Part shown: positions 1-64,000 of the stretch, in pieces
Layout of the letters: each line of letters begins with the position of its first letter
Numbering within the stretch: position 1 is the stretch's first letter
Source of the DNA: Rubripirellula sp.
GTDB taxonomy: Bacteria; Planctomycetota; Planctomycetia; Pirellulales; Pirellulaceae
Length of the DNA: 64,000 bases
Assembly (NCBI GenBank): GCA_965216875.1
Contig: OZ244207.1
Location: forward strand, 576,001-640,000
Direction of reading: 5' to 3'
Program-made: the position numbers and the translations under genes
Notes under the pieces: generated by a model
The model's input: the letters and a program-made list of their open reading frames with translations, nothing else
Database searches by the model: none
Told to the model about the DNA's origin: nothing

Positions 1-777
1 TTGATCCAGACGCATGTTGGCATTGAACGCATCGATCACATAGTCACGATAGGGCGACACGTTGTGGTCTTGGTCACCGTGATAGCCAACGGTGTCGGCG
101 AACCGAACCAAATCCAACCAATAGATTGCCATCCGTTCGCCGTAGGCTGACGATGCAAGGAGTTGATCGACAATTCGACGATAGTTGCGTTGTGACGGGT
201 CGTTCACGAAACGCTCAACCATGTCCTGGCTTGGCGGCAGGCCGGTCAGGTCGAAAGCGACACGTCGGATGAGCGTCACCGGGTCGGCATCATCGGCAGG
301 TGAAAGACCCTCGCTGTCGATCGCACGCAGAATAAAATGATCGAGCGGATCACGTGGCCAAGTTGGATCGGCGACTTCAGGGATGGCGTGATGTTTTGGT
401 TCCGCGTAGGCCCAGTAGGGTTCGTAGCGAGCGCCCTCGGATACCCAACGACGTAACAAACTGATTTGTTCTTCGGTAAGTTTCTTACCCGTGTGCGGGG
501 GCGGCATGATCAGATCATGGTCGCTTGAAGTGATCCGTGCGATCACTTCACTTTCATCGACCTCGCCGGGAACAATCGCATATTCCTTGGCGTCCTCTTC
601 GACGTCCAATCGCAGATCGGCTTCACGGTGAGACGGGTCGGGACCGTGGCAATAGAAACAGGCGTCGGAAAGGATCGGACGAATGTCTCGGTTGAACGAG
701 AGTTCGTCTGCCTGAATGTTTTGAGTTGAGAGCGTGCACCACAGCAATGCGGTAGCAACTAGGAACAGGCGTTTCAT
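1..777 (-). CDS. Planctomycete cytochrome c / DUF1549 protein, N-terminal part (runs off the window)
   Basis: Hand translation MKRLFLVATALL...FNRDIRPILSDACFYCHGPD: signal peptide, CxxCH heme motif, then YGERMAIYWLDLVRFADT (DUF1549-like). Confidence 0.9.
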   Translation of the reverse strand, partial: MKRLFLVATALLWCTLSTQNIQADELSFNRDIRPILSDACFYCHGPDPSHREADLRLDVEEDAKEYAIVPGEVDESEVIARITSSDHDLIMPPPHTGKKLTEEQISLLRRWVSEGARYEPYWAYAEPKHHAIPEVADPTWPRDPLDHFILRAIDSEGLSPADDADPVTLIRRVAFDLTGLPPSQDMVERFVNDPSQRNYRRIVDQLLASSAYGERMAIYWLDLVRFADTVGYHGDQDHNVSPYRDYVIDAFNANMRLDQ

Positions 778-870
778 CAATCGTGACGATGGTTGGTTGG
801 TGGCCAGGGACTCGTTAGCACTTTCGCAGCTGGGGCTTCGTGCGGCGCGCCGCCCGTTCGAGCAATCGGA

Positions 871-2259
871 TCAAGCAATCAGTTCTTCGATCGCTTTGCC
901 CCCAAACTGGCTCAATTGTTTGAACCGCCCTGCATGGTAGTACGTCAGCTTATTGTCGTCCAAACCTAAAAGACGCAACAAGGTGACGTGAAAGTCTCGA
1001 ATGTGATGAACGTTTTCGACGGCCTTTTCGCCAATTTCGTCGGTTGCACCGATCGTATGCCCCGCGTTGCACCCCCCGCCAGCCATCCAAACGGTCATGG
1101 CGTCGGGGTTGTGGTCGCGTCCGTAGGCAACGCCGCCCGCCCGCACGCCGTTGTCGGGGGTGCGTCCAAATTCGCCCATCCACACGATCAGCGTCTCGTC
1201 CAGAAGGCCACGGCTGCGCAGATCCTTGATCAATGCAGCGATGGGGCGGTCGACGCGTGGGATCAACGCCCCATGAGCCTTTTCGATGTAGTCATGTGAA
1301 TCCCATGTGCTGGCGTAGAGCTGAACAAACCGTACACCTTTTTCGACAAGTTTGCGGGCGAGCAAACAGCGCCGCGCGAAATTGTCCGTCGGCTCGACGC
1401 CAACGCCATAGGCATCAAGCGTTTCCTTGGTTTCATCAGCGATGCTCAGCGTGTCGGGTACTTCCATTTGCATTCGAAACGCAAGTTCATAATTTTGCAT
1501 TCTCGCTGCCAGATCGTCGTGATCGGGGTGCCGCTGGGCATGTTGCCGGTTGAGTTGTTGAAGGAAGTCCAGGTTCTTGCGTTGATGTTCGCGCGTGATG
1601 CCTTTGGGTGGTTGAATGTCAAGGATCGGTGATCCTTTGGAACGCAGTGGTGTGCCTTGTAACGCGGTTGGCAAAAAGCCGTTTGACCAGTTTGCGGCGC
1701 CACCCTGTGGGTAGGCCAGTTCAGGCAGCACGATGAATCCGGGCAAGTCTTCGTTTTCGCTGCCGAGGCCATAGTTGACCCACGCGCCGATGGAGGGATC
1801 GCCCCCAAAACGATTCCCTGTATTGACGTGATAGTTGGCTGTCGGATGGTTGACCGATTCGACTTGGCAACCGCGATAAAAGCAAAGTTCGTCAGCAACG
1901 CCCGCGAGGTGTTCCCACAGGACGCACATGTCGGCACCACTTTCGCCCGCTTTGCGAAAATCGAAAGGGCTCTGTACGTAGTAACGACTACCGCTACTCA
2001 TCGCCGACTGTTTGTCACCAGAACGTTGGAACTTCTTGAGGTGCTGTCGTTTGAGTTCTGGCTTGGGATCAAAGGTGTCGATGTGCGACGGTCCACCTTC
2101 CATGTATAAGAAGATGCAGTGCTTGGCCTTCGCTTTCGGAAAGTGGGCAACCCGGGGCGCATGCTCGTCGGCAGCGGCCAGCATCGATGTGAATGCCGTC
2201 GCGCCCAAACTCGATCCAAGTCCGTACAAAAAGTCTCGGCGAAGCATCTCTTGGCCCAA
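871..2259 (-). CDS. DUF1501 family sulfatase-like protein
   Basis: Tat-like RRDFL, GGPSHIDTFDPKP, GEFGRTP and GRDHNP motifs. Confidence 0.92.
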   Translation of the reverse strand: MGQEMLRRDFLYGLGSSLGATAFTSMLAAADEHAPRVAHFPKAKAKHCIFLYMEGGPSHIDTFDPKPELKRQHLKKFQRSGDKQSAMSSGSRYYVQSPFDFRKAGESGADMCVLWEHLAGVADELCFYRGCQVESVNHPTANYHVNTGNRFGGDPSIGAWVNYGLGSENEDLPGFIVLPELAYPQGGAANWSNGFLPTALQGTPLRSKGSPILDIQPPKGITREHQRKNLDFLQQLNRQHAQRHPDHDDLAARMQNYELAFRMQMEVPDTLSIADETKETLDAYGVGVEPTDNFARRCLLARKLVEKGVRFVQLYASTWDSHDYIEKAHGALIPRVDRPIAALIKDLRSRGLLDETLIVWMGEFGRTPDNGVRAGGVAYGRDHNPDAMTVWMAGGGCNAGHTIGATDEIGEKAVENVHHIRDFHVTLLRLLGLDDNKLTYYHAGRFKQLSQFGGKAIEELIA

Positions 2260-5064
2260 CTAGTAGATGTAGATGAATTCGTTGCTGTTCAAAATTGCCA
2301 AGCAGACATCGCCCAACGCGCGAGTCCGAGCGTCGACTTGATGAGCTTGTAGGTCGCTTTCGTAGTCCTCGTAGGCGACAAGGTGTTCGGTGAAGTCGAA
2401 TGGCTTTCCTGTGTTTTCGTCGATCGCTTCGCGAACAACGGTCGTCGGCGGCTCGTTCGGTGTCGGCTCGAGTCGTGTGTGGACATCGGTCATCGCATTC
2501 CAGTGCGCGAGCGTGGCCGAAACTTCGTCAGCGGTCGGTGCGCGTCCGAGTGTCACGGCAAAAAGCCGCTCAATCGCAGCGCTGTCGTCCTTGGTACTTT
2601 TCAAAACGCGGTCCGCGAGTGCGAGTGCGCGATCGCTCGTTTCTTGACCGTTCAGCAAAGTAAACACTTGCGGCGTGATATTCGATTGGTCACGCAGTTC
2701 ACATGACTTTTCGCTTCCGGGTTGATTGAATGTTTCCATAAAAGGCAGTCGATGACCACGCAAGTTGTGGATATAGATCGAACGCCGGTTGCGATCCGCA
2801 GGTTTGGGATTGGGGACGTAGCTCGGGGCAAAGGTGCCCATGATCATCCGCGGCTGTAGAGCGGCTTCGAGGTTCATGTCCGGGCGCACGGGGATGCCGC
2901 CGACGGTTCGATTCAGTTCCCCGGAGACGGTCAGCATTGCGTCCCGCAGTTCTTCCGCTTCAAGACGTCGCGGACGGAAGACCGCGTAGGAATCGCCCGT
3001 CGGGTCGGCTTGTTTGAGTGATTTGGGATCGGAGTGCTGTGTGCTACGACGATACGCATCACTGTTCATGATCGTGCGGTGCAGCTGTTTGATCGACCAA
3101 TCGTTGCGGACGAAGTCGACTGCTAGCCAATCGAGCAGTTCTGGGTGGGTTGGTTTCTTGCCAGTGGCACCAAAATTATTGGCGTTGCCGGCGATCCCCC
3201 GGCCGAAATGAAATCCCCAAATGCGGTTGACCAACACGCGCGCTGTGAGGGCGTTGTCGGGAGAGGTGATCCAGTTGGCCAACGCAGTGCGACGACCGTT
3301 GACCTTGTCGGTCAGCGTCACATCGAGCGCGCCGGGCACGGCTGAAATCACGCCGGGCTTGACTTTTTCACCCGGTGAAAACGGGTCGCCACCTGACAAG
3401 ATCGCCGTTTCTTCGAGTACACCGCGGCCCATCGGGTTGTCAGGCATCTTTGTTCGAGACGAGCCGGTCGAAGGTGTTTTCGTCTTGCCGTTGTAGACTG
3501 CCATCGCGATCGGTTTGTACCGATCGAACTCCCAATTGAAACGTCCCTGCCATTTACGACCGATTCGTTCGCGTCCGAATTCTTCGGGCAACTTGAACAT
3601 GCTTCCCACGGGCAAGTCATCTTTGTTCACACCCGCCTTGATCGCTTCGGCACGCGTCTTGTAGGGCATGTCGCGTTCTTTGAAATAGTCCTCTTCGTAT
3701 TGGCGACGTTTGGCTGTGAGTTTGTCGAGCATCGCTTTGGTGGAAGCTCGCTTCTTTTGGTGGTAACTCCGATCGTCCTTCATGCCTGAGAGGTTCTCGC
3801 CATCAATCCAAACGGTATCGACGTCGGCAAACTGAGTCGTCGCGAATGCGGCTTGAACCGCGTAGTAGTCTCGCGTCGGAATGGGATCAAACTTGTGGTC
3901 GTGGCATCGACAGCACTGCAACGCTTGTCCCAAAAAGACTTGGCCGACCGAATCGGTGATGTCGTCGAGAAAGAGTTGACGCGTGATTTTCGCGACGCTC
4001 ATTGATGTGTGTTCCCAAGGACCCATCCTCAGGAAACCGGTCGCAACCAAGAGTTCGGCACGTTGCTTTTCAGTGAGCTTCTTGTCGCCTTTGGCGATTT
4101 CGTCACCGGCAATCTGTTCGAGCGTGAACCTGTTGAAGGGTTTATCGTCATTGAAACTGCGAACCACATAGTCGCGATAACGCCATGCATTTGGACGTTC
4201 CCAGTCGTTCGCAAATCCCGCGCTGTCGCTGTAACGGACAACGTCAAGCCAATGCCTGGCCCATTGCTCGCCGTAATGCGGGCTTTCGAGCAAGCGGTCG
4301 ACGAGTGCCGCGAAGGCTTCTTTGTCGCTTCGGGGGTCAGCCACAAAGTTACGAATCTCTATGGGGGTGGGTGGCAAACCGATCAGATCGAATGTTGCGC
4401 GACGGATCAGCGTGATGCGATTGGCGGACGGCGCGGGCGTGACATCGACGCGTTGCATTCTCGCGTCGATAAACGCATCGACCGGATTGTCGTGGCTTGA
4501 CAGATCAACGTCGAACTCTTTTCGGATCGGTTGAAATGCCCACAGGTCTTCTGCTTTGTACTTGCGTCGTGTCCATGACTCGTCAAGCCCGCCGCTGGTC
4601 ATCACCGTGACGCCCTCGGCATAGTCGTCGTAGATCTTGGCAACGGTCGCAGCGTCGGGCCAAGCCGCGCCCGCGTTGATCCAATCACGCACTGCCCAGA
4701 TTTCTTCTTGCGTGAGCTTCTCGGCTTCTTTGGGCGGCATCTCATAGCCGGCTTCTTCGCGGCTGATCATTCCCATCAACAGGCTCGATTCGGCATCACC
4801 CGGTGTCACGACCGAATCGCCGTACGCGTCACCCCCTTCGAGCAATTTTGCACGCGATTCAATACTGAAGGCGCCCTCAAGCTCGTCCGCTTCACTGCTG
4901 TGGCAACCGAAGCACTTTTCTTTCAGGAGAGGTTGGACCTTGAGCGCAAAGAGCTTTTCACCAGCGGTCGGTTCGTCACCAACGACGATTTCGGGGGCCG
5001 CGAAGAAACAGACGCACAGGAGCGCAGCGGTGGATTGCCGAATCTTCCAATTCTTCAGCGGCAT
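2260..5064 (-). CDS. PSD1 / planctomycete cytochrome c domain protein (DUF1549+DUF1553)
   Basis: CFGCH, CCRCHDHKFDP, HPELLDWLA and RRLEAEELRDAML motifs. Confidence 0.92.
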   Translation of the reverse strand: MPLKNWKIRQSTAALLCVCFFAAPEIVVGDEPTAGEKLFALKVQPLLKEKCFGCHSSEADELEGAFSIESRAKLLEGGDAYGDSVVTPGDAESSLLMGMISREEAGYEMPPKEAEKLTQEEIWAVRDWINAGAAWPDAATVAKIYDDYAEGVTVMTSGGLDESWTRRKYKAEDLWAFQPIRKEFDVDLSSHDNPVDAFIDARMQRVDVTPAPSANRITLIRRATFDLIGLPPTPIEIRNFVADPRSDKEAFAALVDRLLESPHYGEQWARHWLDVVRYSDSAGFANDWERPNAWRYRDYVVRSFNDDKPFNRFTLEQIAGDEIAKGDKKLTEKQRAELLVATGFLRMGPWEHTSMSVAKITRQLFLDDITDSVGQVFLGQALQCCRCHDHKFDPIPTRDYYAVQAAFATTQFADVDTVWIDGENLSGMKDDRSYHQKKRASTKAMLDKLTAKRRQYEEDYFKERDMPYKTRAEAIKAGVNKDDLPVGSMFKLPEEFGRERIGRKWQGRFNWEFDRYKPIAMAVYNGKTKTPSTGSSRTKMPDNPMGRGVLEETAILSGGDPFSPGEKVKPGVISAVPGALDVTLTDKVNGRRTALANWITSPDNALTARVLVNRIWGFHFGRGIAGNANNFGATGKKPTHPELLDWLAVDFVRNDWSIKQLHRTIMNSDAYRRSTQHSDPKSLKQADPTGDSYAVFRPRRLEAEELRDAMLTVSGELNRTVGGIPVRPDMNLEAALQPRMIMGTFAPSYVPNPKPADRNRRSIYIHNLRGHRLPFMETFNQPGSEKSCELRDQSNITPQVFTLLNGQETSDRALALADRVLKSTKDDSAAIERLFAVTLGRAPTADEVSATLAHWNAMTDVHTRLEPTPNEPPTTVVREAIDENTGKPFDFTEHLVAYEDYESDLQAHQVDARTRALGDVCLAILNSNEFIYIY

Positions 5065-5212
5065 GGTGGCGTGGCGGGCTTTGGAGGAGAGAAGTGGGCG
5101 GGATCAAAGTATCAACCCATTTTGATGGGTTTCGGCCCGCGAGGCCAGCAAATTGTGGGGAGGTTGAGGCTAATTGTGGGCGGAGTCGCGCGCACGTTCT
5201 TGTTCAATGTAG

Positions 5213-5283
5213 CTACGCTCGCCAGAGCGTGGTGTGCTGGAAAGCGGTTAGCCATGCGTCCACCTTCTGGCGAAGGTAGCTAC
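5213..5283. repeat. REP-like intergenic palindrome
   Basis: gtagctacgctcgccagagcgtgg ... ccaccttctggcgaaggtagctac imperfect inverted repeat. Confidence 0.6.
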
Positions 5284-5332
5284 GGCTTGGTAGCGACGGC
5301 TTGGTAGGCGGGTGTGTCATGCGGAGCATGAC

Positions 5333-6409
5333 CTACAACTCGAGATCCTCAACCTCTTGTCCGCCGGCGTCGCGGCGTAGCAACAGATAGCCTCCGCCAA
5401 CCATCGCCCAAAACAGAGTGATGACGATGATCCAAGGAAGCTGCATCACCATGCGATGACTTGTGTTCGCCATGCCGGCGCTCGCTCCGGACCAATAACA
5501 TGCTGTTGCAACGATCGATGCGGCAGCGTTGGCGACGCCGATCGCGAGCACTCCAATGATCATCATCAACACGACACCAACGACTACATAGAGCACCAGA
5601 TGGATCGGGCGACGCAAAAGGTACTCGTAGCCGCGACTGAGTGAATCGAGTGCATCGCACTCCTTTTCGATCCCAATCGCTGCCCAGCCGAGCGGCAATG
5701 CAAAGCTGGCTCCGAAAGCGAGCAAACCGCAAGGGATTGAGATCAACACAACGATGATCGCGCACAGAAACTCAAGGACTCGCACTCCATCGAAGATTTT
5801 AGAAACCAGTCCAAGGCCCCAAATCGAAGCGGCGATCAAGAGCACGCACGCCAGTGGGACTACCGCCGCAAGCAGGGCCTTGGGAAGCGATCGCAAACTG
5901 TGGATGAGCGTTGTCAGGAAACCTTGCAGAGGACGGCCAGCGGTGAGCAATGAACCCTGGCGCGAAACCGTTAGCGCGGTGGGCAGCCAAGTCAGCAGTG
6001 ACCAAAGGATCAACAGCATCGACTTCGCGTAACCTGGTCCCCGGTTGGCAGGCAAATTGCGAACGTCCACCACCGCGGTCGGCATCATCCGTTGCTCAAA
6101 ACTAGAGAGTGCCTCAAACAACGCGGTGGGTGACCTGAGTGTACCTTGCTCGAACACCGTTGCCCTGCCGGGGCCATGAAACGCAAAGAATGCTTTCTCA
6201 CCAAAGAGAAACGTGATGCCGAGCCACCAAATCAGAAAGGTGATTGCAACGAGAAACAACAGCGGTGGCGACGCGGCGGTTCGCAAAACTCGTACGAGGC
6301 GTAGCCAGGGAAAAAGATCCGTCCACTCACGCGCTCGGGCAACCATCCCGGTTTCGAGATCGTGGCCGTGGTGAAAGTCATTGTGAGAAGAATCGTCGGA
6401 CTGCATCAT
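5333..6409 (-). CDS. Multi-pass membrane protein of unknown function
   Basis: 358 aa ORF with several hydrophobic segments. Confidence 0.75.
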   Translation of the reverse strand: MMQSDDSSHNDFHHGHDLETGMVARAREWTDLFPWLRLVRVLRTAASPPLLFLVAITFLIWWLGITFLFGEKAFFAFHGPGRATVFEQGTLRSPTALFEALSSFEQRMMPTAVVDVRNLPANRGPGYAKSMLLILWSLLTWLPTALTVSRQGSLLTAGRPLQGFLTTLIHSLRSLPKALLAAVVPLACVLLIAASIWGLGLVSKIFDGVRVLEFLCAIIVVLISIPCGLLAFGASFALPLGWAAIGIEKECDALDSLSRGYEYLLRRPIHLVLYVVVGVVLMMIIGVLAIGVANAAASIVATACYWSGASAGMANTSHRMVMQLPWIIVITLFWAMVGGGYLLLRRDAGGQEVEDLEL

Positions 6410-6451
6410 GTTGCTCGTCGAGAATAGCCGCCAGTGGGATCAGACCCTTTT

Positions 6452-9007
6452 CTAACGGAAGACCACACGGTGCCAGCGGGCCGCATCCGTCATCGGCGGC
6501 GCCGCGATTCCACTGTCCGCTTTGCGAATGAGTGACTGAACGAACCAGCTTTGCCCGCGATGGATCGGAAGGTCGGTGACATCGCGGCGTAGAACGGCTG
6601 CTTCGATCGTGACGGTCTCGTCCGTTTCGCGAATTTGCAGGTACCACTCTGGATCCCAGGCGGTAAAACCGTCGATGCAATCGTGGGTGCGTTTGGCGCG
6701 AGAGAGCGAGAGTTGCATCGACGTCAGAAGATCGAGGTCGGTGTCGAGTTTGAGTTGCCAGCGGTCCACGGATCTTAAATCGTGATCTCGATTTCGTCGC
6801 GTCGGCTCGATCGTCGTCGTGTCTGTGCCAAAGTCGCTGGCTTTCAATTGCACGGCGACGTAAAGGTATTCGTCATCGTAGGACATCTGTAACGACCGAG
6901 ATTGGTTGGGGCGACGCAATGCCGTTTCCCAGCAGGCATCATCAAGGACGCCGTCAAGTCGCGGTGGTGATGATGTTTGGTGGGCGACGATGATGTCGGT
7001 CGAGTCGTTGCGAAGCAATGCACGCCAACTGGGAAGTTCACGAGATTCGATCAACCGTGCAATGTTCGCTGAACCGGTCCCGGTTTCTTGTAGTGGGCCT
7101 TCATCGCCACGATGCCTTGCCGCCTCGCGGGACACCAGGATCAACGGGTGAAACTCCCAGCTCAAATCAACCACGGCTCCAGTCTCTTTGCCCTTGGTCA
7201 GTTCGTATTGTTTGACTTCAGGCACGACGATCGGAGAAACGGCGCCGACTTGTTCCACTTCGATTTGGAAGGGCGAAACCGCAACCGATTGAGCACCGGA
7301 GTTGCTGATTCGGTTTTGGAGATGTTGACCGAGTGCCGAACGCAACATGTGCCATTCGGTGCTGTTTTGAACGGCGTCCAAACGCATCGCGGCCCATTTA
7401 CCCAATGAGTTCGCGGCAAACCTTTCGGCGATGACTTTCAATGCCGCTTGATGCAGCACCGCTGGCGTCAATGACAGTCGACGGTCCTGGGAACCTTCGA
7501 GTTCTGCGATTGAGAGCAGCACTGACCATGCAAGTCGGGGGCGATCTTCTTTTGCGGTTTGGTCCAGCATGGTTTCCAACGCGAGCGCAAAATCGGCTGC
7601 CGACTCGCTGCGGAGAAACAGTTGCTGGAGCAGCTTCGGGCGGCTCATCCGTCCCTGCACGACTTGCAACTGTCGCCGAGTGGCTTGGCGCGGTTCGGCC
7701 GTCAACTTCGCTCCCGCTGGAACTCGCAATCCGCTCGCAATCGATTCGCCTTGGATCCAAACACCCGTGGCGTCGTAAAGACGTTGGATGCCAATCGATT
7801 GAGGTGGCGTTTTTTCGGGGCACAAGAGCATCAAGGCGTCGTCCGACAGGTCACTCATCAGCACTCCACGTTTTGGCAAGATCGCGGCGCGATGAATCAT
7901 CGATTCACCACCGGAGTCAAACGAGTAGCTGAGCACACGTTGAACGCCCGATTGGATCGCAGCCTCTTGGAACGCGTTCTTTGTGGTCTCGCTGAGTTGA
8001 TCGTCAAGCAAAACGACAACTGGTTTTTGTAACGCTAACCAATCGGAAGGTGCTTGCGGGTCACGGCCAATGCGGTCGGCGCCTGCGCCACCGAGCATCA
8101 CCACGGCTTGGCGGACGAGGTCGAGAGGAACTTTGTCTTGGTCGCTGACCAAGACGCTCACACGGTTTCGGTGTTCGAACGCCTCGGCACCGACGAGTGG
8201 GAAAGCGATGCGATCTGCTGCGCTGGAAACCATCAATACGGCGCAATGTCGATCATTGCCTCGCCTTGTTTTCCAAGTGGTTCCGCGATCAGCGCTGTGC
8301 ACAATGACCCCGTGGTCGCCCACAGCCCACCAATTTTGCGGTTGGTCCAGCACGATCGCCGTGTCACGCAGGACCAACGACTTGCCGGTAGCGTCAACAA
8401 AGTCGCGCAGATCGTCGGGGAACGGATGTGTGATCGTCAACTGTTTGCGCGCCGGATCATGATTGCCTTGCCAAGCCGATCCCTTGCCCGCGGAGATAAA
8501 GTCGGACGCGAGCGCTGAATAAGAGAAATCACCAGTGGCCGAGAGTTCGTGTGGGCCGTCTCGGTGACTCTGCTTCCTGGTGGTGAACTTCTTGAGCATC
8601 GGCAGCTCTTGGTCACCTGCACGCTGCCAGGTTTCGCCAGCGTCCTCACTCTTGAGAACAACGCCGCGACTGATTTGCGTCACTCGATCGTAGCGTCCGC
8701 CAATCGCAAAGACTTTGTTGCGGTTCATGAAACGCACATCGAGCAAACGGCACGTTACACCGCTTGGCATCACTTTCCATGTCGCGCCGCCGTCGGTCGT
8801 TCGTACGATCGTGCCCCGATCACCGACCGCGATGCCTGTGTTCACATCAACGAATTCGACAGCATGCAACGAAGAGTCTTCGCGAAGCGATTTCGCATCG
8901 GCATAGGCTGGCAGCGGTTCGACGTGGTCGCCTGACGCCGGGTTGCCAGCGAGAATCAAAGCAAGGAACGCAACTGGAGCAATAACTAGACATCGATGTC
9001 GCTTCAT
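6452..9007 (-). CDS. YCF48-related (BNR repeat) secreted protein
   Basis: Likely start MKRHRC overlapping the crcB stop; AVGDRGTIVRTTDGGATW and SxDxGxTW repeats; C-terminal CBM9-like PRLDGVLDD. Confidence 0.8.
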   Translation of the reverse strand: MKRHRCLVIAPVAFLALILAGNPASGDHVEPLPAYADAKSLREDSSLHAVEFVDVNTGIAVGDRGTIVRTTDGGATWKVMPSGVTCRLLDVRFMNRNKVFAIGGRYDRVTQISRGVVLKSEDAGETWQRAGDQELPMLKKFTTRKQSHRDGPHELSATGDFSYSALASDFISAGKGSAWQGNHDPARKQLTITHPFPDDLRDFVDATGKSLVLRDTAIVLDQPQNWWAVGDHGVIVHSADRGTTWKTRRGNDRHCAVLMVSSAADRIAFPLVGAEAFEHRNRVSVLVSDQDKVPLDLVRQAVVMLGGAGADRIGRDPQAPSDWLALQKPVVVLLDDQLSETTKNAFQEAAIQSGVQRVLSYSFDSGGESMIHRAAILPKRGVLMSDLSDDALMLLCPEKTPPQSIGIQRLYDATGVWIQGESIASGLRVPAGAKLTAEPRQATRRQLQVVQGRMSRPKLLQQLFLRSESAADFALALETMLDQTAKEDRPRLAWSVLLSIAELEGSQDRRLSLTPAVLHQAALKVIAERFAANSLGKWAAMRLDAVQNSTEWHMLRSALGQHLQNRISNSGAQSVAVSPFQIEVEQVGAVSPIVVPEVKQYELTKGKETGAVVDLSWEFHPLILVSREAARHRGDEGPLQETGTGSANIARLIESRELPSWRALLRNDSTDIIVAHQTSSPPRLDGVLDDACWETALRRPNQSRSLQMSYDDEYLYVAVQLKASDFGTDTTTIEPTRRNRDHDLRSVDRWQLKLDTDLDLLTSMQLSLSRAKRTHDCIDGFTAWDPEWYLQIRETDETVTIEAAVLRRDVTDLPIHRGQSWFVQSLIRKADSGIAAPPMTDAARWHRVVFR

Positions 9008-9393
9008 GAGATCCATCCTTTGGTGATCGCTGCACCTGCCATCAACGCGGCCCAGCCAACGATAAGATTTGCACCAACGTACAGCGTGGCACTTCCCCAG
9101 CGCGACGTCCCAGCAAGCATCGCCGATTCGGCCGCAAAGGTTGAAAAGGTCGTCAGACTGCCGAGGAAACCGACTCGAATCGCAAGCTTCGCTCGCTCTG
9201 ACAGGGCACCGTCGACGAGTGCGTATTCCCCGATCGCTCCAATCGCCAAGCAGCCGAGGATGTTGGCGATGGTTGTGCCCAGCATGGTGGATCCGCCCGG
9301 GATGGCGGCAGACCCCACTGTCAGCAAATAGCGGCATACCGACCCGACCGCACCACCCAATGCGACGACGGTCAGATTGAGCCAAGTTGACAT
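9004..9393 (-). CDS. crcB: Fluoride efflux channel CrcB/FluC
   Basis: GGAVGSVCRY, ANILGC and GFLGSLTTFSTF signature. Confidence 0.95.
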   Translation of the reverse strand: MSTWLNLTVVALGGAVGSVCRYLLTVGSAAIPGGSTMLGTTIANILGCLAIGAIGEYALVDGALSERAKLAIRVGFLGSLTTFSTFAAESAMLAGTSRWGSATLYVGANLIVGWAALMAGAAITKGWIS

Positions 9394-9803
9394 TCGGAGG
9401 CTTTTTGCGGTTGGACGAGAAAGAAGGGCGGAAAAAGCCGAAAACAGTCGTCCCACTTTTGCGAGCGTGACAGGACCTTTAGGCGGGAGATCGGGCCGTT
9501 AAGCCGGAAAAGCGGTACAAAGTCCGTACTCGGCACCCAAACGGGGGCGACTCCCGCTGGGAAGACCTGATTTAACCATTGCCTAAGTTTCGACGTGAAC
9601 TTACGTTAGCGAGTAGGTTCGAGGTTTCTTCCGCCCACGTAAATGTCAGTTTCTGGCGTGGACGCCTTATTTGTGGCCCCAAACTGCCCATCCGAACCTT
9701 TTTCCCCACAATTGCGTCCGTGGGGAATCACCATCGTTGCCGACTGGGCTCTCGCCCAACCCGGATTCTCCTTCCGTACCAGATTTCCACCCTTTCCAAG
9801 CAA

Positions 9804-11585
9804 ATGAGTACTGCGAAAGCTGCTTCGACCCCCACCGATACCCGTGCCATGACCGGAGCTGATGTTTTGGTCAAATCTTTGGTGGATCACGGCGTCGAGG
9901 TCCTTTTCGCATACCCCGGCGGCTGCAGCATGCCCATGCACCAGTCGCTAACGAAATATGGTGCGTCGCTGCGGACGATTTTGCCCCGCCACGAACAAGG
10001 TGGTGCGTTTGCCGCACAAGGCTACTCACGCAGTACCGGCAAAGTCGGTGTTGTGATGGCAACCAGTGGTCCCGGTGCGACCAATCTCGTGACCGCCATC
10101 GCCGACGCCAAGCTCGACAGCATTCCAATGGTTTGCATCACCGGCCAAGTTCCGACCAAAGCGATCGGAAGCGATGCGTTCCAAGAAACACCGATGGTCG
10201 AAGTTTGCCGCGGCATCACCAAGCATCATTACTTGGTCACCGATATCGCTGACCTGCCGCGCATCATGAAGGAAGCGTTCCACATCGCAGCCAGCGGCCG
10301 TCCTGGTCCTGTTTTGGTTGACATGCCGAAAGACGTTCAACTGAGCGACGTCGAAATCGACATGGACCCTGCAATGGACTTGCCCGGTTACGATCCAACA
10401 CCACCAGGTGTGCCTAGCGAAACGATTCGCCAAATCGCAGCCGCCATCAAACTTGCTCGTCGTCCGATCATCTATGCAGGTGGCGGTATCATCGCTGGCG
10501 ATGCGAGCGAAGAATTGCGTGAGCTCGCTCGCAAGACGGGGATTCCCGTGACGTCGACCGTGATGGGCCTTGGTGCTTATCCCGCAAGCGGCGATCTCTC
10601 GCTTGATATGTTGGGCATGCACGGTTCGGCCTATGCGAACTATGCCGTTCGAGATTGCGACCTGTTGATTGCACTGGGTGTTCGCTTTGACGATCGCGTG
10701 ACCGGCAAAGTTGAAGCGTTCGCAAAGGAAGCCAAGATCATCCACGTCGACATCGACGCTTCGGAACTGAACAAGAACAAGCAAGCACATATTCCTGTTC
10801 GCGGCGACGTCAAGCAAGTTTTGACCGCGCTCAACAAGGTGGTTCAAAAGCCAGAAATCGAAGAGTGGCAAAAGCACTGTGACGATTTGAAGTCGCAGTA
10901 CCCGTTCCACTATGACGATAACTTTGACGGCATCCTGCAACAGCACGCCATCAAGACCCTGAGCGACATCACCGCGGACATGGACACCTACATCACGGTT
11001 GGCGTTGGCCAACACCAGATGTGGGCCGCCCAGTTCTACAAGTTCAATCGTCCTCGTCGCTGGCACTCCAGCAGCGGACTCGGCACGATGGGCTTTGGTC
11101 TGCCTGCGGCAATGGGCGTTCAAGCTGCCCATCCAAACTCGCTGGTTGTCGACATCGATGGCGACGGCAGTTTCCAAATGAACATCCAAGAACTGGCAAC
11201 CTGCTTCTGTGAAGAGTTGCCCGTGAAGGTGCTTTTGTTGAACAACCAACACCTCGGGATGGTTGTTCAGTGGGAAGACCGTTTCATGGATCGCAACCGA
11301 GCTCACACCTACCTTGGCCCCATTCATCACGAGGAAGCCAAGGGACGCAGTGACGCCGATCGATTCACCTACGCCGACAAGCGATACCCCGACTTTGTGT
11401 CGATCGCAAAAGGCTACGGATGTGGTGCCGCAACGATCAAACGCAAGGGAGACCTTGAAGGTGCTCTGCGAGAAATGATCGAATACAAAGGCCCTTACCT
11501 GCTTGACGTTGAAGTGCCTTACCAAGAGCACGTGTTGCCGATGATTCCTGGCAACCACACTGTCGACGACATGATCCTAGAATAG
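9804..11585 (+). CDS. ilvB: Acetolactate synthase large subunit
   Basis: [33 protein letters not shown] and the [11 protein letters not shown] motif. Confidence 0.97.
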
Positions 11586-11658
11586 GATCAAAGTCGCATT
11601 TATTCGGCGATTGGCCGCTCGCTATGATGTCAGGAACAAGATTCCTGACGACGCGCGG

Positions 11659-12627
11659 ATGAACCAGATGATGGGATTCCCTATACGGCCAATTGCGATC
11701 GCCACCCTGCTGGCCACCGTTTGCGCTGTTCCTTGCTTTGCGGACGAAGCCGATGAGGCTTCACTCAAGTCGACGGTCACCGAAACGAAGGCGGCTGACG
11801 CAAAGCCATCGAAGGCCGTCGTTGAGGTCACGGCCAAAAAGAACCAGCGGTTCAGCGATTCAGCCGGCAAAGCAGGTTTATGCGATATCTACTCTCCCGA
11901 TGGTGACGCTCCGCAGGGAGGGTTTCCCGTCGTGCTGGTTGTGCATGGCGGTGCATGGATCAGCGGCGACAAATGGACGCTCGAAGGATACTCGCGGCTA
12001 TTGGCAAGCCACGGGATCGTCGCGGTGACGATGAACTATCGACTCGCACCGGCGCACCCATTCCCGGCTCAGGCCGATGATGTGCGAGAGGCGTTGTTGT
12101 GGATCGTCGACCATGCGGGCGACCTGTCGGTCAATGTCGAAAAGCTGGGACTGTTTGGCTATTCGGCTGGCGGTCACTTATCAGCGCTGATCGCTGCGCT
12201 TGCCGACGAACCGGTCGAGATTCAGGCGGCCGCGAGCAATTGGAATGAAGAAGATGTACGCTGGGCGAAGCTGCCAGGTATCCGAGCGATTTGCGTGGGC
12301 GGACCGCCTTGCGATTTTCGCGAAGTGCCGATCGACAATCGAGCCTTTTCCTTTTTCCTTGGAGGATCACGACGCGAACGGCCTGACCTCTACGTCGCTG
12401 CATCGCCGACGGCGCACGTTTCGGCCGACGACCCCGTGACACAGATCATTCATGGTGAGACGGATGTGATGGTTCCAATCGCAGGCAGCCGCGCCTTCCA
12501 CGCGGCCCAACAAATGGCCGGAGTCGATACGCGGTTTAAGTTGATGCCAAAGCAAGGCCACATGGTGACCTTTCTGAATCCAAAAACGCGCCAAACCATG
12601 CTCGCGTTTTTCAAAGAAGTGCTCTAA
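11659..12627 (+). CDS. Alpha/beta hydrolase (esterase/lipase)
   Basis: HGGAW oxyanion motif, GYSAGG nucleophile, HGETD..VP. Confidence 0.9.
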   Translation: MNQMMGFPIRPIAIATLLATVCAVPCFADEADEASLKSTVTETKAADAKPSKAVVEVTAKKNQRFSDSAGKAGLCDIYSPDGDAPQGGFPVVLVVHGGAWISGDKWTLEGYSRLLASHGIVAVTMNYRLAPAHPFPAQADDVREALLWIVDHAGDLSVNVEKLGLFGYSAGGHLSALIAALADEPVEIQAAASNWNEEDVRWAKLPGIRAICVGGPPCDFREVPIDNRAFSFFLGGSRRERPDLYVAASPTAHVSADDPVTQIIHGETDVMVPIAGSRAFHAAQQMAGVDTRFKLMPKQGHMVTFLNPKTRQTMLAFFKEVL

Positions 12628-12759
12628 GCATTCCCTCTCCGAAGCGACGCTCGCCGGAGAGTTTGTAGTACCGAGCTTTAGCCGGAATCTTCCTGTCTCT
12701 TCCCCTAAAAACGGTACTGCGAACCCGTGAGCCGCACGCGCTAGCGTCGGGCCTCACAA

Positions 12760-12812
12760 GTAGGTCATGCTGTGCATGACACACGCGGGCTGTCATGCGG
12801 AGCATGACCTAC
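12760..12812. repeat. REP-like palindrome (partial copies near 5316 and 39038)
   Basis: gtaggtcatgctgtgcatgac ... gtcatgcggagcatgacctac. Confidence 0.6.
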
Positions 12813-12993
12813 GGAAACACCGGCATTCCCCCACGTAGGCCGCATCAAGGAGCGACAGCGACGCAAATCCGGCATGGTTACTGAGAATCCCTTGTTGGCA
12901 ATGGGAGAAACCACTGTGGCGGAAGGCGTTGGTGGATTTGGTGAGCTAGACTCGACATGTCGCCCGGCTTTCTCGTTTGCTCGCAGGTCTCTC

Positions 12994-13566
12994 ATGAAGT
13001 GTTTGCTCGTTTGTTTGGTAGGGGTTGCGCTGTTTCTTAGCCCCGCCAACGCGGATGATTGGCATCCTGACGACGATACGTTTGATCCAAACATCACGTC
13101 CGTTGTGATCGGCGACCGCTCTTGGATCGGTGACCCTTCGCCGTTCTTGCACACGGGCACTCCACGAGTCGGTTACACCCACGTCAACGCGGTTGCATAC
13201 CAAGGGTTTGACCCGTCGGTTCAGATTTCATTGATGGTCCCGTTGGAGCCGGGTGAGAAGACTCCGCCTGCTGGCGGCATGATGATGCTGAACAAAGCTC
13301 AGGCATCGACACTGATCCAAGCGTTCGAAGCTGGTTTGAAAGCTGAGCCAAAGAACAAAGACCAGCGAATCAAAATCGAAACCGGCTTCAAAGAGGCTGA
13401 CTGGGCGTTGACGTTTGCTTCCGAAGATGGCCAACGTTTTCTTCAGCTCGAAAACAAGACCAAGGACAAAACGGACACTTACCGATTGACCCTCAATGCG
13501 ACAAAGAAACTGATCGGCGCGCTTCAGCACTCTTTGGAAAAGCTCGAAGCGAAAACCAAGCAGTAG
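12994..13566 (+). CDS. Secreted hypothetical protein
   Basis: Signal-peptide-like MKCLLVCLVGVALFLSPANA. Confidence 0.7.
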   Translation: MKCLLVCLVGVALFLSPANADDWHPDDDTFDPNITSVVIGDRSWIGDPSPFLHTGTPRVGYTHVNAVAYQGFDPSVQISLMVPLEPGEKTPPAGGMMMLNKAQASTLIQAFEAGLKAEPKNKDQRIKIETGFKEADWALTFASEDGQRFLQLENKTKDKTDTYRLTLNATKKLIGALQHSLEKLEAKTKQ

Positions 13567-13745
13567 TTTCGATGCGCACAGCCGAACCGACGCGGCGTGC
13601 CGGTTCGTGAGTTTGTTGGCGGAATGCGATCCCCGGTGAGAAGGGACCTGAGGCGCGCTACGGGTGATGGCTGCCTTTTCACAGCCGCCAGCAGCACGCC
13701 TCGAGCCATTGACGTTGAAGTGTTCTCATTTCTGAGTTTCCAGCT

Positions 13746-14624
13746 TCACTCGTCGAACTTTAGACTTCCGTTGAGGTACAGTCGGGCGTTACCGTTCTGG
13801 GCGAGTTCACGAAGCGTTTCGAGTTCGGCCAGTCGCAGCAGGGCCGGGTGACCTTCCAGCGCCTCGGCTGCCTTGACGCGGAGAGCGTATGCTTGCGTTT
13901 CGGCTTCCGCCTTCGCTTGCGTCGCTTCTGCTTCGGCCTGCTCACGCAGTCGTCGTGCTTCGGCGTCCGCCTCAGCATCGCGCCGCGTGATTTCGGCTCG
14001 CGACTCCGCCTCGATCTGCTCGACTTCCGCTCGCGTTCGCGCTTCGACCAGTTGAGCCTGGCTGTGTCGCTCGGCTGCCAATACGCGGTTCATGATCTCC
14101 TGCAGGTTTCCTGGGAAGATCAAGTCCTTCACGTCGGCTCGCCGAATCGTCACGCCGTAGCTGCCAGCCGATTCCGTGACGTCCGAGAGGATATCTTCAC
14201 TCAGCCGGTTGCGGTTGGTCAGAATCTCCTCCAGCGTCATCGACGCCAGTGACCGTCGCGCGGCCAGCTGCACGTCGCTGTAAAGTCGGTCCTCGAAATT
14301 GTCGACCGTGTGGATCGCCGCCTTCGGGTCGGTCACGCGGAATTGAACGAGGATACTTACCCGAATCGCGACCTTGTCGGCCGTCAAGATTTCCTGCCCC
14401 TTAATCGTCAGCTCTCGCTCACGAACGTCGACCAGCATGCACTCGACGGTCGGCAGCTTCTTGAACCAACGCTTTCGCGGGGGAATCTTGTAGTGACCTG
14501 CTTCCAGGATTCTCGACAGCTTACCGTCTTCGTAGTACAAGCCGCGGTGAGTGTCCTTGATGATGAACTCGCGTCCTGCACCGGCAATCATAAGAGAAGG
14601 CATTGGGCTATCGACTTTGGGCAT
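13746..14624 (-). CDS. SPFH/band 7 (slipin) family protein
   Basis: GQEILTADKVAIRV, LEEILTNR, AE-rich coiled coil, HPALLRLAELETL. Confidence 0.9.
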   Translation of the reverse strand: MPKVDSPMPSLMIAGAGREFIIKDTHRGLYYEDGKLSRILEAGHYKIPPRKRWFKKLPTVECMLVDVRERELTIKGQEILTADKVAIRVSILVQFRVTDPKAAIHTVDNFEDRLYSDVQLAARRSLASMTLEEILTNRNRLSEDILSDVTESAGSYGVTIRRADVKDLIFPGNLQEIMNRVLAAERHSQAQLVEARTRAEVEQIEAESRAEITRRDAEADAEARRLREQAEAEATQAKAEAETQAYALRVKAAEALEGHPALLRLAELETLRELAQNGNARLYLNGSLKFDE

Positions 14625-14749
14625 TGGGTACTCGGATGAATCGATCCTGTACTCGGTTGTGATGCAAGTTTGGTTGAGAGGATTTGTTCGCTTGAGTCTG
14701 GCGACCAAGCGTCTGAGGACCAAGCGTCTGAGGACCAAGTCTCGTGAAC

Positions 14750-14868
14750 GGAGCCTCGGAGCGGAGCTGATCTGGAGTACGAGCTTTCAGATTTGGCAAG
14801 TCTGAGCGTTCATTCCGAAAGGTGAACGCAGCAACCATGTGGCCACTCGCTCCTAGCACCGCCGAGGC
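14750..14868 (-). ncRNA. Candidate structured RNA upstream of the SPFH gene
   Basis: Closing stem GCCUCGG/CCGAGGC around nested stems and two internal hairpins. Confidence 0.45.
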
Positions 14869-15000
14869 ATTTTTGTTGATAGGCGTTTGGCTCTAGGCTT
14901 TAGGCTTTAGGCTTTAGGGAGAAGTTCGCAGGGTGAAGTGTGAAAAATCAGTGCGGGCGGTTTCTTTCACACTCCAAACTTCACCCTTCACAATTCAAAG

Positions 15001-15072
15001 TAGCTCGACCAGGATTCGAACCTGGAACACCTCGTTCGAAGCGAGACATGATGTCCGTTTCACCATCGAGCC
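15001..15072 (-). tRNA. tRNA-Arg(TCG)
   Basis: Cloverleaf, GTTCGA T-loop, loop CT-TCG-AA. Confidence 0.8.
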
Positions 15073-15083
15073 GTGTTGCAGAG

Positions 15084-15170
15084 CGGAAGGCATGGGATTT
15101 GAACCCACATGACTCAGGAAGTCGCACGGTTTAGCAAACCGGCCCGGCAAGCCGTATCCGGCTACCTTCC
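15084..15170 (-). tRNA. tRNA-Ser(GCT)
   Basis: Long variable arm, loop TT-GCT-AA. Confidence 0.85.
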
Positions 15171-15180
15171 GAAACTTGAG

Positions 15181-15260
15181 TGGACCGCAAGGGAATCGAA
15201 CCCACAAACATGTAACGGAGGTTTGAGCTCCGCCGCTTTTCCGGTTTGCGTACCACGCCG
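15181..15260 (-). pseudogene. Chimeric tRNA: Leu(CAA) 5' part fused to Ala 3' end
   Basis: The two halves match two different array B genes; T and acceptor stems mismatch. Confidence 0.7.
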
Positions 15261-15262
15261 AT

Positions 15263-15325
15263 CGTTGCCTTTCGCTCCGCGAAAGTAGCATTCAGTAACG
15301 TTGCTTTCGCGGAGCGAAAGACGAC
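15263..15325. repeat. REP-like palindrome (half copy near 32628)
   Basis: ctttcgctccgcgaaag ... ctttcgcggagcgaaag. Confidence 0.6.
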
Positions 15326-15331
15326 ATTAAG

Positions 15332-15421
15332 CGTCCCCGATCGGATTTGAAGCGACAGGGACCTGCTTGGCTCTTGCGTAACAATGCCTGGCAAGCGAGC
15401 ACTCCGCTGCTCCACGAGAAC
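15332..15421 (-). pseudogene. Degenerate tRNA-like sequence
   Basis: Acceptor and D arm recognisable; anticodon and T arms scrambled. Confidence 0.5.
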
Positions 15422-15493
15422 TTTGGAAGTTTGAAGTTGGAAGGGGGAAGTGTGAAATTTCAAACTTCGAACTTCACCCTTTAAACTTCCGAG

Positions 15494-15567
15494 TAGCTCA
15501 GGTGGGACTCGAACCCACAGCATCTCTGGTTCTAAGCCAAAGTGGTCTACCAATTGCCTACCGAGCC
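15494..15567 (-). tRNA. tRNA-Leu(TAG), short variable arm
   Basis: Loop CT-TAG-AA. Confidence 0.75.
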
Positions 15568-15584
15568 ATGTTGATTGAACGGAG

Positions 15585-15655
15585 TGGAGCGCCGGGGAAT
15601 CGAACCCCGATTTTCTGCGTGCAAAACAGATGTCTTCCCGTTGGACGAGCACCCC
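15585..15655 (-). tRNA. tRNA-Ala(TGC)
   Basis: G3-U70 pair, loop TT-TGC-AC. Confidence 0.85.
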
Positions 15656-15744
15656 ATTTGAAGTTGGAAGTAAGAAGGGTGAAGTGTCAAAGAGGTTCGC
15701 GTTCCGTTTTCAACCTTTGCACTTCACCATTCAAACTTCTCAAG

Positions 15745-15835
15745 TGCCCAGGTCACGAGTCGAACCGGCAAACACTCGGACCCAGTATTCAAGGAATACT
15801 GGGCCGAGTCGCTCTGCCAGTTGGCGTAACTGGGC
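15745..15835 (-). pseudogene. tRNA-Leu(TAA) ortholog with anticodon loop replaced by a 10-bp hairpin
   Basis: CCCAGTATTC-CTT-GAATACTGGG inside the anticodon stem; compare 53865-53938. Confidence 0.65.
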
Positions 15836-15896
15836 GTCCGATGCTCACCGACCGATGCAAGTTTCTTGCACCGCCCGGCAAGCTGTTTTATAGCGA

Positions 15897-16163
15897 TCAT
15901 TTCAATCGCGGTTGGCTGTCGCCTGTTGCGTTGCGGTGATTGCGAATCGCTTTCCGATAGTCGGGAGTATCCGCGGCATCAACGACCTCATGGCCGACGC
16001 ACTCAACCACCCATCCATCAACCCAGCGATCGAGGTCGTCTTTCAGTTTCAGGACACGACCCAGCTTCGCAAACTGCTGAGGGATGTATGACGTTGTCTG
16101 CACCGAGCCACCGGCGACCGCACGTTTCATCGCACACTGCACGTATTTGACTTGTTTGGCCAT
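15897..16163 (-). CDS. Small conserved hypothetical protein inside the tRNA array
   Basis: GGAG RBS; homolog at the same position in array B (54003-54262). Confidence 0.75.
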   Translation of the reverse strand: MAKQVKYVQCAMKRAVAGGSVQTTSYIPQQFAKLGRVLKLKDDLDRWVDGWVVECVGHEVVDAADTPDYRKAIRNHRNATGDSQPRLK

Positions 16164-16211
16164 CGTCATTCTCCAAGGTTGGCATGAAGCAGCGTCACCG
16201 TGACGCGTGAG

Positions 16212-16257
16212 TAGTCCTGGATGGAATCGAACCATCGTTTCCTGTTTGTAAGACAGG
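16212..16257 (-). pseudogene. Truncated tRNA-Val(TAC), 5' half missing
   Basis: Nearly identical to the 3' half of 54315-54386; breaks at the repeat flank of a four-helix-bundle cassette. Confidence 0.8.
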
Positions 16258-16316
16258 TGAATGAAGTTTGAAGCGTGAAGTTCGAAGTTTGAAACGAAGT
16301 TCGGTAGATTGTTGGC

Positions 16317-16661
16317 ATGAAAAGTGACTTGCCTGACCGGACATTTGCGTTTTCCGAGCGAATCGTGCGACTCTGTCTGGCACTGGAGGATGAAAGCGAT
16401 GTCGCTTCAACTCTGATGAGGCAATTGCTTCGGTCGGGTACATCTATCGGCGCGAATGTGGAGGAAGCTCAGGCAAGTGAAAGCAAGCGTGACTTCGTTC
16501 ACAAGTATTCGATTGCAGCTAAAGAGGCTCGCGAAACACATTACTGGCTGCGACTGCTAGCCAAGACCGAGGTCATTCCGCCATCTCGCCTTGAACCACT
16601 CACTGCTGAAGCCAACGAACTGGTCGCAATCCTGACGACAATCTGCAAGAAGAACCGGTGA
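16317..16661 (+). CDS. Four helix bundle protein (23S rRNA IVP / bAvd-like family)
   Basis: QLLRSGTSIGANVEEAQ...F.HKYSIAAKEARETHYWL signature. Confidence 0.93.
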   Translation: MKSDLPDRTFAFSERIVRLCLALEDESDVASTLMRQLLRSGTSIGANVEEAQASESKRDFVHKYSIAAKEARETHYWLRLLAKTEVIPPSRLEPLTAEANELVAILTTICKKNR

Positions 16662-16702
16662 CAATCTTTCAAACTTCGAACTTCACCCTTCAAACATCCA
16701 AG

Positions 16703-16773
16703 CACGTCCCCAAGGATTTGAACCCTGACTTACTGGTTTGGAATCAGCAGTGCTACCGTTACACCAAGGACGC
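16703..16773 (-). tRNA. tRNA-Trp(CCA)
   Basis: Loop TT-CCA-AA. Confidence 0.8.
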
Positions 16774-16981
16774 GGGTAAAGTTTGAATTGAGAAGGGTGA
16801 AGTTAGAAGGCGAAGTATCTTCCGCTCATTTCACACTTCAAAATTCCTACGTCGAACTTCCAAGCGCCTCCCGTGTGGAAACGCTCCCAGAATAGGCTTT
16901 AGGTATTAGGTGATTAGACTCTAGGTAAAAGCTGCCTTCTTGCCTGCAGCCTAAACCGCTATGGTCTAAACACCTTCCAAG

Positions 16982-17026
16982 TGACGTGAGCGGGAATCGA
17001 ACCCGCGAACTCCTGGCTGAGAACCA
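16982..17026 (-). pseudogene. Truncated tRNA-Glu(CTC)
   Basis: 3' half of the 54707-54781 ortholog, ending at a heptamer-repeat hairpin. Confidence 0.7.
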
Positions 17027-17131
17027 TAGTGAGACTTCAGGGATCAGGATTCAGACTTCAGAAGTGACCTATTGTCCGACCTGAAGCCTGAAGCCTGAAG
17101 CCTGAAGCCTGAAACCTGCAGCCTGAATCAG

Positions 17132-17203
17132 TACCGCATGGGAGTTTCGATCTCCCTCCTGCTGTTAGAAAGACAGCCGACCTAGCCAGTAGTCGAATGC
17201 GGC
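17132..17203 (-). tRNA. tRNA-Glu(TTC), atypical T-loop
   Basis: Loop CT-TTC-TA; T-arm GGAG-ATCGAAA-CTCC. Confidence 0.65.
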
Positions 17204-17308
17204 GAAGAAAGGCTTTGGGCTCTAGACCATAGGAAAGACGATCAGGTTCGAGCTAGAGCCTAGAGCCTAGAGCCTAGAGCCTGAGGACTAAAGCCTGCGA
17301 AGCCGAAG

Positions 17309-17383
17309 CGCCGAGGACAGGAATCGAACCTGTGTTTGCCTGGTTCAGAGCCAGGTGCAACGACCAACAGTTGCCGCCTCGGT
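17309..17383 (-). tRNA. tRNA-Gln(CTG)
   Basis: Loop CT-CTG-AA. Confidence 0.8.
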
Positions 17384-17421
17384 GTACGGAAGTTTGAAGT
17401 CGGAAGTTCGAAGTTTGAAAG

Positions 17422-17493
17422 CACGGGTGGCAGGATTCGAACCTGCATACCACTGCTTCAAAGGCAGCTGGCTTACCGTTAGCCAACACCCGA
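17422..17493 (-). tRNA. tRNA-Gln(TTG)
   Basis: Loop CT-TTG-AA. Confidence 0.8.
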
Positions 17494-17548
17494 GTGTCTG
17501 CGTTGAACGTTTCAAACTTCTAGCTTCCCACTTCTAACTTCCGAAAGG

Positions 17549-17621
17549 CTCCGGCGGATGGGCTCGAACCATCAATCGTCTCCTTAACAGGGAGCCGCCC
17601 TACCGATTGGGCCACACCGGA
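17549..17621 (-). tRNA. tRNA-Asn(GTT)
   Basis: Loop CT-GTT-AA. Confidence 0.85.
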
Positions 17622-17674
17622 GTATCATCAGGCTTCAGGGATCAGGTTTCAGACTTCAGGATCTAGGGGCGAAG

Positions 17675-18034
17675 ATGAGAGACTACAGAAAACTGCGTGC
17701 GTTCGAATTGGCGGATCAGCTTGCAATCGCTGTCTACAAGTGCACGTCATCTTTCCCGAAAGAGGAAATGTTCGGACTGACATCTCAACTTCGACGCGCC
17801 GCTGTCTCCGCACCATCCAACATCGTCGAAGGAAGTGCAAAGTCATCACAAGCTGACTATGTTCGATTCCTCGAAATCTCCTACGGCTCTGTTTGCGAGG
17901 TTGAATATCAGCTGTCACTCGCACAACGCCTGTCGTATCTCGATGAACAAACAGCAACGGAGGTGATCGGCGTCGCCAATGAAGCCGGACGAGTACTCAA
18001 CGGCCTTCTTCGCTCACTGAAGTCTGACTCCTGA
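17675..18034 (+). CDS. Four helix bundle protein (23S rRNA IVP / bAvd-like family)
   Basis: FPKEEMFGLTSQLRRAAVSAPSNIVEG signature. Confidence 0.95.
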   Translation: MRDYRKLRAFELADQLAIAVYKCTSSFPKEEMFGLTSQLRRAAVSAPSNIVEGSAKSSQADYVRFLEISYGSVCEVEYQLSLAQRLSYLDEQTATEVIGVANEAGRVLNGLLRSLKSDS

Positions 18035-18051
18035 AGCCTGAAGTCTGACCA

Positions 18052-18122
18052 AGCGCCCAGCGAGAATTGAACTCGCGTCTTCTGCATGGCAAGCAGATGG
18101 GTTACCACTACACCATGGGCGC
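18052..18122 (-). tRNA. tRNA-Gly(GCC)
   Basis: Loop TT-GCC-AT. Confidence 0.85.
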
Positions 18123-18141
18123 AAAATGCATCACAACCAGA

Positions 18142-18153
18142 TTGTCAAAGATC
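18142..18153 (-). promoter_or_regulatory. boxA-like antitermination motif
   Basis: GATCTTTGACAA, identical at 55743-55754. Confidence 0.55.
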
Positions 18154-18211
18154 GGATCAGGCTTCAGGTCTCAGTCTTCAGACTTCAGTTTTCTTGCTGA
18201 AGTCTGACAAA

Positions 18212-18284
18212 GAGCACCGAGTCGGATTCGAACCGACGTCCCCTCGTTACGACGGAGGGATCTTCCCACTAGACGATCAGTGCT
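18212..18284 (-). tRNA. tRNA-Thr(CGT)
   Basis: Loop GT-CGT-AA, one anticodon-stem mismatch. Confidence 0.7.
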
Positions 18285-18427
18285 GGAGTCAGGTGTCAGG
18301 CTCCAGGCTCCAGGTTCCAGGTACTAGGCTTCAGGTTTGAGGTTTCTGTTCCTTGCTGAAGTCTGAAGTCTGAAGTCTGAAGTCTGAAGCCTGAAGCCTG
18401 AAGCCTGAAGCCTAAAGTCTGCCCAAG

Positions 18428-18500
18428 TGGGACCGGTGAGAATCGAACTCACATGAGTCGGTTTAAGAGACCGGTGCATTACCTTGTCTGCCACAATCCC
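18428..18500 (-). tRNA. tRNA-Lys(CTT)
   Basis: Loop CT-CTT-AA. Confidence 0.8.
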
Positions 18501-18531
18501 AAATTGTGTTTTTGTCGTTGATTCGTTTCAG

Positions 18532-18604
18532 TCGGCGTGGCGGGAATTGAACCCGCGACCGTCGCCTTATAAGGACGCCGCTCTCACCCCTGAGCTACAC
18601 GCCG
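18532..18604 (-). tRNA. tRNA-Ile(TAT)
   Basis: Loop CT-TAT-AA. Confidence 0.75.
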
Positions 18605-18615
18605 ATGTGTAGCAA

Positions 18616-18637
18616 GTGGGGCCGGAGAGATTCGAAC
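18616..18637 (-). other. Left att junction: displaced 3' end of tRNA-Lys(TTT)
   Basis: gtggggccggagagattcgaac is identical to the 3' end of the intact Lys gene at 56195-56216. Confidence 0.9.
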
Positions 18638-18676
18638 CTGTCTCGTTGCCAACGGAACTTCTCACTGACTCTGGAG

Positions 18677-18748
18677 TAGGATTGCAGGGACTCGAACCCC
18701 GACCCAACCGGTTAAAAGCCGGTGATGCTGCCGTAACACCTCAATCCC
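18677..18748 (-). tRNA. tRNA-Lys(TTT), element-borne replacement
   Basis: Loop CT-TTT-AA; full cloverleaf inside the left junction. Confidence 0.85.
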
Positions 18749-18752
18749 AAAT

Positions 18753-18787
18753 AAAAAACCCAGTGCCGTCGTGTGACACCGGGTTTT
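18753..18787 (-). terminator. Attenuator-type intrinsic terminator (element copy)
   Basis: AAAACCCGGUGUC/GGCACUGGGUUUUUU hairpin. Confidence 0.75.
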
Positions 18788-18814
18788 GTTGTTTCCAGCA
18801 ACAAAACGCCAACG

Positions 18815-18904
18815 TCACCGACGAAGCGGATACCAATCCAATCCATTCGCACCGCAACTGCGGGCGAGCGAATCGCTATTCAGATTCTGTTGTGTCGATT
18901 GCAT
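18815..18904 (-). CDS. Putative leader peptide, 29 aa (MQSTQQNLNSDSLARSCGANGLDWYPLRR)
   Basis: Same position as the array leaders; shares NGxDxYP with leader A; stop lies in GUGAC. Confidence 0.6.
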   Translation of the reverse strand: MQSTQQNLNSDSLARSCGANGLDWYPLRR

Positions 18905-18974
18905 TGGTATTGACCGCTACTTCTCTCGGTTTAGTGATTTTCGTTTGTCGTCCAATCTCAGGCCGACGGAACAA

Positions 18975-19047
18975 TAGACCAGCGAGCGAAAAGAAGGTTC
19001 GCGTCGCTGACAGGAATAGAGATGCTTGGGGCGATATGGTTATTTCA
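18975..19047 (-). promoter_or_regulatory. Tandem ECF-like promoters (element copy)
   Basis: TGAAAT-N16-GCATCT and GCGAACC-N16-GTCTA. Confidence 0.65.
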
Positions 19048-19086
19048 CGGTTTTCTGAAAACCGGGCAAAGTCACTTGGTAGCTGC

Positions 19087-20061
19087 TCATTCAGCCTCAT
19101 CATTCGGATCGTAGTCCAGCGATTGGAGATTCATCCCTTCAAGCAATGGTCGCGGATACCAAGCAGCGATACCAAACGCGTTTCCGTCGGTGTCAAAGCA
19201 TCCAGGACCGCCTAGCTTGTAGCCTGACTCGAAGTCTGGGTCGGCTTCAAATCGGCTAAGTATCACCCCAAGAAAAAAAGGCATGTGGGGGACTTCCATG
19301 ATCCGAAGGTCGAATCGAAAACTAAACTCACCCTGAAACGGGAGTTCGCGTCGAAGGATGTAGTTGCCGTTTGTTGTCGTTGCCGACACCAACTCAGACA
19401 CGGGGAACATAAAGAATTCCAGATTGTATGCCGTTGACGTTGGCAACCCGGCATACAAGGGATGATGCCAGAGGTCACCGGGTCGAAACGTCTCAGCGTG
19501 TTTGCCTCCGCGTTCGACGAATTTATCAAGCCCTTGAAATATCAATCCGCAAAGCGGTCCAGAGGTGACGTTCACAGAAGTGGGGGCTTTCAGGCCAACA
19601 CCCCTTATTTGCTCAAGTTCCCGGTTGTACCCAGACACAATCGGTCGACCGGAACTCGAAAACTGAACAAAGCCGCCCATGTGAAGGCTTAGCTTGACCC
19701 GGTCGCTGACAGTAAAAGTGGCGGATTCGTGTAGCTTCTGTATCGACTGCTTCTGCGAATAGTCGTAGGGGATTCTTAGGACCAGTCCATCGGTTACCGG
19801 ATGATATGGGACAGACAAATGAAATCCGTCCCTCAAGAATCCGATACGCGCAATAAGCCGCTCACGACCGTCTTCGCCTTCAACGGCAACACGGTAGCCT
19901 TCCCCAATGTGCTTTCTCACTTTTCGAGAACTTTGACCGACCGCCTCTACAGCGCGGCGCAGGCGAGATTTGGATACTCCGATCGCACCCGCGTAATACT
20001 GCAAAAGCCAATCCTCATTGGGATCGATATTGTCTGGGATATCCGAAATGATCATGCGCAC
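19087..20061 (-). CDS. DUF3606-like N-terminal domain protein
   Basis: IDPNEDWLLQYYAGAIGVSKSRLRRAVEAVG resembles DUF3606; remainder unassigned. Confidence 0.6.
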   Translation of the reverse strand: MRMIISDIPDNIDPNEDWLLQYYAGAIGVSKSRLRRAVEAVGQSSRKVRKHIGEGYRVAVEGEDGRERLIARIGFLRDGFHLSVPYHPVTDGLVLRIPYDYSQKQSIQKLHESATFTVSDRVKLSLHMGGFVQFSSSGRPIVSGYNRELEQIRGVGLKAPTSVNVTSGPLCGLIFQGLDKFVERGGKHAETFRPGDLWHHPLYAGLPTSTAYNLEFFMFPVSELVSATTTNGNYILRRELPFQGEFSFRFDLRIMEVPHMPFFLGVILSRFEADPDFESGYKLGGPGCFDTDGNAFGIAAWYPRPLLEGMNLQSLDYDPNDEAE

Positions 20062-20081
20062 GAACCAAATAACTCAGAGTA

Positions 20082-20672
20082 CTAGAGACCGACCATGCGA
20101 TTCCAGTCAGCAACATACATCTCGATCCGATGAAACTCACCAGGCAACAGCAGTCGGTTGTGAGCCATAAAGTTCCGGGCCTTTTCAAGCTCGTCAAATC
20201 GTTGCTTCAACCAATGCTGCGTCGGAATCAGGTCTGAGAAATCCTCCCAGTTGTTGAGGATGATGTCGGCAAGGTGTCCAAATTGCACGAATCCCAGAAC
20301 GTCACGCTTCTGGCCTTCGAGCCACGAGTTGGTGTTCGCGTCTTCCTGACGTGCTTCCGCAAACTCACGGATCTTCTTTGTCACCTTATTGTCCCACCAA
20401 TCATCTCCATACTGCTCTTGGAGGCGTTGCGTGATAAGGGATCGCACAGAATTCTCGAAGCAGTAGACCAAGGAATAGAGTCGTCCCATTTGTAACGCTT
20501 CATTGCGAAGGTCAATGCTAAAGGGATCCAGTGTTTCGTTGAGCAACGCGCGCTCGGATTCAGTCGTGTCGGCCCCAACACGGATGCCGGCAGATCGAAA
20601 GTGTTCCGCGTCCGCTTCGAACATCAGACCTCGAAACATCCAGTCCCTAACTTCCTTTCGTTCAATCTTCAA
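20082..20672 (-). CDS. Swt1-like HEPN domain protein (predicted RNase)
   Basis: FENSVRSLI..., YGDDWW and the RNFMAH Rx4H HEPN motif. Confidence 0.85.
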   Translation of the reverse strand: MKIERKEVRDWMFRGLMFEADAEHFRSAGIRVGADTTESERALLNETLDPFSIDLRNEALQMGRLYSLVYCFENSVRSLITQRLQEQYGDDWWDNKVTKKIREFAEARQEDANTNSWLEGQKRDVLGFVQFGHLADIILNNWEDFSDLIPTQHWLKQRFDELEKARNFMAHNRLLLPGEFHRIEMYVADWNRMVGL

Positions 20673-21297
20673 TTAAGTGCTCCTTCAGTGATTTAAAGAT
20701 GGCATTATAGACTTCGATATCTTTGGTAGGCGGAAGGTGTATTTCGATGTTGTATCGAAGTCCACCAAACGCCGGCATTTGAACTTGGCTTGTGTCCGCC
20801 TTTGCTTCCTTGTCTGGCGATTCCCCGCGGTCTTCAGTTCCTTGATTCTCATCACCCGTTGGTGCCCCATTTCGTCTTGCGGCATCAAGGTCTGCGAGGT
20901 CGAGCAAAGCAAAAAACGTTTTTGCTTGCTCTTTCGCGACCCTATCGGATGCGTTGTGAAATGACTTAAATTTTCCCTCAATCGAAGCGCGATCCGCTTC
21001 CGTAGGGTTCTCATTGACGTGGAACACCTCTTCGTACGCTTCGTGGAGTGCTTCTGCCATCACCTCACGTGATCGCGATTTGTCGCGGTAGTCATGGTAG
21101 CGCTGCGTTGGACTGCCATCGCCGGTCAAAAACCCGAGGTCCTTAAGCACAGGGATGATCCCCATGTCATTGCTGCTCTTGAAGCCAATCCCCTTGAGAT
21201 GTGCCTGGGAGAATTTCTCTGGCGCGGTACCCTCGATGATCTTTTGCATGATCGCGTGCAGGTTTTTGGTGCTGGTCATGTAGCGTGAAGTCAACAA
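20662..21297 (-). CDS. DUF5343 family protein
   Basis: APEKFSQAHLKGIGFKSSND...GSPTQRY; C-terminal YNIEIHLP; overlaps the HEPN gene. Confidence 0.8.
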   Translation of the reverse strand: MLTSRYMTSTKNLHAIMQKIIEGTAPEKFSQAHLKGIGFKSSNDMGIIPVLKDLGFLTGDGSPTQRYHDYRDKSRSREVMAEALHEAYEEVFHVNENPTEADRASIEGKFKSFHNASDRVAKEQAKTFFALLDLADLDAARRNGAPTGDENQGTEDRGESPDKEAKADTSQVQMPAFGGLRYNIEIHLPPTKDIEVYNAIFKSLKEHLIED

Positions 21298-21576
21298 TTT
21301 GATCTCCCTTCTCGTTCTCGTGGTATGGAGGGATTGAATAACTATTCAGCGAGTACAGACCCAGTCTACATTTATCTGGTTCGCGCCCGCAATCGACCGC
21401 GTATGGCGGGAGATGGCCCGGATATCGACCACTCCCCGTCAATGGATTTAGAACGAGCGTCGATTCTAAATCGTCGGGTTAGGTAGCGGCGGCTGCCGTG
21501 ATGGATCGACGTTCGGCATTGGCTTTCTGCTGGGCGTCGATGCATCGGCCCATTCCCCAGCCGGAAAGCCATTCTG

Positions 21577-22953
21577 ATGATCGAAAACCCATTCTTGCGT
21601 GACATGGAATCCTATCTCTACACCGTAGGCTTTCCGCCGCCTGACTTCCTTGACTTCGCGGATGCGATGGTGCTGCCCAGAATCGACCTGCCTTTCAAGC
21701 AAGCCAGCAAGATCAAGGAAAAGCGATGGGAAGCGACCTGCTGCGCCCACAACCTGATCTACGCGGGGCTCGTCAATCGGACGGTTGCGGACTCCCGTGA
21801 TGGCAAAGGCAAATCACGAGCTCGCGTCTGGGACGCGATCATCAAGGCCGGATTCGCTGATAGATGTACTGGGAGCGAGCAATCCGGCAAAGTGACACGC
21901 TATTACCCTCGTGCCAAACTGCTGCGGCTTCGGAAGCAGTGGAAATTGGATTTGCTGATCGACCTTCAGCTAGAACGCAACACTGAACGTCCACACGATC
22001 CAACGAAGCAAGCGTTGGTCCTCCTGCATAGCAGCAAGGTCGATCCAGTCACAGGGCTGAAGTTGGACGAGTTGGATCAAAAGCAACCGCTGTCTTTTCA
22101 CGACTGGGCAAAGAACGAAGCCGGACCACGGGGGATGCAGAGCGGACTTGAGTACGTACAAGCGATGGAGGATCTGATCGAACGAATCAACCGATCCAAC
22201 CTGCGGCATTCCTGGCAGGCATTTCACGTCAATCCCATGAGCAGCAAGGAAACGGCATTTCAACCCAATTCATGTGTCAGACAGATTCACGTCGGTGAGA
22301 TGTTTCGGGGCACGCGACTCTACTCGTGGTCACTGCTGTCCGGCCAGAGCCTACCGAAAGAAGATCGCAAGCGAATGCTGATCGATGGCGAGCCGGTAGC
22401 CGAGTTTGACTATTCAGGTATGGCGACGCGGATGCTTTACCACCGAACACGTCTGAGAGGGCCCAAGGGCGACGTGTACAAGCCGGACGAATTGTTCCCA
22501 AGGTTTTACGCGTTCGAACCTAGCCCCGAAACGGCCGAGATCGTGCGTGAATTCGGGAAACGGGCCACGAACATCTGCTGGAACGTTTCCAGCCGAGCCA
22601 ATGCAAATTCGGCGATCAGCAAACTGATTACCGATCATCCCGATCGCGACCTGATCGAATCCGTTTTGAAATCGGAGGGGATGAAACGCACCGATGTCGT
22701 GACACGCATCCAAGCAGCCCATCCGAAACTGGCCGAGGATTTCTTTTCAGGAGTCGGAATCGAACTGATGACCGTTGACGGCAGCATTATGCTCCGCATT
22801 CTCGAAACGTTTGCCGACGCCGATAAGCCAGTGCTGGGCATTCACGATTCCATCGTGGTACGCGAATCAGACCGCAGGTTTGCCAGGCGAACGATGAAAG
22901 ACGCTTACCGCCGATTCATGCTTTTTGAGCCCGTGATCAAACGTGTCTATTAG
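21577..22953 (+). CDS. Family A polymerase / single-subunit RNAP-like palm domain protein
   Basis: GEPVAEFDYSGMATRMLY (motif A-like) and VLGIHDSIVV (motif C-like). Confidence 0.55.
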   Translation: MIENPFLRDMESYLYTVGFPPPDFLDFADAMVLPRIDLPFKQASKIKEKRWEATCCAHNLIYAGLVNRTVADSRDGKGKSRARVWDAIIKAGFADRCTGSEQSGKVTRYYPRAKLLRLRKQWKLDLLIDLQLERNTERPHDPTKQALVLLHSSKVDPVTGLKLDELDQKQPLSFHDWAKNEAGPRGMQSGLEYVQAMEDLIERINRSNLRHSWQAFHVNPMSSKETAFQPNSCVRQIHVGEMFRGTRLYSWSLLSGQSLPKEDRKRMLIDGEPVAEFDYSGMATRMLYHRTRLRGPKGDVYKPDELFPRFYAFEPSPETAEIVREFGKRATNICWNVSSRANANSAISKLITDHPDRDLIESVLKSEGMKRTDVVTRIQAAHPKLAEDFFSGVGIELMTVDGSIMLRILETFADADKPVLGIHDSIVVRESDRRFARRTMKDAYRRFMLFEPVIKRVY

Positions 22954-23472
22954 GGTCTTCGTAACTCGTTGCAAAAGCCCGAGTTACGAGTTTTTGGCGG
23001 GGTAATATAGGAATAGAAATCCCGAATAGAAAACCCAACCGCCCCCCGCCCCTCCCTCCGCCCTCCCCAAAGGAGGGCGGAAAGGGAGGAAGCGGAACGC
23101 GGAAACGGATGAATAAGAAACGAACCCAACGTTAGACGTGTTACGGTTGCACGGTAGACGTCATCAGCACGTGGCACGTCCTAGACGCTGTCGGAAGTCG
23201 TAGACCCAACGTCCTGCGTCGGTACGCCTTTTGGTGCCTTATTGGGCGTTCGTGCGTAAAAAAAGATGAACTTTTTTAAGTTGTGCCGCAGCAAGCGTTT
23301 GCGTCAACGCAATATGCGCAATTGACGCGTTTCTGAGCGCATCAACGTGTTTTTCTGGGCGCATAACTCAGGGTATCCAGCGATATAGATGTGCACGGGA
23401 TGATTCATCGTCGAATTGCCCATACACGAACTCGGATCGTGTAGAGCTCTACACGCTAAGACTGAGAGCATC

Positions 23473-24144
23473 ATGCCAAGGTATCGAACGCCCCATTGGA
23501 CCGACGGACGAATCGCGAAGCTGCATGGAAGTGCACTAACCAGACGGTTCGCCAATCTTGCCGAGGTCGCGAATAAGTACCACAGGATATGCGCTGAGAA
23601 TGAGCAGTCAGCTTTGGATTGCGCCAAAAAAGTAGGTGATGCTCTGACCGAGGCCAAGCGTCGGTGTGGTCATCGCAAGAAGTGGTCGAAGTGGCGCAGC
23701 GACAACTTCGCTGGATCAAAAGAGACTTCATGCCACTACATGCGAATCGCTCGTGAATGGAACAATCCCAAAATCCGCGAGGCGATGGCACGCGGTGAGA
23801 TCAAGAGTATCAACCAGTTTCTCGCGGTGCTTCGCAGAAAGGGAAATCCCAAATCGCAAACGACAGCGGAACAACGACACGTAATCAGGCTATTCACGAA
23901 ACTTGCCAAAGATCTGAACTGGGCCGACCAAAACCGTTTGGCAATGCATAGCACGGCCCAGGACGTAATGCCCAAATTGAGTGATTTTTTGCTAGAAGTA
24001 CTGAAGGGGTATCCAGTTCCACATCTGGTCGAGGTTTACCCAGGAGAGTACGAGATCAACTACTACGATGACGGCGATCAAGCTGAGGTGACCATGCCTC
24101 CTGGTATCAAACCACGCACCCAAAAAAGAGCCAAAAACCGGTAA
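23473..24144 (+). CDS. DUF3102-like protein
   Basis: AKKVGDALTEAKRRCGH.KKWSKW...YMRIA. Confidence 0.6.
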   Translation: MPRYRTPHWTDGRIAKLHGSALTRRFANLAEVANKYHRICAENEQSALDCAKKVGDALTEAKRRCGHRKKWSKWRSDNFAGSKETSCHYMRIAREWNNPKIREAMARGEIKSINQFLAVLRRKGNPKSQTTAEQRHVIRLFTKLAKDLNWADQNRLAMHSTAQDVMPKLSDFLLEVLKGYPVPHLVEVYPGEYEINYYDDGDQAEVTMPPGIKPRTQKRAKNR

Positions 24145-24208
24145 TGGCTAAGGCTACCTATCAGCCGGATTCCTTTTCCATGATTGGTCCTGTGTCTTGG
24201 AATGTGGA

Positions 24209-25279
24209 TCAGGAGTTCTGATAAACTGCACGGCCAACCTTCAGCACATCGCGGCGATAGTCGCGATCCCACCTTGAAAAGCGCTCCATAGTTCTTTCGT
24301 CTTGGTGTGCAGCGAGAACAAGAACAGCACACCAATGGTCGACATCACCCATCGCATGTTTATGTGAATCAGCGAACATCTCGAAAACTTCTTTTGCGCG
24401 AGGCACGGATTTTCTCAATACCGCGTCCAACTCGCCGAGGGTCGAGATTTCGGTTGCTTTGCACGCTGCAAGCAGATCTTCAGAGTCAGGCTGGGCTCTT
24501 GCCGCTTTGAGCTTACTCTTGGACACCGCGTCCATAACATCACGCACAATGCTCGCTTCTTCGCAGTACTGCTCGATCGAAATCGCGTTAATTTCAATCT
24601 TCAGTGTTTTGTCCGCCAACTGCTCGGACACTTCCTTAGCAAGTGATTCTTGCTGCGCCTTTAAGCTCGTAAACTCGTCGTCGGCTAACTCAAACAACCC
24701 TGCAAGTCTCATGAGACGTCGCCGAAACTTGGATGGAACGTCAGATTCGCGCTTGTATTGCAAATGATGGGAAATTGCCGCCCATGCGTGCTGAAGAACT
24801 GTCCTTACCTGAATTTCGCACACCAATCCCACGAACGCATCCCATTCTGGCAACTTCGCCCGAGCATCGTTGAGCGATACGACTAGGTGGACGGACAGAT
24901 ACCCAAACTGATCTGCATCCAATTCCGACGATTTATCAATGCTGCGTGCGTCATCAACCTCGAACTCGTTCCGCAGAATCTTGGTAACTTCATCTACGTC
25001 CTCTTGGTAGTACAGAATCACGCGAGCGCCTGCGAGGTCGGGCAACTCATCAAGCGGGTTCGTGTAGGATTTGCCGGGTCGCTGAATCTTTTCCGCAAAA
25101 CTCTCAATACTCTTTGCACGTGATTCAGTGGTGTGGTGCGGGATCGAGTGTTTCTTTATCAGTTGGAGAATCAGCAATTCGATGCGGCGAGCAAATTCTT
25201 GAATTCGAGGTTGCATCATGCCATAGTCGGCGACCAATTGATCATGATCCGTTGCATTTCTCCGGCGTTTTTTTCCCAT
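24209..25279 (-). CDS. RelA/SpoT-domain small alarmone synthetase with C-terminal extension
   Basis: RAKSIESFAEK, DLAGARV, GYLSVH and EIQVRTVLQHAWA motifs. Confidence 0.9.
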   Translation of the reverse strand: MGKKRRRNATDHDQLVADYGMMQPRIQEFARRIELLILQLIKKHSIPHHTTESRAKSIESFAEKIQRPGKSYTNPLDELPDLAGARVILYYQEDVDEVTKILRNEFEVDDARSIDKSSELDADQFGYLSVHLVVSLNDARAKLPEWDAFVGLVCEIQVRTVLQHAWAAISHHLQYKRESDVPSKFRRRLMRLAGLFELADDEFTSLKAQQESLAKEVSEQLADKTLKIEINAISIEQYCEEASIVRDVMDAVSKSKLKAARAQPDSEDLLAACKATEISTLGELDAVLRKSVPRAKEVFEMFADSHKHAMGDVDHWCAVLVLAAHQDERTMERFSRWDRDYRRDVLKVGRAVYQNS

Positions 25280-25698
25280 AGATCCTTTGCTCAACAAGAG
25301 ACTGCAGTTAGGCCCACGGCGGGGATACCAATACTTGTTCCGCTGATGGTCGTAATGTAACAGGGTGCGGCTATAGATGCGAAAGCGCTACGCTGGGGTA
25401 GGGATCGCAGTGGCTCAGTATCAGTATCCGGCAGCGGCACCGCATTCCGCACCGTGATTCACGGGGTCAGCGTCATCCGTGATCCGCTCACGACGATCTA
25501 TAGATGAAACTGGCCATCGGTTCGGAGCTGCGCTAGAAAACGGGTCCAGGTACGCGAGAGATATTCGCGGCCAACGGGAGCGACGCCTAACGCTTTGCCT
25601 TCCGTATTCGCCCGAAGCGTCGCATAGGAAATGCAAACGCCGTAGAGCGCGATTTAGAACGCCTACGCGACGTGTTCTCCAACGAAAGGAGCCAACCG

Positions 25699-26322
25699 AT
25701 GCCGAAACAGAAACCCGTTGCGATCTATGCCCGTGTCAGCTCGCAGAAGCAGGACACCGCCAGCCAGTTGCCGGACCTGAAACGCTGGGCCGATGCCCAA
25801 GACGCGGACGTGCTGTGGTTCGAGGACGAAGTTAGCGGCACGACGATGGACCGACCGCAATGGTCTGAGGTCGCCAAGCTGATTAGCGCTCGAAGGATCT
25901 CAGCCGTTGTTGTTTGGCGGTTGGATCGTCTTGGACGTAACGTCAGCGGGCTTTCCAGTTTGTTCGATGAGATGCGGGCCAAGGGCGTTGATCTGGTCAG
26001 CCTGAAAGACGGTCTGACGTTATCGACGCCAGCCGGACGATTGATGGCTAACGTCCTCGCCAGCGTTGCACAGTTTGAAACGGAGATCAGAGCCGAGCGC
26101 GTGTTGGCTGGTCAGGCGAAGGCGAAAGCGAACGGCAAGACGTGGGGCGGAAGCAAGCCAGGTGTGCGGAAGAAAGTAACGCAGGAACAGATCGATGCGA
26201 TTGAGATGCTGTACGACGAGGAGATGTCTACTGCCGCCATCGCACGAACGGTGAAGCTCGGACGAAACACCGTAGCCAGCGTTATTCGCGAGATTCGAGA
26301 AAACTCCCCTTTTCGTAAATGA
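25699..26322 (+). CDS. Small serine recombinase (resolvase/invertase)
   Basis: YARVSS, RLDRLGRN, C-terminal HTH. Confidence 0.93.
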   Translation: MPKQKPVAIYARVSSQKQDTASQLPDLKRWADAQDADVLWFEDEVSGTTMDRPQWSEVAKLISARRISAVVVWRLDRLGRNVSGLSSLFDEMRAKGVDLVSLKDGLTLSTPAGRLMANVLASVAQFETEIRAERVLAGQAKAKANGKTWGGSKPGVRKKVTQEQIDAIEMLYDEEMSTAAIARTVKLGRNTVASVIREIRENSPFRK

Positions 26323-26362
26323 ATGGTGGTTGGCGGCCTGATGCTTGTCATACGTTCCGCGT

Positions 26363-26737
26363 ATGACGAGAGCCAAGAGCCACCGAAACGAACTACCTTC
26401 CAAATACGAGCGGGGATTCCTGAAAGGACTGGACCGACGTACGCAAATCTACGCGCGGCTGACTGCGATACACGATGAAATCGTGGACGATCTGGGCGGC
26501 AAGGATGGGCTATCGCATACGAAGCTCGCATTGATCGAACGCTTCGTATTTCTTGAAGCCGTGATCCAGAAGATGGAACTGGACATGGCCAAGTCCAAGA
26601 CGCTCAATGGCGAGGAGCTTAATCGCTGGATCCAAGGCCTGAACTCAATGACGGGTCTGGCCAAAACGATCGGCTTGGAACGCCGCCAACGAGCGGTCAA
26701 CGTTCGCGACTACGCCAAGAAAAGGGCCGCGTCATGA
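26363..26737 (+). CDS. Hypothetical protein, possible terminase small subunit
   Basis: Helical 124 aa ORF coupled (ATGA) to the terminase-like gene. Confidence 0.5.
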   Translation: MTRAKSHRNELPSKYERGFLKGLDRRTQIYARLTAIHDEIVDDLGGKDGLSHTKLALIERFVFLEAVIQKMELDMAKSKTLNGEELNRWIQGLNSMTGLAKTIGLERRQRAVNVRDYAKKRAAS

Positions 26738-28137
26738 ATATCGTCCAAGCGATTAAGGATGAAAACCTGATCCAGCCTTTCTTGGGCGATGACTTGAGTT
26801 CTTGGCGTCCATGGGTATCGGCCCTCCGTGTGATGTATGGGTTGCCGTTGTCACGGTCCGATCGCATCCGAGCGAGGAAATGCACCGGACGCGATCCGGC
26901 AGGGATGCCGGCGGAGGGCTTTGATACTGCTCTTTTCCTGACCGGCAGACGTAGCGGCAAGTCGCGTATTGCATCGGTGATCGGTGCATACGAGGCGATC
27001 CTGGCGGGTCACGAGGATCGGCTGTCCAAGGGTGAACAAGGCGTCGTGGCGGTCTGCGCTCCAACGAAACACCAAGCCCAGATCGTGAAAAGCTATCTGC
27101 GTGCGGTGTTTGATTGCGGCTTCCTTCGCCACGAGGTGAGCAGCGATACCAGCGACGGGTTCAGCCTGAACAACGGCAACCGCATCACGATTCTCGCTGG
27201 CGACTGGCGAACGATTCGCGGGTTCACGTTGATCGCCGCCATCATCGATGAAGCTTGCTTTTTCGGATACGACGCAGAGTCAAAAGTCCGCAGTGATACG
27301 GAGCTCGTGCGGGCGATCAAACCGGCACTGGCAACGGTGGGCGGCAAGCTGATCTGTATCAGTAGCCCATACGCCAAGCAAGGCTATTGCTTCCAGCAGA
27401 CGAAGAAGCAGCACGGCAACGACAAAGGCAAAAACCTTGTCTGGTGGGCCCCATCGCAAACGATGAACCCCACGCTTCCGCAAAAGGCAATCGATGACGC
27501 CTTGGCGGAGGATTACGCAGCGGCACGTTCTGAGTATTTCGCCGAATTCCGTGATGACGTGGCCGCGTACATTTCCCGCGAAGTCGTGGAACGGTTGGTC
27601 GTGTCAGGTCGCACGCGACTATTGCCCAGACCAGATACGCGTTACTTCGCTTTCGCTGATATGAGCGGTGGGCGTGGTGACGCATCCGTGTTGGCGATTG
27701 CCCATCGCGAGGACGGCAAGATTGTCCTCGATTCCATCGTTGAATTCAAACCGCCATTTAACCCGATCGACGTGATTGAAACGTTCTGCGACGAGCTTCG
27801 GCGTTACCGATGCGGCAGGGTGATGGGCGACAACTACGCGGCTGAATTCGTCTGCCGGACCTTCAATGGTTTCGGCGTGCGCTACATCAAATGCGAGAAG
27901 CCCAAAAGCGTCCTGTACGCCGAGCTTCTGCCTCACTTATGCGCCGACGGTCTGAGTCTTCTGGATCACCCTCCGATACTAGATCAGATAGCCGGTTTAG
28001 AACGCCGTACACGAAGCGGAGGGCGTGACATTATCGACCACCGACCGGGAGCCCATGACGACGTTGCCAACGCGGTAGCGGGCGTGGTCGTGGCGGCCAC
28101 CAAACGCGGTCGCAAATTCGGAGCCATTTGCAATTAG
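26734..28137 (+). CDS. Terminase large subunit-like ATPase/nuclease
   Basis: GRRSGKS Walker A, IIDEA Walker B, ISSP, ADMSGG and HDDVANA nuclease residues. Confidence 0.85.
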   Translation: MNIVQAIKDENLIQPFLGDDLSSWRPWVSALRVMYGLPLSRSDRIRARKCTGRDPAGMPAEGFDTALFLTGRRSGKSRIASVIGAYEAILAGHEDRLSKGEQGVVAVCAPTKHQAQIVKSYLRAVFDCGFLRHEVSSDTSDGFSLNNGNRITILAGDWRTIRGFTLIAAIIDEACFFGYDAESKVRSDTELVRAIKPALATVGGKLICISSPYAKQGYCFQQTKKQHGNDKGKNLVWWAPSQTMNPTLPQKAIDDALAEDYAAARSEYFAEFRDDVAAYISREVVERLVVSGRTRLLPRPDTRYFAFADMSGGRGDASVLAIAHREDGKIVLDSIVEFKPPFNPIDVIETFCDELRRYRCGRVMGDNYAAEFVCRTFNGFGVRYIKCEKPKSVLYAELLPHLCADGLSLLDHPPILDQIAGLERRTRSGGRDIIDHRPGAHDDVANAVAGVVVAATKRGRKFGAICN

Positions 28138-28146
28138 GAGCATGGA

Positions 28147-28659
28147 ATGAACGACAACGAGTTTCGCCGACAGAAGCTTGCCGATTACGAAGCGAGGCAC
28201 AGCAAGCCGGATCATCCGCCCCTGCTCGTCGGTGGCTGGGTGTATTACCCGGATGGAGCCGCACGTGAAAAGAATCCTTGGGCTGGTGCTTGGTGTGAGC
28301 CTGATCCTGATCCGCTAAGTCGAGCGAAAACGATTTTGTTCTATCACGAGAAGCGGTTGGAGTTCGCGGTTACGGAATTCCAGTATCTCAAGAGCAGCCT
28401 GAAAGCTCAGGCCAAGTCCGAATACCTGGGCCGTCCCTGTCCGCCGAATAGCCTGGTTCAACGCGAAGGCATGCGGAAGCTCAAAGACATGAAAAGCAGT
28501 ATCGAGGTCCTTCAACGGCGATTTGAAAAGGCCGAGCAGGAGCTGAAAGAGATCGAAGACAACCACCCATCGTCGAGACGGCATCAACAGCGACGTGATG
28601 CCGAACACCGACAGACTGCCGAGGAGTTCGTCGCTGAAATCAACGACATCGAGATTTGA
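28147..28659 (+). CDS. Hypothetical coiled-coil protein
   Basis: 170 aa ORF with AGGAG RBS. Confidence 0.6.
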   Translation: MNDNEFRRQKLADYEARHSKPDHPPLLVGGWVYYPDGAAREKNPWAGAWCEPDPDPLSRAKTILFYHEKRLEFAVTEFQYLKSSLKAQAKSEYLGRPCPPNSLVQREGMRKLKDMKSSIEVLQRRFEKAEQELKEIEDNHPSSRRHQQRRDAEHRQTAEEFVAEINDIEI

Positions 28660-29092
28660 AAGGATCGATCCAATGACGTACGTACGCAACGTTAGACAAT
28701 CGCCGAAACCTTTGGAGCGCCCACCGGCTTTGTTTATTGATGAGACCATCTGTGGACCCCGTGCTTCAGGTCGGGAACTGTCTCGCCCATCGCTTCAGTC
28801 GGGACGGCAAGCGACCGGGAGTATCGGGATCGCCATGAATCAGCTTTCGCCTCCCGCGAGGCTTCCCAGTGCCCCGAGGTTTTTCAGTTAGATGCGATCA
28901 CGGCTGCGCATTCGGGGGTGTCCTCTGTGGTTCGTCTCATCTACCCGGAAGTGCCACGCCGCGAGGTGTGCGCTAGCGTAGCCGTAGGGCGGCAAGGTTG
29001 GAGCTTGATCACTCCGATCGGACCAACTAACTGCACGACGGTTGGTCAGCCGCCCTTTTCTCTCCCTGTGTCGTGCGAAAGGTCGTGCAACT

Positions 29093-30739
29093 ATGTCCAA
29101 GAAGCGCAAACGCCTTATCAAGGCTGTTGCTTACCTCCGTCGCTCTACCACAGACCAAGAGGCGAGCCTCGACGAGCAACGTGCAACCATCATCGCCTAC
29201 GCCAAAGCGAACGGATACAGAATCATCCGTTGGTACGAAGACGACGGCATAAGCGGCGATGATACGGAAAAGCGTGTCGGTTTCCTTCGCATGATCGACG
29301 ATGCCACGTCTGGCGAATTCAAATTCATTCTGTGCTGGGACCAGGATCGCTTTGGGCGGTTCGACAGTTTAGAAGCCGGTTACTACATCACACCAATCCG
29401 AAACGCCGGAGTTCAACTGGTAACGGTGAACGAAGGGCCGATTGACTGGAACAACTTTGCCGACCGTTTGACCTACAGCATCAAACAGGAAGGCAAACAC
29501 CAGTTCCTCCGCGACCTATCACGCAATGTCCTGCGAGGGCAAAGCGAGGCGGCGAAGCAAGGAAGTTGGATCGGAAGCCCGCCGTACGGTTATCTCCTAG
29601 AGGGCAACTGCAAGAACAAACGACTGGTCGTTGACGAGCCCAGAATGGCGATCGTGCGACGGTTGTTCAAAGAATACGTAGACGATGGACGTTCGCTTTC
29701 AGAGATTGCCAAACGCCTCACGGACGAAGGCGAGCCAACGCCTAAAGGTAAAAGGCAATGGCGTGGTGACACCGTGAGATTCCTTTTGGCGAATCCGGCC
29801 TACATCGGCACGTTCCGGTACAACACTGCCGGGAGCTCCAAGTACCACAGTTTCAGGCGTGGAGCAATTGCACAAGGCGGTTACCGAGGACGCAAGCCAG
29901 TAGAGGATTGGGTCGTGATTCCGAATCACCACCCAGCCGAGATCGACAAGGACGCCTTCGATCGTGCTCAAGCGATGATCGCAAAGAACCGAAACGGGCA
30001 GACCAATTATCCAGCAGGCGACAATCCGTACATCTTCAGCGGCGTGTTGCGTTGTGGTCGATGCGGTGCGTTGATGATTGGCGACGATGGGAACCGCTAT
30101 CGATGCGGCAATCGTCGAGCGAAGAAACGGTGTTTGGGAACGGTCGTGCGTGAGGACCATCTGCTGGAACATCTGACGCGTACGCTCAACAAGCATTTGA
30201 TCGACGATGATCCTGAAATGCTGGCCGCTGAATGGTCTGCCGATAGATGGGAACTGCGGCCAGAGGATGTCCCAAAGACGTTCGAGCGAATGCGTCGAAT
30301 CATGAAAGGAAACGACGGCAGGGATTTCGCGAGGGACGCGAAGCGACTGCGGGCCAAGATTGCAAAGATTGATACACAGCTCGCAAAGCTGCGTCGCAAC
30401 ATCGGGTACGTCGATGATCCGGCAACCATTACCGTCATCTCAGAGGAGATTGAGAAGCACGAAGAAGAACGCGGTACATTGCAGCGGCAGATCGAATCGC
30501 AGCCAACGGAGATCAACGTCAACTACGCGGTGCTGGACCTGATCGGGGACATGATGCACCTGCATTCCGGCAACAAGGCCGTAGTGCGTCGCGTGGTCCG
30601 AGAGGTCGATCGGATCACCGTTCACACGCATCGACGCGGAAAGGGGAATGGCACGCGACACCGCCTCAAGTCGATAGAAATCACGTGGCTAGGAGTGGGG
30701 CCGACTGCGAGTAAGTCGAACTCTCGCCGAACGGATTAA
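29093..30739 (+). CDS. Large serine recombinase (integrase)
   Basis: YLRRST, DQDRFGR, PPYGY, NPAYIG, CGRCG zinc ribbon and coiled coil; reads through the right att site. Confidence 0.95.
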   Translation: MSKKRKRLIKAVAYLRRSTTDQEASLDEQRATIIAYAKANGYRIIRWYEDDGISGDDTEKRVGFLRMIDDATSGEFKFILCWDQDRFGRFDSLEAGYYITPIRNAGVQLVTVNEGPIDWNNFADRLTYSIKQEGKHQFLRDLSRNVLRGQSEAAKQGSWIGSPPYGYLLEGNCKNKRLVVDEPRMAIVRRLFKEYVDDGRSLSEIAKRLTDEGEPTPKGKRQWRGDTVRFLLANPAYIGTFRYNTAGSSKYHSFRRGAIAQGGYRGRKPVEDWVVIPNHHPAEIDKDAFDRAQAMIAKNRNGQTNYPAGDNPYIFSGVLRCGRCGALMIGDDGNRYRCGNRRAKKRCLGTVVREDHLLEHLTRTLNKHLIDDDPEMLAAEWSADRWELRPEDVPKTFERMRRIMKGNDGRDFARDAKRLRAKIAKIDTQLAKLRRNIGYVDDPATITVISEEIEKHEEERGTLQRQIESQPTEINVNYAVLDLIGDMMHLHSGNKAVVRRVVREVDRITVHTHRRGKGNGTRHRLKSIEITWLGVGPTASKSNSRRTD

Positions 30740-30773
30740 AAGTCCGTCATGCTGCCAGTTACACCACAACCCC
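30695..30773 (-). pseudogene. Disrupted tRNA-Lys(TTT), right att junction
   Basis: 5' part matches 56196-56268; the element-supplied 3' part breaks the T-stem. Confidence 0.85.
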
Positions 30774-30881
30774 AAAGTAGGCTTTAGGTATGAGGCGTTT
30801 AGAATTTAGGCATGACAGCTGGACGCTTCGCATCGTTTCTCTCCTTTCAAACTTCACTCTTCCAGCTTCAAACTTCCGCAG

Positions 30882-30953
30882 TGGTAGCCCTGGGAATTGA
30901 ACTCAGCGCGACTCGGTTATCAGCCGAGTTTGGGCAACCAGCCCTCGACTACC
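30882..30953 (-). tRNA. tRNA-Ile(GAT)
   Basis: Loop CT-GAT-AA. Confidence 0.75.
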
Positions 30954-31064
30954 GTTTGTCAGGCGTCAGGAATCAGGCCTCCGACTTCAGGAGAACTTCC
31001 TGAATCCTGAATCCTGAATCCTGAATCCTGACGCCTGACGCCTGAAGTCTGACTCCTGCATTAG

Positions 31065-31137
31065 TCGGGTGTGTCGGAATCGAACCGCTCTCCATCGTCC
31101 CAAACGAAGTGTGCACAACCATTACACTTCACGCCCG
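31065..31137 (-). tRNA. tRNA-Pro(TGG)
   Basis: C1-G72/A73, loop TT-TGG-GA, some stem mismatches. Confidence 0.65.
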
Positions 31138-31186
31138 ATCGTCGACTTCTGACGCCTGATACCTGAAGCCTGAAGTCTGTATAAAT

Positions 31187-31825
31187 GAGTCGGCTTTAGC
31201 GCAAGCTCTATTCCGACTCGGTGATGGCCCTCGAATCAACGCCATTGGCTCCTCGAGGTCTGCACACGCGCGTGTTAAACGCTTCATCACCTTCACCCCT
31301 GTCGTTGATGTCTCCATCGCCCAACAGCAGGCAGTAGTGCAACGAGTCTTCTGGGTTAGGTCCCGAGCCTCCCGTCGGAGACTCGCACCTCGCTCGATCA
31401 GCTTTCTACGTCGGGACGTAGTCCACTGATCCCCTTTCGGGCAGCTCGACCACCTTTCGGCGACCGATGTAGGCACTTCGACTCTGTTACACGTATGACT
31501 TGCTGCCACCTCCCGAAGGAGTCGGCAACTTCCCGAACACTTTATGTGTCATTCAACCCTGACAAGGTTGCGACTGGAACGTTCCACGATAGCCATACAA
31601 ATCCGTGGTCTTTCAGGCAGCACTCCGCTGGTGGGCCAGCGACTCACGCCCTCAGTTACTTGACAGCTTCCAGTACCCACGCGGTTACCTACCGGCTTCA
31701 TCGCCAAGGCTACGACGGATGAACGCCGCTCCTAGGTCAGCCTTTCGTTTATCTCTCTTGCGAGAGCCGGCCACCCGTTCCAGGGCAAACCGGTTTTACG
31801 TCCGAACGACATCACGGACCTATGA
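31187..31825 (-). ncRNA. Candidate large structured ncRNA (about 640 nt)
   Basis: Dense hairpins with minus-strand GAAA, GCAA and UUCG tetraloops; no convincing ORF; lies between two tRNAs. Confidence 0.65.
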
Positions 31826-31940
31826 TTTTAGAAGTGGGAAGCTAGAGGTATGAAAACCTCGCTCGCCCAACTTCAATTGTTCTGTCAATGCATTTTCCTG
31901 CTTTCAAACTTCACCCTTCACTCTTCGAACTTCCGAAAGG

Positions 31941-32013
31941 TGGGCCAGGAGGAACTCGAATCCCCGTCTGCGGTGCTTCAAACCGCCGCTAAACCATCTC
32001 AGCTACCGACCCG
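31941..32013 (-). tRNA. tRNA-Phe(GAA), first gene of array A
   Basis: Loop TT-GAA-GC. Confidence 0.8.
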
Positions 32014-32111
32014 CGATAGGAATTTGGGCTTCAGCTTTTTAGCTGTAGGTAGAGCAGAGCCTCCAGCTCACGTCCTCAACACCTACGGTCTAAATCCCCC
32101 AACACCCAATG

Positions 32112-32146
32112 AAAAAGGCTCGATGTCTGAGTGACACCGAGCCTTC
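32112..32146 (-). terminator. Attenuator-type intrinsic terminator (array A)
   Basis: AAGGCUCGGUGUC/GACAUCGAGCCUUUUU. Confidence 0.75.
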
Positions 32147-32176
32147 ATGTAGAAAGCAATTCGCTTAAAGCGAGTG

Positions 32177-32335
32177 TCACGTCAGCAATCGAAAACCAAA
32201 CGGATACAGGTCCGCGCCATTGCCTGGCTGGAACGTATTGGCGCTGCGTTCGCTTTCGCTGCGCCAATCGCTACCGCCGAAGGGATTCCCTTCGTGTATC
32301 CGTTGGAGTTGACTTGTGGGTTGCTTGGTAAACAT
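32177..32335 (-). CDS. Putative leader peptide, 52 aa (array A)
   Basis: MFTKQPTSQLQRIHEGNPFGGSDWRSESERSANTFQPGNGADLYPFGFRLLT; same length and frame as 56808-56966 with synonymous changes. Confidence 0.75.
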   Translation of the reverse strand: MFTKQPTSQLQRIHEGNPFGGSDWRSESERSANTFQPGNGADLYPFGFRLLT

Positions 32336-32404
32336 CTGACTGAAGAACGGTTGTTCGTTTCTCTTTGCGTGATTTGCGCCAGCATCCGCTGGTTCTGGAT
32401 TAAA

Positions 32405-32483
32405 TAGACGCTTCCGATACAGAAGGGTTCGCGAAAAACCTCGTCGTCAAAACCTAGATGCGCGACGCGTCGAGATTATTTCA
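32405..32483 (-). promoter_or_regulatory. Tandem ECF-like promoters (array A)
   Basis: TGAAAT-N16-GCATCT and GCGAACC-N16-GTCTA. Confidence 0.65.
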
Positions 32484-32702
32484 TTGCCCAAAAGAAACTC
32501 TGCCACATTTTGCTCAATAGTCAAACAAGAAAACCATCATGACCAACGTAGAGTCGCCGGGATTCTTTGGAGTCGAGGCTCGATCGAGTCGCTTGATTGC
32601 TTCGAAAAAGCTGTGTTGTCGACGCTGCTTTCGCGGAGCGAAAGGCGACGATCAACAGCGTCTCAGCCCAAGAGGAGAGTTCTCCAGCAGGATCTCGAGG
32701 GC

Positions 32703-34208
32703 TCAAGTGCCGCAAAACGTTTGGTAATTTTCGGTGAATTCCGAGGGAGCGGGCGCCGCATAACGGGCACGCTGCGGGGCTTCTTCGAACGGATTTCGCA
32801 CAACATCAAGCAGGCTTTCGAAACGCGTGAGATCGCCGCTTTCGGTAGCCTCGGCAAGTGCTTCTTCGACAAGATGGTTGCGCGGAATGTAGAGCGGGTT
32901 TGCGGCTTGAATCGCGGAAGCCAACTGGGCCGATTCATCGTCACTCTGCAATCGCCTCCACTCCTGCAGCCAAGCATCGATATCTGGCTGCTCGGAAAAC
33001 AGTGACCTCAGTTTGCGTTCATCTCCTTCGGCTACCTCTGCCAGACAACGCCATGCGAGGGTGTAGTCGGCCTTGCTCTTGGTCAGCAACTCCGTCCAGT
33101 CATCCACCAACTTGCGTTCGTCCTCACTCACATCATCCGACCTGTCAGATCCCACCAGGCCCAACTTGACCCGGGCTCCCCTGTACCAGTGTTGCTCGAA
33201 CGTCGGGATAAACGTGTTGAGAACGGCTGTCGCTTCGGCAATCGCACCGTCGGTATCTTCGATTCCCAATAGCGGCAGTAATGTCTCGGCAAACCGGGAC
33301 AGATTCCAGATCGCGATGGCGGGCTGGTTCATAAAGGCGTAGCGTCCAGCGTGATCGATGGAACTGTAGACCGTCTCGGGATCGTACGATTCCATAAATG
33401 CGCACGGCCCATAGTCAATCGTCTCGCCCGAAATCGCCATGTTGTCCGTATTCATGACCCCATGAATAAATCCAACCAGCATCCATCGCGCAATCAATGC
33501 TGCCTGACGCTCCGCAACCGACCGAAGCAGCGATAGGTACGGCTGGTCGGCTTCAGAGATCTCAGGGTAGTGCCGCGCGATGACGTAGTCGGCAAGCTTG
33601 CGAACGTGCTCGTTTTGGCCACGAACAGCAAAGTACTGAAACGTTCCGACTCGCACGTGACTGGCGGCAACGCGCGTCAGGACTGCGCCGGGAAGAGGGC
33701 GTTCGCGCATGACCGGTTCACCCGTCGCGACGGCGGCAAGAGCTCGAGTCGTGGGAATCCCCAAAGCGTGCATCGCTTCACCGATGAGATATTCGCGCAG
33801 CACTGGGCCAACTGCCGCCTTGCCGTCACCGCCGCGCGAAAAAGGCGTTCGCCCCGATCCCTTCAACGCGATGTCACGTCGCCTACCGCGCTCGTCGATC
33901 ACTTCGCCAACCAGTAGAGCGCGTCCGTCTCCCAATTGCGGGACAAAATTTCCGAATTGGTGGCCTGCGTACGCCTGTGCGATCGGCCGCGCATCACCTG
34001 GCAACTCGTTTCCTGAAAAGATCTGAGCGGCAACGTCCCGAGTCAGCGACTCACGATCGAGTCCAAGTTCACTCGCCAACGACTCGTTGAGTTGCAGCAA
34101 ACGCGGTTCGCGAACCGGCGTCGGCTCAACCGAAGCGAAAAAGTCGGGCAACTGCTCGGCATAGGTGTGCTGGAGGCCGAACGCGATTTCGTTTTTCGAT
34201 GGGGTCAT
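32703..34208 (-). CDS. selO: Protein adenylyltransferase SelO/YdiU
   Basis: YAGHQFG, LGDGRA, KGSGRTPFSRGGDG, HGVMNTDN, terminal TFCGT. Confidence 0.95.
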   Translation of the reverse strand: MTPSKNEIAFGLQHTYAEQLPDFFASVEPTPVREPRLLQLNESLASELGLDRESLTRDVAAQIFSGNELPGDARPIAQAYAGHQFGNFVPQLGDGRALLVGEVIDERGRRRDIALKGSGRTPFSRGGDGKAAVGPVLREYLIGEAMHALGIPTTRALAAVATGEPVMRERPLPGAVLTRVAASHVRVGTFQYFAVRGQNEHVRKLADYVIARHYPEISEADQPYLSLLRSVAERQAALIARWMLVGFIHGVMNTDNMAISGETIDYGPCAFMESYDPETVYSSIDHAGRYAFMNQPAIAIWNLSRFAETLLPLLGIEDTDGAIAEATAVLNTFIPTFEQHWYRGARVKLGLVGSDRSDDVSEDERKLVDDWTELLTKSKADYTLAWRCLAEVAEGDERKLRSLFSEQPDIDAWLQEWRRLQSDDESAQLASAIQAANPLYIPRNHLVEEALAEATESGDLTRFESLLDVVRNPFEEAPQRARYAAPAPSEFTENYQTFCGT

Positions 34209-34528
34209 ATGCGAGAGCCTCCAATGCAGGAATCGGCCTCGGAAGGAGCCGACGGCGAGTCGGTGAGATACTAGCCATCAGGCGTTGGCGAGGCCACCGG
34301 TACCACAATTCTGTCGACTTTTCAGAACCAATCTTGACCGATCATCTCATTTTAGGCGGGGGAAAACAGCTCGCCCCGGCCAACACTTCGGAGAGATCAG
34401 GACGGAGAAAATGGGCCGATCTCCAGGGTGAGCGTGTTCGATTTCCTGTTTTCAACGCAATAACCAGCCTGGCAGTGCACGGATTTCCTGGGTCGGTAAG
34501 ATTGTCGGCGGATGGACATACTCTATTG

Positions 34529-35074
34529 ATGCCTGATTCCCCCGATATCGACCGACAAGCTGAATTCGTGCAGCTGCTTAATGCGTCACACCGGCGTTTA
34601 CTTGGGTATTTGGTTTCGTTGTTAGGTAATCTGCAGGACGCCGAAGATGTGCTTCAGCGTGCGAGTGTCACGATGTGGAAGAAGTTCGATGTCTTCCAGT
34701 CGGGCACCGATTTTTTCGCGTGGGCGAGCACTTTCGCATTCTACGAAGCTCGTAATTTCCAGCGGATGAATGCTCGATCACGCCTCGTTTTTAGCGACGA
34801 TCTTCTCGAAACACTTGCCGAAGAAAGACTTCAAGACATCGTCAATGTTGAATCTCGTCACAGCGCCTTGAATGAGTGCCTTGGACAACTTGATGAACCA
34901 GCAAGAGCACTGTTGGAGGCTGCGTATCTCGAGGAAGGCAGCATCGTGCACCTCGCCGAGCAATTGGGACGCGCTCCGCAGACCCTCTACAACAAGTTGA
35001 ATCTGTTGCGCCGACGGTTGTTCAACTGCGTCGAACAACGCCTGAATGAGGGGCTTGCGACCAATGAACCGTGA
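34529..35074 (+). CDS. ECF sigma-70 factor
   Basis: DAEDVLQ...F.AWA region 2 and region 4 HTH. Confidence 0.9.
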   Translation: MPDSPDIDRQAEFVQLLNASHRRLLGYLVSLLGNLQDAEDVLQRASVTMWKKFDVFQSGTDFFAWASTFAFYEARNFQRMNARSRLVFSDDLLETLAEERLQDIVNVESRHSALNECLGQLDEPARALLEAAYLEEGSIVHLAEQLGRAPQTLYNKLNLLRRRLFNCVEQRLNEGLATNEP

Positions 35075-36647
35075 ATTCGACTCCGACGAACTCCACTTGC
35101 TCCTCAGGGAATTACGTGACGGTTCGATCACGCCCGATAGGCAAATGCGGCTTGAATCCATTTTGCAGCAGTCCCCCCAAGCGCGGCGCCAATGGTTCTT
35201 GTTCTGCGATGTTGAGACTGGACTGAAGGACTGGGCGGTGACCCAGGACGAGAGGCGATCGAATCGCCCGCCCGCAAACAACACGAACGTGCAATCTCAC
35301 ATTCTCCACAAGGTCGGCGTCGTGTCGGTCGCGGCGACGCTCCTGATCGCATTCACGTTGGCTTCTTGGTTGAACCGCACATCCGATCGCCAGAAGGATG
35401 ACGCGTTCCCTAAAACGGAGTTGCTTGTCAGCGATGTGGCTGTTTTGACGCATGTTGTGGATGCAAAATGGACCGATCAAGCGGAAAGCCACAGCGCGGG
35501 ATCAACACTCGCTCCGTCGACGCTCAAACTGCAGTCGGGCGCAGTACTGATCGAATTCTTCAGTGGAGCAACTGCTGTGTTGGAGGGCCCAGCAGAGTTT
35601 GCAGTCCTCTCGAGCAACGAGGGGCATCTTCATTCTGGAAAGTTAAATGCGCATGTCCCCCCTCAGGCTCAGGGATTCACGATCAAGACCGCCGCTGGCG
35701 ACATTGTCGACCATGGAACCGATTTTGGCGTGAAGATGGATGCCGAGACTCCGCCTGAATTACATGTGTTTACCGGCAAGGTCGAGTTCAAATCGGGAAA
35801 TAAATCTCTCGACGTCGAAACGGGCGTAGCGATTCAGCTAGGCGCCGAGAACCAACAAACCTTCGACTGCGATCGTTCCGCATTCCTTGTTGAGCAGGAT
35901 CTGATTCAGCAGAGCCGCTTGGCATCCGAGCGTCGATTGGCCCAGTGGCGGAATGCGAGCACCACTTTGAGCAACGACGCGGCAGCCCTCTATCATCTGC
36001 GACTTGACACATCGCCGGAAACGACAGAGAGCAAACGTGTCCTCTTGAACTCGGCCGTTGGTTCCGACCCAAATTCTGGCGGTACCCTCGTTGGCTGCCA
36101 GCGGGTTGGTGGCCGCTGGCATGGAAAAAGTGGCGTCTCGTTTGGCGGTCCCGGCGACCGAATTCGGCTGACGGTTGCGCGGCCGATGCAAGCCGTAACG
36201 CTATTGGCTTGGGTCAATGTCGAGTCGCTTTCGCGATGGCAGAACTCACTGCTCTCCGCAGATTCGGAGAGGCCCGGTTCGATCCGTTGGCAACTCACCA
36301 AGCGTGGGCAATTGCGGCTGGCGATCGCTCGCGATTTGGGGCGACCTCAATCCGATTGGGAGGCCGTGGAGAGTGAACCGTTCCTAACTGAAGGACTCTT
36401 TCGTCAATGGATACTCTTGGCGACAACGTTTGATGGAACGACGATTCGTCATTACGCCGATGGTCGTCTCGTTGGAACGGGAGCGTCTTTCACGCCCGAA
36501 GCCCTTCACATTGGAACGGCCGAAATTGGTAATTGGGCCGGAGAGACTCGCCGCGAATTGCACGCCACACTCGACGAGTTTGTCGTTCTCGATCGTGTAT
36601 TGCGGGACGAGGAGATTGTTGAGATTCATCGCTACGGCAAACCGTGA
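35064..36647 (+). CDS. FecR-like anti-sigma protein with LamG-like domain
   Basis: TM helix, LEGPAEF, VDHGTDFGV, C-terminal LDEFVVLDRVL. Confidence 0.85.
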   Translation: MNREFDSDELHLLLRELRDGSITPDRQMRLESILQQSPQARRQWFLFCDVETGLKDWAVTQDERRSNRPPANNTNVQSHILHKVGVVSVAATLLIAFTLASWLNRTSDRQKDDAFPKTELLVSDVAVLTHVVDAKWTDQAESHSAGSTLAPSTLKLQSGAVLIEFFSGATAVLEGPAEFAVLSSNEGHLHSGKLNAHVPPQAQGFTIKTAAGDIVDHGTDFGVKMDAETPPELHVFTGKVEFKSGNKSLDVETGVAIQLGAENQQTFDCDRSAFLVEQDLIQQSRLASERRLAQWRNASTTLSNDAAALYHLRLDTSPETTESKRVLLNSAVGSDPNSGGTLVGCQRVGGRWHGKSGVSFGGPGDRIRLTVARPMQAVTLLAWVNVESLSRWQNSLLSADSERPGSIRWQLTKRGQLRLAIARDLGRPQSDWEAVESEPFLTEGLFRQWILLATTFDGTTIRHYADGRLVGTGASFTPEALHIGTAEIGNWAGETRRELHATLDEFVVLDRVLRDEEIVEIHRYGKP

Positions 36648-36739
36648 GCTTTCCATCAGAAAGTGAGGTAAGGACGGGCGCTGCAAGACATTTACTCTTG
36701 TAGATCAATCGGCCAGTCTCCTCGCGCACAAGCATTTGA

Positions 36740-38653
36740 ATGACGACTCAAATCAAAGCCATCGTTTGGGCAACGTTCTCTGTTGCGTTCGTTCTCGTCC
36801 CAATCAGCTCTTCTTTACCGGCAGAAGAACCGTCAGTCGTGCCGTTGTTCGACGAAACCACAACGCTGGAGCCTTCAACGACCGAACACACAAGCGAGGC
36901 GTTGATCACGCGGATTGGTGACCGTGTTCGAGATCGTCACGCGAGGGAGTCGCAGTTCAAGGCATATGATCATTACTTGAGCTTCTATTGGGAGCAGCGA
37001 ACGATTGAGCTTGAGTTTGTCGACAAGATCGCCAAAGACGGCAATGAAATCGTCGTTAACATCAAGTCGTTAACGCCGCTTAACGAACCAAACTTCCGCA
37101 CCTTCTACCGTGGACTCAACACCGTGGCTGAGTACCACGAGAATGTCATCGCGGATCAAGTCGCACCGAATCATTACTCGGTTTCACTCACACGTCATTC
37201 GCCGAAAGGACGTCGCCTCGAAATCGGCGACGAAATTGAATTCGAGTTCAGCCCGTTCCTGCGCAATCCCAAGAACGGACGCAGCAACTACTACGGTACC
37301 ACCATGCTTTATGTGGTCGGCAAAGGGATCGTCCCCTGGTTGGGAGTTGGTGATCGACTCGAATCAATCCCTCTGCCTCAATCTGCCCTGCTCGGTGGAG
37401 GAACGACGATATCACACCAATACTCGGGAGAGCCGGCTGAGAGATTCAAGCAGATGGCGGGAAACATTTCGCCGCGAAACGCCCAACCATTCTTGCTGGG
37501 GCGCAGGCTCCACCACACAAACCTGCTCGATGGTACTCATTCCGAGCAACCCAATCCTGTGTTCAGCAGGCACGCAGGGAAACTAGGCCCCCACTATGTT
37601 GCAACCAGTTGCATCGCGTGCCACGTCAATAACGGCCGTTCATTGCCGCCCCCGGTCGGCGAACCGATCAACCAGATGGTCGTTAAAGTTGCATCCGATG
37701 CATCAGGGACCCCGCATCCCGATCTCGGAACGGCGCTCCAACGCCATTCGACCAGCGGCGCTGTCGAAGGAAGTGCACACATCCAACGCTATGAGTACGT
37801 TGCGGGGGCTTACGCGGATGGTGACAAGTACGAGTTACGCAAACCAATCTACGAGTTTGTTGGCACAGCACCGCAATTCTTTTCGTTCCGCATCACTCCG
37901 CAACTTGTTGGGCTGGGATTGCTCGAGGCAATTCGCGAAGACGATCTCGTCGCACTTGCCGATCCCAACGATCGTGATGGCGACGGCGTTTCAGGACGAG
38001 TCCAGGTCGTCGTCGATCCTGAAACGAAACAACGAAGGTTGGGGCGATTTGGCTATAAGGCGGGTCAATCGCGTCTGCGTCATCAGATTGCTGCAGCACT
38101 CAACAGTGACATGGGTGTCACAACGACCATTGAGCAAGTGCTCGACGGCGACTCGGGCAGCAAGCCAGTCGAAATCTCCGACGAAGACCTCGCGCTGCTT
38201 GAGCGATACGTTGCCCTCTTAGGCGTCAGTGCGCAGCGCGATCAGGATGACGATCAAGTCCGACGCGGCAAATCGCTGTTCACCGAAGCAAAGTGCACCG
38301 CGTGCCACACGCCATCCCTCACAACGAGTGCTTACCATCCGCTCGCTGAACTTCGGGATCAAGAGATTCAACCATTCACAGACTTGTTGTTGCACGACAT
38401 GGGCAAAGGACTCGCCGACCCACTAGGCGAACATGCTGCAAGCGGCGCGGAATGGCGAACAACACCACTGTGGGGAATCGGTCTAACCAAGGGTGTTAGT
38501 GGTGGCGAAGCTTTTCTGCACGATGGGCGGGCCCGAACACTCGAGGAAGCAATCCTCTGGCATGAGGGTGAAGCGGAGATTTCAAAGGAAGCATTCCGCA
38601 ACATGCCGAGGCAAGACAGAGCCGACCTGATCAGATTCCTTCAATCGCTGTGA
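36740..38653 (+). CDS. Di-heme oxidoreductase (DHOR) family protein
   Basis: CIACH and CTACH, GLGLLEAI, LHDMG, WRTTPLWG, LHDGRARTLEEAI. Confidence 0.9.
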   Translation: MTTQIKAIVWATFSVAFVLVPISSSLPAEEPSVVPLFDETTTLEPSTTEHTSEALITRIGDRVRDRHARESQFKAYDHYLSFYWEQRTIELEFVDKIAKDGNEIVVNIKSLTPLNEPNFRTFYRGLNTVAEYHENVIADQVAPNHYSVSLTRHSPKGRRLEIGDEIEFEFSPFLRNPKNGRSNYYGTTMLYVVGKGIVPWLGVGDRLESIPLPQSALLGGGTTISHQYSGEPAERFKQMAGNISPRNAQPFLLGRRLHHTNLLDGTHSEQPNPVFSRHAGKLGPHYVATSCIACHVNNGRSLPPPVGEPINQMVVKVASDASGTPHPDLGTALQRHSTSGAVEGSAHIQRYEYVAGAYADGDKYELRKPIYEFVGTAPQFFSFRITPQLVGLGLLEAIREDDLVALADPNDRDGDGVSGRVQVVVDPETKQRRLGRFGYKAGQSRLRHQIAAALNSDMGVTTTIEQVLDGDSGSKPVEISDEDLALLERYVALLGVSAQRDQDDDQVRRGKSLFTEAKCTACHTPSLTTSAYHPLAELRDQEIQPFTDLLLHDMGKGLADPLGEHAASGAEWRTTPLWGIGLTKGVSGGEAFLHDGRARTLEEAILWHEGEAEISKEAFRNMPRQDRADLIRFLQSL

Positions 38654-38848
38654 TCAGTTTCCCGCGTCCGCATTACCGGTTGGGACAAGCACCCTCGCAC
38701 GGACAACTCGCAAATCGGCCAAGCGGCAGACGATTTTTTGACGCATGTCACCGTTGAATCTCGTGCCAAGGTAGTGGACGAGGCGACGAGTCCCTCTCAC
38801 ATCCATTCGCAAGGATTCGAAGCCTCGGCCACTACGCACATTGCGAAC

Positions 38849-39007
38849 CTAGGATTGCTTCTCTAGCTCGTCGATTTGTCGGCCAATCTCTTCGGCCTCG
38901 GCTCGCTTCTGGTCGCTCTTCTTCCGATTCACGGTTGAAAGGTCGTACGACTCTTGCATGAGCTTGTTGTACTTGGCTTGCAGTTTGTCTTTGCTTTTTC
39001 CGAACAT
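38849..39007 (-). CDS. Small Lacal_2735-like protein
   Basis: KLQAKYNKLMQESYDLSTVNRKKSDQK.AEAE. Confidence 0.6.
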   Translation of the reverse strand: MFGKSKDKLQAKYNKLMQESYDLSTVNRKKSDQKRAEAEEIGRQIDELEKQS

Positions 39008-39125
39008 CTCTAGTGATCTCTGTCGAGGTCTGAAGTGGTAGGTCATGCTGTGCATGACATCCTATGCCTATCGGTCGAGGCTCATGCACCGCACGAACCG
39101 GACCCAACAGCCAAACCGTGTAAAG

Positions 39126-39521
39126 TCAGTTGACTTCACAGGTTTCCTTGGTGCATCGACCCGTTAGTCGAAGTCGGTTTTTTGCAAAGACCCGATACCC
39201 AAAGCCAAGGCCGTGTGAAACGCCGGGCAGTCGAGTGACGGCAACGAGCGGGCTAAATCCCACAGCCGCGTACAAACGCCGAAAGACCTCGACGCCAAGG
39301 ATCCAACTTCCATCTGGCAGTCGTCCTTGGATCTCATCCATGAACTCCTGCATCGTCTTGCCGTAGTCTGACGGACGAAAGTCAGGATCAGCAATGTCGG
39401 TGAAGAGGATGTTCTGCTTGCGATCCATCCAGCGAAGCAACTTGATCTCACGCAAGCAAAGCGGACACTCGCCATCGTAAAAGACTTCGACCTTCCAATT
39501 TGCGTTTGATGATTCGCTCAT
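39126..39521 (-). CDS. DCC family thiol-disulfide oxidoreductase (DUF393)
   Basis: [10 protein letters not shown] motif. Confidence 0.9.
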
Positions 39522-39902
39522 GATTCAGCTTCCGCGTTCGACGCGTCATTGCGACCAATCAAGTTTTGAACACGACGACTTGGCCCTTTACTTACCGGTG
39601 GAACGTCGACGACCGCTTACGCTCTCGACTCACCTTTGGGAACTCAATAATTCGCCTATTCTCGAGGTTTTGCTTCCGCTCAGCTACTGACGAGCAGAGA
39701 AGTCCACAGCCGACGGGGCCCACTGTTGCCGACCAGTCCATCGTCCACGTTTTGATGCAGGGGACTGTAGGCGAGTCGGCTAGCAAGTCAAGCGTTTGAC
39801 TGACGTCTTGAGAAGGTCGCGTGTGAGGGCACGTGTCGGACTGCTCACTTACGGGGAACGCAAAGTTGCCCGAAAAGCCAAGTCGCATCCCCATCGAACG
39901 TA

Positions 39903-41216
39903 CTAATCTGCGCGAACCGAAAGCTCTTCAACGAGAATCTTCACGCAATATGGCGACCTGCCCTTGCTTGGGTCATCTTGATAACCTCGCACGAGAATAA
40001 TCGCACCCTCCTTCAATGGCGGACAGCGCTGTCGATTGAGGCGTGCACACTCCGTGATCGAGTCAAATGTCGCGTCCGGTGACGCTTGCTGGTAGAAGAT
40101 CGGCGCCATGAAGTGACGTAGCTTGAGATTTCCGTCCTCGAAAATCAGTTGCAGATGGACGTCGCGAATGAACTGTAAAAAGCTGGCTGACGAAACCTCC
40201 ATTTTGCCTGCGTCAATCGAACGTCGGAAATCGACCCAAGTTGAATCGACATCTAATTCAAGCGACCCTTGTTCGACTCCATGACCTTCGAAGGAATTCG
40301 TGTTTGGCTTCGAGACGACATATGAGAGCCTCAATCGGTGAGGTTGGTAAAGAGTGAGATCCTGCTTGATTTCGCGTTTATCGTAGTTACGTATCGAGAC
40401 TTGGACGTCACGGCCATAGTAGCCGCCAAAGTAGCCACGTTTGATCGCCTTGATCCCCAGGACCTCCAGGCCAAATCCATCTAGCCGGTAACGCCCTTCG
40501 CCGTCGGTCTGCGTTCGCTGCTTGCCTGCCGATACCATCACGTCAGGCATTGGATTGCCATCCGAATCGGTGACCGTGCCAACGACGCTTACAGTTCCTT
40601 CACCCTTCACTTTCTTCAGCACGATGCGACCAAGATTCGTTGGCTTGCCCTTCTCAAGCACGACAGGAATCCGCACTGTTTCATAAGGAGGCCCCGGGTC
40701 GAGTTCTATTCGACGATTGCCGCTTCCCCCTTCAAGTACGGATTCCAGACGCGTCCACGGTTGACGTGATGGAACTCGAACGACGCCCGAGTACCCGCCG
40801 CCTGGCACTGAATAACACTTGTACTCGATCTGCTCGGGGACTATGTCGTTGGGGTCCTCAGTGTCGATGTACATCCCGACGATTGCCGTCGCACGCGGTG
40901 AATTCGCGGACTGCATTTTTGCTTGGCGGATCTTTGCCTCGACTTGCTTCTCGATCAACGTCGTTCTTCGATCACTCATACCCGGCGCCGCAGCTGCCTG
41001 ACGCTTGAACGAGATCCGGTTGACCTTGGAGATCTCCCCGCTAACGATCTCACCCTTGTCGGTTCTTACCTTGATGAAACCATCCTTGTACTCGAGCACG
41101 GTGCCGGTCATCTTGCGCCCGTTACGCAAGTAGATCTCGTCGGCGCCGCAGTCACGAACCACGAGTGTTAACAGGGCGATAGTGATGGCGATTCTGATCA
41201 TGCGAATTCGAGTCAT
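39903..41216 (-). CDS. Secreted protein with carboxypeptidase regulatory-like domain
   Basis: Signal peptide, DEIYLRNG, GTVTDSDGNPMPDV...TDGEGRYRL. Confidence 0.7.
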   Translation of the reverse strand: MTRIRMIRIAITIALLTLVVRDCGADEIYLRNGRKMTGTVLEYKDGFIKVRTDKGEIVSGEISKVNRISFKRQAAAAPGMSDRRTTLIEKQVEAKIRQAKMQSANSPRATAIVGMYIDTEDPNDIVPEQIEYKCYSVPGGGYSGVVRVPSRQPWTRLESVLEGGSGNRRIELDPGPPYETVRIPVVLEKGKPTNLGRIVLKKVKGEGTVSVVGTVTDSDGNPMPDVMVSAGKQRTQTDGEGRYRLDGFGLEVLGIKAIKRGYFGGYYGRDVQVSIRNYDKREIKQDLTLYQPHRLRLSYVVSKPNTNSFEGHGVEQGSLELDVDSTWVDFRRSIDAGKMEVSSASFLQFIRDVHLQLIFEDGNLKLRHFMAPIFYQQASPDATFDSITECARLNRQRCPPLKEGAIILVRGYQDDPSKGRSPYCVKILVEELSVRAD

Positions 41217-41588
41217 TGCGTCAAAAAGGCTGCGGAAGGTAAAGGCACAAGGTTGTCCCACGGTGGCAAGGCTTGTCAGCCATTTCCGGTGGCCCGAAAT
41301 TCCCATGGCCTGGCGCTGATGCAGTGATCGTGCGTGCAGCCCATTCCAAGAGTGAGACTTCATCCTGTCCTCGCACTCGCAGCGCGATGACAAGTTCCTC
41401 TTGCCTACATTCCTTGAACCAATCCAACACAGTTGCGACACGGAATCTTCCAAATTGTGCTTTGGGATCGACAATCGCTGGAATCACGTAACCTCCTGTT
41501 TCTTTTCGTTTACGTTGTCGTGATACGGCGCTAGTGCTGCGGATTGCAATTTCGCTTCCACTAGGCTTCGAAACTGCGCATTTCAACA

Positions 41589-41691
41589 CTCTCCCTTGGG
41601 AGAGTCGGGCTCTAAGGCCCGGAGAGGGTTTGTTTGTAGGGCATTCCCTCCCCGGACTTTGCGTCCGACCCTCCCGCAAGCGGGAGGGTGA
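41589..41691. repeat. REP-like palindromic element
   Basis: ctctcccttgggagagtcgg... / ...ccgaccctcccgcaagcgggagggtga hairpins. Confidence 0.55.
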
Positions 41692-41832
41692 TTGTTGGAG
41701 CACGCGTTAAACTGGGCAAACACTTCACCTCATGGCACGGCAACTCCAATCCGTAGCACTAGCTAGGGTGGTTCCAAGAATCGACCGCTGCTACTGTTTT
41801 ACGTCGGTAGTGGAATTTCAGGAGGAAGCTGA

Positions 41833-42957
41833 GTGTCAGAGTATCAATGGGTTGAGTTTCGCGCCGTTGACGCCCCGCTTAACGATGCAGCGTTGGAATT
41901 CATGCACGACCAATCGACGCGTGCCGAAATCGACCGTTGGAGATTCGTCAACGAGTACCACTGGGGCGATTTCCGCGGCGATGTCTCTGAGATGATGCGC
42001 CGAGGTTACGATGTCCACGTTCATTACGCCAACTTCGGCATTCGTCGAATTTGTCTTCGGATTCCCGATGGATTTCTGCACTCGGAGGAATTGGAGTCTT
42101 ACCTTCTCGAATATGAGATCAAATGGGATCCAGACGACGAGGGCGACGGTGGTGTCCTCACGTTGGAACCGGAAGGAGACGCCGGCACGTGGGACTGGAT
42201 GGAAGATATCGAGTCGTTGGCAAGTGATCTGACACCACTGCGTGAGATGATCATCACCGGCGATTTCCGGCCTCTGTATATCGCTCACGTTGCCTTCAAC
42301 TACGACGACGAGGCGATCGAACCACCAGTTCCTCCCGGGCTAGATGGTCAGCACCATGCCCTCGACCGACTTTGCGAGTTCTATGAGATTGATCCCAATC
42401 TCGTTTCGATTGCGGCAGAGGCCTCTCCGCAGCTCAAGTCGTCGACAATGGAAGATGCGATCATTGACTCTTGGCTCAAACAGCAATCAAAAGCTGATTT
42501 GATCAAAGGCTTGGGAAACTGCCTGCGCGAGCCCACGCGGCACCCAATGCAGTTGCTCAGAAAGATCACGGCAGAATCAGCCGCCCCAGTCGTGTTTCAG
42601 TCGGGCAGACGAACGATCATGGAGTTACGCCGGCGAGTCAAAGAGATCGACGCTCAGCAAGAACGTGAACGCAAAACTGCAGCGGCGAACGTAGCGGAAC
42701 GCCGTCGCATCGAAGCCGGGCAAGCTCTTCACGCGAAGCTGGACCAAATCGCAAAGAATCCTAGTAAGTGCATTGCGCGAATCGACGCAGCGATCACGAA
42801 ACGAAACCGCCCGGCTTACGTGCGAGCCGCCGAAGAGCTCACACTACTCGCAAAGGCATGCGGAGCTTCGAAGGCAATCGCAAAGGCGAAGTCCATCCGC
42901 GAAAAATATCCCACTCGCACCGCGCTGAGCATCGAACTCAAGAAGGTCGGGTTTTAG
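41833..42957 (+). CDS. Conserved hypothetical protein
   Basis: 374 aa, GGAGG RBS, MSEYQWVEFRAVDAPL...YHWGDFRGD N-terminus. Confidence 0.8.
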   Translation: MSEYQWVEFRAVDAPLNDAALEFMHDQSTRAEIDRWRFVNEYHWGDFRGDVSEMMRRGYDVHVHYANFGIRRICLRIPDGFLHSEELESYLLEYEIKWDPDDEGDGGVLTLEPEGDAGTWDWMEDIESLASDLTPLREMIITGDFRPLYIAHVAFNYDDEAIEPPVPPGLDGQHHALDRLCEFYEIDPNLVSIAAEASPQLKSSTMEDAIIDSWLKQQSKADLIKGLGNCLREPTRHPMQLLRKITAESAAPVVFQSGRRTIMELRRRVKEIDAQQERERKTAAANVAERRRIEAGQALHAKLDQIAKNPSKCIARIDAAITKRNRPAYVRAAEELTLLAKACGASKAIAKAKSIREKYPTRTALSIELKKVGF

Positions 42958-43482
42958 GGTTCAACAAAAGAGAGGTAAGCGGGTTGTTTCGGGGTTTCCA
43001 AATGGCACCGTTCCCCCGCCCCAATTTCAAACTTCACCCTTCAAGAAATTTGGTTAACTTTCTCCAGGACTGCGGGAGCGGCGCTCGGGTATATCACGCG
43101 ATGTTCGACGCCCTCTCCGATTTGGTTGTTGATCCGCAATCTTCTGTGCCGGGCCCACTTAAATCGGTATCTTCCAAGAGACGAGATCGCATCATTGCTG
43201 AAATAGCAGACCGTCTTCTCGATGCCGAAAAATGAATCGCACCGCGTCTGGACTGCACATGAAATGCCGATTCGATCTTTGGTTCTTTCAATTGCTAACG
43301 TCAAACTGGGGATGGCGAGACGTTAAAGAGTCCTTCGCGCGAAACACCCGATCCTATCCCCGCTCCCGCTGTAACCAACTGGGTAAACGGGTTCGAATCG
43401 ATCGTTCCCCGGTGAGGCGGGCCAAGGTACAATACGATCGCCACTCGCCACACGCCGGATCGAATAACAAGCAATTCATACG

Positions 43483-43728
43483 ATGGTCACCACTGAAATC
43501 GAGCGTGAATACCGGCGACGCTGCCAGGCAATGTCGCCTGCAGAAAGATTTTCCAGGAGCGCAGCGATGTTCGCCTAGACCAGCGACCAAATGGCCCGGC
43601 GGATTCGTGATGTCGAACCCGAACTTTCCCATGATGAGATCAAGTGGCGGGTCGCATTGAAGCTCAATAAGAGCGAACCTGAAGTGGTCAAGCTGATTCA
43701 GGAGCACATGGCCCGTGTTTCCCGTTGA
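43483..43728 (+). pseudogene. Small helical protein with an internal stop (putative partner of the next gene)
   Basis: In-frame TAG at 43576; frame continues to a TGA overlapping the next ORF. Confidence 0.5.
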
Positions 43729-44050
43729 GGCTGTCGAAAGAACGATTGGAAAGTTCGTCGCGATCGCTGAAACCATAGAGCTTCCGTTCCACTTGACCGG
43801 TGGATCAGTCAGTTCAGCATACGGAGAGCCCCGTCTAACTCAAGGCATTGATTTTGTCGTGTCCCCGGGAGTCGCTGAGCGACGTGCCGAAGACATGATT
43901 CAGCTATTTTCTGCCTCTGACTTTCTATTCACAGAGACCGTTGTTAGACAAGCAGTAGAGTCTGGCGATCTATTTCAGTTACTTGACGAGTCGGAATGCT
44001 TGAAACTCGACGTTTATCCAAGAGAGCTAATCCCTGCAGAACTCCAATAA
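43715..44050 (+). pseudogene. Truncated nucleotidyltransferase-like protein
   Basis: LTGGSVSSAYGEPRLTQGIDFVV NTase-like motif; ends abruptly before AT-rich DNA. Confidence 0.6.
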
Positions 44051-44739
44051 GTAGTTGTTGTCACCTGCAATTGCTGTTTTTGTAAAGTAAAAATGACGAT
44101 AAAAACGCATCCATGGAAACTTGGTGTTTTACTATTTAAACCGATCGAGTATCTCCAAAATGCTGCGAGAGTAACGAGTGTCGCACTGCCCATTCTTGCG
44201 AACGTCCGAAACAACTCTGGCCGCGGCTGATTTCGTTTCCGGATCGATGCAGCTACCTAGCCTGGCAATAGCGGCAGTTCGTCTTCGTCGCCATCAAACG
44301 CGTCGGCCAATTTGTGGATGAGCTTCTCCGGCGGATAATCGTCAAAATACAGTTTTCCGTTTTCATCCTTGTTGATGTACGACACGTTTACGGACAAGCG
44401 ATTCGTTAGCGATTGCTTAGTCATTTCCGCTGAATTCTGAGTGATCGAACTCGTTCACCCGAACTTCATGAGCTGGCCCATCCCGGCTGTCGCCCATGAT
44501 TGTGCCCACCCCTGCAGAAGGGTAAGCTAGCGACACTCTTAGGTCAAGCAGCATGCGTGCGGGGCGGAGATGTCCAAAGAATGCATTGAACAATCTACGT
44601 ATACGTCAGAGCTTGAGGAGGCTTACAGCAGTGCACGTTACCCATTCGACTTCTCATGCTCCGGTGCTCGTGATTATCTCTTGAACACAGCCGTAGATTC
44701 TGCGTCTGTGTTTCTCGATGAGTTCCAAGGAAGTGGTGC

Positions 44740-47700
44740 ATGAACAAGCATGATCTTATGGAAGACGAGATCACTGGCTGGGCCAAGTTTTGGGCGACGT
44801 GCACGCGGCTTCTGACGACTTATCCCGATCGCCCAGCAACAATGAGTGGCGAATCTGAGGCGAAAAAGCTTGAAAGCAGGCTGAAAATGCTTGCCGAAGA
44901 AATGCTTCCACTGCTTTGTGAAAGCGAATACTGGCTTGCAGACGCATCGGTGGGCAAAGGGAACTGGGCGGCAGTTCCTTGGGTCGCGATCTTTGACTCT
45001 CGGGAGTCAAGCAGTGCTCAGAAGGGGGTCTATCCTGTAATACATTTTTCTCCTGAAGAGCCGGTTGGAATTCGAATCGGACTTGGAGTTGCCGCCACCG
45101 AGTTTAAGTCACAGGCGAATGAGAAGGCCGCAGAAGTTCATTCGGAGCTTTCAACCGAAGAACGCCAAGAACTAGAGAGCGCTGGCTTCCTGGATGTTGT
45201 CGATGGTGACGGTGTTCGAGTGGAGATGGGGACCGGCAACCTCGCGAAAAAATACGCCCGTGGAATGATACTCGAGCGTTTCGTTCCGTTTGATGAGCTA
45301 AAGGCGACACCGAGAGAGTTGACGTCCTCGCTGCAATCGCTGGTTGAGATTTACAAGGCTTGGACGGATCGAAAGCAGGATCGCTCGGGCCACTCTGCCC
45401 ACGCGTCGTTCCTAAATTTGATGCGGACCTACGCCGCAGAAAAGGTTGTATTTCTTAGCCCGAAACGCGATGCCCGGTATTACGTCAGTGATGTCAACGA
45501 CAAAGGTTGCTCTGTTGAGCGACTTGACTCAGACAAGGCTGAGCGTGTTACGGAGTCTGGCTATCAGAGTAGACGCAACTGGCTGCGGGAACAGGGTGGA
45601 GCGGCAGAGCGCGAAAAGCTTGACAATACTGTCGCGCGACACATGTGCTATCTGCAGTCCGCCGACATGTGCCTCGAATCGGACCGGCATACAGCACGGT
45701 ACTTGCCCGATCACCAGGTGGCCTGTGAACAGTTTATCTCGCATGTCATCGAGATCAGTTCTCCCACGCGATATAAGCCAGTCATACTCTCATTGGTGAT
45801 TGAAGCAGTTCGCGACGGCGATCTAACCGAGAATCGGATTACGTTCGACTGGCTACTCCCGCGGTTTATCGACCGACTTGCCAGGTTTGAACAAGAAGTC
45901 GGTGAGCAACAGCTTGCAGAGGGTTTCGCCCGAATGGCATCGACGTCTGGAGCGTTTTGGCTTCTCGCCTACGACGATCCTCATCATCAACTTTCCGAAA
46001 AGCCCGATGCCAGCCAGATTAAGCGCAGGATCTCCCATGCTCGACTCCATGAAGCGTTCTGGAACGCTATTCAGCAACCGTCTCTTCAGCAACACATACT
46101 TGACGCGATCGGCCAGAAGTGGTGGCCAGATATGACAAACATTGAGCCGAACAACATATGGCTTGTGCCAGCCTCGGATAGCGCATCACGAATTAATGCT
46201 GATCGCACCCTCGCCACGAAGATCGATAAGAACATCCCTGAGAGGTGTGGGTTATCCAGCGACGGAAATCGTTACGCCTGGGGTACACAAGAGCACAATC
46301 GCTCTGACTGGCAAAGAATGCTTCCTGGTGATTTGTGCCTGATGTACACCCAATCCCATGAAAAGCCGAGCAAAGGCTACTACTACGCCGGCCGCGTTTC
46401 AGCCACGTACGATTCGGCCGAAGTTGCAACGGAACTTTGGAATGATGAAGCATTTCGATTGCTTTTCTTTTTCGACGAGATTCACGAAGTCGATTTTTCG
46501 GTTGAAGAAGTTACCGATGCGTTAAACGAATTTGCGGACTATCAACCCAAAGCTCCATTGGGATTTCGGCGTGTTCGTGAAGATGTCGCGAATGCACTTG
46601 CCGAGAAATATGGTTCCATTTGGAAATGGTTTCAACAAAAACTTCTGCGTATCGAAGGAGGCACGATGGAGCTTTCGAAATGCGTTGGCGAATTAATAGA
46701 GGGCATCGCCGCAGAGGGTTTTGTCTTTCATCCCTGGCAGATTGCAACCTTCGTGACCGCATTGAGAACGAAGCCCTTCGTAATCCTGGCGGGTGTGTCG
46801 GGAACGGGAAAATCGAAACTGCCTGCACTAGTCGCGAAGCTGACGACGGGCAAGATCGAGCGAGTGTCAGTGCGCCCCGATTGGACTGACAGCGCTGACG
46901 TGTTGGGTTACGTCGATTTGCAAGATCAGTTTCGCCCCGGAGTTGTGCTTCAGGCGGCTCAGGCGGCTTCGAAGGATGGTGAGCATTACCATCTCTGTTT
47001 GTTGGACGAAATGAATCTCGCGCGTGTTGAACACTACTTTGCTGAAGTGCTCAGTGCGATCGAAGATCGCCATCCATCTGCCGACGGAGGATACGAAACG
47101 ACAAAATTGGTAGCCCAAGCTCTGCCAGCCGGTTTTGAACAATGGCAAGAACAGACGATACCCGCCAATTTCGGCATCGTGGGAACGGTCAATATGGACG
47201 AGAGCTCGCACGGTTTTAGCCGCAAGGTGCTTGATCGAGCGTTTACCCTCGAGCTCTCGGAAGTTGATTTGGATCTCGGGCAGTCAAGACCGTCCGAGGA
47301 CGTCGAGCCAGCTCAATGGTTGCCGTCATTTTGGCATTGTCGTGCCACTCGTATTTCCGAGTGCGATCCTGATGATCCCAAGTTTCGGTCGGCCGCCAAG
47401 AAAGCGACCGAAGCGCTTCAGCGAGTTAACGAGTGCTTGATGCATAGTCAGTTGCAAGTCGGTTACCGAACACGTGACGAGGTGATTCTGTTTCTTTTGA
47501 ATGCCGACGAACTGAGCGATTTGTTCATCACACGAGATCGCAAAACGGTCGATCCGTTGGACCTGGCATTGATGATGAAGGTGCTGCCGAGGCTGGTGGG
47601 TGGTAGCAATGCAATTCGGCGGACCATGACCGGGCTGCTGGGACTTTCGCACGGGCAATCAATGAGTGAGCCCGATGATGCCGAGACTTTGGTCGAAAAT

Positions 47701-47820
47701 TGGGTTTCCGCTGGGCGACCGGACACCGTTGATGGGGTAACTTATCCGCGAACTGCATCACGGCTGTGTTTGATGTGGGAGCGTTTGACTTACGAAGGCT
47801 ACACGTCATTCTGGTTGTAG
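44740..47820 (+). CDS. mcrB: McrB-like AAA+ GTPase with several N-terminal recognition domains
   Basis: SVGKGNWAAVPWVAIFD (DUF3578-like), GVSGTGKS, DEMNLARVE, NMDE, FSRKVLDRA. Confidence 0.88.
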   Translation: MNKHDLMEDEITGWAKFWATCTRLLTTYPDRPATMSGESEAKKLESRLKMLAEEMLPLLCESEYWLADASVGKGNWAAVPWVAIFDSRESSSAQKGVYPVIHFSPEEPVGIRIGLGVAATEFKSQANEKAAEVHSELSTEERQELESAGFLDVVDGDGVRVEMGTGNLAKKYARGMILERFVPFDELKATPRELTSSLQSLVEIYKAWTDRKQDRSGHSAHASFLNLMRTYAAEKVVFLSPKRDARYYVSDVNDKGCSVERLDSDKAERVTESGYQSRRNWLREQGGAAEREKLDNTVARHMCYLQSADMCLESDRHTARYLPDHQVACEQFISHVIEISSPTRYKPVILSLVIEAVRDGDLTENRITFDWLLPRFIDRLARFEQEVGEQQLAEGFARMASTSGAFWLLAYDDPHHQLSEKPDASQIKRRISHARLHEAFWNAIQQPSLQQHILDAIGQKWWPDMTNIEPNNIWLVPASDSASRINADRTLATKIDKNIPERCGLSSDGNRYAWGTQEHNRSDWQRMLPGDLCLMYTQSHEKPSKGYYYAGRVSATYDSAEVATELWNDEAFRLLFFFDEIHEVDFSVEEVTDALNEFADYQPKAPLGFRRVREDVANALAEKYGSIWKWFQQKLLRIEGGTMELSKCVGELIEGIAAEGFVFHPWQIATFVTALRTKPFVILAGVSGTGKSKLPALVAKLTTGKIERVSVRPDWTDSADVLGYVDLQDQFRPGVVLQAAQAASKDGEHYHLCLLDEMNLARVEHYFAEVLSAIEDRHPSADGGYETTKLVAQALPAGFEQWQEQTIPANFGIVGTVNMDESSHGFSRKVLDRAFTLELSEVDLDLGQSRPSEDVEPAQWLPSFWHCRATRISECDPDDPKFRSAAKKATEALQRVNECLMHSQLQVGYRTRDEVILFLLNADELSDLFITRDRKTVDPLDLALMMKVLPRLVGGSNAIRRTMTGLLGLSHGQSMSEPDDAETLVENWVSAGRPDTVDGVTYPRTASRLCLMWERLTYEGYTSFWL

Positions 47821-47822
47821 CC

Positions 47823-50309
47823 ATGAAGCATCTTTTCCGTATCGCAACCAATCGATTCACGCTGGACTGGCACCGCGTCCGCGAGACCGACCCCGCGGTT
47901 TTGGCTCAAGCGATGCCCGTGATGGGATTGTTGAGAATGGTGCCGCACGATAGCGGACTCCAGTGGCGGGATTTGATGATGCGCAGCGGTGTGCCTGACG
48001 CAACTGCCGGAGACGCCAGCGATCCGAGTGGGCCACCGTTATACGAGCAGACGGAATACCAACTTTACCTCCGAGGCGCAAACGATGGCGACACGGTGGA
48101 AATGCGGCATCGCGATCCCGTCATCACTCGCTCGCTCAACTCGCAGGAGAACGGGCGAGTCGTCCATGGATCGGTGAACTTTCGCGGCCAGATCGGTCGA
48201 AGTTTGTTCTCGGTCTATGTCAATGGAAAGCGGACGTTGGACTTCGAGGTCGAAGTTTTTCCAACAAAAATTGACTATGCTTCGGATTACCAAGACATCG
48301 TCGCCGACGTGCAGTCAATTCTGATAAATCTGGCGTACGAATACTTGCGATCGACATACCAGATGGGCAAGCTTTCCGGTGATCGCCCACCGTCGAAGCT
48401 GGAATGGCTTGTTTTGATCGAGCAGATCATCGACGAACTCGATACCGCGATGAATCATATCGCACAGCAACCGACACGAGCGCTGATCCGACGGGAGCGA
48501 ACGACGCGGCTGGAACGCATACGGCGTGTCGATTCACGGGTGCGTTCGCAGGTGCGACGCGGTCAGGGCAAGGGCTCGTTTATTCAACTAGGTGGGTTTT
48601 CTGCTCGGCAGCAAATAACGCAACGTCCGGCAGAATTGACCTTGGACACGATGGAGCATCGTTGGCTTCGAAACCAGCTTGTAGCCGTTCAACGGTCGCT
48701 AGGACAAATCGCCGCGATCTACGATTCTGAACTTGAGTTGTCTTCGCGGCGCAAGCGTACATTCGCAGGAATCGCTCGATTGGAAACACGCGTGTCGCGG
48801 CTGTTAAGTTTGGAGCCGATGAAAGAGGCCGACGGTGATCCTCCGGTCGGATTCGCGTCACTACAGCTGGTGTCGGCCCCCGGTTATCGCGAGGCCTATC
48901 GGCTACTGATGTTCCTGAAGATGGGGCTACGGTTGGAGGGTGATCTTGTTAGGCTCTCACTCAAGGACTTGGAGGTGCTGTACGAATATTGGACCTACTT
49001 GACCGTCGTTCGCATCATCCAGGATGAACATGGATCACCCGAAAATCTTGACTCTCTGTTCCGACTGCGATCATCTGGCCTGTCTGTCCTGTTGAAACAG
49101 GGGAAAACACAACAGGTTGCCTTCAAGGCAGGACACCACCGAACCATTCGAGTCAAGTATAACCCTAAGTTTGCGAACCAAGAGACGACCTTAATTCCGC
49201 AGAAGCCCGATATCTTGATTCGCTTTGAAGAGGACGGCTGGCCCTTGATTCAACTGGTAGCGGACGCCAAATACCGACTCGACGCGACGGATCAGTACCG
49301 CCAACAATTCAAATCGTTCGGTCCGCCAACAGACGCGATCAATGTCCTACATCGGTACCGCGACGCAATTTTGGAATTTGACCGCAGCGAATCACAGTCA
49401 GCTGGCTTAAAACGCTCGGTCGTACAAGCTGCCGCACTGTTCCCGATGAACCAATTAGCCGGAGACGACTTCCGCGATAGTCGGCTTTGGCAATCCTTAG
49501 AGCGGCTTGGCGTTGGTGCTATTCCTGTGTTGCCGACCAACCAAGCACTCCTAAAAGAGTGGCTGATGTCGTCGCTAAGGCAGGGCGGATGGTCGATGGC
49601 GGATAGAGCTATTGCCAATTTGGTGGACGAGCGGGCCAGGGATTGGCGTATCGCAGCGAGTGAGCCGGTCCTGGTTGGAACATTGAGGTCGCCTGGGGGA
49701 CGCGAGCATTTGGATTGGGTGCGCAGCGAACGCCGCTACTACCATCCATTCGCCAAAAAACAGCGACGCCAATACACGGTCAAGCAAGTAGCGATCTACA
49801 TTCCCACCGGATTTGAAGTGCCAAACGGAATCCGCTATGTCGCAGATGTGAAACATCTTGAAATTATTGATCGTTCCGAGATTCCGACACCATGGACGGC
49901 AAGACGCAACGAGAAGATGGTGCTGTATCATTTGGGGCCAGTTCACGAGCTGGCGCATGCTGTCGATTTCACGGTAGGCGATTCGATGCCGCCACGAGGA
50001 CGTTGGACGACGCGTCTGGGCCTGGAGCGAGCTCGGACGGTAAGCGAGATTGCTCTGGAGACAGAACCCGAATGGCGTCTTCGGGAATGGCTTCAAGCAA
50101 ACCGATTCAATCACTCCATCAAACTTGATCCACCGAAAGTACTAAGTTCCGAAAACCCGAAAGGTCGTGCGTGGTTTTGTTTCGACTCAGGGAATCGGTT
50201 GAGATTTGACGGCGCGAATCGCTTTCTAAGTCGCTCCGCAGATGGAATTGATCGCTATTACAAACTAGAAGAGCTACTTAAGCACGACCTTAATTCAGCC
50301 GGTCCGTGA
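47823..50309 (+). CDS. mcrC: McrC-like DUF2357 / PD-(D/E)xK nuclease
   Basis: VFPTKIDY, LYEYW, KPDILI...DAKYR, INVLHRYRDAI. Confidence 0.85.
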   Translation: MKHLFRIATNRFTLDWHRVRETDPAVLAQAMPVMGLLRMVPHDSGLQWRDLMMRSGVPDATAGDASDPSGPPLYEQTEYQLYLRGANDGDTVEMRHRDPVITRSLNSQENGRVVHGSVNFRGQIGRSLFSVYVNGKRTLDFEVEVFPTKIDYASDYQDIVADVQSILINLAYEYLRSTYQMGKLSGDRPPSKLEWLVLIEQIIDELDTAMNHIAQQPTRALIRRERTTRLERIRRVDSRVRSQVRRGQGKGSFIQLGGFSARQQITQRPAELTLDTMEHRWLRNQLVAVQRSLGQIAAIYDSELELSSRRKRTFAGIARLETRVSRLLSLEPMKEADGDPPVGFASLQLVSAPGYREAYRLLMFLKMGLRLEGDLVRLSLKDLEVLYEYWTYLTVVRIIQDEHGSPENLDSLFRLRSSGLSVLLKQGKTQQVAFKAGHHRTIRVKYNPKFANQETTLIPQKPDILIRFEEDGWPLIQLVADAKYRLDATDQYRQQFKSFGPPTDAINVLHRYRDAILEFDRSESQSAGLKRSVVQAAALFPMNQLAGDDFRDSRLWQSLERLGVGAIPVLPTNQALLKEWLMSSLRQGGWSMADRAIANLVDERARDWRIAASEPVLVGTLRSPGGREHLDWVRSERRYYHPFAKKQRRQYTVKQVAIYIPTGFEVPNGIRYVADVKHLEIIDRSEIPTPWTARRNEKMVLYHLGPVHELAHAVDFTVGDSMPPRGRWTTRLGLERARTVSEIALETEPEWRLREWLQANRFNHSIKLDPPKVLSSENPKGRAWFCFDSGNRLRFDGANRFLSRSADGIDRYYKLEELLKHDLNSAGP

Positions 50310-50471
50310 CCGGGCGAGGCGGGTGGATTCAAAGGACGAATCGATTGCAGGTTTAGCGAACTTGGCGGCGATGAGACGGAATTGCCTAAACGTCTAGGCT
50401 AATAGACCACCATTCAGAAAACGCCCGCGATGGCTGGCCTTTCCTGGGCGTATCGTTCTTGATGATTGGTC

Positions 50472-50790
50472 CTACAGTTCGTCTGCTTCGACCTCGCGGA
50501 CGAAGCGGTTGGTGTCGGACTCTAGGAAGCTGCTGACGACGTTGAACACGGCGTCGCTGAAGCCTCCGATGTTCAGGATGTCCTGGCGATCGGGGCTTGC
50601 GTGTTGCCGTATGGGGCGATGTCGATGCAGACCAACTTCGGATCAGCGATGCCGTGTCCGCGCTGAGTCTTCTTGAACTTGTCCCACTCGGTCATGACGC
50701 CAGTTGAACCGCCTCGGCCGAACCCGTAAGCACGTCCCGAGTTGATCCTGCTTTCGTTGTCGCTGACCAGGACGAGTTCCGCAAACGCAC
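50472..50790 (-). pseudogene. rsr: Ro60/TROVE (Rsr) C-terminal vWA fragment, truncated and frameshifted
   Basis: LVSDNES...GVMTEW..F...[32 protein letters not shown]. Confidence 0.8.
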
Positions 50791-50804
50791 GCGAATGTCA
50801 CAGG

Positions 50805-50890
50805 GTCCGGCCCCGTATCTAGGTTTCCTGAGAAGGGGGCCGGCCGGGAGTCGAACCTGGTTAGCCATGTACTCCACTCCGGCAGTCGAA
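50805..50890 (-). ncRNA. Truncated YrlA-like Y RNA
   Basis: Same UCGACUGCCG...GGAGUACAUG start plus T-arm; 3' part lost where it joins the rsr fragment. Confidence 0.6.
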
Positions 50891-50928
50891 TGTGTTCGGT
50901 TAATGGTTGTGATGCAGTTCGAAAAAAA

Positions 50929-51074
50929 CGCGATCGACGAAGGTATGACCAGAGACTTTACGGTGCTCTGCCACTGAGCTACGGCCCGGCTATGGAAAGC
51001 AGTTGGGCCGGTGGGACTCGAACCCACGACACCCGGCTCCTGAAGCATGTACTCCGAATCGGCAGTCGATCGTG
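50929..51074 (-). ncRNA. yrlA: YrlA-like Y RNA (permuted tRNA mimic)
   Basis: Terminal stem CGAUCGAC/GUCGAUCG; T-arm (GGUUCGAGUCCC) precedes a loop-closed acceptor stem and D-arm (UAGCUCAGUGGCAGAGC); no anticodon. Confidence 0.8.
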
Positions 51075-51082
51075 TGCGATTG

Positions 51083-51448
51083 TTATTTTCGTTTCTTCTT
51101 CAAAGTCTTCCGCAACCGTTTCCACACCACGTGACCACTTTCCGGGTCAAGCCGGACGAGTTGGTTCTGGCGAGTGTCGAAGGTTTTGGTGCCGCCTTTC
51201 GGTCGCTTGGTGTAAACGAACGGCAGGCATACGGCGACGACTTTGAAAGGTTGACCCGCGTCACTGGGCATGTAACGGATCCGAACCGGCTCGTCCGCTG
51301 GAAGTGTGCTGCCAGAGCAGCTCCAGAGGAACGAAGGCAATTCGACGATCTCGTTCAAGACCGTGACGTAGTCTCCTTGTTTGATGTCTTCTCCGGCGAC
51401 TCGTGCTGCCACGGTCGTCTGGTAGTTGGTTTCAGTTGTAGTTTCCAT
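51083..51448 (-). CDS. Small hypothetical protein within the Y RNA cluster
   Basis: 121 aa ORF, basic C-terminus, co-oriented with the array. Confidence 0.7.
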   Translation of the reverse strand: METTTETNYQTTVAARVAGEDIKQGDYVTVLNEIVELPSFLWSCSGSTLPADEPVRIRYMPSDAGQPFKVVAVCLPFVYTKRPKGGTKTFDTRQNQLVRLDPESGHVVWKRLRKTLKKKRK

Positions 51449-51708
51449 GGTTTCATATCGCTTGATGAAAGTAAGTTTTGAGTGTGCAAAGATTCCTCGA
51501 CGGACGCTCGATTACTCGGCGCCCGTGTTCGTAATGACGAAGAAATGAAATTGCACACGCATGGTTACTCTCACGAGCGATATGAAAAACGGCTGACGAA
51601 GCGTATAGAAGTTTGAAGTGGGAAGTTCGAAATTTGAAACGGACTGCCATCCCTTTCTTCACACTTCACCATTCACTTTTGGAACTTCTCTCGTTGCCGT
51701 GTTTTGTA

Positions 51709-51929
51709 AAAGCCCGACGAAGTGGTCGTCGAGATCGCTGTTCACTGCCATCACTCGCGTGAGTGGAAGCAAACGCCGCTCTTACCGATCGCTTTCACGA
51801 TTGGCAGTGGGCACACACGATTGCATCTACGAGAGATGGAAACCGTGCTCACTACCTTCGGTTGCCCGAAGGATCGCTACCTTAGGACCGTCATAGTTAC
51901 GATGTAATCCCAACAGGCAGTCGAGCTTT
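51709..51929 (-). ncRNA. Y-like RNA carrying a 23S rRNA helix 69/70 copy
   Basis: Terminal stem AAAGCUCGAC/GUCGGGCUUU, GACUGC..GGAUUACAUC module, internal CGUAACUAUGACGGUCCUAAGGUAGCGA. Confidence 0.7.
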
Positions 51930-51941
51930 GTGCTGGTTTGC

Positions 51942-52014
51942 GACGGATCGACGAGGTAACAGCTCAGATGGGACACATTTTCAAGATGTAATCCGAGCCT
52001 GCAGTCGATTCGTC
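51942..52014 (-). ncRNA. Minimal Y-like RNA
   Basis: GACGAAUCGACUGC...GGAUUACAUC...UACCUCGUCGAUCCGUC, shared module only. Confidence 0.6.
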
Positions 52015-52016
52015 AG

Positions 52017-52087
52017 AAACGCTGGTGGGAGTCGAACCCACTTAGACCGGGTTGCAGCCGGTTGCCTGGCCATCTGGCTCCAGCGTG
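52017..52087 (-). tRNA. tRNA-Cys(GCA)
   Basis: Loop CT-GCA-AC. Confidence 0.8.
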
Positions 52088-52095
52088 TTCTCAAG

Positions 52096-52167
52096 CGTCC
52101 TCGCCAGGAATCGAACCTGGTCTTCGACCTTCGCAGAGTCGCGTGCTGTCCGGCACACTCCGAGAAC
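52096..52167 (-). tRNA. tRNA-Arg(GCG)
   Basis: Loop CT-GCG-AA. Confidence 0.75.
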
Positions 52168-52192
52168 ATGGATGGCTAATCAAAGAGCCGAG

Positions 52193-52264
52193 TAACCCGC
52201 CCAGGAATCGAACCTGGTCCGACAGTTTCGAAGACTGTCATGCTATCCAGCACACCCGCGAGTC
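52193..52264 (-). tRNA. tRNA-Arg(TCG)
   Basis: Loop CT-TCG-AA. Confidence 0.8.
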
Positions 52265-52289
52265 ATGTTGATTGTTAGTTAGTCACAAG

Positions 52290-52363
52290 AGCCGACGACT
52301 GGGTTTGCACCAGCATGAGCCGCTTTACAAAAGCGGTGCCTTTCTGCATCGAGCCACGTCGGC
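52290..52363 (-). tRNA. tRNA-Thr(TGT)
   Basis: Loop TT-TGT-AA. Confidence 0.75.
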
Positions 52364-52380
52364 ATGGGTTGCTGCATCAG

Positions 52381-52452
52381 TAGCCCGACCAGGAATCGAA
52401 TCCGGAACTTCTGGTTAGAAGCCAGAGATGATGTCCGTTTCACCATCGAGCC
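52381..52452 (-). tRNA. tRNA-Arg(TCT)
   Basis: Loop CT-TCT-AA. Confidence 0.75.
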
Positions 52453-52465
52453 GTTTGCAAGCAAG

Positions 52466-52551
52466 CGGAAGGCGAGGGAGTCGAACCCTCATCACCCGAA
52501 GGTGGCACGCGTTAGCAGTGCGGCCCGGCAAACCGTATCCGGCTGCCTTCC
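52466..52551 (-). tRNA. tRNA-Ser(GCT)
   Basis: Loop CT-GCT-AA, long variable arm. Confidence 0.85.
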
Positions 52552-52563
52552 GAAATCGTTGAG

Positions 52564-52636
52564 TGGACCGGAAGGGAATCGAACCCTTCTCACCGATCTT
52601 GCAAGGATCAGTCGCCCCCTTGGAACATGCCAGCCC
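52564..52636 (-). tRNA. tRNA-Ala(TGC)
   Basis: G3-U70, loop CT-TGC-AA. Confidence 0.8.
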
Positions 52637-52647
52637 ATTTCACTCAG

Positions 52648-52718
52648 AGGTCCGTCCGGGAATTGAACCCGGTCTTCGTCCATACCACAGACGCGTGCTG
52701 CCGCAACACTTACAGACC
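52648..52718 (-). tRNA. tRNA-Thr(GGT)
   Basis: Loop GT-GGT-AT. Confidence 0.75.
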
Positions 52719-52729
52719 ATTCGTTTCAG

Positions 52730-52802
52730 TGATCGCGGATGGAATCGAACCATCGATCTCCTGCATGTCACGCAGGCGTCTTCGCCGCTGGACCACGCGA
52801 CC
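52730..52802 (-). tRNA. tRNA-Val(GAC)
   Basis: Loop GT-GAC-AT. Confidence 0.8.
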
Positions 52803-52816
52803 GTAGTCTTGATGAG

Positions 52817-52892
52817 TAGTCGAGATAGGAGTCGAACCTACAAAATCACAAGCCTCTCGTGCTTGCCGCTATGCCTGTTTGCGTACTCGACC
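52817..52892 (-). tRNA. tRNA-Leu(GAG), short variable arm
   Basis: Loop AC-GAG-AG (atypical positions 32/33). Confidence 0.6.
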
Positions 52893-52899
52893 GAGAAAG

Positions 52900-52968
52900 T
52901 AGCGGATCCGGGGGTCGCACCCGACGGTCCTGGCTTATGAGGCATGGCTGAGCACTGGCCCATCCGCG
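52900..52968 (-). tRNA. tRNA-Met(CAT), atypical, initiator-like acceptor
   Basis: Loop CT-CAT-AA; 5' CGCGG. Confidence 0.55.
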
Positions 52969-53033
52969 TTGTGTTAGCTTGTTAGCAATTAGCCTGTTAG
53001 CGACTAGCTTTCTATTTCTATTGGGGCACACTC

Positions 53034-53384
53034 ATGCGAGATCACAAAAATCTTCGAGCGTTCGAACTGGCCGACGAAGTTGCTTTGCTCACTTACAAGT
53101 TCACGCGGAGTTTTCCGCGTGAAGAACAATTCGGGTTGACATCCCAAATGCGTCGAGCTGCCGTATCAGTTCCATCGAATATCGTCGAAGGCTGTGGTCG
53201 TCACACGGAAGCGGAGTTCCTCCGATTTCTCGACGTTGCATACGGTTCACTCAGGGAACTTGAGTACCAAACCTCGCTTGCAGTTCGCTTGGAATTCGTC
53301 TCGAACCACGGGGATTTCACTGCCAAGCTAACTGAAGCCTCCAAAGTCCTAGGCTCACTGATCCGCTCCATCCGAAAAAGCTAA
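53034..53384 (+). CDS. Four helix bundle protein (23S rRNA IVP / bAvd-like family)
   Basis: FPREEQFGLTSQMRRAAVSVPSNIVEG. Confidence 0.95.
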   Translation: MRDHKNLRAFELADEVALLTYKFTRSFPREEQFGLTSQMRRAAVSVPSNIVEGCGRHTEAEFLRFLDVAYGSLRELEYQTSLAVRLEFVSNHGDFTAKLTEASKVLGSLIRSIRKS

Positions 53385-53419
53385 TTGCTAACTCGCTAGC
53401 TGCTAATCGGCTAGCTCAG

Positions 53420-53488
53420 TTGCAGGTCTCGGTATCGAGCCGAGCACACCGACCTCATGAAAGTCAGTTGGACACCTGTCGCACCTGC
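53420..53488 (-). tRNA. tRNA-Met(CAT), atypical
   Basis: Loop TT-CAT-GA. Confidence 0.55.
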
Positions 53489-53498
53489 AATGTTGAAG

Positions 53499-53582
53499 TA
53501 GCCAAGGCGAGGGTTGAACTCGCACGCCACGATGGGCACGACATTCTGAGTGTCGCGTGTCTACCGGTTCCACCACTTGGCT
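53499..53582 (-). tRNA. tRNA-Leu(CAG)
   Basis: Loop CT-CAG-AA, long variable arm. Confidence 0.85.
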
Positions 53583-53597
53583 GTGTTTGAATCGAAG

Positions 53598-53671
53598 TAC
53601 TGCGGGAGGGAGTCGAACCCTCAAACACGATCGTTTGAAATTCGCCGCTTTGCCGGTTTGCGTACCACAGC
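53598..53671 (-). tRNA. tRNA-Leu(CAA), short variable arm
   Basis: Loop TT-CAA-AC, weak anticodon stem. Confidence 0.6.
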
Positions 53672-53683
53672 ATGTTGATTGAG

Positions 53684-53755
53684 TACTGAGGGCGGGAGTC
53701 GAACCCGCAAGCACTTGTTCCTAAGACAAGCGGCTCGCCGTTGGCCTACCTCAGC
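53684..53755 (-). tRNA. tRNA-Leu(TAG), short variable arm
   Basis: Loop CT-TAG-GA. Confidence 0.7.
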
Positions 53756-53767
53756 GTTTGCGAAAAG

Positions 53768-53838
53768 TGGAGCACCGGGGAATCGAACCCCGATTTTCTA
53801 CGTGCAAAACAGACGTCTTCCCGTTGGACGAGCGCCCC
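53768..53838 (-). tRNA. tRNA-Ala(TGC)
   Basis: G3-U70, loop TT-TGC-AC. Confidence 0.8.
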
Positions 53839-53863
53839 ATATCGTTTCGTTAACGTTGCAAAA

Positions 53864-53938
53864 GTGCCCAGAGCAGGAATCGAACCTGCAAACATCCGGG
53901 TTTAAGCCGGACCGCTCTGCCGATTGGCGTATCTAGGC
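53864..53938 (-). tRNA. tRNA-Leu(TAA), short variable arm
   Basis: Loop CT-TAA-AC. Confidence 0.75.
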
Positions 53939-54002
53939 GTCGTGTGTTGGCCGCCGTGGGAAGAACGCGATTGCTCACGCCCTTCCTTTGGCTGCCAACG
54001 TG

Positions 54003-54262
54003 TTATGCTCGGAGTCGCGGCGTGCTGTCGCCCGTTGACTTGCGGTGGTTTCGGATTGCCTTGCGGTAGTTCGGAACACTGTCGCCTTCGACGATCACGT
54101 CGCCGACCGTTTCGACAACCCAGCCATCGACCCAGCGGTCGTCGCTATCTTTCAGCTTCAGTATTTCGCGAATTGCGTCGGGATATACGAAGTTGTGACG
54201 ACGCTAGCACCAGCGACGATGCGTCTCATCGCACATTGCGCGTACTTCACGTTTCTGGTCAT
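54003..54262 (-). pseudogene. Frameshifted homolog of the 15897-16163 protein
   Basis: MTRNVKYAQCAMRR...TSYIPTQFAK, then a 10-nt deletion relative to copy A; resumes LKLKDSDDRWVDGWVVE. Confidence 0.75.
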
Positions 54263-54314
54263 CGTCGTCTCCTTGTCAGTTGGTAAGAATAATCATTGTT
54301 TGCGAAGGTCGAAG

Positions 54315-54386
54315 TAGTCCAGGATGGAATCGAACCATCTTTTCCTGTTTGTAAGACAGGCGTCGTAGCCGTTGGACCACAGGACT
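54315..54386 (-). tRNA. tRNA-Val(TAC)
   Basis: Loop CT-TAC-AA. Confidence 0.85.
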
Positions 54387-54409
54387 TTTTCAAAATGTCG
54401 ATCCGGAGA

Positions 54410-54481
54410 GCACGTCCCCAAGGATTTGAAACCTGACTAACTGGTTTGGAATCAGCAGTGCTACCGTTACACCAGAGACGT
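54410..54481 (-). tRNA. tRNA-Trp(CCA)
   Basis: Loop TT-CCA-AA. Confidence 0.75.
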
Positions 54482-54498
54482 GGATGTGTTTTCAAAAG

Positions 54499-54583
54499 TG
54501 GGAACGCAAGGAATCGCACCTCTCGCCGGCTACCACACAATTAGAGGCAGAAGGGTTACAACCTCCCGTGTGGAAACGCTCCC
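54499..54583 (-). tRNA. tRNA-Tyr(GTA), atypical
   Basis: Loop TT-GTA-AC, long variable region, reduced D-arm. Confidence 0.55.
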
Positions 54584-54601
54584 ATGTATCAATCGAACAA
54601 G

Positions 54602-54686
54602 CGGAAGCCGTGGGACTCGAACCCACAACGGTGATTAGCCGCAGCTGTTTTCAAGACAGTGTCCTCATCCGGCCGGGTGACTTCCG
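54602..54686 (-). tRNA. tRNA-Ser(TGA)
   Basis: Loop CT-TGA-AA, long variable arm. Confidence 0.85.
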
Positions 54687-54706
54687 TAGTGCGTCATCAA
54701 ACGCAG

Positions 54707-54781
54707 TGACGTGAGCGGGAAACGAACCCGCGGACTCCTGGATGAAAACCAGGCAATTCTGCCATCAGAATCTACCACGCC
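54707..54781 (-). tRNA. tRNA-Glu(TTC)
   Basis: Loop TT-TTC-AT. Confidence 0.75.
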
Positions 54782-54806
54782 GTTTGGTTGCTTCGATCGA
54801 AGCGAG

Positions 54807-54878
54807 TACCGCATAGGAGTTTCGATCTCCTTCCTGCTGCCTGAGAAGCAGCCGACCTAGCCAGTAGTCGAATGCGGC
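54807..54878 (-). tRNA. tRNA-Glu(CTC), atypical T-loop
   Basis: Loop TT-CTC-AG. Confidence 0.65.
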
Positions 54879-54892
54879 TTGTTTGCAAAAAG

Positions 54893-54965
54893 CGATGGCA
54901 ACGGGAGTCGAACCCGCAGCGACTTGATAGACAATCAAGCTTCCTTCCGAGAGGAACTTGCCACC
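54893..54965 (-). tRNA. tRNA-Asp(GTC)
   Basis: Loop TT-GTC-TA. Confidence 0.75.
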
Positions 54966-54980
54966 GAAAATGTTCGCGAG

Positions 54981-55058
54981 GGTGACTAACCGGAATTGAA
55001 CCGGCGACAAACTCATTCACAGTGAGTCTCTGGAAACCAACACCAGATCTAGCCACAG
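54981..55058 (-). tRNA. tRNA-His(GTG)
   Basis: Loop CT-GTG-AA. Confidence 0.75.
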
Positions 55059-55129
55059 TCGGGTATCAGTGAGTCGCACACTGTCCATGCGTGGTCCCAA
55101 ACCACACCGCTTACTCCAAGCTATACCCG
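55059..55129 (-). tRNA. tRNA-Pro(TGG), atypical T-loop
   Basis: Loop TT-TGG-GA. Confidence 0.65.
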
Positions 55130-55141
55130 AAACAAAAATAG

Positions 55142-55216
55142 CACCGGAGACTGGAATCGAACCAATGGACTCCTCGTTCAGAGCGAGGTGCAGCGACCAG
55201 CAACTGCTACTCCGGC
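55142..55216 (-). tRNA. tRNA-Gln(CTG)
   Basis: Loop CT-CTG-AA. Confidence 0.8.
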
Positions 55217-55238
55217 GTTTTAATCAAATCGTCAATAG

Positions 55239-55306
55239 CACTCCGTCCGGGAATTGAACCCGATCTGCGGGCTTCAAAGGCCCACGTCGCGACTACGCGC
55301 CGGAGA
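55239..55306 (-). tRNA. tRNA-Gln(TTG), short D-arm
   Basis: Loop CT-TTG-AA. Confidence 0.65.
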
Positions 55307-55324
55307 GAGTTTTCCCGATGAAAG

Positions 55325-55396
55325 AGTGTCCTGCGGGAGTCGAACCCGCCTATCTGAGTTGGAAGCCCAGCACCTTTGCCGCTCGGCCAAGGACAC
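55325..55396 (-). tRNA. tRNA-Gly(TCC)
   Basis: Loop CT-TCC-AA. Confidence 0.8.
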
Positions 55397-55481
55397 GATG
55401 GATGCGGAAGTTTGAAGGGCGAGGTGTGAAACGAAGCGAGCTATTCCACACTTCTGGCTTCACCCTTCAAACTTCGCGAAG

Positions 55482-55553
55482 CTCCGGCGGAAGGACTCGA
55501 ACCTTCACTCGTCTCCTTAACAGGGAGCCGCCTTACCATTGGGCCACACCGGA
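55482..55553 (-). tRNA. tRNA-Asn(GTT)
   Basis: Loop CT-GTT-AA. Confidence 0.85.
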
Positions 55554-55569
55554 TTGTTAACTCATCAAG

Positions 55570-55643
55570 TCAGGATGGCTGGATTTGAACCAGCGATCTC
55601 GTGTTTCCGGAACACGCGGAGTGCCAGACTTTCCCACATCCTG
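55570..55643 (-). tRNA. tRNA-Pro(CGG)
   Basis: Loop TC-CGG-AA; C1-G72/A73. Confidence 0.7.
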
Positions 55644-55651
55644 ATTTGCAA

Positions 55652-55722
55652 AGCGCCCAGTGGGAGTCGAACCCACACTTCCGCCATGGCAAGGCAGTAG
55701 GCTGCCACTACATCATGGGCGC
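55652..55722 (-). tRNA. tRNA-Gly(GCC)
   Basis: Loop TT-GCC-AT. Confidence 0.8.
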
Positions 55723-55742
55723 AGATTTGCATCACAACCAAA

Positions 55743-55754
55743 TTGTCAAAGATC
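55743..55754 (-). promoter_or_regulatory. boxA-like antitermination motif
   Basis: GATCTTTGACAA, identical to 18142-18153. Confidence 0.55.
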
Positions 55755-55834
55755 GGATCAGGCTTCAGGTGCCAGGCTTTAGACGTCAGGTTGTATTCCT
55801 GAAGTCTGACTCCTGATTGCTGAAGTCTGCTTTA

Positions 55835-55907
55835 GAGCACCGAGCCGGAATTGAACCCGCATCACCTCGTTACGACGGAGGTATCTTGCCGTTAGAAGAT
55901 CAGTGCT
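55835..55907 (-). tRNA. tRNA-Thr(CGT)
   Basis: Loop GT-CGT-AA. Confidence 0.7.
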
Positions 55908-56002
55908 GGAGTAGCGGATTAGCCTTTAGCTGTTTAGCTGATTAGGTTTCTTCTTTGTCTTTCCTAATCAGCTAACTCGCTAACAGCTAACCTGCTCTTT
56001 AG

Positions 56003-56075
56003 TGGGACCGGTGAGAATCGAACTCACATCGTTCGGTTTAAGAGACCGATGCATTACCTTGTCTGCCACAATCCC
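56003..56075 (-). tRNA. tRNA-Lys(CTT)
   Basis: Loop CT-CTT-AA. Confidence 0.8.
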
Positions 56076-56095
56076 ATGTGTTTTGTCTTGTCCGG

Positions 56096-56168
56096 TCGGC
56101 GCGGAAGGAATCGAACCTTCAACCCTCGTCTTATGAGGACGCCGCCCTTACCACTGAGCTGCACGCCG
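56096..56168 (-). tRNA. tRNA(CAT), Ile2 or Met
   Basis: Loop CT-CAT-AA; ortholog of Ile(TAT) at 18532. Confidence 0.75.
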
Positions 56169-56195
56169 GAGGCGCCAATGGCGCGGCGCCGTAAG

Positions 56196-56268
56196 TGGGG
56201 CCGGAGAGATTCGAACTCTCGCCGAACGGCTTAAAAGACCGTCATGCTGCCTGTTACACCACAACCCC
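56196..56268 (-). tRNA. tRNA-Lys(TTT), intact (empty attB)
   Basis: Loop CT-TTT-AA. Confidence 0.85.
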
Positions 56269-56332
56269 ATGATTGGTCGGGCGTAGGCGTTTCAATCGCA
56301 ATGCAAGAAGCATGTCGGTTTCTCTTTCGTGT

Positions 56333-56391
56333 TATCGAACTCAGCGCGACCCGCGTATCAGGCGGATTTGGGCGACCAGCCCTCGACTACC
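56333..56391 (-). pseudogene. tRNA-Ile(GAT) lacking its 3' acceptor strand
   Basis: Matches 30882-30953 only up to the T-loop. Confidence 0.7.
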
Positions 56392-56408
56392 GTGTTGTTG
56401 TAAAAAAG

Positions 56409-56509
56409 TCGGACACCTCGGAGTCGAACCGCCCGTCGCGGAGCGACCCACAAATGAACGCAGTCTCCTGCTCCCAAAGCAGGCGTGCTTCCATCTGCAC
56501 CTGTATCCG
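56409..56509 (-). tRNA. tRNA-Pro(TGG) with an insertion of about 30 nt before the T-loop
   Basis: Loop TT-TGG-GA; extra segment with a GGGUCGC/GCGAC hairpin. Confidence 0.5.
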
Positions 56510-56566
56510 ATGTTGTTTGTGGTGTTCGCTGCAGCCGATTCCGTCGGCGCATATCTTCTTTGTCAG

Positions 56567-56638
56567 TGGGCCGGGAGGCGCTCGAATCCTCGTCTGCGGT
56601 GCTTCAAACCGCCGCTAGACCGTCTCAGCTACCAGCCC
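56567..56638 (-). tRNA. tRNA-Phe(GAA), first gene of array B
   Basis: Loop TT-GAA-GC. Confidence 0.75.
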
Positions 56639-56743
56639 GCGTTAGCTTGTTAGCAGTTAGCTTGTTAGCGGTTAGCTTGTTAGCGGTTAGCCAGAAAGTG
56701 CTTTCCTAACTCGTTAATCGGCTAATGGCTAATCAGCTAAAAC

Positions 56744-56777
56744 AAAAGGCTCGATGCCTGCGTGACACCGAGCCTTC
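56744..56777 (-). terminator. Attenuator-type intrinsic terminator (array B)
   Basis: AAGGCUCGGUGUC/GGCAUCGAGCCUUUU then GUUUU. Confidence 0.75.
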
Positions 56778-56807
56778 ATGTAGAAAGCAGTTCGCTTGAT
56801 GCGAGTG

Positions 56808-56966
56808 TCACGTGAGCAATCTTGTGCCTAAGGAATACAGTGCCGGGATATTGCCAGGCTGGAACGTATTGGCGCTGCGCTCATTGTCGCTGGGCCAATC
56901 GCTACCGCCGAAGGCATTCCCTTCGTGTATCCGCTGGAGTCGATTTGATTGCTGTTTGGTAGACAT
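56808..56966 (-). CDS. Putative leader peptide, 52 aa (array B)
   Basis: MSTKQQSNRLQRIHEGNAFGGSDWPSDNERSANTFQPGNIPALYSLGTRLLT. Confidence 0.75.
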   Translation of the reverse strand: MSTKQQSNRLQRIHEGNAFGGSDWPSDNERSANTFQPGNIPALYSLGTRLLT

Positions 56967-57021
56967 CGAACTGAAAAGGCTCTTACTCGCTTCTCTGGGT
57001 GTGACTTGTGTTCGGGGTTAA

Positions 57022-57112
57022 TAGACGCTTTCGATTCCGAATGGTTCGCGAAAAGTCTCGTTTCTTGTGAACCTGTGCAAAACTAGATGCGTTTGCCAGC
57101 GAGATTATTTCA
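57022..57112 (-). promoter_or_regulatory. Tandem ECF-like promoters (array B)
   Basis: TGAAAT-N16-GCATCT and GCGAACC-N16-GTCTA. Confidence 0.65.
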
Positions 57113-57330
57113 TCGGCCTAGAAAAAACTTTGCCATGTTTTGCTCGAATGTCAAACGAATTCAGCGTCACTTCTGTACTCGGGTGATTCTCGAATTCTGA
57201 AAACTCTTAAACTACCGACATCAGGCATTCTTGGTTGCATGCTCTTCGCAGTAGCTTGCACATTGACGCTCCTCAGACAAGCAAATCCCTCATTCTGCTC
57301 GGTGCTCGATTCTGGAAACGCACGCAGCGG

Positions 57331-60300
57331 TTATTGGGTCAGCTCAATCACGAAGTTGTCTGTTACTCCGTTTCGGGTGGTGTAGGTCAGCACGTTCTGG
57401 TCGTCACCGGTGATCGTTGCGTTCAAGTCGGGGTTCGTCTGCGGCAAACCCGACGTCGCTTTCACAAGCTTGCATCGCTTGTGAGCAAGCACCACTTTGA
57501 TGACGCGCGGTGGCGATTGCTTGGGCCCGTCTCCTCGGCTGACCAAAATCGTTGGGTCAGAAATAGCTAGCTGAATCGTGTCTGGTCCACTTGGCTTGAC
57601 CATGATGTTCAGCCGCCTGTCGGTGCTTTCAATGTGTGGCAACTGAGTTGAGATTCTGGGCGTAAAAAAGATGTAGCTGTAGAGATCGTCGTCTTTGCTG
57701 TAGACCACATGAGCGATGTCATCTTGACGCAGCACCTTGTAACGCGGCTCTTTCGCGTTCCGCTTGACGGTTTCCAAAAACTCGGCTGGCTCCTGCCCAT
57801 CGCTGTTCAACAGAATGCAGTATCGATGGTCGGATTCCTGTGCAGCATCGCCGTGGTCAAGCCATGCGGTTACAAATTCACCGGTCGCCTTCTCGCCTTC
57901 ATCGCTTAGCTTTGATGACACGGCATTCTCCTGATCGGCCCATTGGACATGCAGCTTGCAGTTCTGCCCCTGGGGAATGATCCACGCGTGTCCATATGGT
58001 GAAATTACAAAGCAATTCTGTGACGAATCAACAACTTGGTTCACGCCTTTGTTCTTGAAGGTTCGCGAATTCACCACGACCTCCGGGCTCGCCAAAGACC
58101 AACGTCGAAGGTCTCGGCACTGCCAGTTTTCGTCGCCAACCGCATTCTGAAAGAGCGTCGTTTCCATGTGGCGCGAAACCGGTGAGTCGAAGGTTTTGAA
58201 CCCTGTGCCAAGACAAATGATCTGATTCCCAAGAAAGTGATAGGACTTGTTGCCGTGGAAGTCGCCAGCATGCTTTTTGAGTCCTTCGAGTCGGAGTCGC
58301 GGGTTGATGTGAATGGCCAGATTTCCCCATTGGCCCAGCTGTGAAGCTGTCTCTCCGAAAGTGACGGAGCCTCCGTAATGCAGGCTGTGCCCGTTTTCAT
58401 CGGTCTTCACATCGTTGTCACCACCAAAACCACGAACTCCCAGGGCCCTGATTTCTTCCATGCTCAGCTTTGGCATCGTCACGCCCGAAGTGCGAGACCA
58501 GTCGTAGCCGGCCGCATTTCCGCCGAGGTGAGCCGCATGCCGGTTTCCGAGTTTGCTTTCATGGATAAACAAGGATCCGAAAGCGCGATGCGGCAAGTTG
58601 AAGATGCGGCCTTCGGGTTCTGGCACCGAGCTCGCCATGTAGTTGAAGCTGCGCGCGTGCACCTTGGTCATTCCCGTCACGTAGACAGATGCGGCGGACC
58701 AGTTCAAATCGAGATGAAACTGCTGTGCCGCTTCTATTGGGATGCCTTTCGTTTTGGGGTATTTGTCATGAATCTGTTGAAGGTTGTATGGTTCCAGGTG
58801 ATAGTCGCGCAACACCGATGCCAGGTACTTTCTAGCTGCCGGGACTTGCTCCCAGTCCATCGCGTAGAACTGATCGAACCCGCCCGTCGCCCCGATTTGA
58901 TTGATAAAATCCGTTTCCCGAGGGCTAATCGGCTCGAGTTTTCCAAAGCTGTTGCTCAACCACGGGTTGATGTCGTGGATTGTCGGAAAGCAATACAGGA
59001 ACCGAATGCTGTGTTCGGCCAGGTTCTTGTACGTGATGCGGTCTTCGGGCTGCTCAAGCGGCGTCCCCAGGAAGCGAAGCCCTTCCTTCAGGTAGCCGCC
59101 ATAATTCCCGCCCCAGTAGCCAATCAAATGGCCGTGGTGAAAGAACGTGTAGTCCGGTTTGATCATGCTCATCGCGCCGTAGTCTGAGATCGCAATCGTG
59201 CGATTCCAGCGCCGCCGGAGCGCATCCAAATCCCGATAGAGAACCTTGTCATCTAATTCGGTGAACGACGCCAGGTAAGCCTGTGATGCCGCGACGCCAA
59301 CTTCTCGTGTCGCTCCTGGGATGTCCGAATACAGGAATCGGTTATACGAGTTTCCCCACTTCGCCAGGCCGGACAGATAGTCTGCGTACTCAAGGTCCTG
59401 GGGAGTTCCGAGCGCTTTGAACACGGGAACGATTCGCAGCAGGACCGGCAGGTCACGAGCAACATACGAGCGATGCAGATACTCCCCTCCGTTCTTGCCA
59501 TCCTCAAGGCCGTGATACCGAAACCAGTCCAGCGTCGCCTTCACTTTGTACTCAAGCTGCTTGCAGCCGGGATACTTCAGCCACTGGTTGATGTCGTTAG
59601 ATAACTGCCCGCGCATCAGGCCGACTTTGGGAATCCATTTGTATTTCATCGAGCGATTGCTGGCCGCCATGTGGTCGCCCGGAAACAGCAACACAGCGTC
59701 GGGAGATCCCTGTTGCAGGATGTTCATGCGGTGGGGATAGCGGTAGGTGCCGTCATCGTTCCTGACCAGCACTTCATCCAGAAATTTCTGCACCTCGAGT
59801 CGGACCTGCTCCGGAGCATCAATAGAAAGATCAACTTCTGCCTGTTCGCCCCGAAGGCTTGTGATGTAAGCCTGTTGTTTCTCAGTCAAGCTTTTGGGCA
59901 CAGGATTCTTTTTCGCGAACTTTCCAAAGTAGATCGTTCGGCCACCATTGTCGTCGGGAACATAGGCCGTCGGGTCATACGGCTCGTTCGGGATACCGTG
60001 ATTGACGATGTCGGGAATGTCCTCGCCACCGATCTCCAAAATGTTGCGTCCTGGATCGCTGTCAGAAATCAAGAGCCGATCGAGGTAGAAGGTTCCGGAT
60101 TCGATCGTCGTCGGCGCCTGAATCAGCAACTCGTCAGTTTCTGGGGTGAGGCCGCTCGCATCAAGCCCATCGACCGCGAATGGTTCCGCCTTCTTGACGA
60201 ACAGCGAATGCCAATGGCGATACGTCATCCAGTAAGTGGCGACTTTCGTTCCCCGCCTGTCGCGCCGGTTATCCTTGCAAAAAACCCGAATCGTCGTGCC

Positions 60301-60783
60301 TTGCGGAAGTGGCTGTTCTTGGCAGATTGAGAGTCGGGCAATGATGTCGTGCCGGCCGTCACTGATTCCCTTCAGGTTCCTGATTCGCAGAACATCACCC
60401 TTTTTCCAGTCCCAGCGAATCGATTTCTCACCGGCTTTGGAATGTGCGTCGCTGACGCTCAAACGGCTCGAAGCAGAAACGCTCCAGCTTCTGGGCAAAG
60501 ACTCCAGGATGAAGGCTCGAATCTTGTCCGACGTTTCCAGATCAAACCGCTCTCCCTTTTCGCCAAGTTGCGTTTCGGGATGAACCCGTCTTCCGTAGCC
60601 GACCAGAACTTCTTCAGGGACGTCTTCCAATTGCAGTTGTGTGAGGTCGTGATTGAAGTAGATCGGCACTTCCTGCGAATAGGCCTGCCCATTGGAATCG
60701 CCGTCCGACGGCGTCTGCGCGAAGACAGTTGTCGCGCCAATCAGCACGAGTTTTAGAGCAAGAGTTATTGTTCGCTTCATCAT
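57331..60783 (-). CDS. Polysaccharide lyase family 8, chondroitinase ABC-like
   Basis: Signal peptide, GEKSIRWDW, IKPDYTFFHHG...Y, GYDWSRTSGVT, KSYHF...IICLG, ETTLFQ. Confidence 0.85.
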   Translation of the reverse strand: MMKRTITLALKLVLIGATTVFAQTPSDGDSNGQAYSQEVPIYFNHDLTQLQLEDVPEEVLVGYGRRVHPETQLGEKGERFDLETSDKIRAFILESLPRSWSVSASSRLSVSDAHSKAGEKSIRWDWKKGDVLRIRNLKGISDGRHDIIARLSICQEQPLPQGTTIRVFCKDNRRDRRGTKVATYWMTYRHWHSLFVKKAEPFAVDGLDASGLTPETDELLIQAPTTIESGTFYLDRLLISDSDPGRNILEIGGEDIPDIVNHGIPNEPYDPTAYVPDDNGGRTIYFGKFAKKNPVPKSLTEKQQAYITSLRGEQAEVDLSIDAPEQVRLEVQKFLDEVLVRNDDGTYRYPHRMNILQQGSPDAVLLFPGDHMAASNRSMKYKWIPKVGLMRGQLSNDINQWLKYPGCKQLEYKVKATLDWFRYHGLEDGKNGGEYLHRSYVARDLPVLLRIVPVFKALGTPQDLEYADYLSGLAKWGNSYNRFLYSDIPGATREVGVAASQAYLASFTELDDKVLYRDLDALRRRWNRTIAISDYGAMSMIKPDYTFFHHGHLIGYWGGNYGGYLKEGLRFLGTPLEQPEDRITYKNLAEHSIRFLYCFPTIHDINPWLSNSFGKLEPISPRETDFINQIGATGGFDQFYAMDWEQVPAARKYLASVLRDYHLEPYNLQQIHDKYPKTKGIPIEAAQQFHLDLNWSAASVYVTGMTKVHARSFNYMASSVPEPEGRIFNLPHRAFGSLFIHESKLGNRHAAHLGGNAAGYDWSRTSGVTMPKLSMEEIRALGVRGFGGDNDVKTDENGHSLHYGGSVTFGETASQLGQWGNLAIHINPRLRLEGLKKHAGDFHGNKSYHFLGNQIICLGTGFKTFDSPVSRHMETTLFQNAVGDENWQCRDLRRWSLASPEVVVNSRTFKNKGVNQVVDSSQNCFVISPYGHAWIIPQGQNCKLHVQWADQENAVSSKLSDEGEKATGEFVTAWLDHGDAAQESDHRYCILLNSDGQEPAEFLETVKRNAKEPRYKVLRQDDIAHVVYSKDDDLYSYIFFTPRISTQLPHIESTDRRLNIMVKPSGPDTIQLAISDPTILVSRGDGPKQSPPRVIKVVLAHKRCKLVKATSGLPQTNPDLNATITGDDQNVLTYTTRNGVTDNFVIELTQ

Positions 60784-61737
60784 GATGTTCTCGAATCACT
60801 GTGCCGTAGCTTTACTGTGCCGTAGCTCTGGAGACTGCGGGCGACTTCGCATGGGCCGACCAAGTCCACGTTCAGCCCTTTATCATGCATTTCTTTTTCC
60901 AGACCATTAGCACAAAAAATACTCTGAATGGCCGGCCGACGCGCGGACTCTGCAAGGTAGGCGGACGCCAGTCTCCATAAAAACCGCCGCGACAAGAGCA
61001 CGAACTGAATACTTCCAATCGTGTCTTCGGGGCGAAGAACGGGCACTCTCTGAGTCTCTGAAATCTGGGTCTCAGAAGGCAAACAGAGTGTTAACCAGGA
61101 TGTCAGTGTTAACCGAGAGACTCAGAGACATTGCTCTGCCCGAGATCGGGGTGGAGGGCGAGAAAGGGCTTTCTCGAAGCTGACCCCGGGCGAGACGAGA
61201 CTAGCGAAGTTTGCGGCGGGTTGCGGCAAAAACGCCGGAAACGCGGGGCTCAAACGCAAACAGGCCGAAGCGGATGCTTCGGCCTGGTTAACACATGGAT
61301 CGGTTGTCTGAATCGACAACCGTCTCGAAAGGCTCCCCCGACAGGGTGCGAACGATTGCACTGTTTCCCAGCAAATATCGACATTGCTCAACTTAGGCGA
61401 AGCAGAATCCACAGCACTTCGCGACGAATCCACGCTACGCGAGTTGGTTCGGCTCTGGTCCACTCTGGACATTGAAATCCAAAACTCACTCTTGGCAATC
61501 GCAAAGAGCACATCCAAGCGAGGATAGTTCGTTCGACACCCCAGAGGAGCTGAACAGTCAGACAGAAGCCCCGCAACACCGGCGTGTGATTGATTCTGCG
61601 GTGTCACCGGCGGTGACATCAGCGATAACCAGCACCGATGCGGAGCAGCTTGCTGAACTCGTGAGACGTTGGCCGACGCTTAGTGACGCGATGCGGAATG
61701 CGATTTTGATGATCGCTCGTGACGCTTCACGAGCAAC

Positions 61738-62094
61738 CTAGCTTCGCTTTTTGCGATTTGGTTCCTTGGTTGATTCGTGTTCCGTTTTCGGCCACGTCCA
61801 TTCCGTTTGTGGCGGGCAACCTTCGTCCACCCAAGCTTTGATTTCCTCGTATCCCCAACGCTTTATCCGTCCGATGTAAACCGGCGCGGGCATGTTGCCG
61901 GTTCGGTGTCGTTTGTAGACGGTCCGCGACGACACATTCATAAGCTTTGCGACTTCTGCTTGGCCGATCATCAATCCAGCATCCGCCGGTGGCTCTTGTC
62001 CGCCGAACATTACATGCTTCGATGCGGCGAGCCGTCGTTCTCTTGCGGCTTCTTCAGGGTCCGGTAGTTGGAGAAAGTGCAAGATTCGTTCCAC
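61738..62094 (-). CDS. AlpA-like HTH regulator / excisionase
   Basis: EVAKLMNVSSRTVY..HRTGNMPAPVYIG..KRW...EIKAWVDEGCP; the ATG at 62159 is out of frame by one base at an A5 run. Confidence 0.75.
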   Translation of the reverse strand: MERILHFLQLPDPEEAARERRLAASKHVMFGGQEPPADAGLMIGQAEVAKLMNVSSRTVYKRHRTGNMPAPVYIGRIKRWGYEEIKAWVDEGCPPQTEWTWPKTEHESTKEPNRKKRS

Positions 62095-62513
62095 GAGTTT
62101 TTGATTGAATCATTGTCGATGGTGACACGTAGCACGATTTCGGTTTCGCTTTGACTCATGATTCACCTTGTACGTTGGTCGAAATGTCGCGTGGAAGTCC
62201 CCTCCGAGCGAGGAACTCAAAGGATTCAGCCGTTTTCATTGAGCCCCACTCACGGCGGGTTTGTAGTGGCGGACAACGTTGGGGCGACGCTCGGTACGGC
62301 TTGCCCGTATCGAGTAATATGGCGGCTACGTGTCGCAGGTTCGACTAGTTAGACGGTGCCAGAGCGTGCCCAGTCGCCCTAGACAAAAAAGTCTATCGGA
62401 TTCCACCGAAATGTCGCGTAATCCGACCGGAATCAATGTTTGTTGATCGAGACGGCGCCGTTAGGATTCTCAACCCAAAGAACGTTTTCGTACCGACGCA
62501 ACGGAAAGCTCGC

Positions 62514-63269
62514 ATGACTGCTCTCATCGACCGACCCGCTGAAGAAACCCAGCATTGTGAGTTTGGCCAAGCGGAGTTCGATTCGATCTGGTGGGGGAGT
62601 CCCGACGTTGTCTTTACTCCGGCATTCTGGGCCGAGGTGACGCGATTGTCGTGTGACGACGCGTTTGAGTGTCATCGCCTGACGGATTCGTTGGCCAGCG
62701 AATGTATTATGTGTTTGTTGGGCGGACACGGAATTCCAGCCGAACACGGCATTGCCGCTTTTCAAGCCCTCAGCAAGGCGAGTCTTCTCAATGCTTCTGA
62801 GCCTCCGTCATTGGAAGAGATATCCAGTGTGTTGGAGGAGCCGATTGAACTCCCGTCGGGCCGGTCAATTAAGTATCGGTTCGCAAAACAGAAGAGTCGC
62901 TATATCACGAACTTTCTTCACTCGTTTGAAGAGCCACTTGACCTTGACCAATGGGAACATGTTGCAATCCGTGACTGGCTGGTTGAATTCGACGGAATTG
63001 GGCTCAAAACCGCGTCGTGGATTGTTCGAAATTGGTTCGATGCCGACGATGTCGCGATCCTGGACATCCATGTTATCCGTGCAGGTGTATTGGCTGGCTT
63101 TTTCGAGCCAGAAAATTCTTTGCCGCGTGACTATCGCAAGATGGAACAAGAGTATTTATCATTTGCGGAAACAATTGGGGTACGACCGTCTCTATTGGAT
63201 GCCGTAATCTGGGATCAAATGAGACGAGCTGGAGGTCTGGCAATTCGCCTATTCCAGAGTCACCTCTAA
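62514..63269 (+). CDS. 8-oxoguanine DNA glycosylase-like (HhH) protein
   Basis: CLLGGHGIPAE, YRF..QK, GIGLKTASWIVRN, VAILDIHV.RAG. Confidence 0.85.
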   Translation: MTALIDRPAEETQHCEFGQAEFDSIWWGSPDVVFTPAFWAEVTRLSCDDAFECHRLTDSLASECIMCLLGGHGIPAEHGIAAFQALSKASLLNASEPPSLEEISSVLEEPIELPSGRSIKYRFAKQKSRYITNFLHSFEEPLDLDQWEHVAIRDWLVEFDGIGLKTASWIVRNWFDADDVAILDIHVIRAGVLAGFFEPENSLPRDYRKMEQEYLSFAETIGVRPSLLDAVIWDQMRRAGGLAIRLFQSHL

Positions 63270-63295
63270 ATTTTCACTAGTTGGGGGCAAGCATT

Positions 63296-63637
63296 ATGTC
63301 TGGTGGTGGTGGTGGCGGGGCCGGTGGTTCAGGCGGTGGAGGTGGTGGACCTTCGCAGGATTGCTCGACCCTTATCTTTCGCACAGTTCTTAGTTCCCCG
63401 AAGCCTGCAGTTGTAGCGAAGTTATCCGTCAATGATCGGCTAAGCATTGACAAAAGAGGCGACGCGGGCCCAGCAGTTGCTGTGACTTCCGATGGGGAAG
63501 ACGCCGGCTCCATAACTTCGACAAAACTTGGCCAGATGCTTGCTTGTATTGATGATGGCTACGAGTACGAGGCGACTGTCACGAAGGTAAACGGCGGCTC
63601 GGTCGAGGTTGAGATACGTCCGAGTGCGTCACCGTGA
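63296..63637 (+). CDS. Small protein with Gly-rich N-terminus (HIRAN-like beta domain possible)
   Basis: Coupled by a GTGA overlap to the next gene. Confidence 0.65.
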   Translation: MSGGGGGGAGGSGGGGGGPSQDCSTLIFRTVLSSPKPAVVAKLSVNDRLSIDKRGDAGPAVAVTSDGEDAGSITSTKLGQMLACIDDGYEYEATVTKVNGGSVEVEIRPSASP

Positions 63638-64000
63638 TCGACATCATAGGTGGACTTTACAAGGAGTATTGCGATTCCGGTCGATGGTCTGAACTGTATG
63701 GTTCTGGACTTAGAGCGGCCGCAGCACTCTCCTTCCGCTGCGACGATGTTCGACTTACCGGCTGCGTAGGCAAAAGCGACATTGCGACTGCGAATGCGGT
63801 CGCTGAAACTTTTGGCATCAGGCTTTCGGCATCTCATATTGATGAAACGGTTAGTTTCTCGTACTTGCACGGCTTGGCTTCGCCAGAAATCTTCCCGAAG
63901 TCAGCGCGTGCATCAGAACCGTTAACGCTTGTCGGTGACAACGTTCTGGCGTTTGGAATGATCGAAACCGATTGGCAGATCATCGGCAAGCGCGTAGTTT
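63634..64000 (+). CDS. PfkB-like carbohydrate/nucleoside kinase, N-terminal part (runs off the window)
   Basis: Hand translation VIDIIGGLYKEYCDSGRWSELYGSGLRAAAAL...FGMIE. Confidence 0.65.
   Translation, partial: MIDIIGGLYKEYCDSGRWSELYGSGLRAAAALSFRCDDVRLTGCVGKSDIATANAVAETFGIRLSASHIDETVSFSYLHGLASPEIFPKSARASEPLTLVGDNVLAFGMIETDWQIIGKRVV

Follow-up and report, generated by a model that had tools for sequence, protein, structure and literature searches.

The insertion of an integrative element into a tRNA array raises the question of how the split gene, and the genes cut off beyond it, can still be served. In the window, by which we mean the whole 64,000-nt stretch of Rubripirellula sp. DNA analysed, an element of 12,084 bp (18638-30721) that encodes a large serine recombinase (LSR) occupies array A, one of two accessory, stress-type tRNA arrays (A and B) in this planctomycete. 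It sits in the T-loop (TCGAAC) of the array-A tRNA-Lys(TTT) gene and separates 13 distal tRNA genes from the only recognisable promoter of the array. Positions 18616-19047 comprise the left junction (attL) and the left end of the element, which a first-pass annotation had read as a device that repairs the operon it breaks. We favour, with a probability of roughly 0.6, a reading in which the element re-creates conditional control of the cut-off array half and supplies a working Lys(TTT) gene, so that integration would be nearly cost-free.

The insertion and its target gene

The junctions and the flanking array contain the following features.

15000..18604, minus strand: distal array-A half with 13 tRNA genes called by ARAGORN (Ile-TAT through Arg-TCG), downstream of the element module
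18616..18637, minus strand: displaced 22-nt 3′ end of array-A tRNA-Lys(TTT) (T-arm 3′ strand and acceptor strand), the host half of attL
18632-18637, minus strand: left copy of the TCGAAC crossover core, inside the host half of attL
18638..18676, no strand: 39-nt element-side arm of attL (P′ arm of attP), spanning the core to the element tRNA
30699..30772, minus strand: hybrid attR tRNA-Lys(TTT), host 5′ part (30722-30772) plus an element-derived pseudo 3′ end
56195..56268, minus strand: intact array-B tRNA-Lys(TTT), the unoccupied paralogous target

TCGAAC is present at both junctions (18632-18637 and 30716-30721), and the 5′ two thirds of the split tRNA-Lys(TTT) lie at 30722-30772, 12 kb from the 3′ end. 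The displaced fragment at 18616-18637 is letter-identical to the 3′ end of the array-B paralogue (family D17) and to the corresponding part of the intact gene in G791, a same-genus genome that provides the empty site, where an Ile(TAT)-like gene and an Ile(GAT) gene flank the unbroken Lys(TTT). The two junction copies and the empty site together bear out the earlier proposal that tRNA-Lys(TTT) is split at TCGAAC. Array-B Lys(TTT) is 94% identical to the array-A 5′ part; the genome also contains a core Lys(TTT) gene in addition to array B. The base composition of the element is not distinct from that of its surroundings.

That the 3′ end is not properly restored, as had also been proposed, agrees with the state of the right junction. 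The hybrid tRNA is still called by ARAGORN, yet it scores 24.8 bits against the Rfam tRNA model, below the gathering score of 29, compared with 59.6 bits for array-B Lys(TTT), and its element-derived segment from the acceptor strand to TCGAAC exceeds the corresponding part of the true gene by 5 nt. The att arms differ by the same amount, in that GTGGGGCCG begins 16 nt before TCGAAC in the tRNA (attB arm) and 21 nt before it in the element (attP) arm, with an identical 5-bp shift in the relative G500. Such a 5-bp attP/attB shift of the outer (ZD) motif is the serine integrase geometry given in the accessible part of a published account (PMC3783163). Because the outer recombinase motif GTGGGGCCG lies 5 bp further from the crossover in the attP half-site, the attR hybrid cannot be a proper tRNA, and we judge it, from its sequence, to be defective; an intact hybrid, as in classical tRNA-restoring islands, is not what is found here, and ARAGORN calls none of the five right-junction hybrids of the relatives. 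The short att sites, a 6-bp common core with a shifted outer motif, are those of a serine integrase. On the element side, the equivalent arms of G500 and G825 contain GTCCCACT at a comparable distance from the core.

Gene content of the element

Recombination genes and a terminase-like gene form the conserved right part of the element, preceded by a variable cargo region of six open reading frames (ORFs).

19087..25297, no strand: variable cargo region
19087-20061, minus strand: DUF3606 protein
20082-20672, minus strand: HEPN_Swt1 protein, PADLOC PDC-M34B
20662-21297, minus strand: DUF5343 protein, PDC-M34A
21577-22953, plus strand: 458-aa protein, phrog_4756
23416-24144, plus strand: DUF3102 protein
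24209-25297, minus strand: RelA_SpoT-like protein, PDC-S33
25672..26322, plus strand: small serine recombinase (resolvase/invertase type), conserved core, Resolvase 5.4e-42
26734..28137, plus strand: terminase-large-subunit-like protein, conserved core, Terminase_6N 2.6e-05, phrog_2 3.6e-24
29042..30739, plus strand: LSR of 565 codons with Resolvase, Recombinase and Zn_ribbon_recom domains

The LSR assignment draws on matches to PF00239 (3.2e-25), PF07508 (3.4e-23), PF13408 (3.4e-09) and the phrog_95 integrase family (2e-97), and on residues Y31, R33, S35 and Q39, invariant in five clade members, which we take to be the catalytic motif, including S35 as the nucleophilic serine. Because the LSR reading frame crosses the right junction, attP lies within its 3′ end; no terminator that would shield the recombinase from host read-through was found in the right end of the element. 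The small serine recombinase is 50-66% identical in four relatives, with a weaker 35% match in G816, and the terminase-like protein is 49-61% identical across five relatives. Three overlapping ORFs at the left end, on the plus strand at 18616-19215 and 18786-18977 and on the minus strand at 18876-19103 (75 codons), had no Pfam match and were taken as spurious.

An array-type control module at the left end

The left end of the element carries a promoter-like motif, a leader, a terminator and a tRNA-Lys gene, all on the minus strand and pointing out of the element toward Ile(TAT)...Arg(TCG). They are listed with the native modules of the two arrays.

18974..19002, minus strand: bipartite promoter-like motif GCGAACC-N16-GTCTAT (GCGAACC 19002-18996, GTCTAT 18979-18974), facing outward
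18815..18904, minus strand: 29-codon leader ORF MQSTQQNLNSDSLARSCGANGLDWYPLRR (CGGTGACG), stop TGA 18817-18815 inside GGTGAC
18749..18787, minus strand: intrinsic terminator and U-tract, stem-loop 18787-18755 with 13 pairs, within the match to covariance model R1 at 18751-18847
18677..18748, minus strand: complete element-borne tRNA-Lys(TTT), ARAGORN Lys(ttt), Rfam RF00005 51.4 bits
32113..32432, minus strand: native control module of array A, upstream of tRNA-Phe (32012-31939), R1 79 bits; promoter GCGAACC-N16-GTCTAT 32432-32404, 52-codon leader 32335-32177, terminator 32146-32113
56744..57049, minus strand: native control module of array B, paralogue of the A module, R1 74.4 bits

The earlier description of this end, with its promoter motifs, 29-codon leader, terminator and outward direction, could be retraced in full, as could the complete, divergent tRNA-Lys(TTT), which is 74% identical to array Lys(TTT), 70% identical to the core Lys(TTT) gene, and 85-90% identical to the tRNA-Lys genes beside the element-type modules of G500 and G825. 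The U-tract of the terminator abuts the tRNA (T6 run 18753-18748, with the tRNA starting 4 nt after it), and between 18677 and 15000 there is no strong minus-strand terminator apart from T-arm look-alikes.

The promoter motif is rare. In its 13-base bipartite form, with a spacing of 15-17 nt, it occurs four times on both strands of the 8.26-Mb genome, where about 0.7 would be expected: upstream of array A, upstream of array B, at the left end of the element, and once elsewhere, so that three of the four sites are at tRNA modules in the window. Its boxes resemble what we take to be the ECF type, with a GAAC-type -35 box and a CGTC-type -10 box. The fourth copy, which is conserved in G791, is found about 870 nt upstream of a gene for an ECF sigma factor; a link between the promoter and such a factor is suggestive at best. 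In other genomes an 11-base form gave 8-16 matches against 6-8 for the reversed control, which is not specific enough there. A 37-nt stretch on contig 3 of G791 matches the element promoter at 89% with no tRNA nearby; since the promoter type is thus also found away from arrays, it may be a general regulon promoter. From the position of the boxes we predict a transcription start near 18966-18968.

The element module and the resident modules belong to one family, as recognised by R1, a covariance model built from nine host array leader modules only. Scored with R1, the element copy of the window reaches 52.3 bits (E ~1.5e-10) over model positions 1-97; that of G500 reaches 47 bits, likewise over the full model, and no non-module match in 155.6 kb exceeds 11.1 bits. 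Over the 97-nt core the element module is 43-48% identical to the resident host modules and 57-63% identical to element-type modules elsewhere; the array A and B modules, for comparison, are 84% identical to each other over 232 nt (family D7). A blastn search of the genome with the element module matched only the tRNA itself and gave no similarity to the resident host modules, so blastn is blind to this homology and the kinship is seen only with motifs and the covariance model; a three-way MAFFT alignment of the host A, host B and element modules was unconvincing outside the terminator. The first-pass annotation had called the module a copy of the host control module. Shared R1 membership upholds the kinship, and the low identity speaks against a recent copy: on these comparisons the element module is best read as an old paralogue that travels with the element or with Lys-headed sub-arrays, not as a recent capture from this host.

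Several features suggest that the host module looks like a ribosome-dependent attenuator. Among 59 other modules, 58 have an ATG-initiated ORF of at least 20 codons that ends exactly at the TGA, which lies inside (G/A)TGAC, and the median in-frame open length is 64 codons, against 17-18 in the other frames. The predicted duplex between stop region and terminator arm averages -18.5 kcal/mol over the 59 modules, against roughly -8.5 kcal/mol for shuffled stop regions (an estimate from per-row means) and -16.5 kcal/mol for non-cognate pairs (Wilcoxon p = 1.2e-4). Of the 57 modules that have a downstream tRNA, 51 have one on the same strand within 110 nt, and in 43 it is Phe.

The element copy shares with the host modules the R1 match, the promoter offset (110 nt from promoter to ATG, against 88-111 nt in nine hosts), a leader ORF ending at TGA, an antiterminator and an adjacent tRNA, together with CGGTGTCAC in the 5′ arm of the terminator. 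Complementarity between its last leader codons and both the 5′ arm and the loop of the terminator would yield the antiterminator, with CGTCGGTGAC and GTCACACGACG as predicted pairing partners. The duplex is predicted at -17.4 kcal/mol, with z -2.1 relative to shuffles and a mean of -13.1 for non-cognate pairs. The minimum free energy structure predicted for 18749-18835 is the antiterminator (-35 kcal/mol, z -4.08), as it is for the host A module (z -5.03). Three diverged copies, those of the window, G500 and G825, retain the leader ORF, the TGA context and a YPLR(L/R) end; the antiterminator pairing of the G500 copy is weak (-11.5 kcal/mol, z -1.1).

Relatives of the element

In 400 further genomes from the family, the five nearest relatives of the LSR are 46-49% identical to it over their full length. 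All five, and all four evaluable relatives from metagenomes, occupy the T-loops of array tRNA genes (for Lys, Gly, Trp, Ile or Phe), while the 21 more distant LSR relatives whose loci were examined do not, which supports the proposal that the element is specialised for these arrays. Further afield, the phylum and class samples (401 genomes each) contained few recombinase relatives, a scan of genome contigs gave three loci, none informative, and a 69%-identical protein lies on a 14.5-kb contig (P0002). Among viral contigs, the recombinase alignment search gave no relative above 43% identity and the element-type tRNA pattern had 0 matches.

The tRNA destroyed and the tRNA carried can be compared across these insertions.

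Window element: destroys Lys(TTT), carries Lys(TTT)
G500: destroys Lys(TTT), carries Lys(CTT)
G803: destroys Gly(GCC), carries Lys(TTT)
G816: target Trp, no tRNA carried
G820: target Lys-CTT, no tRNA carried

Only the window element carries the isoacceptor that it destroys. Replacement of the lost tRNA is therefore not a rule, and as a general claim this part of the earlier proposal is not supported.

The promoter behaves differently. In all five elements that could be read at this end, a relaxed outward motif, GAAC[CA]-N15-16-[CG]GTC, which was defined after inspecting the sequences, is located 80-397 nt from the left junction, with only three other matches on both strands of 55.7 kb of element DNA and 0.029 expected per 450 nt from genome density. 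As the five elements are relatives, this count reflects conservation by descent and not independent events; the left ends are otherwise not alignable among the five, and G816 and G820 retain the outward promoter 80 nt from the junction. It had been suggested that the left ends of recombinase homologs be inspected: the outward motif is present in all five that could be read, and the attenuator and tRNA occur in some lineages only. On comparison of these left ends, what is conserved in this clade and defines the device is the outward promoter.

Element-type modules also occur outside recognisable elements. In G825 an array begins with such a module, accompanied by tRNA-Lys(CTT) and an attL-like scar, right beside ordinary chromosomal genes, with no element core genes within 18 kb; in G801 one lies mid-array; and units of module plus tRNA-Lys(CTT) are found in arrays of G792, G839, G801, G825 and G1121 with no recombinase in the stretch covered. 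No element core genes were found, in the stretches covered, near element-type modules or tRNA-Lys genes (L285, L286, L288, L289) or at other R1 loci (L206-L208). The arrays of genus g3 include the element-type tRNA-Lys among their ordinary members. Given the module units in arrays with no detected element and the g3 gene, transfer may have gone in either direction. A further arrangement is seen in L056/L057, where the target is Phe, the first gene of the array, and is followed directly at the right junction by the host terminator, leader and promoter.

Discussion

We propose that the left end of the element restarts the array that it interrupts. Transcription would start near 18966. Ribosomes that translate the 29-codon leader to its TGA would mask the antiterminator strand, allowing the terminator at 18787-18755 to form and transcription to stop; when translation is impaired, the last leader codons would pair with the 5′ arm of the terminator and the polymerase would read on. 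Read-through would run into tRNA-Lys, across attL and into the distal array, and in this way the insertion would re-create the array's own conditional control for the cut-off half along with a functional Lys(TTT) gene. Because the element brings tRNA-Lys and an array-type promoter and leader switch facing the cut-off half, the insertion probably does little harm. The first-pass proposal that regulated transcription of the downstream genes is restored thus gains comparative support, from the outward motif in five of five elements, from membership in the R1 family and from the retained antiterminator. The array is redundant, given array B and the core Lys(TTT) gene, and selection for compensation may accordingly be weak. 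Extended to the whole clade, the proposal would describe an LSR lineage specialised on T-loops of stress-inducible arrays, whose insertions are made transcriptionally seamless by a portable copy of the array control device, made up of a rare promoter type and a leader-peptide attenuator that responds to ribosomes arriving, or failing to arrive, at the leader stop codon; we regard this wider version as tentative, a little short of even odds.

The module might instead express the element's own cargo tRNA-Lys under stress, either as a nuclease-escaping spare or to feed element genes, with read-through into the host array being incidental. The element-type tRNA-Lys genes form a conserved group (85-90% identical) and are carried whatever the target, as in the Gly(GCC)/Lys(TTT) pairing of G803 and the Lys(TTT)/Lys(CTT) pairing of G500. 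Some cargo genes of the window element are defence candidates whose products have RNA-related domains, namely HEPN (PDC-M34) and RelA_SpoT-like (PDC-S33). However, G816 and G820 keep the promoter without any tRNA to express, no terminator lies between the element tRNA and the host array, and no tRNA-Lys nuclease was identified in the element, all of which makes this account unlikely. Alternatively, the module could be a neutral relic, a piece of an array head or Lys-headed sub-array captured once beside attP by imprecise excision or recombination and now without function. In the circular form the order LSR, att, tRNA, terminator, leader, promoter mirrors the right junction of L056/L057, and the units of module plus Lys(CTT) in arrays with no detected element show that such pieces exist. 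A functionless piece would not be expected to keep its leader ORF, TGA context and YPLR(L/R) end in three diverged copies, nor an antiterminator compensated within the window copy itself (-17.4 kcal/mol cognate, -13.1 non-cognate), nor a promoter in all five elements despite unalignable left ends, and we consider this origin improbable.

It is also conceivable that the outward promoter regulates the element, reading across attP antisense to the recombinase in the circle and being uncoupled from it by integration, which would switch the antisense off and so report the integration state. Here the argument is one of geometry only: the promoter at the left end reads left, the LSR gene at the right end reads right and overlaps attP. 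An array-type promoter with attenuator and tRNA additions in some lineages is left unexplained by such a sensor, and the integrated promoter has no element gene downstream; we hold this to be very unlikely. Restart of the cut-off array remains our preferred reading.

A mobile element that enters a gene usually does one of two things: it restores the gene, as tyrosine integrases do with tRNA 3′ ends, or it leaves the gene broken until it exits, as in serine-recombinase switches. The present element looks like a third solution: it cannot rebuild its target and so brings the promoter type of the operon along, with the switch and a replacement gene added in some lineages. If transcription is confirmed, this would be a clear case of an element selected for neutrality toward its host, would show that portable modules for the regulated restart of an operon exist in nature, and would offer a point of entry for experiments on the induction of accessory tRNA arrays. 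The recombinase clade would in addition offer a natural set of integrases with related but shifted tRNA T-arm specificities. Should the element-type modules that head or lie inside arrays with no element detected nearby be recruited operon heads, mobile elements would have shaped array regulation. The host module, if its assignment is true, would represent the first reported case of a leader-peptide attenuator acting on tRNA genes; through it, faltering translation could directly induce the spare tRNAs.

Comparison with known systems

Prophages and islands that target tRNA genes with tyrosine integrases were reportedly described by Reiter (1989), Campbell (1992) and Williams (2002), and attP of phage HP1 is said to repeat part of a tRNA operon. 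These classical islands likewise use a tRNA gene as landing site and compensate for the damage. They differ in that their attP contains an identical tRNA 3′ segment and the gene is rebuilt by recombination itself, whereas the present element uses a serine recombinase, rebuilds nothing, and would compensate with separate parts (promoter, attenuator, whole tRNA). LSR elements that split genes as switches, such as SPbeta in spsM, skin in sigK and the A118-like phages in comK, share the insertion inside a functional gene and the short att sites without long identity; there the host function returns only on excision, whereas this element appears to replace it while integrated. Insertion sequences and transposons drive neighbouring host genes from outward-facing promoters, and an element-end promoter directed at adjacent host genes is common to both cases, but here it belongs to the rare promoter type that the interrupted operon itself uses. 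Because a leader-peptide attenuator accompanies the promoter in two lineages, regulation seems to be preserved, not overridden. With the ribosome-mediated attenuators of the trp and his leaders, and with the antibiotic-sensing leaders of resistance genes, the module would share a short translated leader, mutually exclusive antiterminator and terminator, and a decision made by ribosome position; unlike these, it controls tRNA genes, has the stop-codon region as its sensing strand, and has no run of a single regulatory codon.

Long tRNA arrays (L-arrays) occur in Planctomycetes, and an Anabaena array is induced by translational stress, according to the accessible part of PMC8421152. Like the arrays described there and in the accessible part of PMC4758250, arrays A and B are supernumerary to a dispersed core tRNA set, with conditional expression as the shared feature; the Anabaena array differs in having, as far as that account extends, repressor-type repeats over a sigma-70 promoter, where here there is apparently an ECF-like promoter and a ribosome-dependent attenuator. 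Integrative elements specific to such arrays do not figure in the accessible parts of these accounts. A similar architecture is that of the ssrA-specific islands of Dehalococcoides, with their DsiB large and DsiA small serine recombinases (PMC3146451). These islands, in the part of that report available, are also about 12 kb long, pair a recombinase of ~540 aa with a small serine recombinase of ~200 aa, place the att repeat inside the recombinase gene, and carry variable cargo and a conserved tRNA-like gene in the integration module; they insert into the single-copy gene for tmRNA, whose 20-bp 3′ end becomes duplicated. The present element, likened to them by architecture, instead enters accessory array tRNAs, shares a 6-bp core only, leaves a defective hybrid, and bears at its far end a promoter that faces outward.

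The split tRNA gene and the two arrays

The window lies within a single 8.26-Mb contig (bases 576001-640000) of an organism whose PSCyt, PSD and DUF1501 genes mark it as a planctomycete, and holds 48 of the 99 tRNA genes called genome-wide by ARAGORN. These 48 fall into two arrays that are paralogues of one another:

32012-30699 and 18604-15000, minus strand: array A
56638-52016, minus strand: array B

The 51 genes outside the window make up an ordinary set scattered over the genome, with Lys(TTT) and Lys(CTT) genes of its own, and arrays A and B are therefore supernumerary. Comparable arrays have been reported for Planctomycetes (PMC8421152, PMC4758250), and an Anabaena array of this kind is induced by translational stress (PMC8421152).

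Array A is interrupted within a tRNA-Lys(TTT) gene, the final 22 nt of which lie at 18616-18637 and the first two thirds at 30722-30772, with 12,084 bp of inserted DNA between them. The left fragment matches the 3′-end of its array-B paralogue at every base, and in a genome of the same genus, G791, the gene is uninterrupted with neighbors as in array A. Each junction has the T-loop sequence TCGAAC (18632-18637 and 30716-30721). ARAGORN accepts the right-junction hybrid as a tRNA, yet it scores 24.8 bits with the Rfam tRNA model against a gathering score of 29, whereas its intact array-B paralogue scores 59.6 bits; the first-pass annotation was thus right that the gene is split at TCGAAC and its 3′-end not properly restored. 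The distance from the start of GTGGGGCCG to TCGAAC is 16 nt in the real gene and 21 nt in the element arm of the hybrid, and in a related element (genome G500) the motif AGTG(A/G)G is displaced by an equal 5 bp. Both displacements agree with the published geometry of serine-integrase sites, in which attB has the zinc-ribbon-domain motif 5 bp nearer the crossover than attP does (PMC3783163). Because of this agreement, the acceptor-end look-alike in the hybrid is best read as a recombinase half-site and not as an attempted repair, and the att-site geometry would itself preclude restoration of the tRNA.

Spacers between array tRNAs (14880-18420, 30780-31190 and 55400-55830) contain 7-nt-period repeats, CTGAAGY and its inverse CTTCAGR, together with a unit of roughly 33 nt, TTTCAAACTTCGAACTTCACCCTTCAAACTTCC, and its inverted partner; such partners flanking the tRNAs could form long processing stems. 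Rfam tRNA matches at the gathering score (37 in the window, three of them uncalled or differently overlapping in ARAGORN) overlap only 34 of the 48 ARAGORN genes; Ile(GAT) at 30881-30953 exemplifies the array genes that fail, and some of these genes may be degenerate. Between a tRNA-like gene missed by ARAGORN (31066-31136; Rfam 32.8 bits) and tRNA-Phe lie about 700 nt that are not tRNA (region 31066-31850); they have no Rfam match, and their 126-codon ORF (31129-31509) has no Pfam match. The window also contains an ECF sigma/FecR-like pair (34199-36647) and, between the arrays, a McrBC-like pair (44740-50309; MrcB_N and AAA_5, then DUF2357 and a PD-(D/E)XK nuclease). Elsewhere in the genome ARAGORN calls tRNA-Pyl(cta) at 3282034, tRNA-SeC at 7784436, and a four-base anticodon (tttc) at 3442059; it also calls two tRNA-Pro(cgg) genes in tandem, at 5617444 and 5617562, which are long at 89-90 nt.

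A putative attenuator at the head of host arrays

The architecture of the host control module was derived from nine arrays in eight genomes, from which the covariance model R1 was also built. The module begins with GCGAACC-N16-GTCT, followed after about 55-70 nt by an ATG ORF of 31-52 codons that mostly ends ...PLRL, with its TGA stop embedded in (G/A)TGAC; next come a hairpin, small and variable, then an intrinsic terminator with the 5′ arm CC(C/T)G(G/A)TGTC and the first tRNA. At E <= 1e-3, R1 has matches in 78 of 151 family genomes. Among 70 loci fetched around these matches, a regular expression for the module recognizes it in 62, and 57 of the 62 have a same-strand tRNA downstream within the fetched stretch, the first being Phe(GAA) in 43 (median distance 28 nt). 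An ATG ORF of at least 20 codons ends exactly at the module TGA in 58 of 59 distinct modules, in which the median open stretch is 64 codons in frame and 17-18 in the other frames; judged by sequence, the leader of the host modules is a genuine ORF.

Complementarity between the stop region and the 5′ arm and loop of the terminator gives a mean duplex energy of -18.5 kcal/mol, compared with an estimated -8.5 kcal/mol or so for shuffled stop regions. Cognate pairs are also more stable than non-cognate pairs (-18.5 versus -16.5 kcal/mol; Wilcoxon p = 1.2e-4, a test inflated by related sequences), and compensatory changes are visible by eye in G370 (TTATGAC with GTCATAA), G190 and G845. The host A segment, folded without constraint, adopts the antiterminator form (z -5.03). 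We infer that the host module is a ribosome-dependent attenuator. Ribosomes at the leader stop codon would cover the antiterminator strand and transcription would stop, and impaired translation would leave that strand free and allow the array to be transcribed. Such attenuation would fit the phenotype of the Anabaena array. The native leaders at 32113-32432 and 56744-57049, like those of loci L135-L204, resemble a transcription attenuator that acts on tRNA genes through a leader peptide; our literature search found no paper on a tRNA array together with a leader peptide, and the system merits separate study.

The promoter motif, at 15-17 nt spacing, has only four copies genome-wide, three of them in the window (5′ of array A, 5′ of array B and at the left end of the element). 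We take it to resemble ECF promoters. The fourth copy (genome 4924921, minus strand) has an ECF sigma factor gene (about 4924050-4923468) some 870 nt downstream of it, in a region kept in G791 (78% over 437 nt), which is at best a hint that this sigma factor is a candidate reader of the array promoters. Contig 3 of G791 (L239, 2350-2386) carries 37 nt that are 89% identical to the element promoter region and lie, with no tRNA in the vicinity, upstream of a structured non-tRNA region, so the promoter type is not confined to arrays.

The left end of the element

All parts that the first-pass annotation had described at the left end were located, reading outward:

19002-18974, minus strand: bipartite motif GCGAACC-N16-GTCTAT
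18904-18815, minus strand: 29-codon ORF, TGA stop within GGTGAC
18787-18755, minus strand: intrinsic terminator of 13 pairs, U-tract abutting the tRNA
18748-18677, minus strand: complete tRNA-Lys(TTT), Rfam 51.4 bits

R1, which contains no element sequence, matches the element copies of the window and G500 over the full model at 52.3 and 47 bits; its non-module hits reach at most 11.1 bits in 155.6 kb searched. The promoter-to-ATG distance of 110 nt is within the host range, the stop region pairs better with its own terminator arm (-17.4 kcal/mol) than with those of other modules (-13.1), and the antiterminator is the predicted fold of the free RNA (-35 kcal/mol, z -4.08). Blastn finds no similarity between the element module and the resident modules. 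In the 97-nt core its identity is 43-48% with host modules A and B and 57-63% with the element-type modules of G500, G825 and G801, which are 72-78% identical among themselves; the left ends of the window and G500 elements, aligned over their whole length, have 74% mean column identity. What had been called a copy of the host control module is hence a true family member and not a fresh copy.

Related elements and their targets

Large serine recombinase (LSR) matches at E <= 1e-60 occur in 25 of 400 other family genomes. The five best, in G803, G500, G845, G816 and G820 (46-49% identity, full length), all sit within homologous arrays, the 3′-end of the LSR gene abutting a split tRNA, and 21 other loci examined (33-64% identity, mostly partial coverage) do not adjoin arrays. 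Among the five best metagenomic relatives (44-47% identity), all four evaluable ones abut array tRNAs, the fifth (L058) stopping at a contig edge; lower-ranked metagenome loci adjoin no array, two having a single tRNA-Pro. The insertion point is the T-loop in every target. The proposal that the element is specialized for these arrays is well supported for its LSR clade. The G803 recombinase has two in-frame TGA codons.

Targets, identified by eye from the anticodon loops in the 5′ parts of the split tRNAs, and the five readable left ends
Element; target; left end
Window; Lys(TTT); promoter, leader, terminator, tRNA-Lys(TTT)
G500; Lys(TTT); promoter, leader, terminator, tRNA-Lys(CTT)
G803; Gly(GCC); tRNA-Lys(TTT) immediately preceded by variant promoter CCGAACA-N16-GTCC, with neither leader nor terminator
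G816; Trp(CCA); only a strict promoter, 80 nt from the junction
G820; Lys(CTT); only a variant promoter, CCGAACC-N17-GTCT, 80 nt from the junction
G845; Lys(TTT)
L055 (metagenome); Lys(CTT)
L059 (metagenome); Ile(TAT)
L056 and L057 (metagenome, near-identical); Phe(GAA)

A relaxed motif, GAAC[CA]-N15-16-[CG]GTC, defined after inspection of these left ends, has an outward match within 397 nt of the junction in all five elements, which are kin, with 0.029 expected per 450 nt from the genome-wide density and only three matches elsewhere in element DNA (55.7 kb, both strands). Because all five have it, the outward promoter is the conserved part of the left end, and its recurrence shows retention of an ancestral feature rather than five independent events. 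Leader and terminator accompany it only in the window and G500. Replacement of the lost tRNA, as first proposed, holds for the window element and fails as a rule, the other four left ends carrying a mismatched tRNA or none.

Function and origin of the left end

The anatomy of the left end and of the insertion is solid. On comparative grounds, the best reading is that regulated transcription of the cut-off half of the array is started anew from the left end, to which we assign a probability of about 0.6.

Modules of the element type also occur without an element. The array of G825 begins with a promoter of the element type and a leader ending ...YPLRL; terminator, tRNA-Lys(CTT), attP-type arm and a 3′ fragment of tRNA-Lys follow. 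Ordinary chromosomal genes lie directly upstream, and there is no recombinase or terminase large subunit (TerL) within 18 kb. A second module of the element type, with Lys(CTT), stands in mid-array in G801, after Phe and Glu; similar units in G792, G839 and G1121 have no element genes on the short stretches examined. In genus g3, the element-type tRNA-Lys is an ordinary array Lys(CTT) with no module before it. These modules may be remnants kept because they drive arrays, or native Lys-headed sub-arrays that were the source of the module in the element, and the two explanations fit equally well. The layout of L056/L057, in which recombinase, att site and Phe are followed by host terminator, leader and promoter, could illustrate a route of module capture.

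Gene content and comparison with known systems

The right end of the element encodes a 565-codon LSR with resolvase, recombinase and zinc-ribbon domains, the ORF of which crosses the right junction; attP therefore lies within the 3′-end of the gene. On its 5′ side are a small serine recombinase, a 130-aa protein, a TerL-like protein (phrog_2, 3.6e-24) and a 170-aa protein, and the cargo of the left half comprises a DUF3606 protein, a DUF5343/HEPN pair matching PADLOC candidate system PDC-M34 and a RelA_SpoT-like protein matching PDC-S33. The core of small recombinase, about 125-aa protein, TerL-like protein (49-74% identity) and LSR is common to five relatives, which differ in cargo. A second LSR in the genome (5641595-5642956, L006) is 42% identical to that of the element and has no tRNA nearby in 20 kb examined. 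Two sequencing runs labeled as other organisms contain 27-30% of the words sampled from 18400-20400, so part of the left end or cargo may occur near-identically elsewhere.

The closest described system we found is the ssrA islands of Dehalococcoides (PMC3146451). Like the element, these islands encode an LSR and a small serine recombinase; they are about 12 kb in size, insert into a T-loop, that of tmRNA, have an att repeat embedded within the recombinase gene and carry a tRNA-like gene aboard.

Follow-up and report, generated by a model that had tools for sequence, protein, structure and literature searches.

The 64,000-nucleotide stretch of Rubripirellula DNA analysed here (the window) raises the question of what decides whether transcription enters its tRNA arrays, each of which is preceded by a short open reading frame and an intrinsic terminator. 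Established here are the ORF, the terminator and the mutually exclusive pairing, as well as how conserved they are and that they accompany tRNA arrays. On the model that we develop from them, the element is probably a ribosome-dependent leader-peptide transcription attenuator gating horizontally acquired supernumerary tRNA arrays, and transcription probably enters the tRNA genes only when ribosomes lag.

All tRNA genes in the window are on the minus strand, as is the element, and are organized in three arrays:
15000..18748, minus strand: array C, 14 tRNA genes, beginning with tRNA-Lys(UUU), Ile(UAU) and Lys(CUU)
30699..32012, minus strand: array A, truncated, with tRNA-Phe(GAA), Ile(GAU) and Lys(UUU)
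52016..56638, minus strand: array B, 31 tRNA genes predicted with ARAGORN over 4.6 kb, the first being tRNA-Phe(GAA)

The Lys gene of array A has an aberrant 3' end and adjoins a recombinase gene. Collectively, the arrays contain 48 of the 99 tRNA genes in the genome, the remaining 51 being scattered and forming a full set covering the code, and array tRNAs share a mean identity of about 63% with the housekeeping isoacceptors. These are L-type arrays, being dense, supernumerary and divergent from a full housekeeping set, and the spare tRNA set proposed in an earlier note on this DNA is thus a genuine second set. Of the Y RNA and Ro60 genes that the same note placed alongside it, no Ro60 gene was found: the TROVE domain (PF05731) has no matches in the whole genome, with control genomes matching as they should. 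For the Y RNA, the one YrlA-like match, downstream of array B at 50931..51057, scores 43.5 bits and stays below the cut-off of 69. The idea that the island at 19-30.7 kb duplicated tRNA-Lys on integration was considered and rejected, because the similarity among the three Lys(UUU) genes, 74-84%, is too low for a simple duplication.

Arrays A and B are headed by copies of the element that share 75% identity over some 414 nt, and the 8.26 Mb genome has no other close copy. Their features, all on the minus strand, are as follows:
32336..32526, minus strand: 5' leader or promoter-proximal region of copy A, where the A/B similarity starts, with sequence blocks TTTTNGCGAACC, GCGTCTAT and AAGTCACA
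32177..32335, minus strand: leader ORF A, 52 codons plus stop, MFTKQPTSQLQRIHEGNPFGGSDWRSESERSANTFQPGNGADLYPFGFRLLT
32297..32299, minus strand: AUA at codon 13 of leader A, the least used of the genome's Ile codons
32174..32180, minus strand: stop motif GUGACAC of copy A, with the UGA at 32179..32177; the antiterminator 5' strand, pairing with 32137..32131
32161..32173, minus strand: small hairpin H1 in the stop-terminator interval, UCGCUUUAAGCGA
32112..32146, minus strand: intrinsic terminator A, a 13-14 bp hairpin (32146..32114) with a U-tract reaching 32112
32146..32133, 32132..32128 and 32127..32114, minus strand: 5' arm, loop and 3' arm of terminator A
32137..32131, minus strand: antiterminator 3' strand GUGUCAC of copy A, in the terminator 5' arm and loop
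56808..56966, minus strand: leader ORF B, 52 codons plus stop, with its stop motif GUGACAC at 56811..56805
56928..56930, minus strand: AUA (Ile) codon of leader B, equivalent to codon 13 of leader A
56737..56777, minus strand: intrinsic terminator B, with a stem at 56777..56745 of 14 pairs, 7 of them G-C, and a U-tract after the stem
56768..56762, minus strand: antiterminator 3' strand GUGUCAC of copy B, within terminator B

The three blocks upstream of the leader ORF are conserved over 18 loci. A simple scan found no sigma-70 consensus upstream of copy A or copy B, and promoter candidates picked there by eye were unconvincing and were dropped. Hairpin H1 varies elsewhere, with both loop and stem differing in L014 and L073. 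The anatomy described in the earlier note is reproduced in each of its parts: the two 52-codon ORFs start the arrays (32335..32177 and 56966..56808), and all of the synonymous changes listed between them are present (AAG/AAA, CAA/CAG, GAA/GAG, CCA/CCT, CGA/AGA and CTG/CTC). Likewise, the hairpin and U-tract follow about 30 nt after the ORF (terminator A begins 30 nt on, and copy B has the same layout), the GUGACAC containing the stop (32180..32174) is complementary to GUGUCAC (32137..32131), and the leader lacks runs of one amino acid, with no single-codon runs found. Every comparative and folding test that was run agrees with the overall arrangement inferred there, of a leader ORF, a stop in the antiterminator 5' strand, a competing terminator, and spare tRNAs behind.

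Array C was thought to carry a third, divergent copy of this leader, and is preceded by the following:
18815..18904, minus strand: leader ORF C, 29 codons plus stop, MQSTQQNLNSDSLARSCGANGLDWYPLRR, with its stop motif GGUGACGUUGG at 18819..18809
18753..18783, minus strand: intrinsic terminator C (CCCGGUG...CACUGGG plus U6), whose 5' arm CCGGUGUCAC pairs with the leader C stop motif

The ORF is real and GGUGACGUUGG does pair with CCGGUGUCAC, but instead of being a divergent form of leaders A and B, copy C belongs to a separate subfamily heading tRNA-Lys-led arrays. Its terminator sits just ahead of the tRNA-Lys at 18748, and the minimum-energy fold of the full-length copy C is the antiterminator (-33.7 kcal/mol). 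Leader C and its relatives L088, L091 and L092 form a ...YPLRL* group, one of several subfamilies, together with L019/L068, L027 and a MM.L.SSFI.ER...RL* group, whose peptides cannot be aligned to the main family and which keep the same layout.

The attenuator layout extends well beyond the 64-kb window. A leader ORF of 29-52 codons ends at a UGA stop inside GUGAC(AC), and is followed after about 30 nt by an intrinsic terminator that can pair with the stop motif through its 5' arm and loop (GGUGUCAC), and then, after a spacer of 22-100 nt (median 43 nt), by the first tRNA gene. When 185,579 species genomes are scanned for the pattern, 45 of 46 Planctomycetota loci have ORF, stop motif and terminator together before a tRNA array, the leader ORF itself being found at 45 of the 46, and because of this recurrence the arrangement exceeds what chance would give. 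U-tract, ORF and tRNA are all lacking at a 47th match, which lies in a Nocardioidaceae genome. A same-strand tRNA gene lies downstream at all 45 assessable loci (Phe at 44, Lys at one). Searching by similarity to the terminator only yields 11 matches, ten of them ahead of tRNA arrays, and all ten have an ORF with its UGA in GUGAC; the sole match after a protein gene, L097, has no such ORF. In L009 and L081 the switch is kept and the 5' part of the ORF is lost. Strains that can be cultured, from Rhodopirellula, Stieleria, Novipirellula and Rubripirellula, are among the carriers. Of 344 genomes of the order from outside the family, one matches the strict main pattern, and a strict subfamily-2 pattern matches none of 401 genomes sampled across the phylum, only two of them from this family; both patterns are too strict to show absence.

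For comparison of the leaders we used 66 distinct examples from the family genomes and 36 named Planctomycetota assemblies, 54 of which are unique main-family leaders. The terminator stem is 12-14 bp, G+C-rich and followed by a U-tract before the first tRNA, with 12 positions paired in at least 62 of the 66 leaders. The antiterminator consists of eight contiguous pairs (positions 0-7) that are intact in 64-66 of the 66, with six non-pairs among 528 cells. Covariation over Planctomycetota leaders, which had been suggested as a check, is evident for one helix and not clear for the other. The terminator stem has compensatory changes at three positions, two with G-C in 54 leaders, A-U in 11 and C-G in one, and a third with U-A in 52, C-G in 12 and U-G in two. 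Both antiterminator strands are nearly invariant and their changes are one-sided and wobble-preserving, so the support comes from conservation, from these wobble-preserving changes, and from the possibly compensatory position i=9 (G-U 52, G-C 12, A-U 2), rather than from clear covariation.

Computed folds point the same way. For 65 of 66 leaders, the nascent RNA is predicted at minimum energy to contain the helix between the stop motif and the terminator arm, the exception being L087, whose predicted nascent fold lacks the antiterminator; the median folding energy of the antiterminator state is -23.0 kcal/mol and that of the terminator state -28.1 kcal/mol. When about 250 windows in each of 63 leaders are compared, the best complement of the terminator arm is the window overlapping the stop in 49, and some other window complements it better in 14. 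In most leaders, shuffled sequences do as well as the 12 nt upstream of GUGACAC in pairing with the terminator 3' half (fractions 0.008-0.5), and we therefore restrict the claim to the core antiterminator helix. A start-codon-sequestering helix and a P1 pairing (GAUAC:GUAUC) also appear in the RNAalifold output, but are nearly invariant and so little informative.

These features suggest a switch of the following kind. Transcription would start upstream of the short ORF, and as the polymerase advances GUGAC(AC), including the UGA, would pair with GGUGUCAC in the terminator upper 5' arm and loop, forming the antiterminator as the default fold of the nascent RNA. A closely following ribosome on or near the UGA would mask the stop motif with its footprint and allow the terminator to form, such that transcription would stop 22-100 nt ahead of the first tRNA gene; with ribosomes late, stalled or absent, the antiterminator would persist and the polymerase would read into the array. 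We infer that the leader ORF is translated and, from folding energies and geometry, that termination is regulated with a polarity in which translation failure gives read-through.

The leader ORF has the behavior of a reading frame. In all 54 unique main-family leaders, which fall into 14 length classes of 30-52 codons, no stop interrupts the frame between the conserved AUG and the UGA of GUGACAC; the other two frames hit stops in 48 and 52 of the 54, and insertions and deletions are of whole codons. This would not be expected of a structured cis-regulatory RNA (a riboswitch, or a protein- or tRNA-binding leader) in which a ligand sets the choice between terminator and antiterminator and the ORF is secondary, and the stop codon that always lies in the switch strand would be superfluous for such a switch. 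Copies A and B are indeed much more stably folded than their shuffles (z -5.2 and -4.25), a central hairpin of variable length recurs among the leaders, and codons 9-18 form a 30-nt block that is conserved at all codon positions. Structure inside the ORF, however, had to be dropped as a general feature (median z -1.5 for 22 representatives, with only the long leaders at -2 to -4.4), and copies A and B match no Rfam family, T-box included, either by the gathering threshold or with E relaxed to 10. A ligand-controlled RNA is thus an unlikely explanation. STnc390, the only Rfam match for the element, was discarded as a terminator-like chance match.

The frame is retained so strictly, and the main-family peptide motif (..RLE[RQ]IHEG..FGG.. 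with a C-terminal Y-P-x-R-L) is so readily recognisable across genera, that the ORF could instead be an independent small-protein gene with its own terminator, with read-through into the array either incidental or replaced by transcription from another promoter. The leader peptides match no Pfam or NCBIfam family, though, and the constraint on them is weak, with dN/dS values of 0.36-0.95 and one pair at 1.42. Codons 9-18 are the best conserved part of the ORF, and their third positions are conserved too (at least 0.94), which argues for constraint at the nucleotide rather than the peptide level. Furthermore, the subfamilies with unalignable peptides keep the stop-in-antiterminator layout, and the spacers, with their median of 43 nt, have neither room nor motif for a separate promoter; none of 43 unique spacers has even a loose TTGnnn-N16-18-TAnnnT. 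We consider a stand-alone small protein quite improbable.

A more specialized role for the peptide would be as a nascent-chain arrest sensor, stalling the ribosome when one particular small molecule or antibiotic is present, much like TnaC, ErmCL or the vmlR leader, rather than responding to the general speed of translation. The conserved N-terminal motif and the shared C-terminal Y-P-x-R-L before an invariant UGA-C stop are compatible with this, and ribosome arrest at UGA stops is reported (PMC11890864). Against it, the peptides differ widely among subfamilies with the same RNA layout, the N-terminal block is conserved at the nucleotide level, and the fit to a stress response is poor because arrest at the stop would leave the ribosome covering the antiterminator, turning the array off; we regard this too as having little chance of being correct. 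An unregulated terminator insulating the array from upstream genes, with fortuitous small ORF and complementarity, is highly improbable, for although terminators of this type end ordinary protein genes with no leader or tRNA (L025 and L097), the ORF, stop motif and terminator co-occur at 45 of 46 pattern loci and at ten of ten terminator-only matches before arrays, 65 of 66 leaders have the antiterminator in the nascent fold, and conservation between the stop and the U-tract greatly exceeds that at synonymous sites of the ORF.

If the element is a ribosome-dependent attenuator, its codons may bear on what slows the ribosome. AUA accounts for 1.6% of Ile codons in long ORFs of the genome and is retained in 52 of the 54 unique main-family leaders; UUA occurs 50 times over the 54, and the two are the rarest codons of the genome. 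The retention of AUA is only suggestive of a functional signal, and the conserved AUA and UUA might perhaps make the leader especially sensitive to slow decoding. A match between leader codons and array tRNAs was considered and dropped: leader B is not enriched in codons that array B reads (75% against a background of 79%), and the match of leader A is marginal against arrays A and C and not significant against all arrays. The leaders have no run of regulatory codons, and a leader sampling all amino acids was also rejected, the amino-acid diversity being ordinary (median percentile 0.28).

A bolder and rather doubtful version of the attenuator is that the leader is a dedicated decoding-speed meter, in which the array is held off only if a ribosome gets past AUA and UUA and arrives at a slow UGA-C stop while keeping pace with the polymerase, and any loss of decoding capacity would switch on a complete, divergent spare tRNA set. 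Were this so, the triggers would be, among others, toxins or phage-defence nucleases that cleave tRNAs, a missing lysidine modification, and antibiotics that target the ribosome, and because the arrays encode an AUA-reading tRNA (Ile-UAU or Ile-like CAU) the loop would close on itself. The element is compact, conserved and present in cultivable strains, such that reporters and 3'-end mapping could test it directly, and it could serve as a natural part for translation-stress sensors.

Control of tRNA genes is usually viewed as acting at the promoter, through growth rate and the stringent response. To our knowledge the array of Anabaena, whose repressor is reportedly TrcR (PMC10272220), is the one studied case of spare-array control, and how horizontally acquired arrays are silenced and used is otherwise largely open. 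The earlier note knew of no such control for tRNA arrays, and our literature searches likewise found no published description of a leader-peptide attenuator ahead of them.

The closest relatives in design are the amino-acid operon attenuators (trpL, hisL, leuL, pheL, thrL and ilvL), in which a ribosome at the end of the ORF leads to termination and a lagging one to read-through. They share with the element a short leader ORF, an intrinsic terminator and a competing antiterminator, but regulate biosynthetic enzymes rather than tRNAs; the element has no control-codon runs, and its stop codon is itself inside the antiterminator strand. The predicted default of the untranslated RNA also differs, being the antiterminator in the element and the 1:2 hairpin plus terminator in amino-acid attenuators, so that absence of translation should turn the element on rather than give super-attenuation.

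Antibiotic-responsive ribo-regulators are known as a class from Term-seq, and TnaC is an established example of ribosome arrest at a UGA stop. The leader attenuators of resistance genes follow a common logic with the element, in that a ribosome stalling in a short upstream ORF causes read-through of a terminator and the signal is impaired translation, but their target is a resistance protein where that of the element is a spare tRNA set, and the element has no known drug-specific stalling motif. The vmlR leader, which reportedly senses translation inhibitors and controls a resistance gene, is an example (PMC9226507).

In target and output, the nearest counterpart is the trn operon of Anabaena PCC 7120, an L-array that, like those here, is long, supernumerary and divergent beside a full housekeeping set, and that, according to PMC8421152, is silent and induced by translational stress, which is the output that the proposed switch would give. 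The means differ, as Anabaena uses direct repeats at the promoter and a repressor, and the main text of that paper has no mention of a leader peptide, attenuat-, terminator or uORF, whereas the element has a leader ORF with a terminator/antiterminator switch. If it is indeed an attenuator, the translation apparatus would itself signal that it is failing and bring in replacement tRNAs with no protein regulator.

The 48 tRNA genes of the window form three arrays, all of them minus-strand (array A, 30699-32012; array B, 52016-56638; array C, 15000-18748), each headed by a unit of leader ORF and terminator, here called copies A, B and C:

32335..32177, minus strand: leader ORF A, 52 codons, heading array A
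56966..56808, minus strand: leader ORF B, 52 codons, heading array B
18904..18815, minus strand: leader ORF C, 29 codons, with its UGA within GGUGACGUUGG

Copies A and B share 75% identity across about 414 nt, and the 8.26 Mb single-contig genome contains no other close copy. In both, the UGA stop lies inside GUGACAC and is followed by a small hairpin, and a G+C-rich hairpin of 13-14 bp with a U-tract starts 30 nt past the stop; the 5' arm and loop of this terminator are GGUGUCAC. In copy C the stop motif pairs with CCGGUGUCAC of the terminator through three G-U wobbles, and the terminator ends 5 nt from tRNA-Lys at 18748. The two longer ORFs, with their stop motif and terminator, are present as described in an earlier note made from the sequence alone; the synonymous codon pairs that it listed between them are all found, and the third copy that it proposed is real, including its ORF, stop and wobble pairing.

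The element is matched in 17 of 200 other sampled genomes of the same family (BLAST, copy A as query), with the best conservation, 79-87% identity, between stop codon and U-tract, and tRNA genes adjoin it in 20 of the 21 loci examined outside its own genome. An exact pattern of stop motif, gap, terminator arm, gap and GAGCC, searched in one genome per species for 185,579 species, gave 47 loci, 46 of which are in Planctomycetota and come from 36 assemblies (counted by accession prefix); they include Rhodopirellula, Stieleria, Novipirellula, Neorhodopirellula, Aporhodopirellula, Roseimaritima, Rubripirellula, Roseiconus, Laterigemmans, and Aureliella, as well as MAGs. The remaining locus, in Nocardioidaceae, was counted as a chance match because U-tract, ORF and tRNA are all missing. 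The leader ORF is present in 45 of the 46 Planctomycetota loci, and its 5' part is lost in the leaders L081 and L009. A tRNA gene follows on the same strand in all 45 loci with sufficient downstream DNA (Phe(GAA) in 44, Lys(UUU) in one; L061, with 104 nt only, was left out). These counts rest on sampled genomes and strict patterns, such that 'not found' is not equivalent to absent, and related leaders are non-independent samples.

With copy C as the query, other genomes were matched at the terminator only, at 11 loci (L087-L093, L095-L097 and L102), which test the arrangement fairly because the stop motif played no part in their selection. Ten precede tRNA arrays, and each of these has a short ORF that ends with its UGA within GUGAC, 38-41 nt ahead of the terminator arm; the encoded peptides fall into two further types, MM.L.SSFI.ER...RL* and ...YPLRL*. 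L097, the eleventh, lies behind a protein gene, with neither such an ORF nor a tRNA. The layout is unchanged, with yet other peptides, in L019/L068 and L027, and likewise in L036, which is from a neighbouring family.

Among 66 unique leaders, 12 positions of the terminator stem are paired in at least 62, with compensatory double changes at two positions (G-C 54, A-U 11, C-G 1) and compensatory changes at a third (U-A 52, C-G 12, U-G 2). The competing antiterminator, in which the stop motif pairs with the terminator 5' arm and loop, can form eight contiguous pairs in 64-66 of the 66 leaders (6 non-pairs in 528 cells); the changes in it affect one strand at a time and leave the pairing intact (G-C to G-U, A-U to G-U, C-G to U-G), and one further position is paired in all 66, with three pair types. 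The covariation check that the earlier note proposed is positive for the terminator; for the antiterminator, both strands of which are almost invariant, it gives conserved pairing potential rather than strong covariation. For RNA that starts 13 nt before the stop and runs to the terminator loop, the minimum-energy fold holds the helix of stop motif and terminator arm in 65 of 66 leaders, the exception being L087. Median energies are -23.0 kcal/mol for the antiterminator state and, once the stop motif is masked, -28.1 kcal/mol for the terminator state; as modelled, the design is bistable, with the antiterminator predicted to form first. Ranked by complementarity to the terminator arm among about 250 windows per leader, the stop-spanning 12-nt window comes first in 49 of 63 leaders and 2nd to 19th in the other 14. 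Pairing further upstream is no better than in shuffles in most leaders, and we therefore restrict the claim to the core helix. Some group-2 leaders (L010, L012, L039 and L079) have, in the 5' leader about 180-190 nt upstream of the stop, a second stretch that contains GUGAC, CGUGACGCGAGC; its complementarity to the terminator arm exceeds even that of the stop motif.

The reading best supported by these comparisons and folds is ribosome-mediated attenuation of the classical type, with an unusual geometry in that the antiterminator strand itself contains the stop codon. A ribosome on or close to that codon would cover the strand and let the terminator form; with a ribosome late, stalled or absent, the antiterminator would stay and polymerase would enter the array. 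A plain insulator terminator is a much less likely alternative; terminators of the same type are indeed found after ordinary genes, in L025 and L097.

Pooling 65 elements gave 54 unique ORF-plus-switch sequences, all with an open frame from a conserved AUG to the UGA, in 14 different lengths of 30-52 codons that always differ by whole codons; the other two frames are interrupted by stops in 48 and 52 of the 54. Since the search pattern set the stop and a canonical start was required, this test covers the open frame between them. All subfamilies share, in the last 5-6 codons, a C-terminal pattern Tyr-Pro-x-Arg-Leu before an invariant UGA-C, with the variants YPRLM, YRLLT, YPLRL, YPPRL, and YSLRL. 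The pattern could slow termination, nucleotide and peptide constraint being inseparable here, and a sensor based on nascent-peptide arrest is a further, less likely alternative. UGA-C, the stop in every leader, is a weak context for termination in E. coli.

Constraint on the peptide is weak: pairwise dN/dS is 0.36-0.95 (1.42 in one pair), changes are even across codon positions (56/53/62), and the peptides have no family match in Pfam or NCBIfam. The best-conserved stretch is codons 9-18 (CAA UCC AGU CGA CUC GAA CRG AUA CAC GAA), where third positions are conserved at 0.94 or above in most codons of 52 leaders, as strongly as first and second positions:

32271-32300, minus strand: 30-nt block of leader A, codons 9-18, nucleotide-level constraint, same block in 52 related leaders

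Together, the weak peptide constraint, the third-position conservation and the lack of a family suggest that translation and its end point are kept, rather than a protein. A ligand-sensing structured RNA would agree with the strong structure of copies A and B (z -5.2 and -4.25) and with this 30-nt block, which is otherwise unexplained, but the reading frame is kept, Rfam gives no match, and structure inside the ORF is not generally significant (median z -1.5, 22 representatives).

What an attenuating ribosome could sense was sought in the codons. The leaders have no runs of one codon. Array B can read 75% of leader B codons, versus 79% in gene windows (no enrichment); arrays A and C can read 69% of leader A codons versus 50%, a marginal result (about 1 in 100 windows) that is non-significant against all arrays. 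Amino-acid kinds per leader are not above those of equal-length gene windows (median percentile 0.28). Neither a codon-matched nor an amino-acid-diverse leader is supported here. Of all leader codons, 5.6% are rare ones, by estimate several-fold over the genome average: AUA accounts for 1.6% of the Ile codons in the genome's long ORFs, yet 52 of 54 leaders have it, at codon 9-15, and UUA (2%) occurs 50 times across the 54. Most subfamily-2 leaders have AUA too, with different neighbouring bases, and the ...YPLRL* group lacks it; in the main family it could instead be kept by the RNA pairing GAUAC:GUAUC. Both large arrays have an AUA reader at the same position, Ile(UAU) in array C and a CAU tRNA in array B:

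56094-56168, minus strand: array B tRNA called Met(CAU) by ARAGORN, about 85% identical (estimate from alignment) to array C tRNA-Ile(UAU)

The two share their acceptor stem and place in the gene order, and the array B gene probably encodes an Ile2-type tRNA, which would read AUA once modified with lysidine. The conserved rare codons are no more than suggestive of a slow-decoding sensor.

The genome has 99 tRNA genes, of which 51 are scattered and form a full set, the 48 in the window being extra; Ile(UAU), Arg(GCG) and Glu(CUC) are array-only in this genome. Array tRNAs have a mean identity of 63% to housekeeping isoacceptors, and the arrays fit the published picture of 'L-arrays', which are long and have spread horizontally. 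From U-tract to first tRNA there are 22-100 nt (median 43, 43 unique spacers), and a loose TTGnnn-N16-18-TAnnnT motif, sought from inside the terminator onward, is in none of the 43, which points to dependence of the array on read-through; array transcription via terminator read-through is thus most likely. A promoter was looked for upstream of copies A and B and none was identified. A free-standing small-protein gene is disfavored by the weak peptide constraint, by unrelated peptides in the same layout, and by the lack of room for a second promoter. Most relatives (L039-L085, e.g. L048) have a small conserved hairpin (CGUGUCCG...CGGGC), which might be a processing signal, and then AACCCCAACAACGAACCCA, between terminator and tRNA-Phe. 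The spacer from terminator B to tRNA-Phe (56640-56735, minus strand) is full of short GCTAAC/AAGCTAAC-type repeats, and similar TAGC/GCTAA-rich spacers are present in L040, L053, L055, L069, and L072.

Between arrays A and C lies an island (18900-30740) that also carries DUF5343 and DUF3606, and array B has neighbours of its own:

20082-20672: HEPN_Swt1, island
24209-25297: RelA_SpoT-domain protein, island
25672-26322: serine recombinase, island
29042-30739: serine recombinase, island
44740-50309, plus strand: McrBC-like pair, MrcB_N + AAA_5 then DUF2357 + PD-(D/E)XK, adjoining array B
50931-51057, minus strand: YrlA-like match, Rfam 43.5 bits against a cut-off of 69, E 2.5e-7, sub-threshold
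51942-52014, minus strand: YrlB-like match, Rfam 30.5 bits, sub-threshold

The tRNA-Lys beside the recombinase (30699-30772) has a 3' end non-complementary to its 5' end, and looks as if cut by integration. The YrlA-like and YrlB-like matches are just downstream of array B; the Ro60 genes that the earlier note had added to the switched-on set are not borne out, as TROVE has no matches in the whole genome.

A survey of tRNA arrays has been published (PMC4758250), and TrcR is reported to be the repressor of the Anabaena L-array (PMC10272220). In full-text papers, mostly outside the subscription journals, we found no published description of leader or attenuation control of tRNA arrays. PMC8421152, whose main text uses none of the terms leader peptide, attenuat-, terminator or uORF, shows that in Anabaena the L-array is normally silent and that translational stress induces it via direct repeats at its promoter, whereas the predicted control here lies in a leader ORF and a terminator/antiterminator. 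The attenuation proposed here also differs from that of trp-type leaders, where a lack of translation leads to super-attenuation: because the antiterminator is the default nascent fold, complete lack of translation is predicted to leave the tRNA array ON.
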